From: Alphaproteobacteria bacterium
GTDB lineage: Bacteria; Pseudomonadota; Alphaproteobacteria; JAJFFI01
Length of the DNA stretch: 64,000 nucleotides
Direction of reading: 5' to 3'
NCBI GenBank assembly: GCA_030066595.1
Contig: JASJBI010000057.1
Location: 40,021 to 104,020, forward strand
Shown: positions 1-64,000 of the stretch, in pieces
Layout: every line of letters begins with the position of its first letter
Position numbering within the stretch: the stretch's first letter is position 1
The notes under the pieces: generated by a model
The model's database searches: none
Seen by the model: the letters and a program-made list of their open reading frames with translations, nothing else
Told to the model about the DNA's origin: nothing
Translations under genes and position numbers: made by a program

Positions 1-477
1 GCCCTTTTCGAAATGCGATTCGATGGTCTCCTGCCAGATGACCGCACGGTCCTGTGCGCCATACAAGCGGTAGTGCACAACCAGCTCGCCGACATTCTTG
101 AACTCCAGGAAGGGACGGCCCAGCTCCTGCGAGACGATTTGCGCCTCGAGCCGGTAGTCGCCCTCGTCCCCGACGACGACGCGACGGAACAATCCTGATT
201 TCTCGAGCGTCCCCGAGAGCGCCGCGGTAAATGCCTGATCATCGATGCGCGAGAGATCCATCTGGTCTTCCCCCGTCTTCTCGCCGCCGCCGACGCGCCA
301 GATCGCGATCGTCTTGGCACCCCTAGCGGTCGGCGCCGCCGTCACCTCCGGCACCATCAGGTCAGCCTTTGGCGGTTGCGCACAGGCGGCCAGTATCGCG
401 ACCACGAGCAACAGCGACGCAAATCGCGGACGCCTCAAATCTCCGAACAATGGCGCAATCATGGGAACGGCCCTCAT
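1..477 (-). CDS. Lipoprotein, partial; the C-terminus runs off the left edge of the window
   Basis: My own reverse-complement reading gives an ATG at 477-475 and MRAVPMIAPLFGDLRRPRFASLLLVVAILAAC... with a lipobox (LAAC). This ORF is absent from the supplied track because it has no stop inside the window. Confidence 0.5.
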   Translation of the reverse strand, partial: MRAVPMIAPLFGDLRRPRFASLLLVVAILAACAQPPKADLMVPEVTAAPTARGAKTIAIWRVGGGEKTGEDQMDLSRIDDQAFTAALSGTLEKSGLFRRVVVGDEGDYRLEAQIVSQELGRPFLEFKNVGELVVHYRLYGAQDRAVIWQETIESHFEKG

Positions 478-484
478 CACCCGA

Positions 485-1006
485 CTACGGCTTCAACTCT
501 TTCTTGATCCCGGCAACGATTCCGTCGGCGCAATTCTCCAGCACCTGCCGTGGGTAGCCGCCGGACGCGAGCCCGCCCCCGCGCATCCGTTGGCGCGAAA
601 CAATCTCACCCTTGATCTCGCCCGACGTTCGATCGACGAGATCGCTCTGCACCATGCAGTAGGCGGTGCCGCCGCCGACGGATGTCCAACGCTCGGCGAC
701 CGTGCCGGGCTCATAGGCAATAAGCCTGCTCTCGACCAACAGGACGGGATCGGTGCCGGCACCCGGCGGTGTGACTTGGTATCCCGCCTCGCGCAGACCG
801 GATTTCAGCCGGTCGGTCACGACTCCCATCAGCGCGGGACTGACGTTTTGGCCGGTTTGATCCGCGACGTCCGGCACTTCGAATGTCTGATAGCCGGCCA
901 TGGCTGCTTTCGGCGCCAGATAGACCGACGGCGCGCTCTCCTGGCTGACGCATGCAACGGGCAGCAAAGCCAGAAACAGAAAGACGACTCGTGAATTTTC
1001 CATCAC
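485..1006 (-). CDS. Secreted lipoprotein of unknown function
   Basis: 173-aa ORF with a signal peptide and lipobox (MMENSRVVFLFLALLPVACVSQ). Composition is protein-like, and it lies in tandem with the upstream lipoprotein. Confidence 0.6.
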   Translation of the reverse strand: MMENSRVVFLFLALLPVACVSQESAPSVYLAPKAAMAGYQTFEVPDVADQTGQNVSPALMGVVTDRLKSGLREAGYQVTPPGAGTDPVLLVESRLIAYEPGTVAERWTSVGGGTAYCMVQSDLVDRTSGEIKGEIVSRQRMRGGGLASGGYPRQVLENCADGIVAGIKKELKP

Positions 1007-1460
1007 AAAGCCCGCTGACCTTCGTAGAAGGTTGCGAAATTTTCATGCTTAGGGTGCCTTTTTTACAGGATTGCTACAAAAATAGCATTGATCTGTGTCA
1101 TCTGTTTACTTTAAAGCACTCTATGTATTTGATTTGTTACGATTGGTTCTTTGAAAGTTCGCCATCTTTGGCAGGATCGGCGCGCCTTCGTGATGCGCTC
1201 GCGTTGGCCGACTTTGGCCCGCAGGGTTCGCCGTTGCTGACGGCCGCGTCTCCGCGATCAGACAGATTGGTCGCCGAGCGTGTTGTCAGGCTTGCGATGA
1301 CCCACAACCCCCCTCTGGCCGCAGGGCGCACACGCGCATCGATCACAGGCCGAAAACCGCTTGGAAATCGCCTCTCCGGGGCCCTACGCTGGCGCACGGC
1401 AAGCCGAACGGCGATGCCGGATGCGGGGTGTGGATCGCGCCCCGCGCCAGATTACGGCCA

Positions 1461-1874
1461 ATGATTGGAGGAGGTGGACCGTTGCCCAGAACTGGAACAT
1501 GCCTGTGCGGGGAAGTGAGCTTCTCAGCCGAGCCGTTGCCGACCATGCAGGCCTGCCATTGCGGCATGTGCCGCAAATGGAGCGGCGGACCGTTCATGTC
1601 GACGCCGTGCAAGGAGGCGGTCTTCGATGGGCCGGTGACGCGCTATGCCTCGTCGGACCACGCCGAACGCGGCTTCTGCGCGACCTGCGGCACGCATCTC
1701 TTCTATTTTGCGAAGGCCGCAGGAATCCATGCGATCCCGATCGGCCTGTTCGATGACCAGACGGACTTGCCCTTCCGGGCCGAGTTCTATGTGGACCGCA
1801 AGCCGGACTACTACGCGTTCAGCAACGAGACCAAGCAGCTGACGGCCGCCGAGTACGAGGCGAAGTTCCGCTGA
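1461..1874 (+). CDS. GFA-family (CENP-V/glutathione-dependent formaldehyde-activating enzyme-like) zinc-binding protein
   Basis: Cys motifs CLCGEV...CHCGMCRKWSG...CATCGTHL are typical of the GFA fold. The ATG at 1461 (MIGGGG) is the most plausible start. Confidence 0.7.
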   Translation: MIGGGGPLPRTGTCLCGEVSFSAEPLPTMQACHCGMCRKWSGGPFMSTPCKEAVFDGPVTRYASSDHAERGFCATCGTHLFYFAKAAGIHAIPIGLFDDQTDLPFRAEFYVDRKPDYYAFSNETKQLTAAEYEAKFR

Positions 1875-2058
1875 CGCGACACGCTTCGCGATTTGATCGA
1901 CAAAGCGGCGGGCGGATCGTGGATCAAGTCCCGCCGCCCCTCGAATCGCCGCGCGGCCCGCGGCGCGGGTCTCGAGTCGCCGCCGGCAGGCAGGGCAGGC
2001 ACGTACTCGCGATTTCGAATATTGTATACAAAATCCAAAACGATGGTAGCATGCCGGC

Positions 2059-2742
2059 ATGGCCTTGCCCGAACGTGCGCTGCGCATTCCCGAGAGCATC
2101 GCGAGCGAGCTTGCCCGCGTGCTCGAGGACGCGATCATCTATGGCGAGATCGAGCCGGGCACGCGGCTGCGTGAGGAAGAGGTATCGGTGCGCTATGGCG
2201 TGAGCCGGTCGCCGGTGCGCGAAGCCTTCCGGCTGCTCGAGCGGGACGGCCTCGCGATACGGGCGACGCGCCGGGGCTTCAAGGTCTCGGAGGTGGGCCG
2301 TCGCGACCTGCGAGAGGTCTACTCCTGCCGCGTCGCGCTCGAAGGGCTCGCCGCCGAGCAGGCCGCGGCCGCGCGGACCCAGGCCCAGGTGGCGGCCATG
2401 CGGCGCCTGCTCGCCGACATGGGCGCCGCGAAGGCGGCCCGGGACGCCCGGGCCTACTTTGCGCACAATGTCGCGCTCACCGGGTTGATCTACGAGGCGA
2501 CCGGCAACGAGACCTTGCAGCGACTGCTCTCGCGCATCGAAAAGCAGGCGCGGCGCTATCGCTTTATGGCTTATGTCACGCGGCCCGCGCTGATCGCGCA
2601 GTCGGAGACGGGCAACCGCCGCATCATCGACGCGATCGCCGACGGCAAGCCAGAGACCGCGCGAGACATCACCGAAGGGCTGATCCGGACGTCCTGGAAG
2701 GCGATCGACGCCCACCTCGAGAGTGCGGGCTTCGATGAGTGA
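2059..2742 (+). CDS. GntR-family transcriptional regulator with an FCD ligand-binding domain
   Basis: N-terminal winged HTH (EEEVSVRYGVSRSPVREAFRLLERDGL) followed by a helical FCD-like C-terminal domain. Its stop overlaps the next gene's start within ATGAGTGA. Confidence 0.85.
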   Translation: MALPERALRIPESIASELARVLEDAIIYGEIEPGTRLREEEVSVRYGVSRSPVREAFRLLERDGLAIRATRRGFKVSEVGRRDLREVYSCRVALEGLAAEQAAAARTQAQVAAMRRLLADMGAAKAARDARAYFAHNVALTGLIYEATGNETLQRLLSRIEKQARRYRFMAYVTRPALIAQSETGNRRIIDAIADGKPETARDITEGLIRTSWKAIDAHLESAGFDE

Positions 2743-4720
2743 CTTCATCACCAGCGCCGTGATCCGGGAATCGCTCGCCTCCGTCGTGCGCGAGATGCGC
2801 CGCTCGATGGTGCGCTCCTCGTACAGCTCGATCATCTATGAGGGCTATGACTTCTCCTGCGCCATCATGGACGCCCGCGGCCAGCTGGTCGCCCAATCCG
2901 GCGAGGATCATCCGTTTCACGTGATCCCCGTCGCGTGGAGCGTGGGCAAACTGCTGGAGACCGGGGTCGACGTGCGGGACGAGGACGTCTTCCTGCACAA
3001 CGACCCCTACTCGGGCGGCACGCATCTCAACGACGTGGCGGTGATCTGGCCGGTCTTCGAGGACGGGCGCCTCTTGATGTTCGTCGTCATCCGCTCGCAT
3101 TGGGCGGACATCGGCGGCATGACTCCGGGCAGCCTCAGCGGCAAGGCGCGAGAGATCCTGCAAGAGGGGCTGAGGCTCAACCACGTGCGCGTGCCCAAGA
3201 CCGGGCGGTCCGAGGTCATGGACGTGATCTTCGCCAACGTCCGAATCAATGACGAGGCGCTCGCCGACTTCCGAGCCGTTCTCGGCACCTGCCGGGTGGC
3301 GGAGGCCCGCCTGAAGGAGCTGCTTCGGAAATACAGCACCGGCACTGTGCTCGCCGCAATTGACGAGCTCTTGCGGGCCTCGGAAGAGCGCATGCGGTCC
3401 GCGATCCGTGATCTGCCGGATGGCCGCTATGTCGGGACGGGATACCTGGACGGCAACGAACCGGCGCTCTTTCCTTTGCGTGTCCAGGTTGCCTTGACCC
3501 TCGAGGGCGACGGTTTGCGCGCCGACTTTGACGGCACCTCGGCGCAGGTGCCGGCGCCCTTGAACGCCGGTCCGGCGATCGCCGCGACCAGCGTGCTCAC
3601 CATCGTGAAGAGCTTTCTCGACCCGGCCGGGGTGATCAACTCCGGCACCATCCGCGCGATCGAGGTCGAGGCACCGGCAGGTACCATACTGCACGCCACC
3701 TATCCCGCTCCCTGCGGCGGCCTGAACGAGGTTCGCTTCGCCGCCGACGGCGCGGTCATGGCAGCACTGGCGCAGATCATTCCCGAGCGCATCACTGGCG
3801 ATGTGCGCGGCACCTCGAACCACACCTACATCGGGGGCGTCGACCCGGCGCGGGGCAAGCCCTTCATCTTCTACGAATATCCGTCCGGCGGCACCGGCGC
3901 CTTCGACGGCTCGGACGGCAATCACGCCGTGCGCGCCTTCAACGAAGGCGAGAACGTCTCGATCCAGTCCGCAGAGGTGGTGGAGACGATCTATCCGCTT
4001 CGCATTCGTCGGAACGAGCTGCGCCCGGACAGCGGCGGCCCCGGCCGGTTCCGCGGCGGCTGCGGCCTGCTGCGCGAGGTCGAGGTGCTGGCCGACGGTG
4101 CCCGCCTCTCGGTGCTCTCCGACCGCAATCTCATCCCCCCCTTCGGCGTCAACGGCGGTCGGTCCGGCGCCCCAAACCGATACGAGATCCAGCGCAACGG
4201 CGAAACCATCGAGCCGTCCGCGTTTCCGGGCAAAGTCGCGGATTTCCCGCTCCAGCGGGGCGATGTCGTGCGCATGATGAGCTCCGGTGGGGGCGGTTAT
4301 GGCGCTGCGCCGGCGCGGGATCCCGAGCGGTTGACGCGGGATTTCGAAGACGGGGTGGTGACCGAGGCGGGGCTGGAACCCTACGGTGCCGAGCTCACGA
4401 ACGGGACGCTCGCGATGAACGGCTGGCCGACCGACGAGACCTCCGCGCGCGTAGTTCTGAGCAACGAGAAGGCGCCGGTTCACGCGTGCCGCGTGTCCGC
4501 CGCTCTGGCCCAGAGGCTCGCACTCAGCGAAGGCCAGATGGTCGAGTTGGTGCGGGCGCACGGGCCGGCGATGCGGTTCTGGGTGGCCGACACCGAACCC
4601 GGCGTCGAGCCCAGCATCGCGCTCTCCAGCATCTGGCGTGGCGCCCTGGAGGAGGAAATCTGCGTCGTGCGCGCGACGCCGACACGCATGCCCAACATGG
4701 GAGCACAGCAAGATGAGTGA
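2735..4720 (+). CDS. Hydantoinase B/oxoprolinase-family protein (HyuB-like, ATP-dependent amidohydrolase subunit)
   Basis: N-terminus MSDFITSAVIRESLASVVREMRRSMVRSSYSSIIYEGYDFSCAIMDARGQL matches the hydantoinase_B signature. It carries about 80 extra C-terminal residues and is translationally coupled to its neighbours. Confidence 0.85.
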   Translation: MSDFITSAVIRESLASVVREMRRSMVRSSYSSIIYEGYDFSCAIMDARGQLVAQSGEDHPFHVIPVAWSVGKLLETGVDVRDEDVFLHNDPYSGGTHLNDVAVIWPVFEDGRLLMFVVIRSHWADIGGMTPGSLSGKAREILQEGLRLNHVRVPKTGRSEVMDVIFANVRINDEALADFRAVLGTCRVAEARLKELLRKYSTGTVLAAIDELLRASEERMRSAIRDLPDGRYVGTGYLDGNEPALFPLRVQVALTLEGDGLRADFDGTSAQVPAPLNAGPAIAATSVLTIVKSFLDPAGVINSGTIRAIEVEAPAGTILHATYPAPCGGLNEVRFAADGAVMAALAQIIPERITGDVRGTSNHTYIGGVDPARGKPFIFYEYPSGGTGAFDGSDGNHAVRAFNEGENVSIQSAEVVETIYPLRIRRNELRPDSGGPGRFRGGCGLLREVEVLADGARLSVLSDRNLIPPFGVNGGRSGAPNRYEIQRNGETIEPSAFPGKVADFPLQRGDVVRMMSSGGGGYGAAPARDPERLTRDFEDGVVTEAGLEPYGAELTNGTLAMNGWPTDETSARVVLSNEKAPVHACRVSAALAQRLALSEGQMVELVRAHGPAMRFWVADTEPGVEPSIALSSIWRGALEEEICVVRATPTRMPNMGAQQDE

Positions 4721-6089
4721 GATCACTCTGCCGACCGCCGCTCAGGAGCCTGCGGTCAACCGGCGTTCTGTTCCTTTGGGACGGAATGGGCGAACCAGCG
4801 AACGCGAAGCCGGCCAACTTGCCCTGGCCTATGAGTTGCTGCCCGGCGGCGCGCTTGGCGGCAACGCTTTGCCCGACGACCTGCGCTTCGTGTTCCATCA
4901 CGGCAACGGCGCACGGTTCCGGGACACGACCGGCAACGAATACATCGACTACTGCCTGGGATCCGGCCCGCTGGTGCTCGGGCACGCCCATCCGGCGGTC
5001 GTCCAGGCGGTCATCGACCAGGCCCGCCGCGGCACGCATTTCTTTGCCTATCTCAACGAGCCGGCGGTTCGTCTCGCCAAGGTCATCGCCGACCACCTGC
5101 CCTGCGCCGAGAAGCTGCGCTTCACCACGTCCGGCTCGGACTCGACCTTTCACGCCATCCGCCTGGCGCGGGCCTTCACCGGCCGGGACAAGATTCTCAA
5201 GTTCGAAGGCGCCTATCACGGCCATCACGACTACGCGCAGCTGTCCACCTCACCAAAGCGCGTCGCCGAGTTCCCGGCGCCGCAGCCGGACACCAGCGGC
5301 ATTCCGGCCGATGTGCGCGAGCTCATGCTGGTCGCGCCCTACAACGATCTGGAGACGACGCGCGGCATCGTGGAAGCGCATGCGGGCGAGATCGCGGCGA
5401 TCATCGTCGAGCCGGTGCAGCGCATCATCGCGCCCGTCGACGGTTTTCTCGAGGGGCTTCGCGCGCTGACCGAGGCGCACGGCATCGTGCTCATCTTCGA
5501 CGAGGTGGTCACCGGCTTCCGCTTCGGCATGGGCGGGGCCCAGGCGCATTTCGGCATCACCCCCGACCTGTGCACCTTGGGCAAGATCATCGGCGGCGGC
5601 ACGCCGCTCGGCGCGGTCGCCGGCAGGGCGGATATTCTCGACCAGTGCGACCCACGTCAGAAGGGCGACCCCGCCTATGTCTACCAGAACGGTACTTTGA
5701 ACGGGAACCCGCTGGGCGCGGCGGCGGCGCTCGCGACCCTGGCCGAGCTGGAGAAGCCGGGCGCGTTCGACCGCCTGTTCGAGATCGCGGCCGCGGTGCG
5801 CAGCGGCATCGGCGAGGTCTTGGCCGCCAACCGGATGCCGGCCATCTGCTTCGGCACCGGACCGATGTGGCACATCCTGTTTACCGACCGCGAGCCCCGG
5901 AACCATCGCGATGTCATGGCGGCCGACGGCAAGGCGCTCATACGCTTCGACTACGAGCTGATCCGCAACGGGATCTTCGTACTGCCGGGCAACCGCCGCT
6001 TCGTCTCGCTGGCCCACAGCCGAGGCGACATCGAGGACACCTTGGCGGCGGTCGACCGGGCCTGCCGCCGGTTCACGCTGGCCGCTTGA
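4713..6089 (+). CDS. Class-III (omega) aminotransferase, glutamate-1-semialdehyde aminomutase-like
   Basis: GSGPLVLGHAHPAVVQAV...TSGSDSTFHAIRLARAFTGRDKILKFEGAYHGHHD and the lysine region FDEVVTGFR...GKIIGGG are class-III aminotransferase motifs. Its start overlaps the hyuB stop. Confidence 0.85.
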   Translation: MSEITLPTAAQEPAVNRRSVPLGRNGRTSEREAGQLALAYELLPGGALGGNALPDDLRFVFHHGNGARFRDTTGNEYIDYCLGSGPLVLGHAHPAVVQAVIDQARRGTHFFAYLNEPAVRLAKVIADHLPCAEKLRFTTSGSDSTFHAIRLARAFTGRDKILKFEGAYHGHHDYAQLSTSPKRVAEFPAPQPDTSGIPADVRELMLVAPYNDLETTRGIVEAHAGEIAAIIVEPVQRIIAPVDGFLEGLRALTEAHGIVLIFDEVVTGFRFGMGGAQAHFGITPDLCTLGKIIGGGTPLGAVAGRADILDQCDPRQKGDPAYVYQNGTLNGNPLGAAAALATLAELEKPGAFDRLFEIAAAVRSGIGEVLAANRMPAICFGTGPMWHILFTDREPRNHRDVMAADGKALIRFDYELIRNGIFVLPGNRRFVSLAHSRGDIEDTLAAVDRACRRFTLAA

Positions 6090-6090
6090 T

Positions 6091-8128
6091 CATGCAGCCA
6101 AACGGGCAAATTATCGTCGGGATCGACGTCGGCGGGACCTTCACCGACCTGACGCTCTACGACCCGCAATCCGGCGAGACGCGTGCCGTGAAGTCCCCGT
6201 CGGACTCCGCGAGGCCCGACCAAGGCGTGCTCGCGGCGCTCGACAAGTCTGGGCTCGATCTGGGGGACTGCGGGCTCATGGTGCATGGCACCACGGTCGG
6301 CACCAATGCGTTGCTCGAACGCAAGGGCGCGCGCACCGCAATGATCACCACCGCGGGCTTCCGGGACGTGATCGAGCTCGGCCGCACCACCCGGATGACG
6401 CCGAACACGCTTTACAACCCGTATTTCCGCAAGACGCCGCCGCTGGTCCGGCGAAAAGACCGCCACACGATTGCCGAGCGGATCGGCGCCGACGGCGCGG
6501 TGGATCGGCCGCTCGACGAGGCGGCGCTGGCGGCGCTGGCCAAGCGCCTATCCGCCGGCGGTACGGAGTCGGTCGCCGTCTGCCTGCTCAACAGCTATGC
6601 CAACGATGCACACGAGCAGGCGGTTGCCGATCACCTGCGCGCCCATATTCCCTTCGTCTGTCGTTCAGTCGACGTCCTGAACGAGATCCGGGAGTACGAG
6701 CGGTTCTCGACCTGCGTCATCAACGCCTATCTGATGCCGCTCATGGGGCGCTATGCCGGCCGCCTTGTCGACACGCTGCGGGAGCGCGGCTACCAGGGCT
6801 CCTTTCACACCATGGCCTCGAATGGCGGCCTGCTGAGCGACGCGATGGTGCGCGCCGTTCCCGTGCGCACGATCCTCTCTGGCCCGGCCGCCGGCGTCGC
6901 GGCCGCCGCCTATCTGATGCAGGGCCTGGGCCGTGGCGACTATGTGACCTACGACATGGGCGGAACGTCGACCGATGTGGCACTGGTCGTGGACGGGACT
7001 TGGCCGGTCAAACGGGAGACCGTGCTCGAGGGTATCATGATCAAGATCCCGCAGCTCGACATCCAGACCATCGGCGCCGGCGGCGGCAGCATCGCCTCCC
7101 TCGACGCCGGCGACAGCCTGCTTGTCGGGCCAGAAAGTGCCGGTGCGCACCCGGGCCCGGCCTGCTACGGCCATGGCGGCGAGGAGCCGACGGTCACGGA
7201 CGCGAACGTGGTTCTGGGCCGGCTCGGCGCGGGTCAGGAGCTCGGCGCCAGCCTGCGGATCGACGCAGACGCGGCCCGCGCTGCCGTGGCCAGGCTGGCC
7301 GCGCGGCGCAAGATCACGGTCGAGACCATGGCCGCCGGCATCGTGCGCGTCGCCGTCGCCAAGATGGCCGCCGCGATCTACGAGATCTCGGTCGCGCGCG
7401 GCCACGATCCGCGCGAGCTCGCCCTGCTGCCCTTTGGCGGCGCCGGGCCGCTGCACGCTTGTGCGATCGCCGACGAGCTGGGCATCGGCAGCGTCGTGGT
7501 TCCGCCGGTCCCGGGCGCGTTTTCGGCCTATGGCGGGCTCTGCTCGTCCCTGTTCAAGGAGAAGATGGCGACGCTCTTGGCGCCGCTCGACGCGGCCGCG
7601 ATCGGCCGCATGGCGGAGCTGGCGGTGGGTTCGGCCGCGGCGCTGACTGAAGAGTTCAAGCGCGAGGGGCTGTCCACGGAGCGGCTGCGCTTCCGGCGCG
7701 AGATCGACGCCCGCTATCTGGGGCAGGCGCATGAGGTCACGGTCGAGGTCCCCGACGACGTCGATCCCGGCGCGGCGCGGGCGCTGTTCGAAACCGAGTT
7801 CGAACGTCAGTTCGGCCGCCGCGACAGCGACAAGCCGGTCGAGATCGTAAACCTGCGGGTGATCGGCGAGATCCTGCCCGAGCCGCCCGCACTCAGACCG
7901 ATGGCCACGCGCGAGACCGCGGTGGCGCCCGTAGCCATGCGGCCGGTCTACCACGAGACCGGATTCGCCGACTGTCCCGTCTACGACCGGGAGACCTTGG
8001 CGGGCGGGGCCACGATCGCCGGGCCCGCCATCGTTCAGGAGATGAGCTCGACGGTGTATCTGCCGCCCGACTGGACGCTCGCGGTCGGGCGTTTCGGCGA
8101 GCTCGAGCTGACACGGACACAGACTTGA
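6091..8128 (+). CDS. Hydantoinase A/oxoprolinase-family protein (HyuA-like)
   Basis: MQPNGQIIVGIDVGGTFTDLTLYD is the characteristic N-terminus of hydantoinase_A/oxoprolinase. The track's 5570 start is a spurious upstream extension across the aminotransferase. Confidence 0.85.
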
Positions 8129-8145
8129 CCGAAGGGAGCTGAGAC

Positions 8146-9096
8146 ATGCCTGACACGCCACTGCGGGAGCCGGACGCGTTTGCGGACACCCGCGCCTTTC
8201 TCGAGAAGCACGGCTATCCCCGGGGCGATCTCTGGGATCGCCCCATATCGGACGCGCGCTTTCCGGACGGCGCCCACTTCCGCATCGAGGTACCCACCGT
8301 GAACAGCGCGGATGCGGTGCGCACACTGGTGCGCATCGTGCGCGAGGAAAGCGGGGTCACCATCAACCGCATCGACCAGACCGCCGGCATCATGCGGTTC
8401 TCGGACAAGGAGCATGAGGCCTACCTGGATGTGGGACGCGAGCACGACATCGAGATCTTTTTCGCGCTCGGGCCGCGCGGCATCTACGACATCGGCGCGC
8501 AGAAGATGGTCAACTCGGTCTGGGGGCACGCCTCGGCGCTGCGCACGCGCGGCATGGAGCAGATCGTCTACGCCATTGAGGACGTCAAGCGCATCGTCGG
8601 CATGGGCGGACGCGGCCTCCTGATCTCCGACGAGGGTATGCTGATCCTGGCCAAGAAGCTGCGCGACGACGGCGTGATCCCGTCGGACGTGAAGCTGATG
8701 GCCTCGGCCCATATGGGCCACAACAACCCGGTCACCTACAAGATGCTCGAGGATCAGGGCGCGGACACCATCGCGTCCCAGCGGGATCTGGATTTCAGCA
8801 TCATGGCGGCGTTGCGCGCCGCCGTGCAGATCCCGCTGCACGTGCACATCGACAATCCCCAGGCGACGGGCGGTTTCATCCGCGTGTACGACGCCCCGGA
8901 GATGGTGCGGATCTGCGCCCCGGTCTACCTCAAGACCGGCTCGTCGGTGCTCGAGCGGCACGGCATGGTGATCACCGAGGATCTGGCGGTCCAGATGGGC
9001 CGGCAGGTCGCCGTATCGATGGAGACGCTCAGACGCTATCTGCCCGACGCGATCCAAACCGAGGGGCGGGCGGAGGATTTGGCGATTCCGGTGTGA
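8146..9096 (+). CDS. Conserved hypothetical protein, family not recognised
   Basis: 316-aa ORF with protein-like composition in the same operon orientation, between hyuA and dctP. No diagnostic motif recognised by eye. Confidence 0.5.
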   Translation: MPDTPLREPDAFADTRAFLEKHGYPRGDLWDRPISDARFPDGAHFRIEVPTVNSADAVRTLVRIVREESGVTINRIDQTAGIMRFSDKEHEAYLDVGREHDIEIFFALGPRGIYDIGAQKMVNSVWGHASALRTRGMEQIVYAIEDVKRIVGMGGRGLLISDEGMLILAKKLRDDGVIPSDVKLMASAHMGHNNPVTYKMLEDQGADTIASQRDLDFSIMAALRAAVQIPLHVHIDNPQATGGFIRVYDAPEMVRICAPVYLKTGSSVLERHGMVITEDLAVQMGRQVAVSMETLRRYLPDAIQTEGRAEDLAIPV

Positions 9097-9186
9097 TCGA
9101 GAATGCCGGACTTGGGAACGCCGCGGGAGACGCTGCAAGAAGCCGACCTGCGGCTCATAACAACGAAGCAGAGGAGGGAACAGACA

Positions 9187-10167
9187 ATGCTGTCCAGACT
9201 ATCAACAACGGCGCTCACGGCACTGCTGGGGTGGTTCCTGATCGGAACCGCGCCCGCGTTTGCCGCCGATTACACCGTAAAGATCGCCTATGAAACATCC
9301 GAGACGCACCTCAAGGCGCGCACGGCGGCGCTGTTCGCGGACGAACTCAAGAAGCGGAGCGGCGGCAAGATCGACGTCGAGATCTTCCCCAACGCCTCGC
9401 TGCTGCCGTCGAAGCAAGAGGTGAATGCGGCCATCCGCGGACAGGTTCAGGTGATCCTGCCGTTCCTGAGCTACTACGAATCCATCGCGCCGAGCGTCAA
9501 GGTGTTCACCATGCCCATGGTTTTCGCCGACTACGGCCATCTCGCCAAGGCGTGGCAGGGCAAGGCGGGCGATCAGATCCGCAAGGAGCTCGACAAGGTC
9601 GGCCTCCACGCGCTCGCCTTCTGGTACGAGACGCCGACCCAGCTGTTCACGACGGGAAAGCAGGTCACCAATCTGGATCAGCTCAAGGGACTGAAGATCC
9701 GGACCTATCCCTCGGCATTGCTGGAATCGACGCTGACCAATCTCGGCGCCGTGGCCACGGTGATCCCCGGCAGCGAGGTCTATCTGGCGCTCCAGAACAA
9801 CACGGTCGATGGGGCCATCACGACGCCGAGCTTCGCCGCTTCGCTCAAGCTCACCGAAGTGCTCAAGACCATGACCCAGATCGGTCTCGCCTATGGCGGC
9901 TACATCCTGGCGATCAACAAGGACTTCTACGACAAGCTGCCGGCCGACCAGAAAAAGGCGGTGGACGAATCGGCCGCGGTCGCCTCTGAGTGGAACGCCA
10001 AGGAGATCGACGCCGAGGTCGAGAAGTCCAATGCGGCGATGCGCGACGCCGGGGTCAAGGTGTTCGACCTCGACAAGGGCGACCGCAAGCGCTGGGTCGC
10101 GGCGGTGCAGCCGGTGTTCAAGGAGCAGGACGACTCGCTCAAGGCGCTGATTGACGCCGTGAAGTAA
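9187..10167 (+). CDS. dctP: TRAP transporter substrate-binding protein (DctP family)
   Basis: Signal peptide (MLSRLSTTALTALLGWFLIGTAPAFAADY) and DctP-like body. A good SD (GGAGGGA) lies upstream of the ATG at 9187. Confidence 0.85.
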   Translation: MLSRLSTTALTALLGWFLIGTAPAFAADYTVKIAYETSETHLKARTAALFADELKKRSGGKIDVEIFPNASLLPSKQEVNAAIRGQVQVILPFLSYYESIAPSVKVFTMPMVFADYGHLAKAWQGKAGDQIRKELDKVGLHALAFWYETPTQLFTTGKQVTNLDQLKGLKIRTYPSALLESTLTNLGAVATVIPGSEVYLALQNNTVDGAITTPSFAASLKLTEVLKTMTQIGLAYGGYILAINKDFYDKLPADQKKAVDESAAVASEWNAKEIDAEVEKSNAAMRDAGVKVFDLDKGDRKRWVAAVQPVFKEQDDSLKALIDAVK

Positions 10168-10193
10168 TCGCGCCGCGCCGGTAGTATCGGCGC

Positions 10194-10727
10194 ATGCCGA
10201 GCGGCGCGCGCATTCGGAGGATCATCCGCCGTCTCGACGGGGTGTTGAGCCGCGTCGAGACGGCGCTGGTCTCCGGGTGCCTGGGATTCGCGGCCTTGAC
10301 CGCGTTCGGCTTGATCGCCGGACGCAACCTGCTCAACCGATCCTACAACGCCCTCGAGGAGATCTCGGTCTACCTCATCATCTGGATGGTGTTCGCGGGC
10401 ATGATGCTGGCCGACCGGGCGCGTCAGCACATCTCGATCGACATCGTCCACTACATCATCCCCGCGCACTGGCAGGGCCCGCTACAGAGAATCGCGGACG
10501 GGTTTCAAGCTCTGGTCTGCCTCGGGCTTGCCTGGTTCAGCCTGGACGCGGTGCGGTTCTCCTGGCGGATCGGCGAGCGCTCGGTCTCGACCCTCGAGCA
10601 GCCCATCTGGGTGCTGATGTCCATCATGCCGCTCGCCTTTCTGGTGGTCGGGTTGCGGTCGCTCGCACGCAGCCTCGGCGAGACCCGCGCGCGAGAGGTT
10701 CGCGACGAGGGAGTGTCGTCTGTTTGA
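10194..10727 (+). CDS. dctQ: TRAP transporter small permease (DctQ family)
   Basis: 177-aa protein with four predicted TM helices, lying between dctP and dctM. Confidence 0.75.
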   Translation: MPSGARIRRIIRRLDGVLSRVETALVSGCLGFAALTAFGLIAGRNLLNRSYNALEEISVYLIIWMVFAGMMLADRARQHISIDIVHYIIPAHWQGPLQRIADGFQALVCLGLAWFSLDAVRFSWRIGERSVSTLEQPIWVLMSIMPLAFLVVGLRSLARSLGETRAREVRDEGVSSV

Positions 10728-12025
10728 CTGACCAGACCGCCCTCCTGATCGCTCTCGTCGTCCTGGTCCCGGTGCTGCTGTCGGGACTGCCGATCGCCTT
10801 TTCCCTGCTTCTCGTGTCGATCGGCTACTTCCTGCTGAGCGGCTCCGACGCGGCGGTCACCGCCTCGAACATGTTCTGGTTTCTGAACAAGTCGGAGCTG
10901 ATCTCAATCCCCTTCTTCATCCTGGCCGCCGATATCCTGGGGCGGAGCCGCGCGACGGACGACCTCGTGGCCGCCGCCGAGGCCCTGTTCGGCTGGCTGC
11001 GCGGCGGGCTCGCGCTGGTCACCATGGTCTCGACCATCGTGTTCAGCGCGATCAGCGGTTCGAGCGTCGCGACCGCGGTGGCCATCGGCCGGGTGATGAT
11101 CCCGAAGCTGGTCGAGGCCGGCTACAACCGCCGCTTCTCGGTCGGGCTGGTGGCGGCGGGCGGCGGGCTCGGCATCCTGATCCCGCCGAGCGTGCCGCTG
11201 ATCATCTACGCGACCGTCGCCGAGATCTCCGTGGCCGACGTGTTCATGGCGGCGACCGGCCCGGGCCTGCTGATGGGCGCCGTGTTCTGCGTCTTCATCG
11301 TGATCATGGGGAACCGGGCGCGCGACCCGAAGGCCCGCTTGGTGGCGCCGGAACTCAGGCCAGGCGACCGCGCGCGCCTGCTGCTGCGGGCCGGGCCCGT
11401 CATCCTGCTGCCCTTTCTGATTCTGGGCGGCATCTACGGCGGCTATTTCACGCCCGGCCAGGCGGCGGCGGTCTCGGTGATTTATGCCGGGGTCCTGAGC
11501 CAGACCTTCTACCGTCGCCCGGGCATGGAGCCGCTCCCCCGGCTGGTCGCCGAGGCCGGGCGGCTGGCGGCGGTCATCCTGCTGATCATGGCGGCCACCT
11601 CCGTGTTCGGCTACATCATCACCCAGAACCGGATTCCCTTTCACTTCGCGCAGTACATCGACGGGCTCGGGCTCTCGCCCTTCGTGTTCCTGATCTGCGT
11701 GAACGTGCTGCTGCTGCTGCTCGGCTGCCTTCTGGAGATCATCTCGGTGATTCTGATCACGCTGCCGATCTTCCTGCCGATCCTGGCGCAGCTCGACATC
11801 AACCCGGTGCACTTCGCCATCGTCATGATCATCAACATGGAGCTTGCCGTGATCACGCCGCCCATCGGCATGAACCTGTTCGTGATCTCGTCGATCAGCG
11901 ATGTGCCGCTGTTGCGGGTGTTCCAGGGCACGCTGCCGTTCGTGGGACTGATGCTCGCCATGCTGCTGCTCACCACCTACTCAGAGGCGGTGGCGTTGGC
12001 CACGTTGCGGCTCTTCGGCGGGTAG
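10724..12025 (+). CDS. dctM: TRAP transporter large permease (DctM family)
   Basis: LTDQTALLIALVVLVPVLLSGLPIAFSLLL... is a typical DctM N-terminus. The TTG start at 10724 overlaps the dctQ stop; the track's 10277 start is an out-of-context extension. Confidence 0.8.
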   Translation: MTDQTALLIALVVLVPVLLSGLPIAFSLLLVSIGYFLLSGSDAAVTASNMFWFLNKSELISIPFFILAADILGRSRATDDLVAAAEALFGWLRGGLALVTMVSTIVFSAISGSSVATAVAIGRVMIPKLVEAGYNRRFSVGLVAAGGGLGILIPPSVPLIIYATVAEISVADVFMAATGPGLLMGAVFCVFIVIMGNRARDPKARLVAPELRPGDRARLLLRAGPVILLPFLILGGIYGGYFTPGQAAAVSVIYAGVLSQTFYRRPGMEPLPRLVAEAGRLAAVILLIMAATSVFGYIITQNRIPFHFAQYIDGLGLSPFVFLICVNVLLLLLGCLLEIISVILITLPIFLPILAQLDINPVHFAIVMIINMELAVITPPIGMNLFVISSISDVPLLRVFQGTLPFVGLMLAMLLLTTYSEAVALATLRLFGG

Positions 12026-12074
12026 CGCATGATCGGGTTCGGCATTTCGGACAGACACATCGGATCCTGAAGCC

Positions 12075-12542
12075 ATGTCTGACAAGATCGTTCCGCTCCA
12101 TCGTCTGCCGCCGGGCGCGCCCTACTGGGAGGTCGGTGGTCTCGTCGACCGTACCGAGGTCACGTTGGCGCTGCACGGCGACGACCTCGACCCGCCCGAG
12201 ATCACGCGGCGCATCGGCCGCGAGCCGACCCACGCCCACCGCCGCGGCGAGCCGAGCGAGGGCCCCAAAGTCAAGATTCCCTACAAGTCCGGGGCGTGGC
12301 TGCTGACCGTGGATGTGGAAGCCCCGGAGGGGCCGGAAGAAGCCACGGAAGAGCTGCTCGACCTCCTGCCCGACGACCAGGGCCTCTGGCAGGAGCTGTC
12401 TGAGCGGTATGACATGTATTTCTCCTACGGGATCTTCTTCGACGGCGTCAACCGGGGGTTCACGCTTTCCGCCGATCTGCAGCGGCGCCTCGCGACATAC
12501 CACGCCGATCTCAGTTTCGACCTGTACTCGAACCAGTCTTAG
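12075..12542 (+). CDS. Small cytoplasmic protein, DUF4279-like
   Basis: 155 aa. The pattern LALHGDDLDPPEITRRIGREPTHAHRRGEP...GAWLL...YDMYFSYGIFFDG...LSFDLY resembles my memory of DUF4279; that assignment is unverified. It is convergent with the zinc-ribbon gene. Confidence 0.5.
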   Translation: MSDKIVPLHRLPPGAPYWEVGGLVDRTEVTLALHGDDLDPPEITRRIGREPTHAHRRGEPSEGPKVKIPYKSGAWLLTVDVEAPEGPEEATEELLDLLPDDQGLWQELSERYDMYFSYGIFFDGVNRGFTLSADLQRRLATYHADLSFDLYSNQS

Positions 12543-12581
12543 CGGGATGACCGTGCTGCGCCCAGTCGGTCGGATCGTGCT

Positions 12582-13961
12582 TCAGATGCGGTGGCCGCAC
12601 TGGGTACAGAACTTCTTGCCGCGGCCGAGCTTGGCGCCGCATTTGACGCAGTGCTTGGCGGCAGCCGAAGCCGGTCGGCGCGACTTGGTGGTCGAACCGC
12701 GCTTGCCGGGCCGCCGCTGACTGACTGCGGCTTTCGGCGCTTTCCGCGTGCGGCTGGCTGTCTTGGATTTTGCTGTTGCCGCCGTGCCCGCCGCGGCGCG
12801 CTTGGCCCTCTTTGGGGCCGCGCGAGGCGGCGCATCCGGTTTCGAACGCCGTGGGCGCGCGGCGGCTGCCTTCGGTGCCGCGGCCTTCGCCCGTGACCGA
12901 GCTTTGCCGGCCGGGCTCGCGGGGGAGACTTTTGGCGCCGATGCCGCCCTGGCCCGGCCGGACGCGGACCCAGCGAGCGAGTCGTCGACGATGGCAAAGG
13001 CGGTGTCAGCGGCCACGTCCGACAGCACGAGGCTCGCGGCACGGCCCGGCGGCCCGTCCCAGACACCGAGCAAGAGCCCGCCAGGCGCTCTGATCAGCAT
13101 GAGCCAGTCGACGGTCACGTCCCGGCCATCGGTCGCCATGACAATCAAGGAGCTGACCACCTGCGCTTCACTGAGCGCGCTGGCGACGCCCAGCCCAACG
13201 GTGGTCACCCGGCCCTCGGCATCGACCAGGCCCGAGGCGCCCAACTCCCGTACGCCGGCCTCGAGGACCTCGAGGCTTCGATCGCCGGCGATCGCTCCGG
13301 CGCTCACCAACGCCATCAAGGTGACGACGGCGCGCGTATCCGGCCGGTCGAGACCAAGTTCCGTCATGTGCGTCAGGTCCGTCAGATCGATGGGTGCGGC
13401 GGCAACGCTCATGAGGTCCGGGACGCGCGCCAGCCGGCTCTGCAGCTGGTCCTCGCTCAGCCGATCGGCGATTGCGGCGAGGGCCGTCAGAGCCTTGGTG
13501 CTGAGGCGCACCGAAAACCCGCTGTCCTGCGCCGGACCCGCGGTCAGGCCGCAGAGGTCGTCCAGGATGGCCATGAGCTGGTCGCGCGCCGTCAACAGCG
13601 CCAGGTCCCAGTCGCCCGCCTCGTCAATGGACAGCATGGCATAGGGTCCGTCCGCGCCATCGCACGCAAAGCGCGCCTCGATCGACACCGGACTGCCCGG
13701 CCGATAGCTGCTCACGTTGATTGACTGCGTCGGCGCGGCCAGCACGCGGAACAGGCATTCAGCCTCCGCCACAAGCTTGGCTTTGCCACGGCGCACATGG
13801 TTCGGCAGCGACGTCGCAGGCTCGGGCAGGCCCGCATAAAGCTGCGCGTCGGGCGGCGCTGCCCCCAGCACGGCGAAGCAGCCGGCCACCTCCGCCGGGC
13901 TCAGGATGAACCGGGCCGGCGCCAGGTCGCTAGGGCTGCTGCTGGTCGGTTTGGAACTCAT
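12582..13961 (-). CDS. Uncharacterised protein with a Lys/Ala/Pro-rich basic tail and a C-terminal double zinc ribbon
   Basis: The C-terminus has AKP-rich repeats (KAAAPKAAAARPRRSKPDAPPRAAPKRAKRAAAG...) followed by CVKCGAKLGRGKKFCTQCGHRI. The most plausible start (MSSKPTSS, 13961) overlaps the upstream gene's stop by 32 nt; the track's 14075 start is probably an extension. Confidence 0.55.
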   Translation of the reverse strand: MSSKPTSSSPSDLAPARFILSPAEVAGCFAVLGAAPPDAQLYAGLPEPATSLPNHVRRGKAKLVAEAECLFRVLAAPTQSINVSSYRPGSPVSIEARFACDGADGPYAMLSIDEAGDWDLALLTARDQLMAILDDLCGLTAGPAQDSGFSVRLSTKALTALAAIADRLSEDQLQSRLARVPDLMSVAAAPIDLTDLTHMTELGLDRPDTRAVVTLMALVSAGAIAGDRSLEVLEAGVRELGASGLVDAEGRVTTVGLGVASALSEAQVVSSLIVMATDGRDVTVDWLMLIRAPGGLLLGVWDGPPGRAASLVLSDVAADTAFAIVDDSLAGSASGRARAASAPKVSPASPAGKARSRAKAAAPKAAAARPRRSKPDAPPRAAPKRAKRAAAGTAATAKSKTASRTRKAPKAAVSQRRPGKRGSTTKSRRPASAAAKHCVKCGAKLGRGKKFCTQCGHRI

Positions 13962-16900
13962 CCCGCCATCCCTTGACCACGAGCTTGGGTGTCGACGCCG
14001 TGGCGCCCGGCGCAGCGGCACCCGGCACGGGGGCGCCGCCGCCGCGCAACTTCTGGAGACCTTCGACATAGGCACTCATCTGCCCGGCCAGCTGCTCCGT
14101 GCCGGTGCCCATGCGCGCCAGCACGGCTTCGGCCTGCGCCGGGGTCAGGTGCCCCGTCTGCACTTGTTTCAGCACATTGACGCCCTCGGACAGGGAGCGC
14201 GGGATCGTGGCACCCGGGGCGTTGCCCAGCGCCTGCATCGCGCGGGTGCGCGTGACCACCATGTTGCCGTACTGCTTGACGAGCTGGCGCTGCGCCTCCT
14301 CCTCGAGGGCAACGGCGGCTTCGAGCAGCTTTTGCTTTTGACCGGGGGTGCTCGCGGACGCCGCCGCGCGCTTCAACTCGTCGGCTTCCTTCATCCAGTG
14401 ATTGACCTTGAATTCGACCGTCTTGGCGGTGACGGCGGGGTCAATGAAGTCGCGGCCGCGATACGCGTCCTTGGTTGCGGTATCGAGGTCGCCCTGGCCA
14501 GTGCCATAGGCTTCCGGGTGCAGCCGATCGGTGGTCGCCTGGTCGAGCCGCTTGGCGAGCTTGTCGGCGTCCAAGATATCGTTCGGGTCGGCCAGATGCT
14601 CGGACGGGCTCAGATGGGTGTCCTTGAAATCGACGCTCGACTGCTGGGCCGCCATCTCCGCTCGTGGCTGCCGGCTCGGGGTTGGCGCGTCATCGACCCC
14701 CTTGGCTGCCTTGTAGAGCTCTTCGTTGTAGATCCGCGCCGTCGTGGTCGACGGGACGTCCTCCATGATCACGCGTCCGGTGTGGGGATCGACGGTCCGG
14801 ACGCGCATGGTCAGGTCGCGGTCGAAGCTCGCCTTGTTGCCCTTGGGCTCGCGAGCGGCCTGGGCCGCGTCCGCGGGCGATTGCGACGGGCCGGTGCCCG
14901 TCGTATCTGCGGCGCTGCCCCGGCTTGCCTCGGCCCGGCTGCCGGTCACGCCGCCGTCGGGCTCCCAATGTGACGCATGACCCCAGTTCTCGCGCGGCGG
15001 GGCGCGTGGGTCGATCTTCATGCCCGCTTCGCCCGGCATGTTGGTGATGGTCACGACCTGAACGTCTTCCGGTCGCACGCCATACTCCTCGGCGAGCCGG
15101 GCCTTGGTCCCGCGATCGGCCTGCTCGTATATCGCATCCATCTCGCCGTTGAACTCTTTGATGACGGCGTTCTCGCCGTCCGTCTTGGGCAGCCTGTTCA
15201 ACTCGTTCATGGCATGCTTGTCGGCCTGAACGCGGAGCACGTCTTCGCGCATCTGGCGTTCCAGCGCGGCGATCTGGTCGGGTGTCGCGGTGCCGCTCGC
15301 CCTGGCGGCCTCCAGCTCCTCGATCGAACGGCTCAGCGCCTCGACCTTCTCGCGCCCAGCGGCCCGGCCGCTCTCGAAGTGGTCATCCATCTCGCGCGTG
15401 ACCCCTGAGTCCCGCGTTTCGGCGGCAATGCGCTCGGTCTCCGCCGACAGCTGCGCCTCGTTGAACCTGGTCTCGGCGAGATCGGGCGTCAGGCGGTGCG
15501 ATCCACCATCGGGCGTCAGGCGGCCCGATCCCCCGAGGCCGATCCCATCGAGCGCCGACTCGATCGCTTCCGTGCCGGTCTTGTTGAGGGCGTTGACGCG
15601 TTCCGAAACGGCCGTCGTCATATCCGAGATGCCACGCTTGAGATTGGCGTGGGTCTCGGCGTCCAACACCCGTTTGGCGACCGAGTCCAGCGCCGCGCCA
15701 GGCTCTACGCCCGCAACCTCGGCAATATCCAGTCCGGCCGCCGCATCGGCAAACATGCTGACGCCGAGTTCCGTCCAGGAAACCTTCTCGCCGCGGCGCA
15801 TACGGACGAGCGCATCGACCGTGTTGACCGGCAGGTTCTCCCTGACGAACTCGCCCGTGACGGTGTTCAGCACGTCGGTCGATGTGAAGTCCTTGCCCTG
15901 ATCGACGGCCCGGTGCACGCTCGTCTGGACCGCTTGGAGCGTGGTGCCGCTTTGAAACACAGCCTCGCTCCATCCTTTCGTTGCGACGCCTAGAATTGCT
16001 CGCTTCCAGAAGCTGTTGGACGCGTCTTTGAAGCCATGGTGTGCGGCGTCCTGCAGAATGTCGACCGTCGAGGTGCGTCCGAGCTTGTGATCCGGCATCG
16101 CCAGGTCCCGGGACAGGCGGCTTCGCAGCGCTCCTTTGAGCCTGTTCACATAGTCGATATTGACGGAGCCATCGTCATTGTAGATCTGGCCGTGATGGCT
16201 GCGCGCCAGGATCTCGTCGAGCCCCATGTGCTCGGCCGCCTTGCGGATGCGGTCGATATCGTCGATGGCCGCGCGCCGCTCCGCTTCCCCGCGGCGGATC
16301 TCGGCCTCTTTCCGGCGCTCGGCCTCGATCTGTTCCTTCGCGCGTTTCTTGAGCTCTTTGCGCCGGTCGTCGGACTCGCGTTCGAACGCGGTGGCGTCGC
16401 GCCGGCGCTGCTCCACCTCGCGCTCGAGCGCGGCGACCGCCCGTTCGGCTTGCGCACGGGAAAGCCAACGCCAGTTGCCCTTCTTGTCGGGCGCCCAGAC
16501 CTGGCCCTTGGCATTGACCTGGAGGGGCTGGCCGTCCCGCGGATCGATCAGCGGCGGCGGGCGCGCAACCGGCGGTCGGGGCGGGGCGGGTGGCTGGTGC
16601 GTCGGGCGTCCGCCGATGGCGTCGAGAATATCCTGCGTCGTGACATCGACCCCCGCCTGGACGGCGTTGGCGATCGCCGTGGCTACGGCCTGGGCGACGC
16701 TGACGGCGATCCCCGCCGCCACCAGGACCGAGGCGATGACGGCTGCCGCCGCCGCCGCCTCGTCCGAGGACAGCTCGATCTGGCCACCTTGGAACTGTCC
16801 GCCAAGGACGCCGAGGATGTTCCGGATCCAGAGCCAGATGCCTCCGCCTGGCCGCGGGAGATCCTTGCAAAGCTGATCAGAGAACTTCCGGTGATACCCT

Positions 16901-17175
16901 AGGAACTCGTCAAAGCAAAAGCAGTGAACGGCCCACCACCGGCAATCTCGGATGCGGTTCCCCCGGCGCCGTAAGGGCCGCTGGGCAAGAGTCGTGATCT
17001 CGTCAGTGTGCTGCGATCCCGGGAACAACCGCAGGGGTAGATCGACGTCATGGCCGATGGACGCCGGAAGCGGTGCACTTGATTGTTCGGCTTCGGCTCC
17101 CGTTGCGGCCTGCACGCCCTGCCCAAGTCCGCACAGCAGGACGCCGATGGCGAGGTATCGCAGCAGCCTTGTCAT
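13930..17175 (-). CDS. Large (about 1080 aa) uncharacterised envelope protein with signal peptide, Cys-containing N-domain, hydrophobic segment, Pro-rich linker, coiled coil and a long acidic region
   Basis: Start at 17175 (MTRLLRYLAIGVLLCGLGQGVQA, SD GGGGA upstream), not the track's 17598. It then has a Cys-rich segment (RDCRWWAVHCFCFDEF...LCKD), an Ala/Val-rich hydrophobic stretch, PPAPPRPPVARPPPL, a charged coiled coil (ERRKEAEIRRGEAERR) and an acidic remainder. No enzymatic motif recognised. An uninterrupted ORF of this length with protein-like composition is unlikely to be spurious. Confidence 0.6.
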   Translation of the reverse strand: MTRLLRYLAIGVLLCGLGQGVQAATGAEAEQSSAPLPASIGHDVDLPLRLFPGSQHTDEITTLAQRPLRRRGNRIRDCRWWAVHCFCFDEFLGYHRKFSDQLCKDLPRPGGGIWLWIRNILGVLGGQFQGGQIELSSDEAAAAAAVIASVLVAAGIAVSVAQAVATAIANAVQAGVDVTTQDILDAIGGRPTHQPPAPPRPPVARPPPLIDPRDGQPLQVNAKGQVWAPDKKGNWRWLSRAQAERAVAALEREVEQRRRDATAFERESDDRRKELKKRAKEQIEAERRKEAEIRRGEAERRAAIDDIDRIRKAAEHMGLDEILARSHHGQIYNDDGSVNIDYVNRLKGALRSRLSRDLAMPDHKLGRTSTVDILQDAAHHGFKDASNSFWKRAILGVATKGWSEAVFQSGTTLQAVQTSVHRAVDQGKDFTSTDVLNTVTGEFVRENLPVNTVDALVRMRRGEKVSWTELGVSMFADAAAGLDIAEVAGVEPGAALDSVAKRVLDAETHANLKRGISDMTTAVSERVNALNKTGTEAIESALDGIGLGGSGRLTPDGGSHRLTPDLAETRFNEAQLSAETERIAAETRDSGVTREMDDHFESGRAAGREKVEALSRSIEELEAARASGTATPDQIAALERQMREDVLRVQADKHAMNELNRLPKTDGENAVIKEFNGEMDAIYEQADRGTKARLAEEYGVRPEDVQVVTITNMPGEAGMKIDPRAPPRENWGHASHWEPDGGVTGSRAEASRGSAADTTGTGPSQSPADAAQAAREPKGNKASFDRDLTMRVRTVDPHTGRVIMEDVPSTTTARIYNEELYKAAKGVDDAPTPSRQPRAEMAAQQSSVDFKDTHLSPSEHLADPNDILDADKLAKRLDQATTDRLHPEAYGTGQGDLDTATKDAYRGRDFIDPAVTAKTVEFKVNHWMKEADELKRAAASASTPGQKQKLLEAAVALEEEAQRQLVKQYGNMVVTRTRAMQALGNAPGATIPRSLSEGVNVLKQVQTGHLTPAQAEAVLARMGTGTEQLAGQMSAYVEGLQKLRGGGAPVPGAAAPGATASTPKLVVKGWRDEFQTDQQQP

Positions 17176-17210
17176 GGCCGCGCCATTATCCCCATTACAC
17201 GATCGCAGTC

Positions 17211-17831
17211 TCATCTGGCGCTCTCCCGCACCACCCGCATCCGCACGAACAGCAGGAGGGACACGGTCGCCAGCATCGCCGTGGTGAACGCGCCGGTCAT
17301 GACGCCGCCCTGAACGAGGAAGGCTTGCGATCCGACCACCGACAGGAACTGGGTCAATCCATAGGTGACGGCCCACGCGATCAGGTAGCCCGTGGTCCGT
17401 TGAGCCATCAGGGACCCGTCGGCCACGTAGACGTGGTGGGCGCGGCCGCGGTATGCGCCGACGACCAGGCCCAGCAAGATGATCCCGAGCAGCAGGACCG
17501 GCGGCGGCAGATCGCGGTTCAGAACGGCGAGTTGCACCGCATAGCACCCGAAGGCGGCGAGCGGCGGCATGAGGCAGGCGATCCAATTGAGCCGCCATGG
17601 CCTCCGGTAGGTCCAGAGGAGCATGCCGAAGGACCCCGCGAAGAGCCAGATCAGACCTATGACGACTTGCCCGGAGGCGAGCAGGAAGAAGCCCGGGCCT
17701 AGAACCGCGGCGCTCATCGCCAAACTCTTGGCGAGGCTCTTGCCGCCGGCCGCGACCACGCGCCGCACCATTTCGGCCTTCAATTGGGCCGATTGTTTCG
17801 AGGCCTTGGTGCGTCGCGGTCTTGCAGGCAT
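17211..17831 (-). CDS. Integral membrane protein of unknown function
   Basis: 206 aa with a basic N-terminus and four to five hydrophobic helices. It lies immediately upstream of, and on the same strand as, the large protein gene (35-nt gap). Confidence 0.55.
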   Translation of the reverse strand: MPARPRRTKASKQSAQLKAEMVRRVVAAGGKSLAKSLAMSAAVLGPGFFLLASGQVVIGLIWLFAGSFGMLLWTYRRPWRLNWIACLMPPLAAFGCYAVQLAVLNRDLPPPVLLLGIILLGLVVGAYRGRAHHVYVADGSLMAQRTTGYLIAWAVTYGLTQFLSVVGSQAFLVQGGVMTGAFTTAMLATVSLLLFVRMRVVRESAR

Positions 17832-17949
17832 CTACGCCGCCCTTCCGCGACGGCGCCGGCCACCACCGCTGCCAGCGGTGGTCTCACCGCGCGAAGGCAA
17901 CGTCCGTCTCCTCCTGCCGGACGGATATGCTAGTCTTTCCGCTTAGGCG

Positions 17950-18324
17950 GTGGCAAGGGGAGCGGCGATGGCCGGGAAGTGCCCCGACTGTGGTGGCAGC
18001 GTCGCCAAGACTGACAAATTCTGCGGTCATTGCGGCGCGCCCGTTCGCGCGCCTCGGGCGCCGAGCAAGGCCCCGGCAAGCGTCCTACCTCCGGCGGCGC
18101 GCCCAACGCTCTCCGGTTTCGCGCTGTTTCGCGCGGTCGTCGAGGGCGTGGTGTGGTTCCTCGCCGCCTATGGTGTGCTCGCGGTCATAGACTATGTTCT
18201 GCGGTACCGCGGCTATTATGGTCTTCAAGACCTCATATGGCTGAGGGTCTTGATTTCCATCGCGGTCGGCGTGATCGCGTTCGTTTGGAAGCAGGGGTCT
18301 CTGCGTACCGACCGGCCGACCTGA
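17950..18324 (+). CDS. Zinc-ribbon domain membrane protein
   Basis: N-terminal CPDCGGSVAKTDKFCGHCGAPV zinc ribbon followed by two hydrophobic helices. Divergent from the membrane/large-protein operon. Confidence 0.5.
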   Translation: MARGAAMAGKCPDCGGSVAKTDKFCGHCGAPVRAPRAPSKAPASVLPPAARPTLSGFALFRAVVEGVVWFLAAYGVLAVIDYVLRYRGYYGLQDLIWLRVLISIAVGVIAFVWKQGSLRTDRPT

Positions 18325-18371
18325 CACAGGAGGGGAGGCGTCGCTCCGACAGTGGTCTCGGGGCGACCTCT

Positions 18372-19199
18372 CTAAGCCCGTGCCCTCACGCGCATCTCGA
18401 TCGGGCCCTTGGCGCGGCCATTGATCATCTGCTGCAGGTAGGGGTTGTCCGATGCGTCGATCTCGCTGGTTGCCCCGGCCCAGACGATGACGCCTTCGTG
18501 CAGCATGAACAGGTAGTCGTAGACGTGGCGCGCGGACGCCATGTCGCTGGTGATGCAGAAGGCGGTGGAGCCGAGCTCGCGCACATTTCGGTCGATCATG
18601 ACGTTGATGGTGCCGGTCGTGATCGGATCGAGACCGGCCGTCGGCTCGTCCAGCAGGAGGAGGGCAGGATCGCCCGCTATGGCCCGGGCGAAACCCACCC
18701 GCTTCTGCATGCCGCCGGACAGTTCGGCCGGGTAGAGGTTCGCCGTCTCGGGCGGCAGATTGACCATGGCGAGTTTCTGAACCGCCATGTCCTTGGCGTC
18801 CCTGCGGCCGACGCCCAAGGTGTTGATCAGCTTGAAGCTGATGTTCTCCCAGACCGGCAGGCTGTCGAACAGTCCGCCTTGCTGGAACAGCACGCCGAAG
18901 GTTTCCATCAGCTTTTCCCGCTCGCGGTCCTTGAGCCCGGCCATATCCTGCCCGTCCACCGCGATGGTGCCCGCGTCCGGCGAATAGAGCCCGGCCAAGC
19001 ACTTCATCAGCACCGTCTTGCCGGATGCCGCCGGGCCGATGAGCACCGATTTCTTACCCGCCGGCAAGTCCAGATCCACGCCGCGCAGGACCTGGTTCCC
19101 TCCGAAGCTCATGGTGAGCCCGGAGATCCGCACCTTGGTTTCCATATTGGCCGGCATTGCGTGGGGGTCCCCCTCATGAACTCCGTTCGGCGCAGACAT
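18372..19199 (-). CDS. ABC transporter ATP-binding protein, MlaF/Ttg2A-like, with no adjacent permease
   Basis: Walker A GPAASGKTV, signature LSGGMQKRVGFARA and Walker B LLLLDEPTAGLD. The start is uncertain (19199, 19157 or 19145). Confidence 0.75.
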   Translation of the reverse strand: MSAPNGVHEGDPHAMPANMETKVRISGLTMSFGGNQVLRGVDLDLPAGKKSVLIGPAASGKTVLMKCLAGLYSPDAGTIAVDGQDMAGLKDREREKLMETFGVLFQQGGLFDSLPVWENISFKLINTLGVGRRDAKDMAVQKLAMVNLPPETANLYPAELSGGMQKRVGFARAIAGDPALLLLDEPTAGLDPITTGTINVMIDRNVRELGSTAFCITSDMASARHVYDYLFMLHEGVIVWAGATSEIDASDNPYLQQMINGRAKGPIEMRVRARA

Positions 19200-19274
19200 C
19201 GGATCTCTTTCACCGACTGACCGCGATCACCACGGGATCCTATGCGCGCAAGCCGCTCTTGCAAGAGCCGTGTT

Positions 19275-20975
19275 CTAGGCCACCCACTCGCTGACCGGCG
19301 CGCGGGCCTCGTGCAGCGGCTGCGTCTCGATATCGACGAGCGTCGGCCCGCCGGCCTCGACCGCGGCGGAGAGGGCAGGGCGCAGCGCGGCGGCTTCGCG
19401 CACCCGCCAGGCCTTCAGGCCATAGGCCTCGGCGACCGCGCCGTGATCGGTGCGGCCGAAGTCCACGGAGTAATACCGCTCGGCATAGCCGCTCTTCTGG
19501 CCCGCCTTGATCCAGCCATAGGTCGCGTTCGACAGCACGATCAGCGTCACCGGAAGCTTCAGGCGGGCGATGGTCTCGAGCTCGCCGGCCGCGAAGCCGA
19601 AGCCGCCGTCGCCTATAACCGCAACGCATTTGGCATCCGGCCGCCCGAACTGCGCGCCGACGACGGCGGGTAGACCATAGCCCAGGGCGCCATGGGCGCG
19701 GTTGGAGATGAAGTGGCGCCCGGGCCTGCGGAACTCGTAGTAGGCGGAGATATAGGGACAGGGGGTCCCGGCATCGGCGATGACCACGGCTTCGTCGGGC
19801 AGCACCTCTTGCAGGTCCGCGACGATGCGTTCGGGTCGGATCGGCGTCTCGTCGGAGGCCGCAAGGTCTCGGAACGCCGCAAACTTCGCCCGCTTAAGCT
19901 GCTCGACCGCCCGGGCGGCCGCTTCGGACTCGCCAGCGTCCACCTTCTTTTCCAATGCGGCGAGGCACATCCGGGCATCGCCCACGAGCGCGACGTCCGT
20001 CCGATAGTTCACGCCGATGACCTGGGGGTCGATATCGATGTGGACCACCCGGGTGGCGCCGGGCTTGGGATAGCGCCAGCGCTCCGTCGTCACCGAGCCC
20101 GCCCGGCAGCCGATGAAGATGACCAGATCGGCCTCGGCCAGGATCGAGCGGGTCTCGGGCGTGCCGCCATTGCTGCCGACCACCCCGACCGCGAGTGCAT
20201 GGCTCTCCGGGATGCTGCCCTGACCGCTGATGCTGGTCGCGACGGGCGCGCCGCAGCTCTCGGCAAGCGCCTGCAACTCGCTCTCGCCGCCCGAGATCAC
20301 CACGCCGCCGCCGCAAACGATCACCGGTTTCCGCGCCGCCGCGAGCAGCTCCGCGGCCGCTGCCACGGAGTCCGGGTCCGGGCCGACGCGGCGTGCCGGG
20401 TATGTGCCCAGCGACGGGTCGGCCCAAACATCATCCGCGTCGACGGGGTCGTTCTGGACGTCGAAGGGCAGGCCGATATGGGCGGCCCCCGGACGCCCCG
20501 TCGTCATGGCGGTAAAGGCCGCGCGAATCGCCCCCGGGATCTCGCCGCCCCGATCGAGCACCCGGTTCCATTTGGTCACGGGCCGGAACAGGCTCTGCTG
20601 ATCCAGCTCGGTCAGCGTGAAGCGGCCGCGGGAGGAGGTCGAAATATCCGTCGTGATCGCCAGCACGGGCACCGACGACTCGTTGGCCTCGGCCAGCCCG
20701 GGCACCGTGTAGGTGGCGCCGCCGCCGCTCGGCCCCTCGCAGACGCCGACCCGGCCGCTCGTGCGCGCATAGGCGTCGGCCATGTAGGCGGCCGAGCGCT
20801 CGTCGCGGGTGAGCACGTGCTGGATGCCCCCGCCGATGCGATAGAGCGCGTCGTAGAGCGGCAGGCTGGTATCCCCGCAGAGCCCGAAGATGTGGCGCAC
20901 CCCGTGGGCCTCGAGCATGCGCACGACGGCTTCGGCACCCGAAAGCTGGTTCATCTGCGCGCTCTCGGGTGTCAT
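19275..20975 (-). CDS. Thiamine-pyrophosphate-dependent enzyme, acetolactate synthase large-subunit-like
   Basis: TPP N-domain (GVRHIFGLCGDTSLPLYDAL), central domain and C-terminal TPP-binding motif GDGGFGFAAGELETIARLKLPV. The ATG at 20975 forms an ATGA overlap with the upstream glyoxalase stop. Confidence 0.8.
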   Translation of the reverse strand: MTPESAQMNQLSGAEAVVRMLEAHGVRHIFGLCGDTSLPLYDALYRIGGGIQHVLTRDERSAAYMADAYARTSGRVGVCEGPSGGGATYTVPGLAEANESSVPVLAITTDISTSSRGRFTLTELDQQSLFRPVTKWNRVLDRGGEIPGAIRAAFTAMTTGRPGAAHIGLPFDVQNDPVDADDVWADPSLGTYPARRVGPDPDSVAAAAELLAAARKPVIVCGGGVVISGGESELQALAESCGAPVATSISGQGSIPESHALAVGVVGSNGGTPETRSILAEADLVIFIGCRAGSVTTERWRYPKPGATRVVHIDIDPQVIGVNYRTDVALVGDARMCLAALEKKVDAGESEAAARAVEQLKRAKFAAFRDLAASDETPIRPERIVADLQEVLPDEAVVIADAGTPCPYISAYYEFRRPGRHFISNRAHGALGYGLPAVVGAQFGRPDAKCVAVIGDGGFGFAAGELETIARLKLPVTLIVLSNATYGWIKAGQKSGYAERYYSVDFGRTDHGAVAEAYGLKAWRVREAAALRPALSAAVEAGGPTLVDIETQPLHEARAPVSEWVA

Positions 20976-21418
20976 GCGCGCTCGATCAACTCGACCTTGT
21001 AGCCGTCCGGATCCTCGATGAAGGCGATGACCGGGCCGCCATGCTTCATCGGGCCCGGCGGGCGGGGAATGCGCACGCCCTCGGCTTCCAGCGCCTCGCA
21101 GGTCTTGTAGATGTCCGGCACGCCGATCGCGATGTGGCCGTACGCGTTGCCGAGGTCGTAGGGCTCGTCCTGCTCCCAGTTGTGGGTGAGCTCGATCACG
21201 GTGCTGGCCTCTTCCGGCCCATAGCCAATGAAGGCCAGCGTGAATTTGCCGGTCGGGTAGTCCTTCCGGCGCAAGAGCCGCATGCCCAGGTGGCGGGTGT
21301 AGAAATCGAGCGTCTGCTCGAGGTCCCGAACCCGAAGCATGGTGTGCAGGAGCCGGAAGCCGGCGGTGTCCGTGGCGGTCTTTGGCTCCAGCGTGTCCGC
21401 GTTCGATGTCTCTGTCAT
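20972..21418 (-). CDS. gloA: Lactoylglutathione lyase (glyoxalase I)
   Basis: RLLHTMLRVRDLEQTLDFYTRHLGMRL...GHIAIGVPDIY...FIEDPDGYKVELIE matches the glyoxalase I/VOC fold. Start is 21418 or 21436. Confidence 0.8.
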   Translation of the reverse strand: MTETSNADTLEPKTATDTAGFRLLHTMLRVRDLEQTLDFYTRHLGMRLLRRKDYPTGKFTLAFIGYGPEEASTVIELTHNWEQDEPYDLGNAYGHIAIGVPDIYKTCEALEAEGVRIPRPPGPMKHGGPVIAFIEDPDGYKVELIERA

Positions 21419-21461
21419 GGCAATGCCTCCTCTCAATGCAGGCGATGTCCGGCCCGCTCGC

Positions 21462-21782
21462 TCACCGAATCGGCGAGAACGACACGGGCACGATGATCTT
21501 GTCCTCCTGGGTCATCAGCGCGCCCAGCTCTTCGTTCCGCCGCAGAAACTCCTGCCAGGCGGGATCCTGAGCCATCGCCGCGCGGCGGCGCTGGCGGTCG
21601 GCCAGATCCTCGAATCCCCAGAGATGGATGACCTGGTTGAGCGGGCCGATCTCGGTCTGGAAGAAGCCGATGAGATTGCCGAGGTGCTCGAGCTGGACCG
21701 GCAAGGCGTACTGCTCGTAGAGCGCCAGCCACTTGCCGAGCTTGAGGGGATACAGCGTGTAGGAACGGTGATCGATAATCAT
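21462..21782 (-). CDS. NIPSNAP-family protein
   Basis: MIIDHRSYTLYPLKLGKWLALYEQ...IHLWGFEDLADRQRRRAAM is the typical NIPSNAP pattern. Confidence 0.7.
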   Translation of the reverse strand: MIIDHRSYTLYPLKLGKWLALYEQYALPVQLEHLGNLIGFFQTEIGPLNQVIHLWGFEDLADRQRRRAAMAQDPAWQEFLRRNEELGALMTQEDKIIVPVSFSPIR

Positions 21783-21832
21783 GGTCTTTTCCTCCCCTTG
21801 TGGGTCGCCAGGTCACGACGGCGCGTGGCGCG

Positions 21833-22951
21833 TCATGCTGTACTGCAATCCGGCGCGATCACTTTCTCGCTGGCCAGATCGATCAGATGCATGTGGCTCA
21901 TGTCTGCCCTGAGACGGATGCGGTCGCCCGGCCGCCTGGGCACGCCCGAATCGGCGATCGCGGCGAACTCGATGCCGTCGATCGAGAAGGTGATCAGGCT
22001 GGTCGCACCCGTGGGCTCGATCACGTCTATCGTCGCGTCCAGGAAATGGCAGCTCGGCGCGTTCGTTTCCTGGCGGTCGGTGAGGTGATCGGGCCGCAAG
22101 CCGATCTCGACCGCCTGGTCCGCGTAGGGCCGATAGGCGGGCCAGCGTCCGCGCGGTACCGGCAGAACCGTCCCGTCGCGCAGCTCGGCGCTGAGTGCGC
22201 CGTTCTCGGCCACCAATCGCGCGGGAATGAAGTTCATGCGCGGCGAGCCGATGAACCCGGCCACGAACTTGTTGGTCGGATGCTGGTAGACCTCGACGGG
22301 ATCCCCGACCTGCTCGAACCGCCCGTCCCGCATGACGACGATCTTGTCAGCTAGGGTCATCGCCTCGACCTGGTCGTGGGTCACGTAAACGATGGTGGCC
22401 TGGAGCTTCTGATGGATCTTTTTGATCTCGATGCGCATCTGCGCCCGCAATGCCGCGTCGAGGTTGCTCAGCGGCTCGTCGAACAGAAAGGCCCGCGGGT
22501 TGCGCACGATCGCGCGGCCCATGGCGACACGCTGTCTTTGTCCGCCGGAGAGCTCGCGCGGCTTGCGGTCGAGCAGGGCAGTGATGTTGAGCAGTTCGGC
22601 GGCGCTCTGCACGAGCCGCTCCTGCTCGGCCCGCGAGACGCCCTTCATGCGCAGGCTGAACGCCATGTTCTTGCGCGCCGACATGTGCGGATAGAGGGCA
22701 TAGCTCTGAAACACCATGGCGACGTCGCGGGCTTTTGGAGGCAGGTTCTCGACGGACTCGTTGTCGAAACGGATGTTGCCCGAGGTCACCTCCTCGAGCC
22801 CGGCGATCATGCGCAGCGTCGTCGTCTTGCCACAGCCCGACGGCCCCACCAGAACCGTGAACTCGCCGTTCTCGATCGCCAGCGTGACGCCCCGGACGGC
22901 CTCGTCGTCGCCATACCGCTTGACCAGATTGTCGAGCACGATCCGCGCCAC
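21833..22951 (-). CDS. Sugar ABC transporter ATP-binding protein (MalK/UgpC-like with TOBE C-domain)
   Basis: Walker A GPSGCGKTT, Q-loop, signature LSGGQRQRVAMGRA, Walker B FLFDEPLSNLDA, H-loop VTHDQ and a C-terminal regulatory domain. Confidence 0.85.
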   Translation of the reverse strand: MARIVLDNLVKRYGDDEAVRGVTLAIENGEFTVLVGPSGCGKTTTLRMIAGLEEVTSGNIRFDNESVENLPPKARDVAMVFQSYALYPHMSARKNMAFSLRMKGVSRAEQERLVQSAAELLNITALLDRKPRELSGGQRQRVAMGRAIVRNPRAFLFDEPLSNLDAALRAQMRIEIKKIHQKLQATIVYVTHDQVEAMTLADKIVVMRDGRFEQVGDPVEVYQHPTNKFVAGFIGSPRMNFIPARLVAENGALSAELRDGTVLPVPRGRWPAYRPYADQAVEIGLRPDHLTDRQETNAPSCHFLDATIDVIEPTGATSLITFSIDGIEFAAIADSGVPRRPGDRIRLRADMSHMHLIDLASEKVIAPDCSTA

Positions 22952-22954
22952 GGT

Positions 22955-23797
22955 TCAGCCCTTCACGCCGCCGGCGCCCCAGCCGGACACCAGAAAGCGC
23001 TGGATGTAGGCGAAGACGACCACCACGGGGACGATGATCAGCATGCCGCCGGCCATGATCATGCCCCAATCGATCACCGAGGAATTGTAGAGGTCGGCGA
23101 TGCCGACAGACAGGGTCTTGAGTTCGTCCGAGGTGATCAGGATGCGGACGAAGATGTAGTCGTTCCATGCCAGGATGAAGGTGAAGATGCCGGTGGCGAT
23201 GATCCCGGGCAGCGCCATCGGCAGCAGGACATACAGGATCGCGCGCGGACGGTCAGCGCCGTCGGTCAGCGCCGCCTCTTCGAGATCGAGCGGAATGCTC
23301 TGGAAGAAGGTGCGCAGCATCCACAGGCTGAACGGCAGGCAAAAGGCCGTGTAGCAGAGGATCAGCGCCAGATGCGTGTTCGCGATGCCGAAGAAGCGGA
23401 TCAGCACGTAGAACGGAATGATGATCATGATCGGCGCGAACATATAGGTGAACAGGATCACCGCCGCGATCTTTTCGCGTCCCGGGAAGCGGAACCGCGT
23501 CAGGCTGTAGGCGCCCGGCGTCGCGATCGCCAGGGTGACGAGGACCGTCATCGACGAGACGAACACGCTGTTGCGGAAATAGGTCAGGAACCGGGTTTGA
23601 TCGAACAGGCGGGCGATGTTCTCGAAGGTGAAGTCCCGGGGGAAAAAGTAGGGCGGATAGACGAAGATCTCGCTGGGCGCCTTGAAGGCGGTGGCGGCCA
23701 TCCAGAAGAACGGGAAGGCCGTGAAGGCGAGCAGCAGCGCCACCGAGGCGATCACCGCGAGCGTGCGCATGCCGGGGGAGGCGGCCCGCCCGCTCAT
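22955..23797 (-). CDS. Sugar ABC transporter permease (UgpE/MalG-like)
   Basis: 280 aa with six TM helices and an EAA-like loop (EEAALTDGADRPRAILYVLLP). Its ATG at 23797 overlaps the upstream permease stop (ATGA). The track fuses both permeases into one 601-aa ORF. Confidence 0.8.
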   Translation of the reverse strand: MSGRAASPGMRTLAVIASVALLLAFTAFPFFWMAATAFKAPSEIFVYPPYFFPRDFTFENIARLFDQTRFLTYFRNSVFVSSMTVLVTLAIATPGAYSLTRFRFPGREKIAAVILFTYMFAPIMIIIPFYVLIRFFGIANTHLALILCYTAFCLPFSLWMLRTFFQSIPLDLEEAALTDGADRPRAILYVLLPMALPGIIATGIFTFILAWNDYIFVRILITSDELKTLSVGIADLYNSSVIDWGMIMAGGMLIIVPVVVVFAYIQRFLVSGWGAGGVKG

Positions 23798-24669
23798 AGC
23801 CGCTCGTCCCGGCGGAACAGATAGAAATAGACCGTCGTAGACGCCACCAGGATGGCGAACATGACCACGGCGATGGCCGCGCCCGTGCCGGCCTCGTAGA
23901 AGTGGAAGGTGCGCAGATAGGCATAGACCGGCAGGGTGCGGATGTACTTCTCGGCGCCGCCGCCCTGGGTGATCAGCCAGACCGTGTCGAACTTGGTGAA
24001 CATCCAGATGCTGCGCAGCAGGATGACCACGAAGAGGACGCTCATCAGCTGCGGGAGCGTGACGTGCAAAAAGCGGCGTACCGCGCCGGCTCCGTCCACC
24101 TTCGCGGCTTCGTAGAGCTCGTGCGGAATGGTCTGCAGGCGCGCCAGAACGGCGAGCACGACGAACGGAAAGAACTGCCAGACCGAAATGAGGATGAGCG
24201 ACACCATGATATAGCTGCGCCCCATCCAGCTGATGTTCTCGTCCGTAATGCCGAACGCCACCAGGCCATAGTTGACGAGCCCGAACTGGTTGTTCAGCAG
24301 CCATTTCCACAGGATCACGGCGACCACGGTCGGGATCATGTAGGGAAACAGGACGATGCCCCGAACCAAGTTCCGGGCGGGGAACATCTCGTTCAGGACC
24401 AGTGCTGCGGCCACGCCGAGGACGATCTGAAGGATGATGGTCGAGACGGAGTAGATCACGCCGCGCCAGAGGCTCGACCAGAAATCGGGGTCGCCCAGGA
24501 GAAAGCCGTAGTTCGCCAAGCCGATGAAGGTCTGACCGGGGAAGAAGGAGTGCTTGGCATGAAAGCTCAGCCAGATCCCGTGCATCACCGGATAGAGCGT
24601 CAGACACAGAAGCAGCGCGACCGCAGGCGCGATCAGGAGGAGACCCGTGCTGCTTTGGGATAGCCTCAT
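23794..24669 (-). CDS. Sugar ABC transporter permease (UgpA/MalF-like)
   Basis: MRLSQSSTGLLLIAPAVALLL... with an EAA loop (YEAAKVDGAGAVRRFLHVTLP). Confidence 0.8.
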   Translation of the reverse strand: MRLSQSSTGLLLIAPAVALLLCLTLYPVMHGIWLSFHAKHSFFPGQTFIGLANYGFLLGDPDFWSSLWRGVIYSVSTIILQIVLGVAAALVLNEMFPARNLVRGIVLFPYMIPTVVAVILWKWLLNNQFGLVNYGLVAFGITDENISWMGRSYIMVSLILISVWQFFPFVVLAVLARLQTIPHELYEAAKVDGAGAVRRFLHVTLPQLMSVLFVVILLRSIWMFTKFDTVWLITQGGGAEKYIRTLPVYAYLRTFHFYEAGTGAAIAVVMFAILVASTTVYFYLFRRDERL

Positions 24670-24789
24670 ACATCGCCCTTTGTCTGAGTGCGGTCTCGGA
24701 TTTCGATCTGCGTCGAACGGGCGTAGCTGGAGAGGCGGCAGCAAACGAATTCGCCGCCACCCCTCCTCACGGATCGCGCCCTCAGCCGA

Positions 24790-26160
24790 TCACCACTTGG
24801 CGAAGCCCGCTTTCTTGACCAGCGCCTCGGCCTTCTTCTGCGCCCGATCTGCCGCCGTCTTGGGATCGACGCCTTCGACAGTCACCTCCATGACCATGTC
24901 GCGCAGAACACCGGATCCCAAGATCTGCATGAGATAGGGCTTGGTGTTGAGGTCGTCCCATTCGACCACCATGGTCGGCTTGACCAGGTCGTTGTCCAGA
25001 TAGTGCTCCTGGGCCGCGAGCCAGCCCGACCAGCGCTGGATCATCGGTGTTGCCGCATAGGCGTCCGATCGGCGCAGCGACTTGGTGATCGGGAAGAAGT
25101 GGATGGGAACCGACTGGATGTATTCGAGGTAGTTCTTGTCCTGATAGAAGAATTTCAGGAACGCCTTGGCTTCCTCCGGGTTCTTCGCGTCCTTGAACAG
25201 CATCCACGGCTCTTGGTCGACCTGGGCCGCAGGCGTCTTGCCACTGGGCCCGTGGGGCTTGACCCAAACGTCGAAATGATCGGTGCTCTGCATGTCCTTG
25301 GGCGCGTACTGCTCGATCAGCGATGCCCCGCGGCCGTAACCCTGGAACATCATGGCCGCCTTCTGGCCGTACATGTTCGCGAAGGTCTCGCGGTAGCCGT
25401 GCCCCTCCCAGCCGGGCGGCAGATAGGCCGTCAGCGCCTTCCAGAACTCGAGGGTCTCGATCATCTGCGGCTCGGTAAAGCGCGGGCGGTTCTTGTCGTC
25501 GAACAGGCCGCCGCCATTCGCCTTGATGAGCTCGCCCATCATGATGTTGATGAACAGATTGTCCCCGGGGATGGTCATGCCGTAGACATCGGTCTTGCCG
25601 TCCCCGTTGGTGTCCATCGTCAAGGCCTTGGCGTTGTCCAAAAGGTCGGCCCAGGTCTTGGGCGGCTTCACGCCCTTCTCCGTGGCCCAGTCCTTGCGGT
25701 AGATGAGCAAAGACGTCCCGGCGGCGTGCACCAGGCCGTAGTACTTGCCGTCCGCCCGACAGACCCGTTTGATCTGGTCCCAGATGTTATCCTCGCCGAT
25801 CGCCTGCACGACGTCGTCGAGCGGCAGCAGCATGCCCTGCTGCTGCAAGGCCGAGCAGGTGATGGGCTGGCCGTGCGACAGCTCGGGCGGCGAGCCGGCC
25901 GCGAGGGACGCCATGATCTTGCCTTCGAGATCGCCCCAGGCCAGCGCCTCCGCCTCGACCTTGATTCCCGGGTGAGACGCCTCGAAGCGCTGAATGATGT
26001 TGGCGATCGCCTTCTGGGACTGAGGGTTGGTCTCGGTGTGCCAGACCCGCACGACCTTGTCCGCGGCCACCGCAGACCCCAGCAGCGTTGCGAGGAAAGC
26101 TGTTGCGGCCAGGAGGCCGAAAAACGACGTGGTCAGCTCTCTTAAGCATCGTAGTGCCAT
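24790..26160 (-). CDS. Sugar ABC transporter periplasmic substrate-binding protein (extracellular solute-binding family 1)
   Basis: Signal peptide (MALRCLRELTTSFFGLLAATAFLATLLGSAVAADK) and a solute-binding body of about 430 aa. Confidence 0.8.
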   Translation of the reverse strand: MALRCLRELTTSFFGLLAATAFLATLLGSAVAADKVVRVWHTETNPQSQKAIANIIQRFEASHPGIKVEAEALAWGDLEGKIMASLAAGSPPELSHGQPITCSALQQQGMLLPLDDVVQAIGEDNIWDQIKRVCRADGKYYGLVHAAGTSLLIYRKDWATEKGVKPPKTWADLLDNAKALTMDTNGDGKTDVYGMTIPGDNLFINIMMGELIKANGGGLFDDKNRPRFTEPQMIETLEFWKALTAYLPPGWEGHGYRETFANMYGQKAAMMFQGYGRGASLIEQYAPKDMQSTDHFDVWVKPHGPSGKTPAAQVDQEPWMLFKDAKNPEEAKAFLKFFYQDKNYLEYIQSVPIHFFPITKSLRRSDAYAATPMIQRWSGWLAAQEHYLDNDLVKPTMVVEWDDLNTKPYLMQILGSGVLRDMVMEVTVEGVDPKTAADRAQKKAEALVKKAGFAKW

Positions 26161-26257
26161 TGCTTCCTCCCTGGTGAATCCGGGACCGCACATGCGCGCC
26201 GTCAGGTCATTGTTGGCTGTCCCGGTGTTCAATCTGTCCCCAAATAGTCCTCCTTGA

Positions 26258-26965
26258 TTACCGGAATCGAAGTCTCAGGCGGTCAGCCGCCCCTTCGAGA
26301 TGGCTGCGGATCTCTCGGCTGGCGCGCTCGGGGTCCTGGTCGGCAATCGCCGCCAGCACCTGTTCGTGCTCCTTGTGGACGCGGCGCAAGACTGTCCGCG
26401 TCGGCGGGGTGCTGCGGCGTCGCAAGGCTATGCTGTAGGTGATACGGCGCGTCACGTAGTCGAGGAGATCGAGCAGATAGGCGTTGCCGGCTGCCTCGGC
26501 GATCTCGATGTGGAACCCGTAGTCGGGATCAAGGCCCCAGTCGCCGCGTTCGATCATCTCCCCGATCTCGGCGAGGACGTGCCGCATGCGCGTGAGGTGT
26601 CGCTTGGTCCGGCGTCTGGCGGCCAGCGCCGCGGCCGAGGCCTCAAGCTCGATGCGGAGTTCGAACACGGGCGCCAGCTCGCGCGACTGGACAAGCATGC
26701 CGGCGTCGATCCGAAAGGCTTGCGGGCCGTCGGCACTGAGCACAAAGGCCCCCGACCCTTGCCGCGTCTCGATCAGGCCCTCGGACTTGAGCCGGACGAT
26801 CGCCTCCCGGATCACACCACGACTGACCCCGAAGTGCTCGGAGAGGTTGGCCTCGGTCGGCAGCCGTTCGCCGTCCTTGAACCTGCCGCCCTGGATCTCC
26901 CGCTGAATGGCGCGTGCGACCTCGACGGATAGATGTGCCGGCCTCTGGAATGTCTGAAACGTCAC
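26258..26965 (-). CDS. GntR-family regulator with FCD domain (FadR-like)
   Basis: HTH region LPTEANLSEHFGVSRGVIREAIVRLKSEGLI with a helical C-domain. The start is uncertain (GTG at 26965 or ATG at 27037). Confidence 0.75.
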   Translation of the reverse strand: MTFQTFQRPAHLSVEVARAIQREIQGGRFKDGERLPTEANLSEHFGVSRGVIREAIVRLKSEGLIETRQGSGAFVLSADGPQAFRIDAGMLVQSRELAPVFELRIELEASAAALAARRRTKRHLTRMRHVLAEIGEMIERGDWGLDPDYGFHIEIAEAAGNAYLLDLLDYVTRRITYSIALRRRSTPPTRTVLRRVHKEHEQVLAAIADQDPERASREIRSHLEGAADRLRLRFR

Positions 26966-27100
26966 CTCTCCGATCCAATGCGTGCTGTGGCCCCGTGCGC
27001 CCCTCGTCGTCCGTCCCGATCCGCCGAACCGGTGCACGGCGCACCGGCCGGGTTTGACGACACCCCAATTAGGTGCCTCCCCAGGCGGTCCGTCCGCTGA

Positions 27101-27118
27101 AGCCAGTCATCGGATAAC
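27101..27118. promoter_or_regulatory. Perfect 18-bp palindrome CGGATAACCGGTTATCCG, a candidate operator
   Basis: Read directly from the sequence. It is intergenic, 65 to 135 nt upstream of the GntR regulator at 26258-26965/27037. About 0.2 chance palindromes of this length are expected in 64 kb. Confidence 0.4.
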
Positions 27119-27363
27119 CGGTTATCCGGTTGTCGGACAAATTTTGATCAGTAGAGCATTCACTCGAAACCGAGTCAACAAGTGACCTTAGGTTTCGAGC
27201 TTTCCCATCCGCGCAGTGCAGGGCGCGACCGGCCCGGTGACGGGTCACGACACAGGCGGGCCCCGCATCGACCATGTTTCGCAGGGTCGTATGGCGTTCG
27301 CGCCGATCCTGGCTCTCATCTTGCCGGTCGTCGGCCGAGCGGGCGGGGGCGAAGGACCGAGCG

Positions 27364-28155
27364 CTAACGAGGCCCGACGCGCGCGCGTTCGCGCTCTCTC
27401 CGGGCTTGCATGCCGGATCCGGAACTGTACGTTGCGCGATTGGTTTCCCCATGCGCCAAAGCCTCGAGTGCCGGCCTGTTCAGGACGACGACGCGGCTGG
27501 GGCGTGGCATGGCCACAATCTTTTCCCGTTTGAGCCGGGACAGCTCGCGGCAAACGGATTCCGTGGTCAGCCCCAGGTAATCCGCGATCTCCGGGCGGCG
27601 CATGGGCAGCGCGAACTCACGGCAGATATTGGACTGCACGGCTAACGGCTGGCAGAACTCCAACAGGAAGGACGCGACCTTTTCTTCCGTCGACTTTCGG
27701 CCCAAGGTGACCATGCGTTCCTGCAGGCCGGTGATCTCGTCGGCGGCCAAATCCAGCAGGGCGCGGTCGATCTCGGGATTGGCGTCGGCCATCCTGCGCA
27801 GGCCCTCCCATTCGATGCGGCAGAGCTTGCTGGCGCGGACGGACTGGGCCGTGACCGGCCAAGGGGTATCGCGCCGGTGCAACGTCAAAATGTCGCCGAC
27901 GGATCGAAACGCGACGATCTGCTGTCGGCCATCAGGCAGTCGCTTGGCCAGCTTCAGCAAACCCGACGACACCAACAGGAAGTCGCCGTTGACCTCTCCC
28001 TCTCTCGCGACGACATCCCCGGGCGCAAGATCGACGACAGACACCAGAGACTCGAGCTGACGGCGGCAGTTCCGGTCGAGCACGGAATCGAAAGGCCAAA
28101 CCGTGTTGGGGACAGGCCGGCGACCCTGAACAACGCGCAGCTCCATGGCGCTCAC
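27364..28155 (-). CDS. Crp/Fnr-family transcriptional regulator without an N-terminal Cys cluster (FixK-like)
   Basis: cNMP-binding-like effector domain with a C-terminal HTH (RPEIADYLGLTTESVCRELSRLK). Its ATG overlaps the upstream usp stop (ATGA), so usp and this gene are probably co-transcribed. Confidence 0.8.
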   Translation of the reverse strand: MSAMELRVVQGRRPVPNTVWPFDSVLDRNCRRQLESLVSVVDLAPGDVVAREGEVNGDFLLVSSGLLKLAKRLPDGRQQIVAFRSVGDILTLHRRDTPWPVTAQSVRASKLCRIEWEGLRRMADANPEIDRALLDLAADEITGLQERMVTLGRKSTEEKVASFLLEFCQPLAVQSNICREFALPMRRPEIADYLGLTTESVCRELSRLKREKIVAMPRPSRVVVLNRPALEALAHGETNRATYSSGSGMQARRERERARVGPR

Positions 28156-28670
28156 GCCTTTACGATGGTGACCGGGATATGCGCCCGCCGCACGACGGTC
28201 TGCGAGGTCGAGCCCAGAAGCATCCGGCCGAGACCCTTGCGGTCGCGACCGCCGAGAACGATCTGGCGGGCGCCGTGTTGTTCAGCCATGTGCAAAATGG
28301 TCGCTGCCGGAAGCCCTTCGATGCAGACCGGCTGCGCCGTCTGGAGCGGCTCCACGTCTGGGCGAGCCTGTCGCAGCTCCTCGAGCACCGCAGCCACCCG
28401 GCGCTGAGCCACGTCGGCCATGGGCTCCAGTGCGTCGCCGTTCTCGGACCGGTAGGTTCCGGGGGACTCGGCCGGATCATGGATCACGTGCAGCACCTGC
28501 AGCGGAGCGCCAACACGTTGCGCGTAGTCGCTCGCCCAGAGCAGGACCGCCTTCGCCTGCTCGGACAAATCGACGGCGACCAGAACCGGCGCCTCCGCTG
28601 TCTCCGTTGCCGGCTCGTCGCGAACAGCCGTTCTCTCGACGTCTTCCGATTTTAGGACGATCTGCTCCAT
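28152..28670 (-). CDS. Universal stress protein (UspA family)
   Basis: VLVAVDLSEQAKAVLLWASDYAQRVGAPLQVLHVIHDP...IVLGGRDRKGLGRMLLGSTSQTVVRRAHIPVTIVK. Paralog of the USP at 41607-42111. Confidence 0.8.
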   Translation of the reverse strand: MEQIVLKSEDVERTAVRDEPATETAEAPVLVAVDLSEQAKAVLLWASDYAQRVGAPLQVLHVIHDPAESPGTYRSENGDALEPMADVAQRRVAAVLEELRQARPDVEPLQTAQPVCIEGLPAATILHMAEQHGARQIVLGGRDRKGLGRMLLGSTSQTVVRRAHIPVTIVKA

Positions 28671-28861
28671 GTCTTCCAAAATCCCCTGTTCTCCGCCGTT
28701 TACGGCGACGTAGCGGATCTGCGACGCCGCCGCCCCAGGTCGACTGAGTGCCCGCCGACCCGGAGAGCACAATTCGATCGCCTAGGACTGACCTTGCCGA
28801 TCCGAACGTAACCTTGACCCATGAAGCTTTTGTGACATTTCGCTTACATTTGTGTAACGAA

Positions 28862-28875
28862 TTGAGCAGGCTCAA
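28862..28875. promoter_or_regulatory. FixK/FNR-type box TTGAGCAGGCTCAA (TTGA-N6-TCAA)
   Basis: Perfect palindromic half-sites, intergenic. It lies about 190 nt upstream of the usp-crp operon (minus strand) and about 130 nt upstream of the histidine phosphatase gene (plus strand). Confidence 0.55.
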
Positions 28876-29002
28876 TTGTTTCCAGGATATTGCGGTGCAA
28901 TATGGATCCGCCCGGCAAATCGCCGGGACGGACGGTTGCGAGTGTTCGCGTTGCGACCCTTGGCAGCCGCTGAGGGGTATTGAGCAGGCGCTGGGTTTCA
29001 TG

Positions 29003-29554
29003 TCAGTTAGGTTCGAGTTCGGGGCGGCGACCTTCTATTTCCTGCGTCATGGGGAGACCGACGCCAATAAGAACGGGATCGTTCAGGGGCAGCAGGACAC
29101 GCCGCTGAACGCCCGCGGCCGACGCAGTGCCGAAGAGGCCGGCCTGCGGCTGATGCCGGTAGGGCTCGGATCGATCTATGCAAGTCCCCTGAAACGCGCC
29201 TGGCAGACCGCCACGATCGTCTCGCGCTTGACCGGCGCCCCGGTCCATCCGCTGCCGGGCCTGAAGGAACGCCATTGGGGCATATATGAGGGCCGCCGTA
29301 AGAGCATGCGTCCGCGCGAGCCCGATCCCCCGAGCGTCGAACGGATGGCCGCCTTCAAGTCCCGGGTGCTCGGCGCCCTGCGGACCATCGTCGGACCGCC
29401 GCCGGTGCTTGTGGTGGCACATTCAGGTGTGTTTCGGGTGCTTTGTGCCGAGATCGGCCTCGAGATCACGACGCCCTACTCGGTCGCCAGCACGCAGTTG
29501 CTGCGTTTAGAGCCCCCGGGGACCGATCACCGCTGGCATATTACCGAGGTCTAG
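29003..29554 (+). CDS. Histidine phosphatase family protein (phosphoglycerate mutase-like)
   Basis: FYFLRHGETDAN...DTPLNARGRRSAEEAG is the RHG catalytic motif. Paralog of the gene at 49177-49734. Confidence 0.8.
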   Translation, partial: SVRFEFGAATFYFLRHGETDANKNGIVQGQQDTPLNARGRRSAEEAGLRLMPVGLGSIYASPLKRAWQTATIVSRLTGAPVHPLPGLKERHWGIYEGRRKSMRPREPDPPSVERMAAFKSRVLGALRTIVGPPPVLVVAHSGVFRVLCAEIGLEITTPYSVASTQLLRLEPPGTDHRWHITEV

Positions 29555-29638
29555 AGAAGGAGCCGGTGCAGACAGCTCAAGCCTGTGCGGTCTTGGCACG
29601 GCAGAACGCCCGCGCGCAACCTCGCAGACACCAGCGGC

Positions 29639-30826
29639 TCACGCGAACACTTCCTCCGGCCGTTTGGCGAAATCGGCGGACAGGGCGTCGACGACGATGC
29701 GCAGGATCTCGTTGATGACCTGATCCTTGTAGTCGTTGACGACGATGCGGATGCCCCACCGATCCGCCTCGGACAAGAGGAACGACTGCAACTGCCAGAT
29801 GCCATCGAAGTGCTCGAGATATCTCTCGGCGCGTCGCTGGTCGGCGTGCTTGCCGCGCCCCCGGATCCCCGCCTTGAGCCGCTCGGGATTAAGGACGGCC
29901 AGCATGATCGGGACGACGATGGCGCCGGACTCCACCGGAATCCGGTCGAGCAAAGTGTGCTGTACGTGAACCCCCTCCAGGAGCAGTGAGACCTGCTCCC
30001 TGAGGGCGCGTTTGATGACCGCTTCACAGGGGACGGAGAGCAGCTCCGCCTGGGCTCGGTATCCATCGAGGACCGTGGCATCCGTATCGTTGGCGCGCTC
30101 GCCGCGGCCGGGCAGGGCACGCCAAGCGTCGAAGGAGGAGGTGTGCAGCACCGGTGAAAGGCGCTGCGGAATCATCATGCGCATGACTTCGCGAAGGAGA
30201 TCTGTCGACTGCGTGCGCACGATCCCGAGCCGATGCGCCACTTCGGTGGCCACGACGCTCTTGCCGCTGCCAGGGGCCCCACCGATCAGCACCAGCAAGG
30301 GTCGACCCCCGTGGAAGTAGTCCGCCAGAACCAGATAGCGGCGGGCGGCGCCGGCGCCCAGGGCGCGACGGACATAGCGAAACGTCAGAACCCCGAGATG
30401 GCGGGCCGTAATCTCCGCAACCGCCTTCTTCATCAGATGGTCGAAAATCGCGGTGGTGACCGCCGTGGATCGCTCGTAGGACAGTCCGCTGGACTCGAGA
30501 AGACGGCGATGCTGTTCCCGCGAGAACGGTGTGGTTCGCCCCGCGATGTCACGCACCAGGACCGTGTGGGGCGTGGCGCCCAGCGCCTCGTACCGCTGCA
30601 CGACCGCGGTGCCATACTCTGCCGACAGATGGCGTACGACCGCCTCGTGCAAGTCCGGCGTGGTGATCTCCGGCGTCTCTGCCAACTCCTCGCGCAAGGT
30701 TGAGGCGAGGGCATAGGCCTCATCGAAAGACAGGCCGGCATCCTGCAAAGATCGGGTCAAGATTCCGCGCAGAAACGGAATCTTGGTGTGGTCCTCGCCA
30801 GGCTCAATGACCAGCGTTTTCGCCAA
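29639..30826 (-). CDS. 2-phosphoglycerate kinase-like P-loop kinase with an N-terminal ATP-cone-like domain
   Basis: N-terminus IPFLRGILTRSLQDAGLSFDEAYALASTLREEL resembles the ATP-cone region of archaeal-type 2-phosphoglycerate kinases. P-loop LIGGAPGSGKSVVATEVAHRLGI. Family assignment from memory. Confidence 0.6.
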   Translation of the reverse strand: MAKTLVIEPGEDHTKIPFLRGILTRSLQDAGLSFDEAYALASTLREELAETPEITTPDLHEAVVRHLSAEYGTAVVQRYEALGATPHTVLVRDIAGRTTPFSREQHRRLLESSGLSYERSTAVTTAIFDHLMKKAVAEITARHLGVLTFRYVRRALGAGAARRYLVLADYFHGGRPLLVLIGGAPGSGKSVVATEVAHRLGIVRTQSTDLLREVMRMMIPQRLSPVLHTSSFDAWRALPGRGERANDTDATVLDGYRAQAELLSVPCEAVIKRALREQVSLLLEGVHVQHTLLDRIPVESGAIVVPIMLAVLNPERLKAGIRGRGKHADQRRAERYLEHFDGIWQLQSFLLSEADRWGIRIVVNDYKDQVINEILRIVVDALSADFAKRPEEVFA

Positions 30827-31019
30827 GGGCGCGCTCCGTTCGCTGCAAACTTGAGGATTTGTCCGACGGCTTCATTCGATGCGGTCGAACCGTCACATAC
30901 TCTTGATTTTTGTCAAGATCATACAGCAACGGAGCGGCCCGGAACAGCCGATCCGTCGTTCCAGGCAGACCCCACTTCGCGAATGAAATTTCGGGCCGGG
31001 AGCCTAGGTCAAGCGCTCC

Positions 31020-31475
31020 TCAGTCCTCGTCGGTCGCCCAGGCGGCGGACTTGGCGACCTGATCCTCCAGCGCACCGCGGATCCAGGTCAGCTCGGAAAG
31101 GACATTTTTGACCACGTCATTGATGCTGACGAGGCCCACCAATGCTCCGTCCTCCAGCACCGGCAGATGCCGCAGGTGACCACTTAACATCTGGTTCATC
31201 AGCTCTTCCGTGTCGGTCTCTGGCGTACAGGTCACGACCGACCGGGTCATCAGATCCGCGACGGATAGATCGAGCGTCTGCGCGCCGCGATCCGCGATGC
31301 TGCGCACGATATCGCGCTCGGAGATGATGCCGGCGATGGCCCCCTCATCCGTATTGACCAAGACGGCGCCAATCTGCTCGTCCCGCAGGATCTCGGCGAC
31401 CTCGGTCACAGCGGTGGCCTCGCGCGTTGTGACGACCCGTTCGCCCTTCTCCTTCAGAATGTCCGCAACCTGCAT
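31020..31475 (-). CDS. CBS-pair domain protein
   Basis: Two CBS motifs (VADILKEKGERVVT...IGAVLV...GIISERDIV; ADLMTRSVVTC...HLPVLEDGALVGLVSINDVV). Confidence 0.8.
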   Translation of the reverse strand: MQVADILKEKGERVVTTREATAVTEVAEILRDEQIGAVLVNTDEGAIAGIISERDIVRSIADRGAQTLDLSVADLMTRSVVTCTPETDTEELMNQMLSGHLRHLPVLEDGALVGLVSINDVVKNVLSELTWIRGALEDQVAKSAAWATDED

Positions 31476-31631
31476 TTTATGTTTCTCCTTGCTGCGACCC
31501 GACCTGGACTCCCATTCCCTCAAGCTTAGCCTGCGCCAGGCATGTTAAGGAAGGCCGGCGCCCGGCCCACCAGGCTTCGCTGACCAGGCCACGTCAGACA
31601 GGCGACGGAGGCTGCGCGTGTGGCGGCAACG

Positions 31632-32141
31632 TCAACTCGTCATGACGCCTACACCGATGAGCACCGCAAACCCCGCGACCAGAGCGATCAAGGCCTTGTT
31701 CTTGGTGGCGAACGACTTGACGTCTCGATTGAGCCCTTCGATCTCCTGCTCCTGCTCGCGGACGACCCAGCTCGTCAGGTCGCCGCTGGAGATCATCGCA
31801 AGCAGTTTGTCACCGTCCATGATCGGCAGATGCCGCACGCGACGCTCGGAGACCTGACGCATCGCCTCTTCGACGGTCATCGACGGTGGGACGCTGTACG
31901 GGTTCTCGGTCATGACCTGCGCGACCTGTGTCGTCTGAGGATCCAACGAGTCGTTCACCACACGGAACAATACGTCGCGCTCCGTGAAGATCCCGGCCAC
32001 CTTGTCGTCGGCGCGCACCAAGAGCGCACCCACCTTTTGGTCGTGCATTTTCTGGACGGCCTCGGCGACGGACGCATCCGGTGCGATCGCATGCACCTCT
32101 GAACCCTTCGATTTTGCGATCTCACTCAGCTGACTTTGCAT
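31632..32141 (-). CDS. CBS-pair domain protein with a C-terminal transmembrane anchor
   Basis: Two CBS motifs and a terminal hydrophobic helix (ALIALVAGFAVLIGVGVM). Confidence 0.8.
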   Translation of the reverse strand: MQSQLSEIAKSKGSEVHAIAPDASVAEAVQKMHDQKVGALLVRADDKVAGIFTERDVLFRVVNDSLDPQTTQVAQVMTENPYSVPPSMTVEEAMRQVSERRVRHLPIMDGDKLLAMISSGDLTSWVVREQEQEIEGLNRDVKSFATKNKALIALVAGFAVLIGVGVMTS

Positions 32142-32221
32142 GGCTGGATCTCCCCCTCGCGCTCAGTGCAACTCGGCTTTCCCGAAAGGCCGCAGTATTC
32201 TGCGCGGTTTCGGATCCCGCA

Positions 32222-32235
32222 TTGAGATATCTCAA
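32222..32235. promoter_or_regulatory. FixK/FNR-type box TTGAGATATCTCAA
   Basis: Perfect TTGA-N6-TCAA palindrome, about 80 nt upstream of the CBS-TM gene start at 32141. Confidence 0.55.
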
Positions 32236-32308
32236 TATTTTCCCTTCGATGATCGGAGCGCCGGCGGAGCGTCGTCGGCAGGCCATCGCAATCGCTCGAT
32301 AGACCGGG

Positions 32309-33385
32309 CTAAGACGTTCGGGCTGAACCGGCCGCGCGGGCAGCCCCTGCCATCCCCGGCGCGACAGCGCCGGTGTTGTCCAAGTGCGCCTTGAGAAGGT
32401 CATCCAGTTCGGGCCAGGATCTGTCATCCATAAGATTCAATGCCTTGAGCCCCGACAGCCGATCGATCAGCGCGACGCCGGCTTCCGTGCTGGTGGCCAT
32501 GCCGGCGACCAGGTCGGCCTTTCTGCCGAAGGCGTCGATGACGCCGAGCACCGAATAGGGATCGGACGCGCACAGCACCATGCAACGGACATGTGGGTCG
32601 ATCTGAGCCACCGCCACGGCACCATTGTAGGGCTCGAGTGGCGAGGCGCCCGCCTCCGCGACCAAGACGTCCGCAGACGCGCCAGCCATCATCGACATGA
32701 GCTGTTGTAGAGCGTCACGGTACTCGTCCTCCGGACACACGGTCGACGGCAAGCCCACGTCGACGAAATCGAAGATTTCCATGGCGCCCGCATCCAGCAT
32801 CCCCAGGATATCGCGATAGCGTCCGGCGCCGGTGAGCTTGGCGCCGATCACTGTGAGGCCCATCTCCGTGAGCCTGCGAATGATGATTTTTGCCGAGGTT
32901 GTCTTGCCGGCCGACATGGAGCTGCCAACCAGGAGTACGATCGGCAGCGTGAATTCGGCCGGGCCGCCCCGATGCGCATAGTCCCGCATGCGTGCGGGTT
33001 TGCCCTGGACCATGACATGTCCCTGATACTGCACCGGGATTGGCGGTGAGCAGTAAGGGGACTTCGATTCGACCTTTCCGAAGATGCCGGCCCCAGTCAG
33101 CGCCGTCATCCGTCCGTCCTCGCCGATATGCTTCCAGTCTCCGGTCAGCTCCAGGGTGGCAAACCGATTCCCGAAGGCGCCAACGATCAGGTCCCCTTCG
33201 GTCACCTCGATCATCCGGCCCGAGGTGAGCTCCAGCATGGCGCCGCGACTTGGCGGCTCGTTCACCAAGCCGACGACGTAATCGCCGGTTTGCCAGCTTC
33301 CACGGCCTTGCGGTTCGACCTCGAAGTCGATCTCGGAAAAGTCGGTAATGCGTGTCAACGAGGAAAAAAGGTAGTTGTGTCTCAT
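32309..33385 (-). CDS. P-loop NTPase-like protein (DUF1611-like or cyclic 2,3-diphosphoglycerate synthetase-like; uncertain)
   Basis: Walker A LLVGSSMSAGKTTSAKIIIRRL in the middle of a 358-aa protein. Its ATG overlaps the upstream M20 peptidase stop (ATGA). I cannot discriminate the family by eye. Confidence 0.5.
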   Translation of the reverse strand: MRHNYLFSSLTRITDFSEIDFEVEPQGRGSWQTGDYVVGLVNEPPSRGAMLELTSGRMIEVTEGDLIVGAFGNRFATLELTGDWKHIGEDGRMTALTGAGIFGKVESKSPYCSPPIPVQYQGHVMVQGKPARMRDYAHRGGPAEFTLPIVLLVGSSMSAGKTTSAKIIIRRLTEMGLTVIGAKLTGAGRYRDILGMLDAGAMEIFDFVDVGLPSTVCPEDEYRDALQQLMSMMAGASADVLVAEAGASPLEPYNGAVAVAQIDPHVRCMVLCASDPYSVLGVIDAFGRKADLVAGMATSTEAGVALIDRLSGLKALNLMDDRSWPELDDLLKAHLDNTGAVAPGMAGAARAAGSARTS

Positions 33386-34629
33386 GAGTCCTGTCCTTCA
33401 AGCGCGGGAACGGGCGCCGGGACCGCGTCGCTGGTCTTGGTCAGCCCTGATCCGCGCAGATCCGGTGCGACCAAGAGCAGAGCGAGCAGCGCGCTGCGCT
33501 CTACCAAACTGTCGAGGTAGACGAACTCGTGTTCCGCGTGCGCGCCGTCTCCGACCGCACCGAGTCCGTCAAGGGTTGCCGTATACAGGCTGGTAGTTGC
33601 CCCGTCCGAGCCGCCGCCGGCCATCCCTTCTTCCAGCGCCAGGCCGAGCACCGCTGCCGCTTCCTGGGCCAAAGCCCACAGTTCCCTGTTGCGCGGAGTG
33701 GACTCCATCGGAGGCCGCCCCATGCGGCCGCTCACCTTCAGCGAGACGCCCGGGGTGGTCGGCTGCAGGCTGGTAATTGCCTGCTCGACGCGGCCCGCGG
33801 CCGCCTGCGTTGGTACCCGGACATCGACAACGGCCCGGCTGGTCGGGGCGATGACGTTCGGTCCGAGCCCCCCTTCAATCTGACCGACATTGACCGTAAC
33901 ACCGCTGTCCGAATCGTTGAGGGCGAACAGCGCCTGGATCGCATAAGACAGTTCCAGGATCGCGCTGGCCCCGGCCTCGGGGTCGAGACCGGCATGTGCC
34001 GCCTTGCCCTGCGCCTCGATGGTAAACCGCCCGACCCCCTTGCGGGTTGTCTTGAGCTTGCCCTCGGGTCCGAGCGAAGGCTCGAATACGAAGGCACGGC
34101 GGGAACGACGCGCGATATGGCGGATCAGGCGGGCCGACTCGAAACTGCCGATCTCCTCGTCCGTGTTGATCAGGACGACCGGCGTCACATCTGGCGAGAT
34201 GTCGAGTTGCGCCAGTGCCTTGAGCGCAAAGATCACCTGTACGAGACCGGCCTTCATGTCATAGACGCCGGGTCCGTGCATGCAGCCGTCCTTGACGATC
34301 AGCGGCATGTCCTTGAGCGTGCCGATAGGCCAGACCGTGTCGCAATGACCGAGCAGCAGCTGCAGCGGCTGGCCACGGCGATGACGGCGTGGTCGGGCAT
34401 ACAGCTGGCCACCGGTGGCGCGGCCGGGGATCAAGCGAACCTCAAGGTCAAGCTCGCTCAGTGCTTCGAATAGGATGGTCAGGACGCCCTGCTGGGCTTC
34501 CGGGACTCGCGACGGCGATTCGGCGAGAACGAGGCGCTCCAGAAGGGCGACCATTTCCGCATACTGGGCGCCGAGCGTATCCAGGACGCTCTTGGCCAGG
34601 CGGCCGTCCATCGGATCAGGCGGCGACAT
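33382..34629 (-). CDS. M20-family metallopeptidase/deacylase (carboxypeptidase G2, ArgE or DapE-like)
   Basis: HCDTVWP...DMKAGL...NTDEEIGS...GKAAHAG are motifs of the M20 catalytic and dimerisation domains. Confidence 0.8.
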   Translation of the reverse strand: MSPPDPMDGRLAKSVLDTLGAQYAEMVALLERLVLAESPSRVPEAQQGVLTILFEALSELDLEVRLIPGRATGGQLYARPRRHRRGQPLQLLLGHCDTVWPIGTLKDMPLIVKDGCMHGPGVYDMKAGLVQVIFALKALAQLDISPDVTPVVLINTDEEIGSFESARLIRHIARRSRRAFVFEPSLGPEGKLKTTRKGVGRFTIEAQGKAAHAGLDPEAGASAILELSYAIQALFALNDSDSGVTVNVGQIEGGLGPNVIAPTSRAVVDVRVPTQAAAGRVEQAITSLQPTTPGVSLKVSGRMGRPPMESTPRNRELWALAQEAAAVLGLALEEGMAGGGSDGATTSLYTATLDGLGAVGDGAHAEHEFVYLDSLVERSALLALLLVAPDLRGSGLTKTSDAVPAPVPALEGQDS

Positions 34630-34746
34630 GCGGCGCGCCGCCCGCGGACGCCAATCGCGTGCCCGCGCGGACCTCCGTTGCAAGCAGGGATGGCTGATCG
34701 GCTCTCTTGCTCTCAGGGCGGAATCGGGTCATGGCGATCGGCCCAC

Positions 34747-35352
34747 TCAGCGCTTGAATCCGGCTGGGAACGGGAATGCAAGGCTCTCCCGGATGGTGGC
34801 GAACCGCCCGGGATGGAGATAGGCCAGCAGTGGCGAGTCATGGAACAGCTCGCTGTCGTCGCGCTCGGACTCGCGGAGGGCGTCTTCGGGCACATGGGCG
34901 GCGACGACTCGGCCGGTGATCAGGCTGTTTCCGGAAAAGCCGTCAATGATCTTGTGCAGCCGGCACTCCAGGAACAGGCTGCCGTCCCGCACGAACTCGC
35001 CGTCCACCTCGCGGGCCGGAATCGTGTGCAGAGCCATGAGGTTGGGTTTGCTGCCGTCGCCGCAGCGCGGCCCGGCGGCGATGCTGGTCAGCACGACCTG
35101 TGTCGGGCGCGGATAGCTGACCGTGAAGACCTGTTCCCGCTCGATGTTCTTGTAGGTGCCGTGTTTCGGCGTGCAGACGAAGCCGAAGAAATTGTCCCAG
35201 CTCATCGGCATGGCCATGTGCTTGGGCGCCAGGTCGTAGCTGCCGTCGGCCTCACGAGTCCCGATCAGCACAAGAGGAAAGACCGTAAAGAATCGATCCC
35301 AAATGGGATGATCCGTGGCCAGAGTAACAAGGCCGTCTTGAACATGCGACAT
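34747..35352 (-). CDS. Flavin reductase-like (FMN-binding split-barrel) domain protein
   Basis: FFTVFPLVLIGTREADGSYDLAPKHMAMPMS fits the flavin reductase-like fold pattern. Confidence 0.7.
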   Translation of the reverse strand: MSHVQDGLVTLATDHPIWDRFFTVFPLVLIGTREADGSYDLAPKHMAMPMSWDNFFGFVCTPKHGTYKNIEREQVFTVSYPRPTQVVLTSIAAGPRCGDGSKPNLMALHTIPAREVDGEFVRDGSLFLECRLHKIIDGFSGNSLITGRVVAAHVPEDALRESERDDSELFHDSPLLAYLHPGRFATIRESLAFPFPAGFKR

Positions 35353-35480
35353 GGCGATTTTCCAAGCTATTCTAGCAGCAAGATAGCCTCGCCAATCATA
35401 GCGCTGCCGGTGCGCCTCGATATATGACCTGCATCAAGAAACGCGCGGGGCCGGGGCTCGGACAGAGAGCGCCGGGTTGC

Positions 35481-36002
35481 TCAGTGGCGGCGCGGCAGAT
35501 CGCCTGCAGCCGACTCGCGGCGACCGAGCCAGAGCGGCTCGGTGCCTTCGGGCAGGGTCTTGCAGAACATGAAATGGTCCATGCGGTGTCCGCGACTGGT
35601 TAGGCTGTCGCGCAGCGCGCGATTGCCCCTTTGCGGCAGGTCGAGCAGCAAGCTGGTATGGATCGCCCTGCAGTCGCATTCTGCCGCCACCTGCTCGACG
35701 CCCTCGATCAAGAGGGCGAAGGCGGCTTCGGTCGATTGACGGACGGGCGCCAGGACCAAAGCGTCCTTGGCCAGCAAGGTTCGACCGTGCTTGAGATCGG
35801 TGTAGATCGTGTAGAAGATCAGGCCGAGGATGTAGCCCTGTTCCGTTTCGACGGTCAGGATGCCATGGTCGGCGCTCGCTGCTGGCCTCAGATGTTCCGT
35901 CGCGAGTGCGCACCAGCCCTCCAAGGAGAGATCAGGACGCATCGCCTGGATCAGTGGATAGGCTTGAGCGACCTTGGTGCGGCAAAGTGGCGCGAGTCTC
36001 AT
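35481..36002 (-). CDS. Hypothetical protein, possibly GNAT-like fold
   Basis: 174-aa ORF starting MRLAPL. The track's 36218 start is an upstream extension. Divergent from fnrL. Confidence 0.4.
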   Translation of the reverse strand: MRLAPLCRTKVAQAYPLIQAMRPDLSLEGWCALATEHLRPAASADHGILTVETEQGYILGLIFYTIYTDLKHGRTLLAKDALVLAPVRQSTEAAFALLIEGVEQVAAECDCRAIHTSLLLDLPQRGNRALRDSLTSRGHRMDHFMFCKTLPEGTEPLWLGRRESAAGDLPRRH

Positions 36003-36275
36003 CTGCGGTCCGACCGTAATCCCGCATTTGCCCAGGGATCCTGACCGAACAGCGACACGACGTCGTTGAGCTATGTCAAAACTGAGCGTTGCGTCGTCTA
36101 TGGGGTTGTTTGCTCCAAGGCCGCCGCCTGCGGTCCGGCATGATGCGGCGTGCTTGCAGCGCATGTTAACCCTAACTCCCCCGTCAAAACCGATACACCT
36201 CCACAGTTTCGAGCGCATTGCTTGCCTGCCAACGGCTTATCAGGCATGTTTGAAACCGGGGAGGACAGCACGAAT

Positions 36276-37061
36276 ATGGCCAAGGCTGCCAAGCCTTTGA
36301 CCGAGCTGGAGGGCACCACTGCGCTGCCGCGTGCGGTACCGCGCGGGGGGCCGGGTGTGGCGCCGTGCGGCGCCTGCGCGGTGCGGCCCTTGGCCATCTG
36401 CGCGGCTATGCCGCTCGAGCATCTCGCTCAGCTTGCGGCGATCGTCACAAGCGTCAGCCTCACCGCAGGCCAGCCGCTGTTCCTCGAAGGCGAGCCGGCG
36501 CGGCATCACTTCATCGTCACAGGAGGCGCCCTCAAGATCTATAAGCTGCTGTCCGACGGCCGGCGGCAGGTGACCGGCTTCGTGTTTCCCTCGGATTTCC
36601 TCGGCCTCGCCAACAAGGAGACCTATGCCTACAGCGCCGAGGCCATGACCCGGACCGAGCTGTGCCGCTTCCGCCGGGAAAAGCTCGAGGCGATGCTGGA
36701 TCGCTTCCCACAGCTTGAGAGACGCCTGCTGGCGGTGGCCAATGACGAGCTTGCAGCCGCCCAGGAGCGGATGCTGTTGTTGGGCCGCAAGACGGCCAAG
36801 GAGCGCATTGCCTCGTTCCTGACGACCCTGGGCAGGACCACGTCCCGTCGGGGAGAGAGCAAGCAGGTCGTCACCCTCCCCATGAGCCGGACGGACATCG
36901 GCGACTACCTGGGCCTCAGCACAGAGACCGTGAGCCGCACGTTCACCGAGCTAAAGCTGGCGGGCATCGTGCGGCTCGAGCCCAAGAGCCGCGTGCGTAT
37001 TCTGGATGACCGCAAGATCAACCTGCTGGCGGAATGCGAAGACGCGACACTGGGGCTTTGA
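36276..37061 (+). CDS. fnrL: FNR/FnrL-type oxygen-sensing transcriptional regulator (Crp/Fnr family with 4-Cys cluster)
   Basis: N-terminal CGACAVRPLAIC plus a central Cys (TELCRF) in the canonical FNR [4Fe-4S] ligand spacing. HTH DIGDYLGLSTETVSRTFTELK carries the E--SR recognition motif for TTGAT half-sites. Confidence 0.85.
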   Translation: MAKAAKPLTELEGTTALPRAVPRGGPGVAPCGACAVRPLAICAAMPLEHLAQLAAIVTSVSLTAGQPLFLEGEPARHHFIVTGGALKIYKLLSDGRRQVTGFVFPSDFLGLANKETYAYSAEAMTRTELCRFRREKLEAMLDRFPQLERRLLAVANDELAAAQERMLLLGRKTAKERIASFLTTLGRTTSRRGESKQVVTLPMSRTDIGDYLGLSTETVSRTFTELKLAGIVRLEPKSRVRILDDRKINLLAECEDATLGL

Positions 37062-37144
37062 GGGGGCCGGCGCGCAACGCCGGCCCCTGTCGACAGTCCG
37101 GCTGACCTACTCCGAGCCTTGAGTCGGGCGGCGCGCCGCTCCGT

Positions 37145-39460
<2,316 letters not shown>

Positions 39461-39601
39461 ATCGCCTCCCCTCGTCGTCCCGCGCGGGCCACGCAATCAG
39501 GCCCCCACGCAGGACAAACCACGTCCCTCACCTGATCCGGCCATTTTGGCCGGTCCAGGCAACGCGATTTTTTCTCTTATCGCGCCCCGTCCGAGCCCGC
39601 A

Positions 39602-39615
39602 TTGAGCCAGCTCAA
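39602..39615. promoter_or_regulatory. FixK/FNR-type box TTGAGCCAGCTCAA
   Basis: Perfect TTGA-N6-TCAA palindrome, about 140 nt upstream of the ppk1 start at 39460. Confidence 0.55.
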
Positions 39616-39702
39616 TAATCGCTGAAACTGGCTCCGCCCGGCGTCTGGGGCGCCGATCGCTTCACGACTGAGTATACACCCGTCAGCCCCGATCGGGCAG
39701 GA

Positions 39703-41511
39703 TCATTCCGCCGCCTCCGGCACGCCGGCGGAGGGCGTCACCGGCCACTGGGTCTTGGCGATCTTGCGGCAGAGCCGGTAGATGCGGCTCAGATTCTCGA
39801 TCATCTCCATTTCCCGCGTGAAGGTGCGCAGCCGGTTCGGTTCCTGGGCCACCAGGCGGCTGACCTCGTGGCGAGCCGTTTCTTGGGCCAGCTCGGCCAT
39901 GTCCTTCTTCATGCCTTTGACCCGCAAGGCGGCCGCCGGATCCTCCTCTCGAACCGCCTGAACGGACGTGTGAAAGGCTTCCGTGACCTGGTCGTGATAG
40001 CGCTGGATCACGGCCCGCGTCTCGTCGCTCACGGCCACGTCCTCCTCGATTCGCCGGCGCCCGATGGTGACCAGGTTGGTCTCCATGATATCGCCGATCT
40101 GCTCGAGGTTGTTGGCCACCAGCAAGAGATCCATGATCTCCGCAGTTTCCTCCGGCGAGAGCTCCTCGCGGCTCACCTGACCGAGATAACGGACGATGTG
40201 CCCATGCAGGACGTCGATATCCGCGTCCATTGCGGCAAGCCTCTCCAGGTCCTCCTCGGAGCCCGATACCACGGCCGGCAAGCTGGCCTGCAGCATCTCC
40301 TCGGTCAGATCGCCCAGGCGCCCGATCTCGCGCCGGGCCCGGTCGAGCGCCAGCGCCGGCGTCGACAGCAGCTCCTTGTCGAGATAGCGGGCCTGGATGA
40401 CCGCCGGCTCGACCATCGGCCGGTCGGGCACGAGCCACTCGGCGAAACGCGCGACCAGGCCGGCAGCCGGCAGGAACGCGAGGGCGAAGAAAACGTTGAA
40501 GGTGGTGTGGGCGTTGGCGATCTGGCGCGGCGTTTCGGCGGCCAGCTTGTCCATGCCGGTGACGCCTTGCGCGACCGGTGAGATCGAGCGCACGAATTCG
40601 GCGAGCATGGGAATGAACCACACGGCGATCGCGACGCCCGCGACGTTGAAGGTGACGTGCGCCACCGACACGCGAACGGCCTCCCGGGGCTTGCCGATGG
40701 CGGCGAGCCCCGCCGTGACGCAGGTTCCGATGTTGGCCCCCATGATCAGGGCGATGCCGCCTTCGAGGCTGATCAGACCCTGGGACGCCATCGCAATGAC
40801 AACACCCGTGGTCGCCGAGGACGACTGGATCAGGCCGGTGAAGGCCGCGGAGATCAGAATTCCCACGGCCGGAGTCGACACCTCGCGCATCAGCTCGATG
40901 AAGGGCTCGTAGGTGCGCAGCGGCTTCATGCCCGAGCTCATGATCCCCATGCCGAAGAAGATCAGCCCCAGCCCCATGACCAGCGCGCCATATTGCTTTA
41001 TCCGCTCGGACTTGCCGGTGAAGATCAGGACGAAGCCGACGGCCACCAGAAGAAGCGCGTAATGGGTGACCTTGAAGGCGACGATCTGGGCGGTAATCGT
41101 CGTGCCGATATTGGCGCCGAAGATGACGCCGACGGCCTGCGACAAGGACATCAGCCCGGCGGTCACGAATCCCACCAACATCACGGTGGTCACCGAGGAG
41201 GACTGAATGACCGCGGTGACGAAGGTCCCCGTGAGTGCGCCCATGAACCGATTTGTCGTGAGCTTGCCCAAAATGGTCTTCATCCGGTTCCCGGCGACCT
41301 TCTTGAGGGCCTCGGCCATCTGCTCCATGCCGAACAGGAACACGGCAAGCCCGCCGAAGAGCTGCATGCCCATCGTTCCCCACGCGATCGGCTTGCCTTC
41401 CGCCGCGGCGAGAGCGGGCGTGGACGCGATCCAGGCCGCCGCCGCCAAAATGAGAAAGATCCCGGTGTACAGGATCCGGTTCTTGGCGCTGGCGTGATGA
41501 ATGCTTCCCAT
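39703..41511 (-). CDS. Na/Pi cotransporter family protein (NptA-like) with C-terminal PhoU-like domain
   Basis: Duplicated Na/Pi cotransporter repeats (GANIGTTITAQIVAF...; GANIGTCVTAGLAAI) followed by a helical PhoU-like tail. ATG at 41511 with SD GGGGG upstream. Confidence 0.8.
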   Translation of the reverse strand: MGSIHHASAKNRILYTGIFLILAAAAWIASTPALAAAEGKPIAWGTMGMQLFGGLAVFLFGMEQMAEALKKVAGNRMKTILGKLTTNRFMGALTGTFVTAVIQSSSVTTVMLVGFVTAGLMSLSQAVGVIFGANIGTTITAQIVAFKVTHYALLLVAVGFVLIFTGKSERIKQYGALVMGLGLIFFGMGIMSSGMKPLRTYEPFIELMREVSTPAVGILISAAFTGLIQSSSATTGVVIAMASQGLISLEGGIALIMGANIGTCVTAGLAAIGKPREAVRVSVAHVTFNVAGVAIAVWFIPMLAEFVRSISPVAQGVTGMDKLAAETPRQIANAHTTFNVFFALAFLPAAGLVARFAEWLVPDRPMVEPAVIQARYLDKELLSTPALALDRARREIGRLGDLTEEMLQASLPAVVSGSEEDLERLAAMDADIDVLHGHIVRYLGQVSREELSPEETAEIMDLLLVANNLEQIGDIMETNLVTIGRRRIEEDVAVSDETRAVIQRYHDQVTEAFHTSVQAVREEDPAAALRVKGMKKDMAELAQETARHEVSRLVAQEPNRLRTFTREMEMIENLSRIYRLCRKIAKTQWPVTPSAGVPEAAE

Positions 41512-41606
41512 TGCGTTACCCCCTGCGGTTCTCTTATCGGCAGCCGGTTTTGTGCCCAGCAGGCAAAGCCCCATCCGACAGCCCCGCCCCATATTTCTGC
41601 TGTCTG

Positions 41607-42111
41607 TCAACGATCATTTCTCGGCGCCTTGACGATTGTGACCGGGATCGGCGAGAGCTGGACCACCCGCTCGGCCTTGGAGCCCAACAGCAGATGCGGC
41701 AGGCCGGTGCGCCCACGGCTTCCCATCACGATCATGCGGGCGCCGGTGTTGGTGGCCGCTTCCAGAATGCGCGTATCCGGAATGCCCTTGACCAGGGTCG
41801 TCTCGGCGGTTGCCAGCGCCTCGAGCTGCGGATGTTCCTCCCGCGCCGTGGCGACGAACTCGTCCATCATTTCCCGGGCGACGTCTTCCATGGGCTGCAA
41901 GTGATCTTTCTGGTTCTTGCGATAGGAGCCCGGCGCCTCGGCCGGATCGTGCACCACATGCAGAATGCGAACCGGTGCACCGACAGTGGCTGCATACTCG
42001 CAGGCCCATCGCAAGGCCGCCTCGGAATCGGCCGTGAAGTCGACGGCCACCAGGATCGGGCCGTCGTCGCTCGGATGCTCGGTGGATTTGGCCGTCTGGG
42101 TTTCGCTCACC
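41607..42111 (-). CDS. Universal stress protein (UspA family)
   Basis: ILVAVDFTADSEAALRWACEYAATVGAPVRILHVVHDP...VMGSRGRTGLPHLLLGSKAERVVQLSPIPVTIVK. GTG start at 42111 after SD GGGGGGAGAG. The track merges it with a long antisense ORF (41607-43760). Confidence 0.8.
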
Positions 42112-42194
42112 TCTCCCCCCCATATCTCCGCCCGCCGACGCAGCGGTCCGGCGCCGACTTGGTCGCAACCTAGCGAATGAGGTTGGCTCGGAAA

Positions 42195-42208
42195 TTGAGG
42201 TGGATCAA
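42195..42208. promoter_or_regulatory. FixK/FNR-type box TTGAGGTGGATCAA
   Basis: Perfect TTGA-N6-TCAA palindrome, about 85 nt upstream of the usp start at 42111 (minus strand). Confidence 0.55.
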
Positions 42209-42234
42209 GATCTAGTTGGCTGGCGCCACAACAA

Positions 42235-42248
42235 TTGAGCCACATCAA
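42235..42248. promoter_or_regulatory. FixK/FNR-type box TTGAGCCACATCAA
   Basis: Second perfect box in the same divergent intergenic region, 40 bp from the first and about 210 nt upstream of the CNNM gene start at 42456. Confidence 0.5.
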
Positions 42249-42455
42249 TTTCTGCAGTGCACAATTCCCCCTATATCTTGCGCTGGCAAAAAGCGCGGAC
42301 GAAACGGTACACTCCGGGCGGCGAGAGACCGGCCTGAGCGGCTGCCTTCCGCCATCTGGCCGATAGCGGCAGGCGCTCGCGCGTGGCGGTCTGGGACGCC
42401 TTGGTCCAGCCGGCCGGTGTCGCGAGCGATCGTCCGCCGGGGGAGGGAGAGGTGC

Positions 42456-44135
42456 ATGGACGGGACCGTCCTGGACATCGCGCGGATGTGGGAGGCGACC
42501 CAGGCCTTCTTCGCCTTCGACACGGCGCGCCTGCTCGCGCCCGGTATCATCGCCGCGCTCGTCCTGCAGGTCTTCCTGTTCGTCTGTTCCGCTTTCTTTT
42601 CCGGCTCTGAAACCGCGCTGTTCTCGCTGTCGCGGCTCGATCTGCAAAAGCTGCGACGCGAGCGGCACCCGCGCTCGGAAGTGCTGCATGCGCTCTTGGA
42701 CCAGCCGCGGCGCCTGATCATTTCGATCCTCTGCGGCAATGAACTCGTCAATATCGCGGCGACTGCAAATCTGGCCGGCATCCTGGTCTATCTGTACGGC
42801 GAGGATCGGGCCGGCCTGATCAACGTGCTGGTGATGTTTCCCCTGCTGCTGCTCTTCGGTGAAGTGACGCCGAAGACCATCGCGGTCAGCAATCCGGTCC
42901 GCATCAGCGCCGGCCTGGTGGCCTCTCCCTTGAGCGTCTGGGCCAAGCTGATCACGCCGCTGCGGCGGGTGGTCCGGATCGCGGCAGATCGGGTGACCAC
43001 TTGGATCGTTGGCGCGGAACGGGCGCGGGAGAACATCCTCCATGTGGACGAACTGCGCACCTTGCTGGAGGACGTGGAGCATGAAGGCGTCCTGGACGCG
43101 ACCGAACGGGTCCTGATCGACAATCTGCTGGAGGCGAGCGAGACGGAGATCGTCGAGATCATGACGCCCCGCACGCGCATCGACTTCCTCCGGGACGACA
43201 TGGCGGTGCCGGAGATCGTCAAGCATTTTCGGGCCTTCTGCCATCCCCGCGTTCCGGTCTGCCACGAGCATCACGACAACCTTGTCGGCTTCATTCATGC
43301 CGAGGATGTGGTCCGGCTCGTGCTCGACGGCGTCGACCTCTCGACGCTTGCGCTCGACGACATCATGCATCCGCCGGTCGTCGCGCCGCCGACCAAGCAT
43401 GTCGACGAGATGTTTGATTTCTTTGAGGCCAACAATGCGCGCGCGGCCGTGGTGCTGAACGAGTTCGGCGGCGTCGAGGGTCTGATCACCATGCGGGACG
43501 TGGTCAACTTCATCTTCGGCGAGATCTCGGAAGGCCTCGGGGGCCAGCACCTCTACCAAGAGCGAGACGAGAACGTCTATGTGGTGCCCGGCCAGATGAA
43601 GCTGACGGACTTCAACGACCTCACGAATTTCGGCATCGAGGACCCGCGCATGACGACGATCGGCGGCGTGGTCTTTCGCTATCTCGACCGTTTGCCCAAG
43701 GTCGGTGATCGCGTTGCCATGGACGGCTTCGTCGCCACCGTGCTGGAAATGGACGGGCATCGGCTGGCCAAGGTGCGCATCGCAAAGGGAACGATCGAGG
43801 AAGAAGAGCAGCGGGAAGCGAGCCGGCAGGCCGACGAAGCCGCCGCGGAGGCGAATTCGAAGCCGGCGCCGAAAGCCGGGAAGTCCGAGAAGAAGATCGC
43901 CGATGCGTCATCGAAAGGCGGTCCATCGAAAGAAAAAGATAAGGCAGCAAGAGAAAAGGCACCGAAAGCCAAGCCGGCGCCGGCTGCCACGACTTCCCGG
44001 GACGACGAGGACGCGCCCTTGGCGTCCGCCAAAGTCGTCGAGCTTGCGGCGCTCATGGAAGACGCCGCCAAGCCGGCGGCGGCGGAAAAGCGCGACGCGC
44101 CCGAGCGCGGCAAGAAAGGCAAGGAGAGGAGCTAG
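42456..44135 (+). CDS. CNNM/CorC/TlyC-family transporter (DUF21 + CBS pair + CorC_HlyC) with a Lys/Ala/Glu-rich C-terminal tail
   Basis: DUF21 membrane domain (FFSGSETALFSLSRLDLQKL), CBS pair, CorC_HlyC region, then about 100 aa of KA/E-rich low complexity. Start ATG at 42456 (MDGTVLD). Confidence 0.8.
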   Translation: MDGTVLDIARMWEATQAFFAFDTARLLAPGIIAALVLQVFLFVCSAFFSGSETALFSLSRLDLQKLRRERHPRSEVLHALLDQPRRLIISILCGNELVNIAATANLAGILVYLYGEDRAGLINVLVMFPLLLLFGEVTPKTIAVSNPVRISAGLVASPLSVWAKLITPLRRVVRIAADRVTTWIVGAERARENILHVDELRTLLEDVEHEGVLDATERVLIDNLLEASETEIVEIMTPRTRIDFLRDDMAVPEIVKHFRAFCHPRVPVCHEHHDNLVGFIHAEDVVRLVLDGVDLSTLALDDIMHPPVVAPPTKHVDEMFDFFEANNARAAVVLNEFGGVEGLITMRDVVNFIFGEISEGLGGQHLYQERDENVYVVPGQMKLTDFNDLTNFGIEDPRMTTIGGVVFRYLDRLPKVGDRVAMDGFVATVLEMDGHRLAKVRIAKGTIEEEEQREASRQADEAAAEANSKPAPKAGKSEKKIADASSKGGPSKEKDKAAREKAPKAKPAPAATTSRDDEDAPLASAKVVELAALMEDAAKPAAAEKRDAPERGKKGKERS

Positions 44136-44138
44136 CCG

Positions 44139-45434
44139 ATGATTACCGAAATGCTCCTGGCGATCCTGGCCATGCTGCTGTTCTTGGCGCTCAAGGGCTT
44201 CTTCTCGGGCTCGGAAATCGCTCTGGTCAACGCCGACAAGATCAAGCTCCGCCACCGGGCCAAACAGGGTCACCGCGGCGCCGAGTTGTCGCTGAAGCTC
44301 TTGCAGGCGCCGGACGTGCTGCTGAGTACGACCCTGGTGGGCACCAATATCTGCACGGTGGTGCTCACGACCATCGGCGCCTTGCTGATGATCCGGCTGT
44401 TCGGCGAGCTTGGCGAGGTCTACGCCTTCCTGATCCTGACGCCGTTGCTGCTGGTGCTCGGCGAGATCGTGCCCAAGAGTGTCTACCAGCAGAAGTCCGA
44501 TCGGCTGACGCCGATCATCATCTATCCGCTGCGTTGGGCCTCGTATCTGTTCTATCCGGTGGTCTTCGTGTTCTCCCGCGTGGCGCGGCTCACCGCGCGG
44601 CTGGCCGGCGCCGGTAAGCGGGAGCAGCCGTTCTTCATCACGCGGGAGCAGCTCCGCATGCTGCTCGACGTGGCCGAGCACGGACCGGCGATGGACGCCT
44701 TCGGCAAGGGCCGCATCCGCCGGGTCATCCGCTTTGCCGAGACGACCGTGGCCGAGGCCATGATCCCGATCGCCGAGGCAACGGCGATCAGCCGCAGCAG
44801 CAGCACGGCGACGGCGGTCGATCTGGTCCGCAAGCACGGCTATAACCGCCTGCCGGTGTTCGAGAGCAGCACCAGCAATATCGTCGGCATCGTCACCTTG
44901 ACCACCTGGGACCTGATGGACCCGGAACTCAGGGAACGGCCGCTCGAGAGCCTGATCAAGCCCGCCCTCTACGTCTCGCCCCTGCAGACGATCGACCAGC
45001 TGTTGCCGGTCCTGCGACGGCGGCCGGACCATATGGCCATCGTCGTCGACGAATTCGGCACCGCGATCGGCATGATCACCATGGAGGACATCGTCGAAGA
45101 GGTCGTTGGCGAGATCGATGTGGGCTACGACTTCGAGGAGTACCTGCCGAAAAGGAAGCGGGTCTACGAGAAGCTTGCCGAAGAGGTCTATCTGATGGAC
45201 TCGCGGCTCTCGGTTTCGGAAGCCAACGAGGTGCTTGCCATCAACCTGCCGACCACCGAGTTCCATACCGTGGGCGGTCTGGTTCTGGCGCGGCTCCGCC
45301 ATATTCCCGAGATCGGCGAATACATCGGCGAAGAGGGCTATCGCTTTACGGTGGTCGAGGCCAGCGACCGGGCGATCCTGAGGCTGCGGGTCGAACCCGA
45401 ACACCTTGTCGGCCAGGCCGACGAGCCGGTCTAG
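44139..45434 (+). CDS. CNNM/CorC-family Mg2+/Co2+ transporter (DUF21-CBS-CorC_HlyC)
   Basis: FFSGSEIALVNADKIKL..., CBS pair, and a C-terminal transporter-associated domain. Confidence 0.85.
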   Translation: MITEMLLAILAMLLFLALKGFFSGSEIALVNADKIKLRHRAKQGHRGAELSLKLLQAPDVLLSTTLVGTNICTVVLTTIGALLMIRLFGELGEVYAFLILTPLLLVLGEIVPKSVYQQKSDRLTPIIIYPLRWASYLFYPVVFVFSRVARLTARLAGAGKREQPFFITREQLRMLLDVAEHGPAMDAFGKGRIRRVIRFAETTVAEAMIPIAEATAISRSSSTATAVDLVRKHGYNRLPVFESSTSNIVGIVTLTTWDLMDPELRERPLESLIKPALYVSPLQTIDQLLPVLRRRPDHMAIVVDEFGTAIGMITMEDIVEEVVGEIDVGYDFEEYLPKRKRVYEKLAEEVYLMDSRLSVSEANEVLAINLPTTEFHTVGGLVLARLRHIPEIGEYIGEEGYRFTVVEASDRAILRLRVEPEHLVGQADEPV

Positions 45435-45475
45435 CGTAACCGGACCTCCGAGGCGAGTGAGCCGTCGGAAAGCAT

Positions 45476-46786
45476 TCAGGACCGTTGTGGATTTGGCAGC
45501 CGCGCATCTCGTCCAATGCGGCCTGGTGACTCTGTCTCAGGATCCTCGCTGGCGTCGGGTTGCCGGCGCCTGATCGTCACCCGGTCAATCCGCCGCGGCG
45601 ATGCCTCGGAAATCTTCACCTCCAGGCCGTCAATGGTGAAGACGGAGTCTTTCTTGGGAATCGATTCGGTGCGGGTCAGAATCCAGAGGCTCACCGTATC
45701 GGTGGGTTTACCTGGAAGGTCCAGGTCAAAGAAATCTTCCACCACGCGTAGCTCTGTCGATCCATCGACGGCTAGCTCGTGCTCGGAAACCCTGGTCGCC
45801 ATGGTCTGTGCAACGTCACTCTCGTCGAAGATTTCACCCACCAGCTCTTCGAGGAGGTCTTCAAGGGTCACGATGCCCCGGATCATGCCGTGTTCATCCA
45901 CGACGATGGCAAGGTGGCGCTTGTTTCGCAGCAGTTTCGAGAATAATTCGTCGATGGCCTGATATTGGGGGACAAACAGGGGGTCGTGGGCGTACTCGTC
46001 GAGCCGTGCATTGGTCTGGCCGTCGGCCACCGCGTTGAGCAGATCGCGCAGATACAATATCTTGTAAAGATTGTTCCGATTTTCATCGTGAAGTGGAATG
46101 CGGGTGTATGAGCCTACTGCCACCAGAGGCAACGCCTCGGCGACCGTTTTGCTTCCGTCGAGCGAGAAGACTTCGTCGTGCGGCGTCATCACGTCCCGGA
46201 CCTTGAGGTCATGAAACTCGAACACGCGCTCGATGATTTCGCGCTCGCCGTGGTCGATCGTGCCCTCCCGCTCGCCGTGCCCCAGCATGCTGATCAGCTC
46301 TGACTCGGTAATCGTAGGGTCGCTCGTTGCGCCGGTTTGTTTGTGTACCCAAGTGGTGAACTTGCCGAACAGCCAGACGAGCGGATAAATCAAGCGCATG
46401 AAGGCGAGCAATGGTGGCGCGATGGTGAGCGAAATTCGCTCCGAGTACCGAGTCGCGAGACTCTTCGGCGTTATTTCACCGAAGACCAGAATCATGATGG
46501 TCAATACGCCGACCGCGACGCCGGGGCCCGCGCTGCCGAACAATCTCGTTGCGAGAACCGTCGCCATGACCGATGCAGCGATGTTCACGAGATTGTTTCC
46601 GATCAATATCGTCGTCAGCATCCGAGAGGGGTCTCGCTTGAGCTGATGCAGGGCGCGCGCCCCCCCGCGCCCCTCCTTGACGAGGGCCTCGACCCGACCG
46701 ATGGACAGGTCCACCAACGCCGTCTCCGACCCGGAGAACACGCCGGATAGGATCAACAGCACCAGCAAGATGAAGAGCTCTGTCAT
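45476..46786 (-). CDS. CNNM/CorC-family Mg2+/Co2+ transporter (DUF21-CBS-CorC_HlyC)
   Basis: MTELFILLVLLILSGVFSGSETALVDLSIGRVEAL..., CBS pair, CorC_HlyC. This is the third paralog in a row. Confidence 0.85.
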   Translation of the reverse strand: MTELFILLVLLILSGVFSGSETALVDLSIGRVEALVKEGRGGARALHQLKRDPSRMLTTILIGNNLVNIAASVMATVLATRLFGSAGPGVAVGVLTIMILVFGEITPKSLATRYSERISLTIAPPLLAFMRLIYPLVWLFGKFTTWVHKQTGATSDPTITESELISMLGHGEREGTIDHGEREIIERVFEFHDLKVRDVMTPHDEVFSLDGSKTVAEALPLVAVGSYTRIPLHDENRNNLYKILYLRDLLNAVADGQTNARLDEYAHDPLFVPQYQAIDELFSKLLRNKRHLAIVVDEHGMIRGIVTLEDLLEELVGEIFDESDVAQTMATRVSEHELAVDGSTELRVVEDFFDLDLPGKPTDTVSLWILTRTESIPKKDSVFTIDGLEVKISEASPRRIDRVTIRRRQPDASEDPETESPGRIGRDARLPNPQRS

Positions 46787-47182
46787 GGATTCAACCGACC
46801 GCTCCCGCGATCACGGGCCGGCCGCCTGACCCGGCCCCACTTATGGTGTCAAGCGCCAGTTTAGACTCCTAGCGGCTTGGCGAAAACGTCGATCTGTCTG
46901 GAGCCCATCCGGAGCCCAGGACAGACCAACGCGGTGGTGCCGGATGGCCTCCGGCCTTTCCCTGCCGAGCGGCCGCCACCATAGCCTGGGCGGCTTTTTG
47001 ATCGGTCTCGCAAAGGCGATCCCTCCGGAGGGCTCGGTCATGCAGTTCGAGGGCATCTCGTTCACGGTCGAGGCGGCCACCGATCAGGCAGTCCAGGAGG
47101 TCCGGGTGAAGCGGTGAATCCACGGCCGTGCCGGGGGTCTATCGCTGACACGCCCATCGGGCGAGGCCAAGTCCGGGCATTC

Positions 47183-47196
47183 TTGAGCTACGTCAA
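47183..47196. promoter_or_regulatory. FixK/FNR-type box TTGAGCTACGTCAA
   Basis: Perfect TTGA-N6-TCAA palindrome inside the 790-bp intergenic region. It is about 385 nt upstream of the ppk2 start (47579) and about 400 nt upstream of the CNNM gene start (46786, minus strand). Confidence 0.5.
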
Positions 47197-47578
47197 TTTC
47201 GAGATGGCATGCTATGGTTAGCCTAGTCGTGCTGAATCGGCGCGCGTCGGGACAGGATCCGGCGCTGGCTCAGACCGCGGGGTCCAAATTCACCGGCTCC
47301 CTTTTTGGTTTGCGGCCAGGACTGCCTGAGCGGCAGTGCGAAGAGACCGGTCAGCAGGGCTTCGCGCTGCTGTCGGCGGGGCAGTCGGCTCGTCAGCGGC
47401 AACGCGTAAGGGGAGATCGCTGGGAGGCGTGAAGATTCTTGTTTGCAGAAAGTTAATGCGACTCAAGGTATTGCGGTGGGGCCTGGCGGGCCATGGTTAA
47501 CCGGCCCGGGTGCCGCAACCGCATGCAAGAGCGCCTCCATCGCCGCGCCAGGCGGCCAACCAGGTGGTGGTAGAAACG

Positions 47579-49144
47579 ATGTTTGAGACCGCAGAAATCG
47601 GACGGAAGGTCGCCAAGGCGACCTACAACAAGCAAGTCCCGCTATTGCGGCTGGAGCTGCTCGAGGTTCAACAGGAACTGCGCCAGGCGGGGTTCCCCGC
47701 CATCGTGCTGTTCGGCGGCGTCGACGCGGCCGGCAAGAGCGAGACCGTCAATCTGCTCAACGAATGGATGGACCCGCGCTGGCTCACCACGTCCGCCTAC
47801 GTAGATCCCTCCGACGAGGAGAAGGAGCGGCCCGAGTTCTGGCGCTATTGGCGTGACCTGCCGCCGAAGGGACAGATCGGTCTGTTCCAGAGTGCCTGGT
47901 ATTCCAGGGCCATTCGGGCGCGGGTCTACGGGGGCCTTTCGGATGCCGGGTTCGACAAGGCGCTCGAGCGCATCGAGACCTTCGAGAAGGAGCTCGCCGA
48001 CGACGGCACACTGATCCTCAAGTTCTGGCTGCACCTCAGCCGGGAAGGCCAGAAAAAGCGCTTCAAAGCCTTGGAATCCGACCCGCTGACAAGCTGGCGG
48101 GTGGCCAAGACCGACTGGGAGAACCTCAAGCACTATGACGACTTCGTGGCCGCGTCCGAACGTGCGATCGCCCGCACCAGCACGGGCGAGGCGCCCTGGC
48201 ACATCGTCGAGGGCTACGACCTGCGCTACTGCGGTCTGAGCGTGGCAGAGACGCTCAGGGATGCGCTGCAGAAGCATTTGCGCGAAGCGGAAATCAAGCA
48301 AGAGCTCGTTGCTCAGATGCAGATCGACGAAAGCCTCGCCCAGGACGAGCCCGCAGCGGCGCCGAAGAAGGGTAACGGGGCCGATGAAGACGCGGGCGCA
48401 GGTGTCGTCCTCTCGCCGCGCGTGACCATCTTGAGCCGGCTGGACATGAACCAGACCCTGTCCAAGAGCGATTACCGCACCCAGTTGGCGAAGTATCAGG
48501 CCAAGCTGCACAAGCTGAACCGCGAGGCGATCAAGCGCAAACTTTCGTCGATTTTCGTGTTCGAGGGCTGGGACGCCGCCGGCAAGGGCGGCGCCATCCG
48601 CCGGATGACCCAGGCGCTCGATGCGCGGAGCTATCGGGTCATTCCGATCGCGGCGCCGACCGACGAAGAGAACCAGCACCACTATCTATGGCGGTTCTGG
48701 CGCCATATTTCGCGCGCCGGCCGGGTCACCATGTTCGACCGCAGCTGGTATGGCCGTGTGCTCGTGGAACGGGTCGAGGGCTTTGCCAGCGAGGCCGAAT
48801 GGCGGCGCGCCTACGGCGAGATCAACGATTTCGAGGAACAGCTGGTCAATCACGGCATCCTCCTGCTCAAGTTCTGGGTGCACGTCACACCGGAGGAGCA
48901 GTTGGTCCGGTTCAAGTCCCGTGAGGAGGTGCCGTACAAGCGCTGGAAGCTCACCGATGAGGACTGGCGCAACCGCGAGAAATGGGGCGACTACGAGGAG
49001 GCGGTCAACGACATGATCGAGCGGACCAGCACCGCCTCGGCGCCCTGGACCCTGGTTGAGGGCAACGACAAGCGGTTCTCCCGCGTGAAGGTGATCCAGA
49101 CCGTCTGTGACAGTTTGGAGGAGCGGCTCAAGGCTGAGGCCTAG
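47579..49144 (+). CDS. ppk2: Two-domain polyphosphate kinase 2 (PPK2 tandem domains; polyphosphate:AMP phosphotransferase type)
   Basis: Two PPK2 P-loop domains (FGGVDAAGKSET...; FEGWDAAGKGGAI...) each followed by conserved W/R lid regions. Confidence 0.85.
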   Translation: MFETAEIGRKVAKATYNKQVPLLRLELLEVQQELRQAGFPAIVLFGGVDAAGKSETVNLLNEWMDPRWLTTSAYVDPSDEEKERPEFWRYWRDLPPKGQIGLFQSAWYSRAIRARVYGGLSDAGFDKALERIETFEKELADDGTLILKFWLHLSREGQKKRFKALESDPLTSWRVAKTDWENLKHYDDFVAASERAIARTSTGEAPWHIVEGYDLRYCGLSVAETLRDALQKHLREAEIKQELVAQMQIDESLAQDEPAAAPKKGNGADEDAGAGVVLSPRVTILSRLDMNQTLSKSDYRTQLAKYQAKLHKLNREAIKRKLSSIFVFEGWDAAGKGGAIRRMTQALDARSYRVIPIAAPTDEENQHHYLWRFWRHISRAGRVTMFDRSWYGRVLVERVEGFASEAEWRRAYGEINDFEEQLVNHGILLLKFWVHVTPEEQLVRFKSREEVPYKRWKLTDEDWRNREKWGDYEEAVNDMIERTSTASAPWTLVEGNDKRFSRVKVIQTVCDSLEERLKAEA

Positions 49145-49176
49145 AAATCGATCCGTTCGATTGACCGGAAATCAGC

Positions 49177-49734
49177 TCAGGCCGAGAAGGCGCGGACCCG
49201 CCAGAGCCCGCCGGGACGGTCGGGCGGCTCGAAGCGAACCGGCAGCCCATGGGGCACGCTGCCGCCCCGGCCGATGTCGATCCCGGCATGCGCGCAGATC
49301 ATTCGAAAGACGCCTGAATGGGCCACGATCAGCGGTGGCGAGGAGCCGACGATCGCGTTGAGGCTGTCGGCCACGCGCGCCAGAAACGCCTGTTGTGTTT
49401 CGCCGCCCCGAGGCGACGTTCCGAACGGCCGCTCGCCCTTGGGGCGTCCCTGATAGATGCCCCAGTTCCTGGCCAGCAGACCAAAGAGGGGCCGCGTCGC
49501 CACGCGCGTCGCGCGGGAAACGATCGAGGCAGTTTCCAGCGCCCGGTCCAGGGGGCTCGTGTAGATCGCCGAAATGGCAGCCCCGGAGAGAAGCCCGGCC
49601 GCGGCCTCGGCCTGGGTCCGTCCCGCTCGACCGAGAGGCGTATCGAGCTGCCCTTGCAGAATCCCTGCCTGGTTCGCCTCGGTCTCGCCGTGGCGCAGGA
49701 AGTAGAAGGGCTGCTCTGGCAGCGGTGACAGCAT
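49177..49734 (-). CDS. Histidine phosphatase family protein (paralog of 29003-29554)
   Basis: FYFLRHGETEANQAGILQGQLDTPLGRAGRTQAEAAAGLL...IYTSPLDRALETASIVSR is about 60% identical to the other copy by eye. The track's 49818 start is an N-terminal extension. Confidence 0.75.
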   Translation of the reverse strand: MLSPLPEQPFYFLRHGETEANQAGILQGQLDTPLGRAGRTQAEAAAGLLSGAAISAIYTSPLDRALETASIVSRATRVATRPLFGLLARNWGIYQGRPKGERPFGTSPRGGETQQAFLARVADSLNAIVGSSPPLIVAHSGVFRMICAHAGIDIGRGGSVPHGLPVRFEPPDRPGGLWRVRAFSA

Positions 49735-50225
49735 GCTCGGCCCCGGACGTAGACAATCGCGGGCTGGTTCCGGTGAAGATCCGCAGGAGGACTCGGTTGG
49801 GCCCAGCCGCTTTTGCAACTTTCCAGGGCTTGGCTAAATATTTCGTTAACTTTTGAGGGAAATTTGTCCCAGCCCAGCGGGGCAGGGGGCCGCTCATTCG
49901 ACGGACCCCGGCAGAGGCGCGCTGGCGCGCCGGGCCGAGATCGGCGGAATCGGTTTATTGCGCTGTATCAATTTACTAAGCTTGCCGTCTGGTTATGTTC
50001 GGACACGTGTCCTGAAATCCGTGGCCGGCGGGCCGGCTGAATGGCGCTTGCGGGTTTTCTTGGGTTCGGGGCCGAGCGACGAGTGTCGGCGCGATGTGGA
50101 GAGGGGACGTGATTGCAAGTGGCAAGATGGTGGTCCGGGACAGAGCCCGTGTGCTCAACGGGAGCCCGCGTAGTGCGGGTCCGGCCTGCCGGCGACGCTG
50201 TCCGGCTCCGACGGTGAGGTGAACC

Positions 50226-50921
50226 GTGGGCGGCAGGATTCTCGTTGTCGAAGATGAACTGGCGATCCGGGAGATGATCGGGCTGGCCCTGTCCAGAGCC
50301 GGGTTCTCATACACCTACGCGGTCAGCACGACGGCGGCACAAGAGGAACTCGAACGAGACCTGCCGGACCTGATCCTGCTGGACTGGATGCTGCCGGGCA
50401 GCTCCGGCATCGAATTCATTCGCTGGCTCAAGCGCACCGAGTTCACCCACGAGGTGCCGGTCGTGATGCTCACCGCCCGTGGCGAAGATGAGGACAAGGT
50501 TCAAGCCCTGAATCTCGGTGCGGACGACTATGTCACGAAGCCGTTCTCGCCGCGGGAGTTGGTGGCACGCATCGAGGCCGTCTTGCGCCGGACCAAACCG
50601 CATGCCACCGACAGCCCTGTCGAGCTGTGCGGCTTGAGGATCGATCCCCGCAGTCGCCGGGTCCACGCGGACGGGCACGCGGTCGACCTCGGACCGATCG
50701 AGTTCCGCATGCTGCATGTGCTGATCTCTCAGCCGGACCGCGTCTACAGCCGGGCACAGCTCTTGGACCTGGTTTGGGGCATCAACATCCACGTCGGCGA
50801 ACGCACCGTCGACATGCACATCAGCAATCTGCGCAAGGCGCTGGCACAGCACAGCAGCGGCCATCTGATCGAAACGGTGCGAGGCACCGGATACCGTTTC
50901 GCGATGCAGGCTCAGCAATGA
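50226..50921 (+). CDS. phoB: Phosphate regulon response regulator PhoB (OmpR family)
   Basis: Receiver domain (ILVVEDELAIREMI...LILLDWMLPGSSGIEF...) and winged-helix output domain (TVDMHISNLRKAL...GTGYRF). GTG start. Confidence 0.9.
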   Translation: MGGRILVVEDELAIREMIGLALSRAGFSYTYAVSTTAAQEELERDLPDLILLDWMLPGSSGIEFIRWLKRTEFTHEVPVVMLTARGEDEDKVQALNLGADDYVTKPFSPRELVARIEAVLRRTKPHATDSPVELCGLRIDPRSRRVHADGHAVDLGPIEFRMLHVLISQPDRVYSRAQLLDLVWGINIHVGERTVDMHISNLRKALAQHSSGHLIETVRGTGYRFAMQAQQ

Positions 50922-52258
50922 TTGGGGCTTGGCGCAAGGAGCTGCTGCTGGTTGCCGGGGTCGCCGCGCTGCTCTGGATCATCGGGCGTGCCATTGGCCA
51001 GCCCGGTCCGCTGCTGGCGGCCGGCCTGATCGGCTATCTCGGCTGGCATATCTTCAACCTGGTCCTCCTGCAGCTCTGGCTGCGACGCCGCCGCAGCGCC
51101 CGGCTGCCTCTCTCCTGGGGCGTTTGGGAAGCCGCGTTCGATGGTCTCCAGCAGGTCCAGAGCCAGCATCGACGGCGCCGGGGGCGGCTCACCCGCGCGC
51201 TCGCGGAATTCCGGGCGGCTGCGGCGGGGCTGCCCGACGCGCTGGTCGTATTGGACGAAACGAACTGTATCCGGTGGACCAATCCCGCGGCGACGCGGCT
51301 CTTGGGCGCGGACCGGCGGGTCCACCTGGGCAGCGACATCCGGGATCTGCTCCGGCATCCGATCCTCGAGGATGACCTGGCCGCGCCAGGGGCGAGTCGT
51401 CCCCTGGAGATCCCCTCGCCGGCGAACGGCGCATGGATGCTGAGCGTTCAGGTGACCCGGGTCCTGGGCGACCGGCGAGACGGTCAGCGGGTTCTGGTGG
51501 CGCGTGACGTCACCTCGATCTACAAATTCGACCGGGCGCGCCGCGATTTCGTGGCCAATGTTTCGCATGAACTGCGTACGCCGATCACCGTCTTCCGCGG
51601 TTTCCTCGAGACCTTGCGCGACATGTCCGACGGCAACATTGAGTGGGCCCGTCCGGTTGCGCTCATGGACCGCGAGGCCGCGAAGATGCAGAACTTGGTC
51701 GGCGATCTCTTGACTCTGTCACGCCTGGAGATGGCGGACCGGCCGAAGTCCGACCAACCGGTTCCGGTCGCCAACATGCTGGCCGAGATCTGCGCGGACG
51801 CCAGATCGCTGAGCGGCGCCGACAGCCACCGGCTCGTACTGGATGCCGATCCTGGACTATGGCTGCGGGGCGATCGGCAGGAGCTCCAGAGCGCGTTTTC
51901 CAATCTGGTGTTCAACGCCGTGAAGCATACGCCGCCCGGGACCACGATCGATGTCCGCTGGGACGCCTACGCGGACGGCGCAGCCCTGGCCGTGCGGGAC
52001 ACGGGGCACGGTATCGCCGCCCATCATCTGCCGCGTTTGACCGAACGCTTCTATCAGGTGGATACCGGCCGGGCGCGCCGCAACGGGGGCACCGGGCTGG
52101 GGCTGGCGATCGTCAAGCAGGTGCTCGAGCACTATCGGGGCGAGTTGCGGATCGCCAGCCGCGAGGGCGAGGGCAGCGCCTTCACCTGCACATTTCCGAA
52201 TGCCGTGGTCGAGGTCGACCAAGCCGCGAGCCGCTCTCTCGAGCGGGTTTGCGCCTGA
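50918..52258 (+). CDS. phoR: Phosphate regulon sensor histidine kinase PhoR
   Basis: TM N-terminus, PAS-like region, H-box (FVANVSHELRTPITV) and HATPase N, G1 and G2 boxes. Its ATG overlaps the phoB stop (ATGA). Confidence 0.85.
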   Translation: MIGAWRKELLLVAGVAALLWIIGRAIGQPGPLLAAGLIGYLGWHIFNLVLLQLWLRRRRSARLPLSWGVWEAAFDGLQQVQSQHRRRRGRLTRALAEFRAAAAGLPDALVVLDETNCIRWTNPAATRLLGADRRVHLGSDIRDLLRHPILEDDLAAPGASRPLEIPSPANGAWMLSVQVTRVLGDRRDGQRVLVARDVTSIYKFDRARRDFVANVSHELRTPITVFRGFLETLRDMSDGNIEWARPVALMDREAAKMQNLVGDLLTLSRLEMADRPKSDQPVPVANMLAEICADARSLSGADSHRLVLDADPGLWLRGDRQELQSAFSNLVFNAVKHTPPGTTIDVRWDAYADGAALAVRDTGHGIAAHHLPRLTERFYQVDTGRARRNGGTGLGLAIVKQVLEHYRGELRIASREGEGSAFTCTFPNAVVEVDQAASRSLERVCA

Positions 52259-52345
52259 ATCCGCCCTTTCCGCCACGTCATTGCAGAAGTCTCAAGTGGC
52301 GATGACAAAACCATAACAATACGACGCCAAACTCCTCTTCAGGAA

Positions 52346-52359
52346 TTGAGCAAGATCAG
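52346..52359. promoter_or_regulatory. Near-FixK box TTGAGCAAGATCAG (one mismatch), about 55 nt upstream of the pstS start
   Basis: Seven of the eight defining positions match. Weak evidence on its own. Confidence 0.25.
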
Positions 52360-52412
52360 TTTTGTGCCCGGCCCCTGCCGGGCGCGTGCGGACTGTTTGA
52401 AGGGGAGATGTC

Positions 52413-53297
52413 ATGCAAAAAGCGAAGCCGGACTGGCGAGTTGCCGTGGTGTTGGCCGCAATCGCGGTTCTCTTTTATCAGCAGGCGAATGCCCGTGATC
52501 TGATCCAGAACAAGGGCTCGGACACGCTGGTGAACGTCGCCCAGGCCTGGGCCGAGAACTATCAGAAGGTGAACAGCGACGTTGCGGTCGCCGTCACCGG
52601 CGGTGGCTCCGGCACCGGAATTGCGGCGATGATCAACGGGACCGTCGACATCGCCAATGCCAGCCGGGCGATGAAGAAGAAGGAACTCGATCTGGCGAAG
52701 TCGAAGGGCCAGAATCCGATCGAGCATATCGTCGGCTATGACGCCCTGGCGGTCTTCCTGCACGAGAGCAATCCGGCCAAATCCATATCGATCGCCCAGC
52801 TCGCGGAGATCTACGGCGAGGACGGCAAGACGGAGAAGTGGACCGACATCGGCCTCGAGGTGCCGAAGTGCAAGGGCCAGGAGATGGTGCTGGTCAGCCG
52901 GCAGAACAATTCCGGGACTTATGCCTATTTCCGTAAGGCCGTGCTCGGCAAGCGGCGCGACTACAAGATGGGCACCCGTGATATGCACGGCTCCAAGGAC
53001 GTCGTCGACCTGGTCGAGAAGACTCCCTGCGCCATCGGCTACAGCGGCCTCGCTTACGCGACCGACCACATCAAGATGGCCTGTGTCTCCAAGGAAGAAG
53101 GCAAGCCCTGCGTGATGCCCTCCGTCGCGACAGCGAGCGACGGGACCTATCCGATCGCGCGCCCGCTGTTCATGTACACGAACGGCGAGCCGAAGGGGCA
53201 GATCAAGGCCTATCTGGACTGGATCCTCAGCGACGAGGGCCAGTGCATCATCTTCAAGAAGGGATACGCCCCGGTTCGTGCCGTCAAGTGCGGCTGA
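52413..53297 (+). CDS. pstS: Phosphate ABC transporter substrate-binding protein (PstS family)
   Basis: Signal-anchor N-terminus and a PBP-like body (DTLVNVAQAWAENYQK...VTGGGSGTGIAAMINGTVDIANASR). Confidence 0.8.
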   Translation: MQKAKPDWRVAVVLAAIAVLFYQQANARDLIQNKGSDTLVNVAQAWAENYQKVNSDVAVAVTGGGSGTGIAAMINGTVDIANASRAMKKKELDLAKSKGQNPIEHIVGYDALAVFLHESNPAKSISIAQLAEIYGEDGKTEKWTDIGLEVPKCKGQEMVLVSRQNNSGTYAYFRKAVLGKRRDYKMGTRDMHGSKDVVDLVEKTPCAIGYSGLAYATDHIKMACVSKEEGKPCVMPSVATASDGTYPIARPLFMYTNGEPKGQIKAYLDWILSDEGQCIIFKKGYAPVRAVKCG

Positions 53298-53302
53298 GCC
53301 GC

Positions 53303-53340
53303 CCGGCCCGGGTCGACCTCCGTGGTCGACCCGGGGCCGG
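53303..53340 (+). terminator. GC-rich hairpin just after the pstS stop (CCGGCCCGGGTCGACC-tccgt-GGTCGACCCGGGGCCGG)
   Basis: Inverted repeat read directly from the sequence. There is no U-tract, as is common in high-GC genomes. It may act as an attenuator between pstS and the downstream genes. Confidence 0.35.
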
Positions 53341-53464
53341 CTCCGGCATAGATGCCGCGGGGGCGGACCGTACGACGGACGCTCTCGCGAGAGAGAGCCT
53401 GCGGATCGATCAGCGGGCCTGGCAGGGCCCGAGCGCGCAAGGGGCGTAGTGGAGCTAAGCTATC

Positions 53465-54550
53465 ATGACGCTTTACGAGGAAAGACTGTCGAAGGATCTG
53501 GGCCGCCTCCGCGACGAGGTCGCGACGATTGGGGCGGCGGTGCAGACGGCGCATGAGAATGCGGCCCAAGCCGCGTTAACCGGCAACCGGACGCTCGCCA
53601 ACCTCACCATCATCGGCGATCATCCCATCAATCGGCGGGTCCGCGAGATCAACCGGCTGGCGCACGCCTTCCTTGCGGTTCATCAACCCAGCGCCGGCCA
53701 CCTTCGCCTGATCTCCTCGATCCTGCGCCTGGTCAACGAGCTCGAGCGTATCGGCGATTACGCCGTGACCATCGCCCGCGAAGCGCTGCAACTGCCGCAT
53801 ACGCCCACGGGTCTGCTCAAGCAGGAGTTCGAGCAGATGGCCGATCAGGCGCAGACCTGCCTGCGCCAGTCGATGACCGCCTTCAACGAGAGGAATGCGG
53901 ACCTCGCCCGAGAGACGAAGGCGCTGGCGTCACAAGCCAAGGGCCGCGGTGACACGGTGTTCGGCGAGCTGGTTGAGGAAGCCGAAAAGGAGCAGATCCG
54001 CTACCTCTTCGACGTCCTGATCATGGTCGGACGGCTCAAGCGCGTGGCCGACCGGGCCAAGAACATCTGTGAAGAGACGCTGTTCACGGTCACCGGCGAG
54101 ACCAAGGCCCCGAAGGTCTACAAGATCTTGTTCCTCGACCAGGAGAACAACTGCCAGAGCCAGCTCGCCGAGGCGTTCGCCCGCAAGACCTTCCCGAACA
54201 GCGGGCAGTACAACAGCGCCGGCCGGGTCAACGGCGTGGACCTCGCGCCCGGGCTGTTGAGCTTCATGGAGATGCACGGGCTGGCGGTCCAGCCGATGAC
54301 GCCCAAGACCATAGAGACAGATCTCGATCGGATTGCCGCCCACGATTTGGTGATCAGCCTGGACGGGCCGATGTCCGCCTATGTCGACAAGCAGCCGTTC
54401 CGGACCGTCTATCTGGAATGGGACGTCGGGGCGCGGCCGGAAGGGGCCGACGAGGCGGAGGTCGAAACGCGGTACCGCGAGATCTATCGCGAGATCTCGG
54501 CTCAGGTCCGTGCCCTGATGGAAACGCTCAGAGGCGAGGAGGCGGACTGA
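53465..54550 (+). CDS. phoU: PhoU-domain protein fused to a catalytically degenerate low-molecular-weight phosphatase (LMWPc/ArsC-like) domain
   Basis: N-terminal 215 aa with two PhoU repeats (LVNELERIGDYAVTIA; IMVGRLKRVADRAKNICEE). C-terminal 140 aa with an LMW-PTP fold pattern, but the P-loop reads ILFLDQENNCQSQLAEAF, where the canonical sequence is V-C-X4-C-R-S. The catalytic Cys is replaced by Asp and the Arg by Gln. Confidence 0.8.
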   Translation: MTLYEERLSKDLGRLRDEVATIGAAVQTAHENAAQAALTGNRTLANLTIIGDHPINRRVREINRLAHAFLAVHQPSAGHLRLISSILRLVNELERIGDYAVTIAREALQLPHTPTGLLKQEFEQMADQAQTCLRQSMTAFNERNADLARETKALASQAKGRGDTVFGELVEEAEKEQIRYLFDVLIMVGRLKRVADRAKNICEETLFTVTGETKAPKVYKILFLDQENNCQSQLAEAFARKTFPNSGQYNSAGRVNGVDLAPGLLSFMEMHGLAVQPMTPKTIETDLDRIAAHDLVISLDGPMSAYVDKQPFRTVYLEWDVGARPEGADEAEVETRYREIYREISAQVRALMETLRGEEAD

Positions 54551-54551
54551 C

Positions 54552-55499
54552 GTGGCCGACACGACCAGAACTGTCGCGGAGCCGATCCCCACCGCTGCGC
54601 CGGCCGCCTTCGATCGCCGGGACGCCGACTGGTATCTCGACAAGGCCGTACAGGTCCTCGTCTTCATCGGCGGCATCTCCGCGATCATCTTCATCATCGG
54701 GATCTTCGTCTTCGTCACCCGCGAAGGTTTCGGGTTCCTGCTGGAGGGGTTCAGTTTCGGCGAGTTCTTCGGCTCGCCGCGATGGAAGCCGACATCCGAA
54801 TACAACACCACCTATGGCATACTGGCCCTGGTTGCGGGCACCGCCAGCGTCACCGGCCTGGCGATGATCGTGGCGATCCCGTTCTCGCTCGGGGCCGCCA
54901 TCTATATCGCCGAGTTCGCGACCGGCAAGACGCGCGAGATTCTGAAGGTCCTGGTCGAGCTGCTGGCGGCGATCCCCTCGGTCGTGTGGGGCTTCATCGG
55001 TCTCACGATCATGAACCCGCTCATCATCGAGTTGTTCGACGTGCCGGTCGGGCTCAACGTGCTCAACGCCGGCGTGATCCTTGGTCTGATGGCGGCGCCG
55101 ATCATGACCTCGATCGCGGAGGACGCGCTCAAGGCGGTGCCGGACCGTTATCGCGAGGCGGCCGAGGCCATGGGGGCGACACGCTGGCAGGTGATCTACC
55201 GCGTCGTCTTGCCGGCCGCGAAGAACGGTTTGCTCGGGGCCGTGCTGCTGGGCGTCGGGCGCGGGTTCGGCGAGACCATGGCGGTGCTGATGGCCAGTGG
55301 CCACGCGGTCAATCTGCCCGACAGTATCTTCGATTCCGTGCGCGCTCTGACCGCCACCATCGCGGCCGAGCTGGGCGAGACCGCCGTCGGGTCCGAGCAC
55401 TATCAGGCGCTCTTCACCATCGGCATCTTCCTGTTCATCATCACTTTCCTCATCAACCTGACCGCCGACCTGATCGTGCGCGGCATCCGGAAGGGCTAG
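54552..55499 (+). CDS. pstC: Phosphate ABC transporter permease PstC
   Basis: Six TM helices with an EAA loop (EAAEAMGATRWQVIYRVVLP). GTG start overlapping the upstream stop. Confidence 0.85.
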   Translation: MADTTRTVAEPIPTAAPAAFDRRDADWYLDKAVQVLVFIGGISAIIFIIGIFVFVTREGFGFLLEGFSFGEFFGSPRWKPTSEYNTTYGILALVAGTASVTGLAMIVAIPFSLGAAIYIAEFATGKTREILKVLVELLAAIPSVVWGFIGLTIMNPLIIELFDVPVGLNVLNAGVILGLMAAPIMTSIAEDALKAVPDRYREAAEAMGATRWQVIYRVVLPAAKNGLLGAVLLGVGRGFGETMAVLMASGHAVNLPDSIFDSVRALTATIAAELGETAVGSEHYQALFTIGIFLFIITFLINLTADLIVRGIRKG

Positions 55500-55514
55500 G
55501 CGCCGGGGGGCCTT

Positions 55515-56384
55515 ATGTTCGAAGCGACACCTCTCAATATCCAGGATCAGCGTCGGCAGGCTCTCGTCCGAATGCTGTTCCTGATCATGACGGCGCTGTT
55601 GATCCTGCCGGTGCTGATCATCCTGGCGACCCTGATCTACAAGGGCGGGCCGGCGATCTCGTGGGAGTTTCTGTTCGATGATCCCCGGGAAGGCATGACG
55701 GCGGGCGGCATCTTCCCGGCCCTCGTGGGCACGATCTGGCTGGTCGCCGTGGCCCTCCTGGTGTCCGTGCCCCTGGGCGTCGCTGCGGCCCTGTATCTCA
55801 GCGAGTTCGCCCCGGACAACTGGTTCACCCGGTTCATCAACCTGTGCATCATCAACCTCGCCGGCGTGCCTTCGATCGTGCACGCGCTGTTCGGGGTCGG
55901 CGCCTTCGTGCTGTTCTTCGGCTTCGGCACCAGCATCCTGGCCGCCAGCCTGACGCTGGCGATCATGACCCTGCCGATCGTCATCGTGGCCACGCGGGAA
56001 TCGTTGCAGGCTGTGCCGCTGGCCTTCCGCGAGGCGTGCTGGAACATGGGGGCTACACGCTGGCAGACCATCCACCGGGTCGTCCTGCCGAACGCCGTCA
56101 GCGGCATCCTCACCGGCGTCATCCTCGAGGTGTCGCGAACCACCGGCGAGACCGCACCGATCATGTTCACGGGCGCGGCGTTCTTCCTGCCGTTCCTGCC
56201 GACGAGCGTGTTCGACCAGACGATGGCGATGTCGCTGCACCTGTTCGTGATCTCCACGCAGGTGCCGGGGGTGCCGGACCATTTGCCCTACGGCGTCGCG
56301 CTGGTGTTGATCGCCATGGTCTTGACCATGAACGCCGCATCAATCGGCCTGCGCATGTATCTGCGCGGCAAGAAGAAGTGGTAA
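55515..56384 (+). CDS. pstA: Phosphate ABC transporter permease PstA
   Basis: TM helices with an EAA loop (REACWNMGATRWQTIHRVVLP). Confidence 0.85.
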   Translation: MFEATPLNIQDQRRQALVRMLFLIMTALLILPVLIILATLIYKGGPAISWEFLFDDPREGMTAGGIFPALVGTIWLVAVALLVSVPLGVAAALYLSEFAPDNWFTRFINLCIINLAGVPSIVHALFGVGAFVLFFGFGTSILAASLTLAIMTLPIVIVATRESLQAVPLAFREACWNMGATRWQTIHRVVLPNAVSGILTGVILEVSRTTGETAPIMFTGAAFFLPFLPTSVFDQTMAMSLHLFVISTQVPGVPDHLPYGVALVLIAMVLTMNAASIGLRMYLRGKKKW

Positions 56385-56389
56385 GGGCG

Positions 56390-57205
56390 ATGAACGACCA
56401 GGGGGTTGCCACGATTCTCGAGACGTCCCAGCCCGCGACCGCGGCGAAGGGACCGGTGAAGCTTGCCGTCCACAACCTGTCCATCAGCTATGGCGGCACG
56501 CCGGCGCTGGTCGGCGTCGACCTGGAGATCCACGAGAACGAGATCTTCGGCATCATCGGTCCCGCCAACAGCGGCAAGACGTCGTTCCTCAAGGCGCTGA
56601 ACCGGATGGACATGTTCAACCCGGCCATGCAGGTCGCGGGCGACATCCTGTTCAACGGCACCAACATCCGCCAGTGGCGCAATGTCTACGCACTGCGTCG
56701 GCGCATCGGCGTGGTCTTCCCCCTGCCGGTGGGCCTGCCGATGACCGTCTACGACAACGTCGCCCTGGCGCCACGGCTTTCGGGCGTCAACAGGAAGGCG
56801 GACTTGGACGATATCGTGGAGCGCTGTCTCCGGCGCGCGGCGCTGTGGGACGAGGTCAAGGACCGCCTCGACTCGCTGGGCAGCCTGCTCTCCGGCGGCC
56901 AGCAGCAGCGCCTGACCATCGCCCGGGCGCTCTCGCAAGACCCGGAGCTCTTGATGCTGGACGAGTTCTCCATCGCCGTGGACCCGGTGACCACGATGCG
57001 CATCGAGGACGTGCTCAAGGAGCTGCGGACGGAAATGACCATCATCCTCGTCACCAACCTGACCCAGCAGGCACGCCGCCTGGCCGATCGCACGGCCTTC
57101 TTCCTGACCGGAAGCTGCGTCGAGATCGGCGACACCGAGGCCTTGTTCACCGGCAACGTCCAGGACACGCGCACCGCGGACTACATCGCCGGCCGGTTCG
57201 GATAG
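56390..57205 (+). CDS. pstB: Phosphate ABC transporter ATP-binding protein, degenerate paralog (PstB1)
   Basis: PstB-like throughout, but the Q-loop is VVFPLP (Q replaced by P), the D-loop region is LMLDEFSIAVDP and the H-loop is ILVTNLTQQARR (His replaced by Asn). The ABC signature LSGGQQQRL is intact. ATG at 56390; the track's 55844 start is an extension. Confidence 0.8.
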   Translation: MNDQGVATILETSQPATAAKGPVKLAVHNLSISYGGTPALVGVDLEIHENEIFGIIGPANSGKTSFLKALNRMDMFNPAMQVAGDILFNGTNIRQWRNVYALRRRIGVVFPLPVGLPMTVYDNVALAPRLSGVNRKADLDDIVERCLRRAALWDEVKDRLDSLGSLLSGGQQQRLTIARALSQDPELLMLDEFSIAVDPVTTMRIEDVLKELRTEMTIILVTNLTQQARRLADRTAFFLTGSCVEIGDTEALFTGNVQDTRTADYIAGRFG

Positions 57206-57226
57206 GCGACGGGGGAGGGAAGCCGG

Positions 57227-58042
57227 ATGCATGAGCCGATCATGAACGAGACCCGTGCGGCCAATGGCGGCAATGGACACGACGCCATCTTCACCCGAGA
57301 CCTCAATCTCTGGTACGGCGACTTCCAGGCGCTGTTCGACGTGAACCTGGCCATCAAGGACGGCATGATCACCTCGCTGATCGGGCCGTCCGGCTGCGGC
57401 AAGACCACCTTCCTGCGCAGCATCAACCGCATCAACGAGCGGCTGGGCTACGTCCGTACCGAGGGCTCGATCCTGGTGTTCGACACGGACATCTACGGCG
57501 GCGAGGTGGAGCTCGCCCAGGTGCGCAAGCAGATCGGGATGGTGTTCCAACGACCGAACCCGCTGCCGATCTCGATCAGCGATAATGTGCTGTTCGGCTT
57601 CCAGCTCCATGGCGAAGGGCGCACGCGCATGCACAAGAGCGAGAAGGAAGAGATCGTCGAAGCGGCGCTCAAGCAGGTCCTGCTCTGGGATACGGTCAAG
57701 GACCGGCTGGACAGCAAGGCGACCGAGCTGTCGCTGGAGGAACAGCAGAAGCTCTGCATCGCGCGCCTCCTGCCGGTGAAGCCCACCATCCTCTTGATGG
57801 ACGAGCCCTGTTCCGCGCTCGACCCCAAGGGCACGGAGGCGGTCGAGGAGCTCATCTGGGAGCTGCGCGGCGACTACACCATCGTCATCGTCACGCACAA
57901 CATGGCGCAGGCGCGGCGCGCCAGCGAGGAATGCATCTTCATGCTGATGGGCAAGGTGGTGGAGCACACGGCGACCGAGGACATGTTCGTCACGCCGGCC
58001 AAGAAGGAAACCGCTGACTACATCGAAGGCCGCTACGGCTGA
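57227..58042 (+). CDS. pstB: Phosphate ABC transporter ATP-binding protein (PstB2) with canonical catalytic motifs but a degenerate signature
   Basis: Walker A GPSGCGKTT, Q-loop VFQRP, Walker B LLMDEPCSALDP and H-loop VTHNMAQARR are canonical. The signature reads LSLEEQQKL in place of LSGGQQQRL. Confidence 0.85.
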   Translation: MHEPIMNETRAANGGNGHDAIFTRDLNLWYGDFQALFDVNLAIKDGMITSLIGPSGCGKTTFLRSINRINERLGYVRTEGSILVFDTDIYGGEVELAQVRKQIGMVFQRPNPLPISISDNVLFGFQLHGEGRTRMHKSEKEEIVEAALKQVLLWDTVKDRLDSKATELSLEEQQKLCIARLLPVKPTILLMDEPCSALDPKGTEAVEELIWELRGDYTIVIVTHNMAQARRASEECIFMLMGKVVEHTATEDMFVTPAKKETADYIEGRYG

Positions 58043-58177
58043 CCGTCGGCGCGGGCCGCAGACGCCCGCATTGTTGCGCAATCCCCGAACCTGAAGAGCG
58101 ACCACCGACCGTTCCCGACGGCCAGCGCTGTGCGTTCTCCGCGGCCGTGGAAATTTCTCGCCGTTCATTGCGCCTTA

Positions 58178-58191
58178 TTGAGCTATCTCAA
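58178..58191. promoter_or_regulatory. FixK/FNR-type box TTGAGCTATCTCAA
   Basis: Perfect TTGA-N6-TCAA palindrome, about 205 nt upstream of the DUF47-pit operon start at 58396. Confidence 0.55.
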
Positions 58192-58395
58192 TTTGCTGCA
58201 AGTGCGAAATCGGTAATGTTCCGTACTTGACGGGACTGGCCCAAAGGGGGGCGTCAAGCTCGCCGGCAGCGGTCGCTGCGGTCGGGTGAGACACGAAACG
58301 CGGTTAGGCCAGTCCCGTTCGCAAGCTCTCCGGATCCCGGCGCAGCCATGTCCGTTCGTGCGCCGCGGTCCAATGCGAAGACAGGGGTGTCGCCT

Positions 58396-59076
58396 ATGGC
58401 CAGAACAAGTCCTTTTGCCAGCCTGTTCGCTCAGTCGCCGTTCAAGCCGATGCAACAACACATCGGCGTTGTCGCACGCTGCGCGTCGAACGTGCCCGAT
58501 CTTTTCGAGGCGTTGTGCGACGGCGATCAGGCCAAGGTATCCGAGGTCAAGGACAAGATCTTTGCCCTCGAGAATGAAGCCGACGGGATCAAGAACGAGC
58601 TACGCGCCCATTTGCCCAAGAGCCTGTTCATGCCGGTCGACCGCCGCGATCTGCTGGAGCTCCTGGATGTGCAGGACTCGATCGCGGACACGGCCCAGGA
58701 CATCGCGGGGCTGCTCATCGAGCGGCCCATGGAGGTGCCGGACGGGTTCAAGGAGCCGCTGCTCGGCCTGACCCGCCGCTGCGTCGACGCATGCAATCAG
58801 GCCGAGAAGATCATCGGCGAGCTGGACGAGTTGGTGTCGACCGGATTTCGGGGTCGAGAGTCCGAGCTTGTGTCGGAGATGGTCGACGAGCTCAACAAGA
58901 TCGAGGCCGACACCGACGAGATGGGCATGGATCTGACCCGGCGCCTGTTTGCCAAGGAAGACCAGCTCAAGCCGGTGTCGGTGATGTTCTGGTATCAGCT
59001 CATTCAGTGGATCGGCGATCTCGCCGACTACGCGGAAAAAGTGGGGAATCGACTGCGCTTGCTGCTTGCGCGCTGA
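58396..59076 (+). CDS. DUF47-family (PhoU-like, Pit accessory) protein
   Basis: Typical DUF47 helical protein (SLFAQSPFKPMQQHIGVVARCASNVPDLFEAL...ENEADGIKNEL...) immediately upstream of pit. Confidence 0.8.
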   Translation: MARTSPFASLFAQSPFKPMQQHIGVVARCASNVPDLFEALCDGDQAKVSEVKDKIFALENEADGIKNELRAHLPKSLFMPVDRRDLLELLDVQDSIADTAQDIAGLLIERPMEVPDGFKEPLLGLTRRCVDACNQAEKIIGELDELVSTGFRGRESELVSEMVDELNKIEADTDEMGMDLTRRLFAKEDQLKPVSVMFWYQLIQWIGDLADYAEKVGNRLRLLLAR

Positions 59077-59112
59077 TCAGCACGCAGTCGTCAAAGGGGG
59101 GGTACCCGATCC

Positions 59113-60378
59113 ATGGAACTCATTTCACTCTACGGCACGGTCTTCATTGTGATGGCCATCGTGTTCGGCTTCTACATGACCTGGGGCATCGGCGCCAACG
59201 ATGTCGCCAACGTCATGGGCACCTCTGTCGGCTCGGGCGCGATCACCGTCACCACGGCGATCATCATTGCCGGCATCTTCGAGTTTGCCGGCGCGGCGCT
59301 GGCCGGCGGGCACGTGACCAAGACGATTCGCAAGGGAATCATCGACCCGACCCCGATCGTCAACAACCCCGAGATCCTGGTCTTCGGCATGTTGGCGGCC
59401 TTGCTGGCGGCCGCGGTCTGGCTCACCGTTGCCTCGGCGCGCGGCTGGCCGGTCTCGACCACTCATTCGATCATCGGCGCCGTGGTTGGGTTTGCCATCG
59501 CCGGGATCGGCATGGAAGCCGTTCAGTGGGGCAAGATCGGACAGATCGTGGCCAGCTGGGTCGTCTCGCCCGTGCTGGGCGGCACGATCGCGTTCATCCT
59601 CATGATCAGCATACGGCGTCTGATCCTGAACACTGAGACCCCTTTCGTGAACGCCAAACGTTGGGGGCCGGTCTACGTGTTCCTGGTCGGCTTCATCATG
59701 TCTCTGGTGACCATGTACAAGGGCCTCAAGCACCTGAAGCTGGACCTCAGCGTGCCCATGAGCTTCCTCGTCGCAGCGATCTTCGGACTCATCGTCGCAG
59801 CTATCGGTTGGTATCTGATCAGCCGGGTGAAAGTGGATGAGCGCGCCGACAAGGATCACCATTTCGCCAGCGTCGAGAAGGTCTTCGTGCCGATGATGCT
59901 GTTCACCGCCTGCGGCATGGCTTTCGCGCACGGCTCGAACGATGTCGCCAACGGCGTGGGTCCGCTGGCGGCCGTCTACGGCTTGGTCCAGTCAGGCGGC
60001 GAGGTGGCCCAAAGGTCCGAGTTACCGCTGTGGATCCTGGTGCTCGGCGGGGTCGGGATCATCGTCGGTCTGGCGACCTTCGGCTACCGGGTCATGCGGA
60101 CCATCGGCACGAAGATCACCGAGCTCACGCCGACGCGCGGCTTCAGCGCCACCATGGCGGCCGCGGCGACGGTTGTGCTGGCGTCCCGGACCGGCATGCC
60201 GGTCTCGACCACCCATATCGCGGTCGGCGCGGTGATGGGCGTGGGCCTGGCACGAGGCATCGGCGCCATCGACCTGCGGGTCATCGGCGGGATCTTCGTC
60301 TCCTGGATCGTAACCCTGCCGATCGGCGGCGTGCTGGCCGCCCTGTTCTTCTTCACCCTGAAGGGCATGTTCACATAG
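59113..60378 (+). CDS. pit: Inorganic phosphate transporter PitA (PHO4 family)
   Basis: GANDVANVMGTSVGSGAIT...GSNDVANGVGPLAAV are the duplicated PHO4 signature repeats. Confidence 0.9.
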   Translation: MELISLYGTVFIVMAIVFGFYMTWGIGANDVANVMGTSVGSGAITVTTAIIIAGIFEFAGAALAGGHVTKTIRKGIIDPTPIVNNPEILVFGMLAALLAAAVWLTVASARGWPVSTTHSIIGAVVGFAIAGIGMEAVQWGKIGQIVASWVVSPVLGGTIAFILMISIRRLILNTETPFVNAKRWGPVYVFLVGFIMSLVTMYKGLKHLKLDLSVPMSFLVAAIFGLIVAAIGWYLISRVKVDERADKDHHFASVEKVFVPMMLFTACGMAFAHGSNDVANGVGPLAAVYGLVQSGGEVAQRSELPLWILVLGGVGIIVGLATFGYRVMRTIGTKITELTPTRGFSATMAAAATVVLASRTGMPVSTTHIAVGAVMGVGLARGIGAIDLRVIGGIFVSWIVTLPIGGVLAALFFFTLKGMFT

Positions 60379-60497
60379 CGGTTCAACAACCGAGGCGGAA
60401 CCGGCGCCAGTCCATACCCCACGCGATCGCCCAACGGACGTGTCCTGCGGGCGGTCGGTCGGGTGTCTGGGCTGGCGCGATCGTGAGGGAAGGTGGT

Positions 60498-62003
60498 CTA
60501 GACGTGGGCGGCGTCTAGAGGCTCCGCGCTACCGGATGAGGCAGCCTGCGAGGCCGCAGCCGGGCGCGCCGGGAGGTCGGAAACGTCACCGGAGGCAGCT
60601 CTCTCGTTGGCGAGCGCCAGCAGCGGTTCCGCCAAGTACTCAAGCGGCGTCATCTCTCCGTTCAGGCGCACGAAGATCGCCAGATTGTGTAGGTTCGAGC
60701 AGGTCAGCACATGATGCTGCCGGATCCCGCCAACGTCCGTCCACACGGTTCCCTCGGGAGTGATGTGCGAATGGCCGACGATGAACGGCGTGTGTTTGGC
60801 GACGCCGAGGCTTGACCGGAAGCGCTTGACGCTGCCCTTGGTGTAGCCGGCCGGCCGGTTCGGGCGCTTCAATCGGTTCCAGGTGATCTCGTGGGCTACA
60901 CCCGGGTATTTCTGGATGTCCACCAGCATCTGCATCGGCACTTCGGACCGGGTCGGCGCCGCATGGCAGGCGATGAAACGCTTGGTCTTGGCGACATAGG
61001 GCAGGTGTTCGAAGAACCGGGTCAGCTCGTCGACGTATTCATGTCCGCGCAGCTCGAGGGCGCGCTGGCGCAAGAGCACGCCTTGGCACACCCCACCCTT
61101 CGCGACCGCTTCGTCGAAGCTGTCGTGGTTGCCGCGCAGATAGAAGACACTGTTCGGAAACTCGATCTTCAACTTGAAGATCAGGTCCAGCATGAGCAGC
61201 GAGCTGTCCATCTCAGCAAGCTCGCTGTCCTCCTCGGAGTGGACCGCGTCTCCCAGGAACAGCAGATAGGCGGTGCCGCGCTCGAGCGATTCGAGAAGGC
61301 AGTTCTCGCTCAGGACCTTCAGGAGATTGTCAACGCGCGCATGCAAGTCGCCGATGATCACCGGCGTGGGCCGGTTTGGCAGATCCAGCAGCCCGCCCGG
61401 CCGCCCGTCCGCATTCGGCCGTCGATAGCCTTCCCCGGACAGGAGGGCGTTGACCTGCGCGACGGATGCAAGGGCTTCGCCTGGAGAGAGCAACTCCAGG
61501 GGGCCGCCGAAAAGCTCGCAGACGCGGTCCAGGTTCTCGAGCCGCTGTGTCAGGAACTTTGACGCTTCCCGCTGATCGTCGAGCAGCGAGATCTCGGTTG
61601 ACGCCTCGGGATCCAACGGGGCGACAATCAGCTCACCCCGGCGGTTCTCGATGTGCACGTGGCGCCGGCGGACCGTCCTTGAGAACCCGAAGATCTGATC
61701 GCAGTGCTCGTTCTCGCGGCCGAGCAAGAGGGTCTCGCCGGCCGCGATCCGTGCGAAACCCGCGATCTCGGAGAAATAGTGCTCGGGATCGAGCAGGATC
61801 CAATCTCGGGGTCCGCCCCGGCGCTGCGCACCCAGGCCGGTGTCCGGATACAGGCGGAGCTCCCTGTCACCAACGCGAAGCTGCGCCGGTCCGCCATCCC
61901 AGGGTAGCCGCACCCGGCCGCGCAGAGGGCGCAACTCGGGCGTCAGCGGCGACGCATCCGCCGCCGACTCACGCTTGAACAGCCCTTGCAGTCGACCCAA
62001 CAA
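60498..62003 (-). CDS. FHA-like domain fused to a PPP-family (calcineurin-like) Ser/Thr phosphoesterase
   Basis: N-terminal FHA-like pattern (LLLGRENEHCDQIFGFSRTVRRRHVHIENRRGELIVAPLD...STEI). Metallophosphatase motifs follow: VIIGDLHAR (GDxHG), LLFLGDAVHSEED (GDxxDRG-like) and LRGNHD (GNHE). Confidence 0.6.
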   Translation of the reverse strand: MLGRLQGLFKRESAADASPLTPELRPLRGRVRLPWDGGPAQLRVGDRELRLYPDTGLGAQRRGGPRDWILLDPEHYFSEIAGFARIAAGETLLLGRENEHCDQIFGFSRTVRRRHVHIENRRGELIVAPLDPEASTEISLLDDQREASKFLTQRLENLDRVCELFGGPLELLSPGEALASVAQVNALLSGEGYRRPNADGRPGGLLDLPNRPTPVIIGDLHARVDNLLKVLSENCLLESLERGTAYLLFLGDAVHSEEDSELAEMDSSLLMLDLIFKLKIEFPNSVFYLRGNHDSFDEAVAKGGVCQGVLLRQRALELRGHEYVDELTRFFEHLPYVAKTKRFIACHAAPTRSEVPMQMLVDIQKYPGVAHEITWNRLKRPNRPAGYTKGSVKRFRSSLGVAKHTPFIVGHSHITPEGTVWTDVGGIRQHHVLTCSNLHNLAIFVRLNGEMTPLEYLAEPLLALANERAASGDVSDLPARPAAASQAASSGSAEPLDAAHV

Positions 62004-62053
62004 GGTCCACGCCCCCTCCCACTCACATGATCCACGCGCCGGAACTGTTATTA

Positions 62054-62671
62054 TTAAGATGCTGATCCGACGATAGTCTTAGGCATACCATCAAATTGGT
62101 CTCTGACATAGATCAACATTTCGCAGCGATGGAAGTGCAGAGCCGCTTCACGATAGACCGCAACCTGTTGTTCTACCTGTGGTAGAGTCACGCCTTCATC
62201 GACGGGGTGGACCCCGCGCTGGGTGCGATCCAGCCGAAAGCGATAGATCTGCTCCGGCGGCGGCAGCAGGAACTCGAACACGAAGCGGGCACGCCAGTTG
62301 GTCGACCAGAAATGGGTCTTGGGCGGCGGGAGGTGAATTCGGGACAGATCCAGGACCAGCGGCTCGGGGGCATCCAGCCAGGCCCTGTCGAAAACCGTCA
62401 GCGCTTCCGGGACCCCGACGAACGGGAAGTCCAAATGGACCTCCCGAGGCCGGAAGGTCAGGGATTGGGCCCGCCACCAGTGATTGAGCGTAAGATCGAT
62501 ATGTCCCTCCTCGGGCCAGCCTCCGATCTTCGCCATGAGCCGAGACTTCCCGCAGCCCGGCGGCCCTGTCACGATCAGTTGACGAAAGCGCAGATCCGAC
62601 GGGAACGGGACGCCCTTGATAGAGCGAACGGTCTCGATCGGGGCGAGTTCGAGCTCCATGTGCTTATCCAT
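62054..62671 (-). CDS. Small P-loop NTPase/kinase-like protein of unknown function
   Basis: Walker A LIVTGPPGCGKSRLMAKIG. 205 aa, immediately upstream of and co-oriented with the FHA-phosphatase gene. Confidence 0.5.
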   Translation of the reverse strand: MDKHMELELAPIETVRSIKGVPFPSDLRFRQLIVTGPPGCGKSRLMAKIGGWPEEGHIDLTLNHWWRAQSLTFRPREVHLDFPFVGVPEALTVFDRAWLDAPEPLVLDLSRIHLPPPKTHFWSTNWRARFVFEFLLPPPEQIYRFRLDRTQRGVHPVDEGVTLPQVEQQVAVYREAALHFHRCEMLIYVRDQFDGMPKTIVGSAS

Positions 62672-62889
62672 GGCATGGAGGCCCGGCGCTGCACCCGGTT
62701 TTCCGGAAGGGGTACAGGCCCAGTGCCCGGGCGGGCGGTAGGGGTTGCGACATATCGCGGGCGCAGCTTATTGGACGACCCGTCATAGCTGCAACGGAGT
62801 CGATGTCTTAACCGCCGATTCGGGATACCTCAAGCCGAGCGCGCGATGGGCCATCTCGATCCGAATAGCGGAGACGGAGCGGCCAGTTC

Positions 62890-62903
62890 TTAATCTAGAT
62901 CAA
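62890..62903. promoter_or_regulatory. Near-FixK box TTAATCTAGATCAA (one mismatch), about 100 nt upstream of the NUDIX-SixA gene
   Basis: Seven of the eight defining positions match. Weak evidence. Confidence 0.25.
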
Positions 62904-63001
62904 TTTCTCCGGACACCACCCGGCACTATCCTGTGGATGTCTCGGGTGGTGCGCAAGCGCTACGCCGCCAGCCAGAAAGGCGGGCGCGGGGAGTGGCGGA
63001 G

Positions 63002-64000
63002 AGGGATCACTGATGAGCGGGGAGATGATACGGTTTCCGGACTGGGTGTATCGCCAGTCCGCGGTGCTGCCCTATCGTCAGGGCCCGGACGGCCTGGAGG
63101 TGCTGCTGATCACCTCGCGCAAGGGCCGCCGTTGGGTCTTGCCCAAGGGGATCATCGAACCCGGATTGACCGCGCCCCAATCGGCCGCCAAAGAGGCGCG
63201 CGAGGAAGCCGGGGTTGCGGGATCGGTTGGCCCCCAGAGCCTTGGCCGCTACTGGTACAAGAAGTGGGGCGGGACCTGCGGCGTTGAAGTGTTCCCGATG
63301 GAGGTGCGCGAAGAGGCGGCCGTCTGGCCCGAGGCGACGTTGCGCCGGCGCCAATGGCTGCCCATGGAGGAGGCCGCCGCGCGAATCGATAAGAAGGCGT
63401 TGCGCCGAATCATCCGTCGCCTCCCAGAGACGGTGAGCGCGGAACCGTTGATCAGGGCGGCCATGCACGAACCCGCTGTCGTCGATGAGGGCACGACTCC
63501 GCGGCTCATTTATCTCTTGAGGCATGCCAAAGCGGTCGCGGGCAGACCCGCGCGCAAGGATTTCGACCGCCCCCTCTCGGCTGCCGGAAGGCAGGCGGCC
63601 GACAAGATGGCCGAATACATGCGGCTGGCCGATGTGGAGCCGGATCTCGTGCTGTGTTCGCCCGCGCTGCGGACTCGAGAGACGCTCGCAGCCGTCCAGC
63701 ACGCCTTCGCTGAGGATGCGCCGATCAAGTTCGACCGCCCGCTCTACATGCTGGGGGCCCGAGGCCTGCTCAACCGGCTCAAGCGGACACCGGACAGGGT
63801 GGGGTCCGTTCTGGTGGTTGCCCACAATCCGGGGGTTCAGGCGCTCGCCCTGGCGCTCACCGGCAGCGGCGACAGCCGGGCCCAGGCGCGCATGTCAGCC
63901 AAGTTCCCACCCGGTGCCCTTGCCATCCTGGTCGGGCCCGGTGGGGCATGGGCAGAGCTGGCGCACGCAGGGTGCGAGCTGCACAGCTTCGTCAGTCCGG
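63002..64000 (+). CDS. NUDIX hydrolase fused to a SixA-like histidine phosphatase domain, partial (runs off the right edge)
   Basis: My own translation from the ATG at 63002: MSGEMIRFPDWVYRQSAVLPY... with NUDIX box GIIEPGLTAPQSAAKEAREEAGV (G-X5-E-X7-REAXEEAG). A second domain follows, LIYLLRHAKAV...RPLSAAGRQAADKMAEY..., whose RHA catalytic motif indicates a histidine phosphatase. Not in the supplied track because it has no stop in the window. Confidence 0.75.

Follow-up and report, generated by a model that had tools for sequence, protein, structure and literature searches.

The window analysed here, a stretch of 64,000 nucleotides from an alphaproteobacterial contig (JASJBI010000057.1), carries a pst operon directly downstream of phoBR. 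Its genes and their neighbours are:

50226..50921, + strand: phoB, response regulator; open reading frame
50918..52258, + strand: phoR, sensor kinase; open reading frame, its ATG overlapping the phoB stop
52413..53297, + strand: pstS, phosphate-binding protein (TIGR02136, 236.4 bits, cutoff 206.6; PF12849)
53465..54550, + strand: PhoU fused to a C-terminal LMW-PTP/ArsC-like domain (TIGR02135, PF01451)
54552..55499, + strand: pstC, permease (TIGR02138, 275.3 bits, cutoff 196.45)
55515..56384, + strand: pstA, permease (TIGR00974, 261 bits, cutoff 193.45)
56378 or 56390..57205, + strand: pstB1, ATPase subunit (TIGR00972, 282.2 bits, cutoff 343.2)
57227..58042, + strand: pstB2, ATPase subunit (TIGR00972, 321.4 bits, cutoff 343.2)
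58348..60378, + strand: DUF47 (PhoU_div) and PiT low-affinity phosphate transporter pair (PF01865, 193 bits; PF01384, 404 bits)

The two pstB genes are adjacent, intact open reading frames in the same frame, separated by 21 nt, and close the phoBR-pstS-phoU-pstC-pstA operon. A GGAGG ribosome-binding site lies upstream of pstB2. For pstB1, the initial annotation used the ATG at 56390, which is also the start of the GenBank entry (MDJ0951146.1, 271 aa); this remains an alternative, but the GTG at 56378 (275 aa), which overlaps the pstA stop as in the relatives, is probably the actual start. The start of phoR was derived by counting residues within its reading frame. In three further loci (L081, L164, L165), the phoB position is held by the same Response_reg and Trans_reg_C gene, and the phoR orthologues have PhoR, PAS, HisKA and HATPase_c domains. 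Scanning the operon for promoters and terminators gave no signal above chance, and a Pho-box search found one match with three mismatches upstream of pstS, with a match count across the window that was not above chance. The DUF47/PiT pair is neighbouring context outside the Pst complex; it also adjoins the operon in L001, L004 and L081.

The PhoU protein of this operon is unusual in its fusion to a second domain (TIGR02135, 140.9 bits, cutoff 130.25; PF01451, 29.8 bits), which lacks the nucleophilic cysteine according to an alignment of the P-loop. The fusion accompanies the PstB pair in 13 of 19 species loci, as well as in L081, L164 and L165. It was not found in the available sequence of L011-L013, L015 and L017, all of which have the PstB pair, and the sequence of L002 is too short to show the fusion or its absence.

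To compare the two ATPases with a canonical one, we aligned them to E. coli PstB (PDB 9k3x, reference chain 9k3x_C) with HMMER. Both alignments (PstB1, E = 3e-61; PstB2, E = 4e-73) cover the whole nucleotide-binding domain (residues 7/11-257), extend from end to end, including the C-terminal DYIxGR[FY]G, and have no gaps in the motifs; together with the intact reading frames, this excludes misalignment and frameshifts as a source of the deviations described below. The two proteins are 38% identical to each other. Both miss the equivalog cutoff of TIGR00972, although no other family matches either of them nearly as well, and neither has the full set of canonical catalytic motifs (GPSGCGKST, FQ, LSGGQQQRL, DEP, THN): PstB1 lacks Q98 and H210, PstB2 lacks G156 and G157. 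The motifs are located in the window as follows:

56558-56584, + strand: PstB1 Walker A, GPANSGKTS
56711-56740, + strand: PstB1 Q-loop, VVFPLPVGLP
56888-56914, + strand: PstB1 signature, LSGGQQQRL
56948-56983, + strand: PstB1 Walker B/D-loop, LLMLDEFSIAVD
57044-57073, + strand: PstB1 H-loop, ILVTNLTQQA
57383-57409, + strand: PstB2 Walker A, GPSGCGKTT
57539-57568, + strand: PstB2 Q-loop, MVFQRPNPLP
57728-57754, + strand: PstB2 signature, LSLEEQQKL
57788-57823, + strand: PstB2 Walker B/D-loop, ILLMDEPCSALD
57884-57913, + strand: PstB2 H-loop, VIVTHNMAQA

The initial annotation had assigned to PstB1 an intact signature, a Q-loop with proline for glutamine and an H-loop with asparagine for histidine, all of which the alignment bears out (Q98P, H210N). 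The list was incomplete, as Walker A deviates as well (S45A, S50T, T51S). A change of the D-loop had also been claimed; this holds for its flank (P180F, S182I), but the D-loop aspartate itself is retained in 20/20 PstB1 proteins, and the D-loop had been counted as an element of one site when it is instead central in the dimer interface (PMC7756269). In PstB2, the canonical Walker A, Q-loop, Walker B and H-loop were read correctly, as was the deviant signature (G156L, G157E, R161K). PstB1 further keeps the A-loop tyrosine (Y20), the Walker A lysine (K49), the Walker B aspartate (D178) and the catalytic glutamate (E179), like the D-loop aspartate (D185), in 20/20 sequences, which indicates that its nucleotide pocket is maintained.

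We then asked how widely these states are shared, using the window and 19 species loci (20 PstB1 and 19 PstB2 sequences, since the contig of L010 ends inside the second gene). At positions 98, 156, 157 and 210, all 20 PstB1-type proteins have P, G, G and N and all 19 PstB2-type proteins Q, L, E and H; in 68 canonical PstBs, Q98, G156, G157 and H210 are invariant. More generally, the changes fixed in the PstB1 clade at canonically invariant positions are confined to Walker A, Q-loop, D-loop flank and H-loop, apart from the non-motif positions C163T, A169S and L195V, and those fixed in the PstB2 clade are confined to the signature, apart from the non-motif positions F103L, A169P and T222C. The deviant motifs are kept in 120/120 nearest database homologues of PstB1 and in 120/120 of PstB2, and recur across hundreds of independent assemblies. 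Neighbour-joining trees recover each type as a clade in 200/200 bootstraps, also after masking of the motif columns. The complementary degeneracy that had been proposed from the window alone is thus strict and invariant in two separate clades whose members are always adjacent.

The tandem pair occurs in the window and in every species locus long enough to show both genes (19 pairs), as well as in L081, L164 and L165, and pstS-pstC-pstA lies immediately upstream of it with the same synteny in the 19 species loci. Its distribution spans at least eight bacterial phyla, with carriers among Chromatiaceae, Accumulibacter, Planctomycetota, Polyangiaceae, Holophagales, Thermoanaerobaculia, Poribacteria, Verrucomicrobiota and Binatia. 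A search for a cultured host found none, all cluster members that were looked up being metagenome-assembled; among the locus records, only the title of Limisphaera sp. 4302-co (L016) carries no MAG flag. The distances among PstB1 proteins co-vary with those among PstB2 proteins (r = 0.895, Mantel p = 1e-4), and both genes are under purifying selection (dN/dS 0.155 for pstB1 and 0.179 for pstB2; operon range 0.09-0.23). Positions conserved to at least 95% number 108 in PstB1 and 94 in PstB2, compared to 77 in the canonical set. The complementary pair is thus retained among orthologues, and neither gene is decaying.

Milder complementary pairs are present in other metagenomic lineages, combining Q98A with LSLGQ, or Q98A/S and H210N with LSGEQ or LTEEQ. 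Across these classes, H210N in PstB1 occurs only alongside G157E in PstB2 (19 class I pairs, L084 and L085), and G157 is kept in PstB2 where PstB1 has His210 (L087, L089, L092, L094) or Ser (L088). The Q-loop-degenerate and the signature-degenerate PstBs nearly form groups of their own (Jaccard 0.97 and 0.93). A single origin of all members of either kind was considered but is not claimed, as the bootstraps were only 14/100 and 4/100.

Based on the observed motif states, their conservation and complementarity, the co-inheritance of the two genes and the selection acting on them, we consider it probable that PstB1 and PstB2 form an obligate heterodimer, with one consensus and one non-canonical ATP site, that drives the PstS-PstC-PstA importer. 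A consensus site would be missing from either homodimer, which makes obligate pairing the best reading, and the heterodimer that had been inferred from the window remains, as an inference, the best explanation of the complementarity, co-divergence and purifying selection seen in the comparative data. Pairing of the two subunits, absence of hydrolysis from the second site and the ATP stoichiometry are all inferred, without biochemical data, and a canonical pstB coexisting in these genomes, as a possible partner to either subunit, is not excluded.

In the proposed mechanism, the usual PstB homodimer would be replaced by a head-to-tail dimer of PstB1 and PstB2 with two composite sites, each made up of the catalytic loops of one subunit and the signature of the other (as defined in PMC7756269). 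The consensus site would combine Walker A, Q-loop, Walker B and H-loop of PstB2 with the LSGGQ of PstB1, and would bind and hydrolyse ATP to power the cycle; it had been called fully canonical, which overstates the case given the changed D-loop flank of PstB1. At the non-canonical site, the PstB1 pocket, with Lys, Asp, Glu and the stacking Tyr kept but Pro in the Q-loop and Asn in the H-loop, would face the LSLEE of PstB2. This site is predicted still to bind nucleotide but to hydrolyse it little or not at all. Closure of the canonical type on ATP appears improbable there, because the signature glutamate replaces a glycine whose backbone normally contacts the gamma-phosphate; in CFTR, ATP-driven closure is blocked when an acidic residue takes the place of the second glycine of the signature, G551E/G551D repelling the gamma-phosphate of ATP (PMC4178940). 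The site had been described as dead and fully degenerate; Q98P, H210N and LSLEE in trans support this, but Lys, Asp, catalytic Glu and A-loop Tyr are kept and the deadness is itself an inference. Since the catalytic glutamate is retained and, in the MRP1 active site, an H-loop Asn leaves transport wild-type-like and Q-loop mutants are mild (PMC7756269), residual hydrolysis at the second site is not excluded. One intact site is enough in HisP2MQJ (PMC3971661), and the cost of transport in the Pst system may be about one ATP per cycle. An asymmetry of the ATPases would also match the asymmetric PstC/PstA pair.

The core operon has the components and gene order of E. coli PstSCAB (PDB 9k3x, 9k3y, 9k3s; PMC12976172), but E. 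coli uses two copies of one PstB, with two identical consensus sites, where the window has two paralogues, each deviant at canonically invariant positions. A further difference to E. coli is the fused PhoU, located between pstS and pstC. Two non-identical nucleotide-binding domains are also known from the heterodimeric exporters TM287/288, TmrAB, BmrCD, LmrCD, TAP1/2, CFTR and MRP1, in which, as in the PstB pair, deviations in the cis catalytic elements (H-loop) of one domain meet those in the trans signature of its partner in one composite site (PMC7756269, PMC3971661). The likeness to CFTR, TAP and LmrCD drawn by the initial annotation is sound to the extent that the deviations combine in one such site, but the chemistry differs. 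The degenerate sites of these exporters hold and occlude ATP, whereas the glutamate in the PstB2 signature, at the position of CFTR G551, is expected to repel it. PstB1 has not lost the catalytic glutamate of Walker B, a loss called the hallmark of exporter degenerate sites in PMC7544095, and the Q-loop glutamine is lost here, unlike in the exporters. In architecture, too, the exporters have fused transmembrane and nucleotide-binding domains of the type IV fold, while Pst is a type I importer with a binding protein and four separate subunits.

An acidic side chain at exactly the position of PstB2 G157E, the second LSGGQ glycine, is seen in CFTR G551D and G551E. Those are pathogenic or engineered changes in a catalytic site, whereas G157E is the fixed wild-type state of a site inferred to be non-catalytic and goes together with compensating changes in PstB1. 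Among importers, CUT2-type RbsA and NupO also have one ATP site predicted from sequence to be degenerate (PMC11466899), but they carry both domains in one polypeptide, have lost the Walker A Lys and Walker B Asp/Glu, and belong to another transporter class with another substrate. Searches for PstB together with degenerate, asymmetric or heterodimer found no paper linking PstB with a degenerate site in the searchable full-text literature, outside of which most subscription journals lie. As far as we could find, the arrangement is thus undescribed for a phosphate importer, as had been supposed.

One alternative elaborates the heterodimer reading and does not exclude it. The non-canonical site may have taken on a new function, as a regulatory site or a latch, in which Glu157 of PstB2 occupies the gamma-phosphate position opposite Asn210 and Lys49 of PstB1, so that the site closes without ATP or with ADP and passes energy or phosphate status to PhoR via the PhoU-pseudo-phosphatase protein. 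All 19 PstB2 proteins have L156 and E157 while the adjoining ATP-contacting residues S155 and Q158 drift, which speaks for a positive role of the Leu-Glu pair and not for simple decay. The exclusive pairing of H210N with G157E and the co-conservation of the PhoU fusion at most loci point the same way, as does the finding that the open or closed state of the E. coli PstB dimer signals phosphate status (PMC5775613). Nevertheless, the covariation represents only two or three independent evolutionary events, the fusion was not found in the available sequence of five loci that have the pair, and the idea is purely inferential, without a structural model; we regard it as rather unlikely, if worth keeping in mind. 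Equally speculative is its extension to a widespread family of type I importers that have turned one ATP site into a protein latch, spend one ATP per cycle and use the non-catalytic site, along with the PhoU-pseudo-phosphatase, as the sensing or regulatory element of the Pho signalling complex. If this were true, Glu157 would stand in for the gamma-phosphate of ATP against Asn210 and Lys49, and the milder pairs would be intermediate stages toward latch specialisation.

That both sites of the heterodimer are catalytically active, with substitutions that merely tune the kinetics and two ATP per cycle, seems to us a weaker possibility still. The invariant catalytic Glu, Walker A Lys and Walker B Asp of PstB1 would permit it, as would the active H-loop His-to-Asn and Q-loop mutants of MRP1 (PMC7756269), but one and the same composite site has three of its gamma-phosphate contacts changed at once (Gln of the Q-loop, His of the H-loop and, in trans, Gly-Gly of the signature), these four positions are 100% invariant in the 68 canonical PstBs, and in CFTR the change G551E, which affects the equivalent glycine, stands in the way of productive dimerisation driven by ATP (PMC4178940).

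Very little supports alternative homodimers, or a main and an accessory ATPase, as proposed for pstB1/pstB2 of Enterococcus faecalis. Tandem pstB genes are common in Firmicutes (PstBA/PstBB; E. faecalis, Bacillus subtilis), where they end the pst operon as they do here, and in E. faecalis the two copies have non-equivalent roles and excess PstB2 can replace PstB1 (PMC12096839). The Firmicute pairs (L028, L036, L051, L053, L080; PMC12096839), however, are fully canonical in both copies, in contrast to the complementary degeneracy of the window pair, and belong to neither the PstB1 nor the PstB2 clade. Pairing PstB2 with itself would put LSLEE into both sites, pairing PstB1 with itself would leave both without Q-loop Gln and H-loop His, and the strict, conserved complementarity would be left unexplained. 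Finally, a decaying duplicate or a sequencing or alignment artefact, for which only the scores below the NCBIfam equivalog cutoff could be cited (282 and 321 against 343 bits), is refuted by the intact reading frames, dN/dS values of 0.16 and 0.18, the conservation exceeding that of canonical PstBs, the recurrence of identical motifs in independent assemblies and the gap-free motif alignments.

The PstB1/PstB2 heterodimer thus appears to be an instance of the known consensus/degenerate-site kind in a new setting, a phosphate importer. The reviews consulted treat this asymmetry as a feature of ABC exporters, and the ATP requirement of importers per cycle is still debated (PMC3971661). The Pst system of the window would provide a naturally occurring and strongly conserved example of a type I importer apparently working with one consensus site, and with its half-sites on separate small soluble subunits it would offer a clean system for studying ATP stoichiometry and the role of a non-catalytic site, as well as how PhoU and PhoR read the conformation of the Pst ATPase dimer. 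Its carriers include environmentally important organisms, such as the polyphosphate accumulator Accumulibacter, sulfur-oxidising Gammaproteobacteria, Acidobacteriota and Planctomycetota. As the variant is at present annotated as ordinary "PstB", gene surveys of phosphorus cycling lump it with canonical systems.

The window's phoBR-pstS-phoU-pstC-pstA operon ends in two adjacent ATPase genes, pstB1 and pstB2, within a phosphate-regulon locus that occupies 50.2-60.4 kb.

Features of the phosphate-regulon locus (window coordinates)
50226-50921, phoB
50918-52258, phoR
52413-53297, pstS, passes its NCBIfam cutoff
53465-54550 (+), PhoU (two PhoU repeats) fused to a C-terminal LMW-PTP/ArsC-like domain; the PhoU part passes its NCBIfam cutoff
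54552-55499, pstC, passes its NCBIfam cutoff
55515-56384, pstA, passes its NCBIfam cutoff
56390-57205, pstB1 (annotated ATG start)
57227-58042, pstB2
58348-60378, DUF47 (PhoU_div)-PiT pair

For both ATPases the best family is TIGR00972, the PstB equivalog, with 282.2 bits for PstB1 and 321.4 bits for PstB2, both below the cutoff of 343.2. GenBank MDJ0951146.1, from an alphaproteobacterial MAG, is identical to the window's PstB1, and close relatives are named Kiloniellales. The sequence GTGGTAA at 56378 overlaps the pstA stop (window 56378-56392); a start there yields a PstB1 of 275 aa and, judged from the sequence, is most likely the true one, rather than the annotated ATG at 56390. At this pstA/pstB1 junction, relatives carry ATGGTAG, which suggests translational coupling of the two genes.

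Flanking the operon (58348-62003) are the DUF47-PiT pair and, encoded on the minus strand, a calcineurin-like phosphoesterase of 500 aa; both are also adjacent in L081, a further alphaproteobacterial relative, and the pair is likewise adjacent in the related loci L001 and L004. A Pho-box-like direct repeat, TTGTTATGGTTTTGTCAT (52302-52319, minus strand), lies ~95 nt upstream of pstS and has three mismatches to CTGTCAT-N4-CTGTCAT; across the whole window, the number of Pho-box-like matches at three mismatches is not above chance. Elsewhere, the AT-skew is strongly negative at 10001-12000 (−0.22) and 14001-16000 (−0.25) compared to the rest of the window; each excursion coincides with a long ORF (10277-12025, +; 13930-17598, −).

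Using HMMER, we aligned PstB1 and PstB2, whose mutual identity is 38%, to E. coli PstB (PDB 9k3x); residue numbers throughout are those of E. coli. The alignments run end to end with zero gaps at the motifs.

Motif states of PstB1 and PstB2
Walker A: PstB1 GPANSGKTS; PstB2 GPSGCGKTT
Q-loop: PstB1 VVFPLP (Gln to Pro); PstB2 MVFQRP
Signature: PstB1 LSGGQQQRL (intact); PstB2 LSLEEQQKL
Walker B/D-loop: PstB1 LMLDEFSIAVD; PstB2 LLMDEPCSALD
H-loop: PstB1 VTNL (His to Asn); PstB2 VTHN

Since no motif contains a gap, the substitutions that the initial annotation had read from the sequence, and from which it predicted an importer with one consensus and one dead ATP site, are accurately described. Its list of changes in the Q-, D- and H-loops of PstB1 was correct but incomplete, as Walker A also deviates from the GPSGCGKST that is otherwise invariant.

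When one genome per GTDB species was scanned, a PstB1 relative at 57-79% identity turned up in 19 loci, below which identity fell abruptly to ordinary PstBs at ≤51%; because the scan was governed by exact peptide seeds, the count of 19 is a lower bound. Hosts are Chromatiaceae and other Gammaproteobacteria, Accumulibacter, Planctomycetota, Polyangiaceae and other "delta" lineages, Poribacteria, Verrucomicrobiota (Limisphaera), Binatia and Acidobacteriota (Holophagales, Thermoanaerobaculia and others). All 19 loci and the window encode a PstB1-type protein in which Pro98, Asn210, DEFSIA[VI]D and the unaltered signature LSGGQQQRL are present. The gene directly after it is in each case of PstB2 type, encoding L-x-L-E-x-QQKL together with canonical catalytic loops; the L010 contig breaks off within this second gene. 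The complementary substitutions are equally retained in the nearest database relatives, with Pro98, Asn210, LSGGQQQRL and DEFSIAVD in 120/120 for PstB1, and LSLEEQQKL with canonical loops in 120/120 for PstB2. At positions invariant in 68 canonical PstBs of the same scan, the fixed changes of PstB1 are S45A, S50T, T51S, Q98P, N101V, P102G, F103L, C163T, A169S, P180F, S182I, L195V, H210N and N211L, none of them in the signature; those of PstB2 are F103L, G156L, G157E, R161K, A169P and T222C, none of them in Walker A, Q-loop, Walker B or H-loop.

Neither misalignment nor a decaying duplicate, either of which would have refuted the complementarity, accounts for this pattern. Relative to L081 (~86% amino-acid identity for PstB1, ~81% for PstB2), the dN/dS values of 0.155 (pstB1) and 0.179 (pstB2) lie within the 0.09-0.23 of the other operon genes, and 108 positions of PstB1 and 94 of PstB2 are ≥95% conserved, compared to 77 in the more diverse canonical set. 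Neighbour-joining recovers each clade as monophyletic in 200/200 bootstraps, with or without masking of the five motif regions. Mean identity between PstB1 and PstB2 (39%) is lower than that of either to canonical PstBs (45% and 49%, respectively), and their pairwise distances over the 19 paired loci are correlated (r = 0.895, Mantel p = 1e-4): the two are inherited and diverge as one unit.

Two domains build each composite ABC site: one contributes Walker A, Walker B and the A-, Q- and H-loops, its partner the signature, and the D-loops lie at the centre of the dimer interface (PMC7756269); for PstB specifically, this architecture is described in PMC12976172. By this rule, a PstB2 homodimer would have LSLEE at both sites and a PstB1 homodimer would lack the Q-loop Gln and H-loop His at both, so that a consensus site, formed by the catalytic loops of PstB2 and the LSGGQ of PstB1, would arise only in the heterodimer, and only once. 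The case for an obligate heterodimer, for which there is neither biochemistry nor a model, rests most strongly on the absence of a consensus site from either homodimer.

The predicted pairing of one consensus with one non-canonical site is thus supported by motif complementarity. The second site is altered in its Q-loop, H-loop and trans signature, but "fully degenerate" is more than the sequences show: PstB1 retains Tyr20 (stacking), Walker A Lys49, Walker B Asp178, catalytic Glu179 and D-loop Asp185 in 20/20 sequences, indicating that its nucleotide pocket is maintained and, as far as sequences can tell, that the site is not simply eroded. In the PstB2 signature, Leu156 and Glu157 are fixed (19/19), whereas the ATP-contacting Ser155 and Gln158 drift. 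Glu157 occupies the position of CFTR Gly551, where G551D and G551E stop ATP-driven dimerisation at that site through γ-phosphate repulsion, whereas G551S and G551K do not (PMC4178940). From the maintained pocket and this acidic residue we infer that the PstB1 pocket may bind nucleotide without forming a canonical ATP sandwich, with little or no hydrolysis. The PstB2 site would then power the transporter at about one ATP per cycle; HisP2MQJ is a precedent for a type I importer working with a single intact site (PMC3971661). That the second site is dead remains an inference, since the catalytic Glu is retained and MRP1 tolerated an H-loop Asn and Q-loop mutants (PMC7756269). PMC7544095 calls loss of this Glu the hallmark of degenerate sites.

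PstB pairs of the same logic, with milder or different changes, emerged in other lineages (the metagenome loci L084-L094) from an exhaustive search of representatives and a single metagenome scan. In L084 and L085, the first gene has GPA..GK, Q98A/S, H210N and an intact LSGGQ, and its adjacent partner LTEEQ or LSGEQ; the unpaired proteins P0129, P0159, P0161 and P0183 are of this first-gene type. In L086-L094, the first gene has GPAGGGKST and Q98A, with the His mostly kept as V-P-H-S (Ser in L088), and the partner, adjacent or across the operon, has LSLGQ, LSIGE or LSLGE. The proteins P0153 and P0200 also belong to this wider set. Across pair classes, H210N in PstB1 occurs only with G157E in PstB2, and where His210 is kept, so is Gly157, as would be expected if the residues face each other; only two or three independent events underlie this covariation. 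All Q-loop-deviant PstBs but one Nostoc paralogue fall into one cluster and most signature-deviant PstBs into another, neither with bootstrap support; a single origin is possible but unproven. Other deviant paralogues include, in Nostoc (L045, 7395-8219), a Q-to-P copy whose neighbour is canonical; a third PstB with LSIGQQQLL and H-to-N, beside a pstA-like gene and phoU, in Poribacteria (L015, 8480-9277); and, in a Clostridium MAG (L055; 973-1770, 4407-5168), a PstB in which Ile replaces the Walker A Lys and Arg the catalytic Glu, in contrast to the window-type PstB1, which retains Lys and Glu, and a second PstB with LSPGQ.

The pstS-pstC-pstA-pstB1-pstB2 cassette is syntenic throughout the 19 loci. 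In 13 of them it also contains the PhoU fusion, whose gene lies either in the pstS-pstC interval or immediately 5' of pstS; fusion and pair also co-occur in three further alphaproteobacterial relatives (L081, L164, L165). In these three, two of which are represented by circular contigs (5.0 and 6.0 Mb), the cassette lies directly downstream of phoB-phoR and looks like their Pho-regulated Pst system. Identity across phyla is high, for example 75-77% when this alphaproteobacterium is compared with Planctomycetota or Accumulibacter, which suggests, by inference, horizontal movement of the cassette. In the CX5R(S/T) loop of the fused domain (D-QENNC-Q-S in the window), the nucleophilic Cys is absent from all 14 aligned sequences (window and 13 orthologues), making the domain a likely pseudo-phosphatase. 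In E. coli, phosphate sufficiency or starvation is signalled by PstB variants whose dimer is predicted to be locked in the open or closed state (PMC5775613). That a permanently asymmetric dimer and the co-conserved fusion form a remodelled signalling complex is an inference we regard as rather unlikely.

Consensus/degenerate combinations are frequent in exporters (reviewed in PMC3971661), and we infer, without biochemistry, that the pair works like such heterodimers. It does not belong to these families: its architecture is that of a type I importer, its subunits are separate, the catalytic Glu is retained, the Q-loop Gln is lost and the trans signature is acidic. Among importers, degenerate sites have been pointed out in RbsA and NupO, which are fused ATPases (PMC11466899). 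In Firmicute tandem pstB genes (L051 and others) both copies are canonical, and in E. faecalis PstB2 can replace PstB1 (PMC12096839); the consensus site confined to the heterodimer sets our pair apart. According to that 2025 paper, tandem pstB paralogues had not been compared in any previous study. The initial annotation knew of no such arrangement in a phosphate importer, and the full-text literature searched contains no link of PstB to a degenerate or asymmetric site; coverage was incomplete and does not exclude an earlier description.

This variant of the Pst importer is real and conserved, and apparently undescribed. As pstB1 and pstB2 share a reading frame, separated by the pstB1 stop codon and 21 nt (57203-57229), one stop-codon read-through or mutation between them would yield a fused tandem ATPase.
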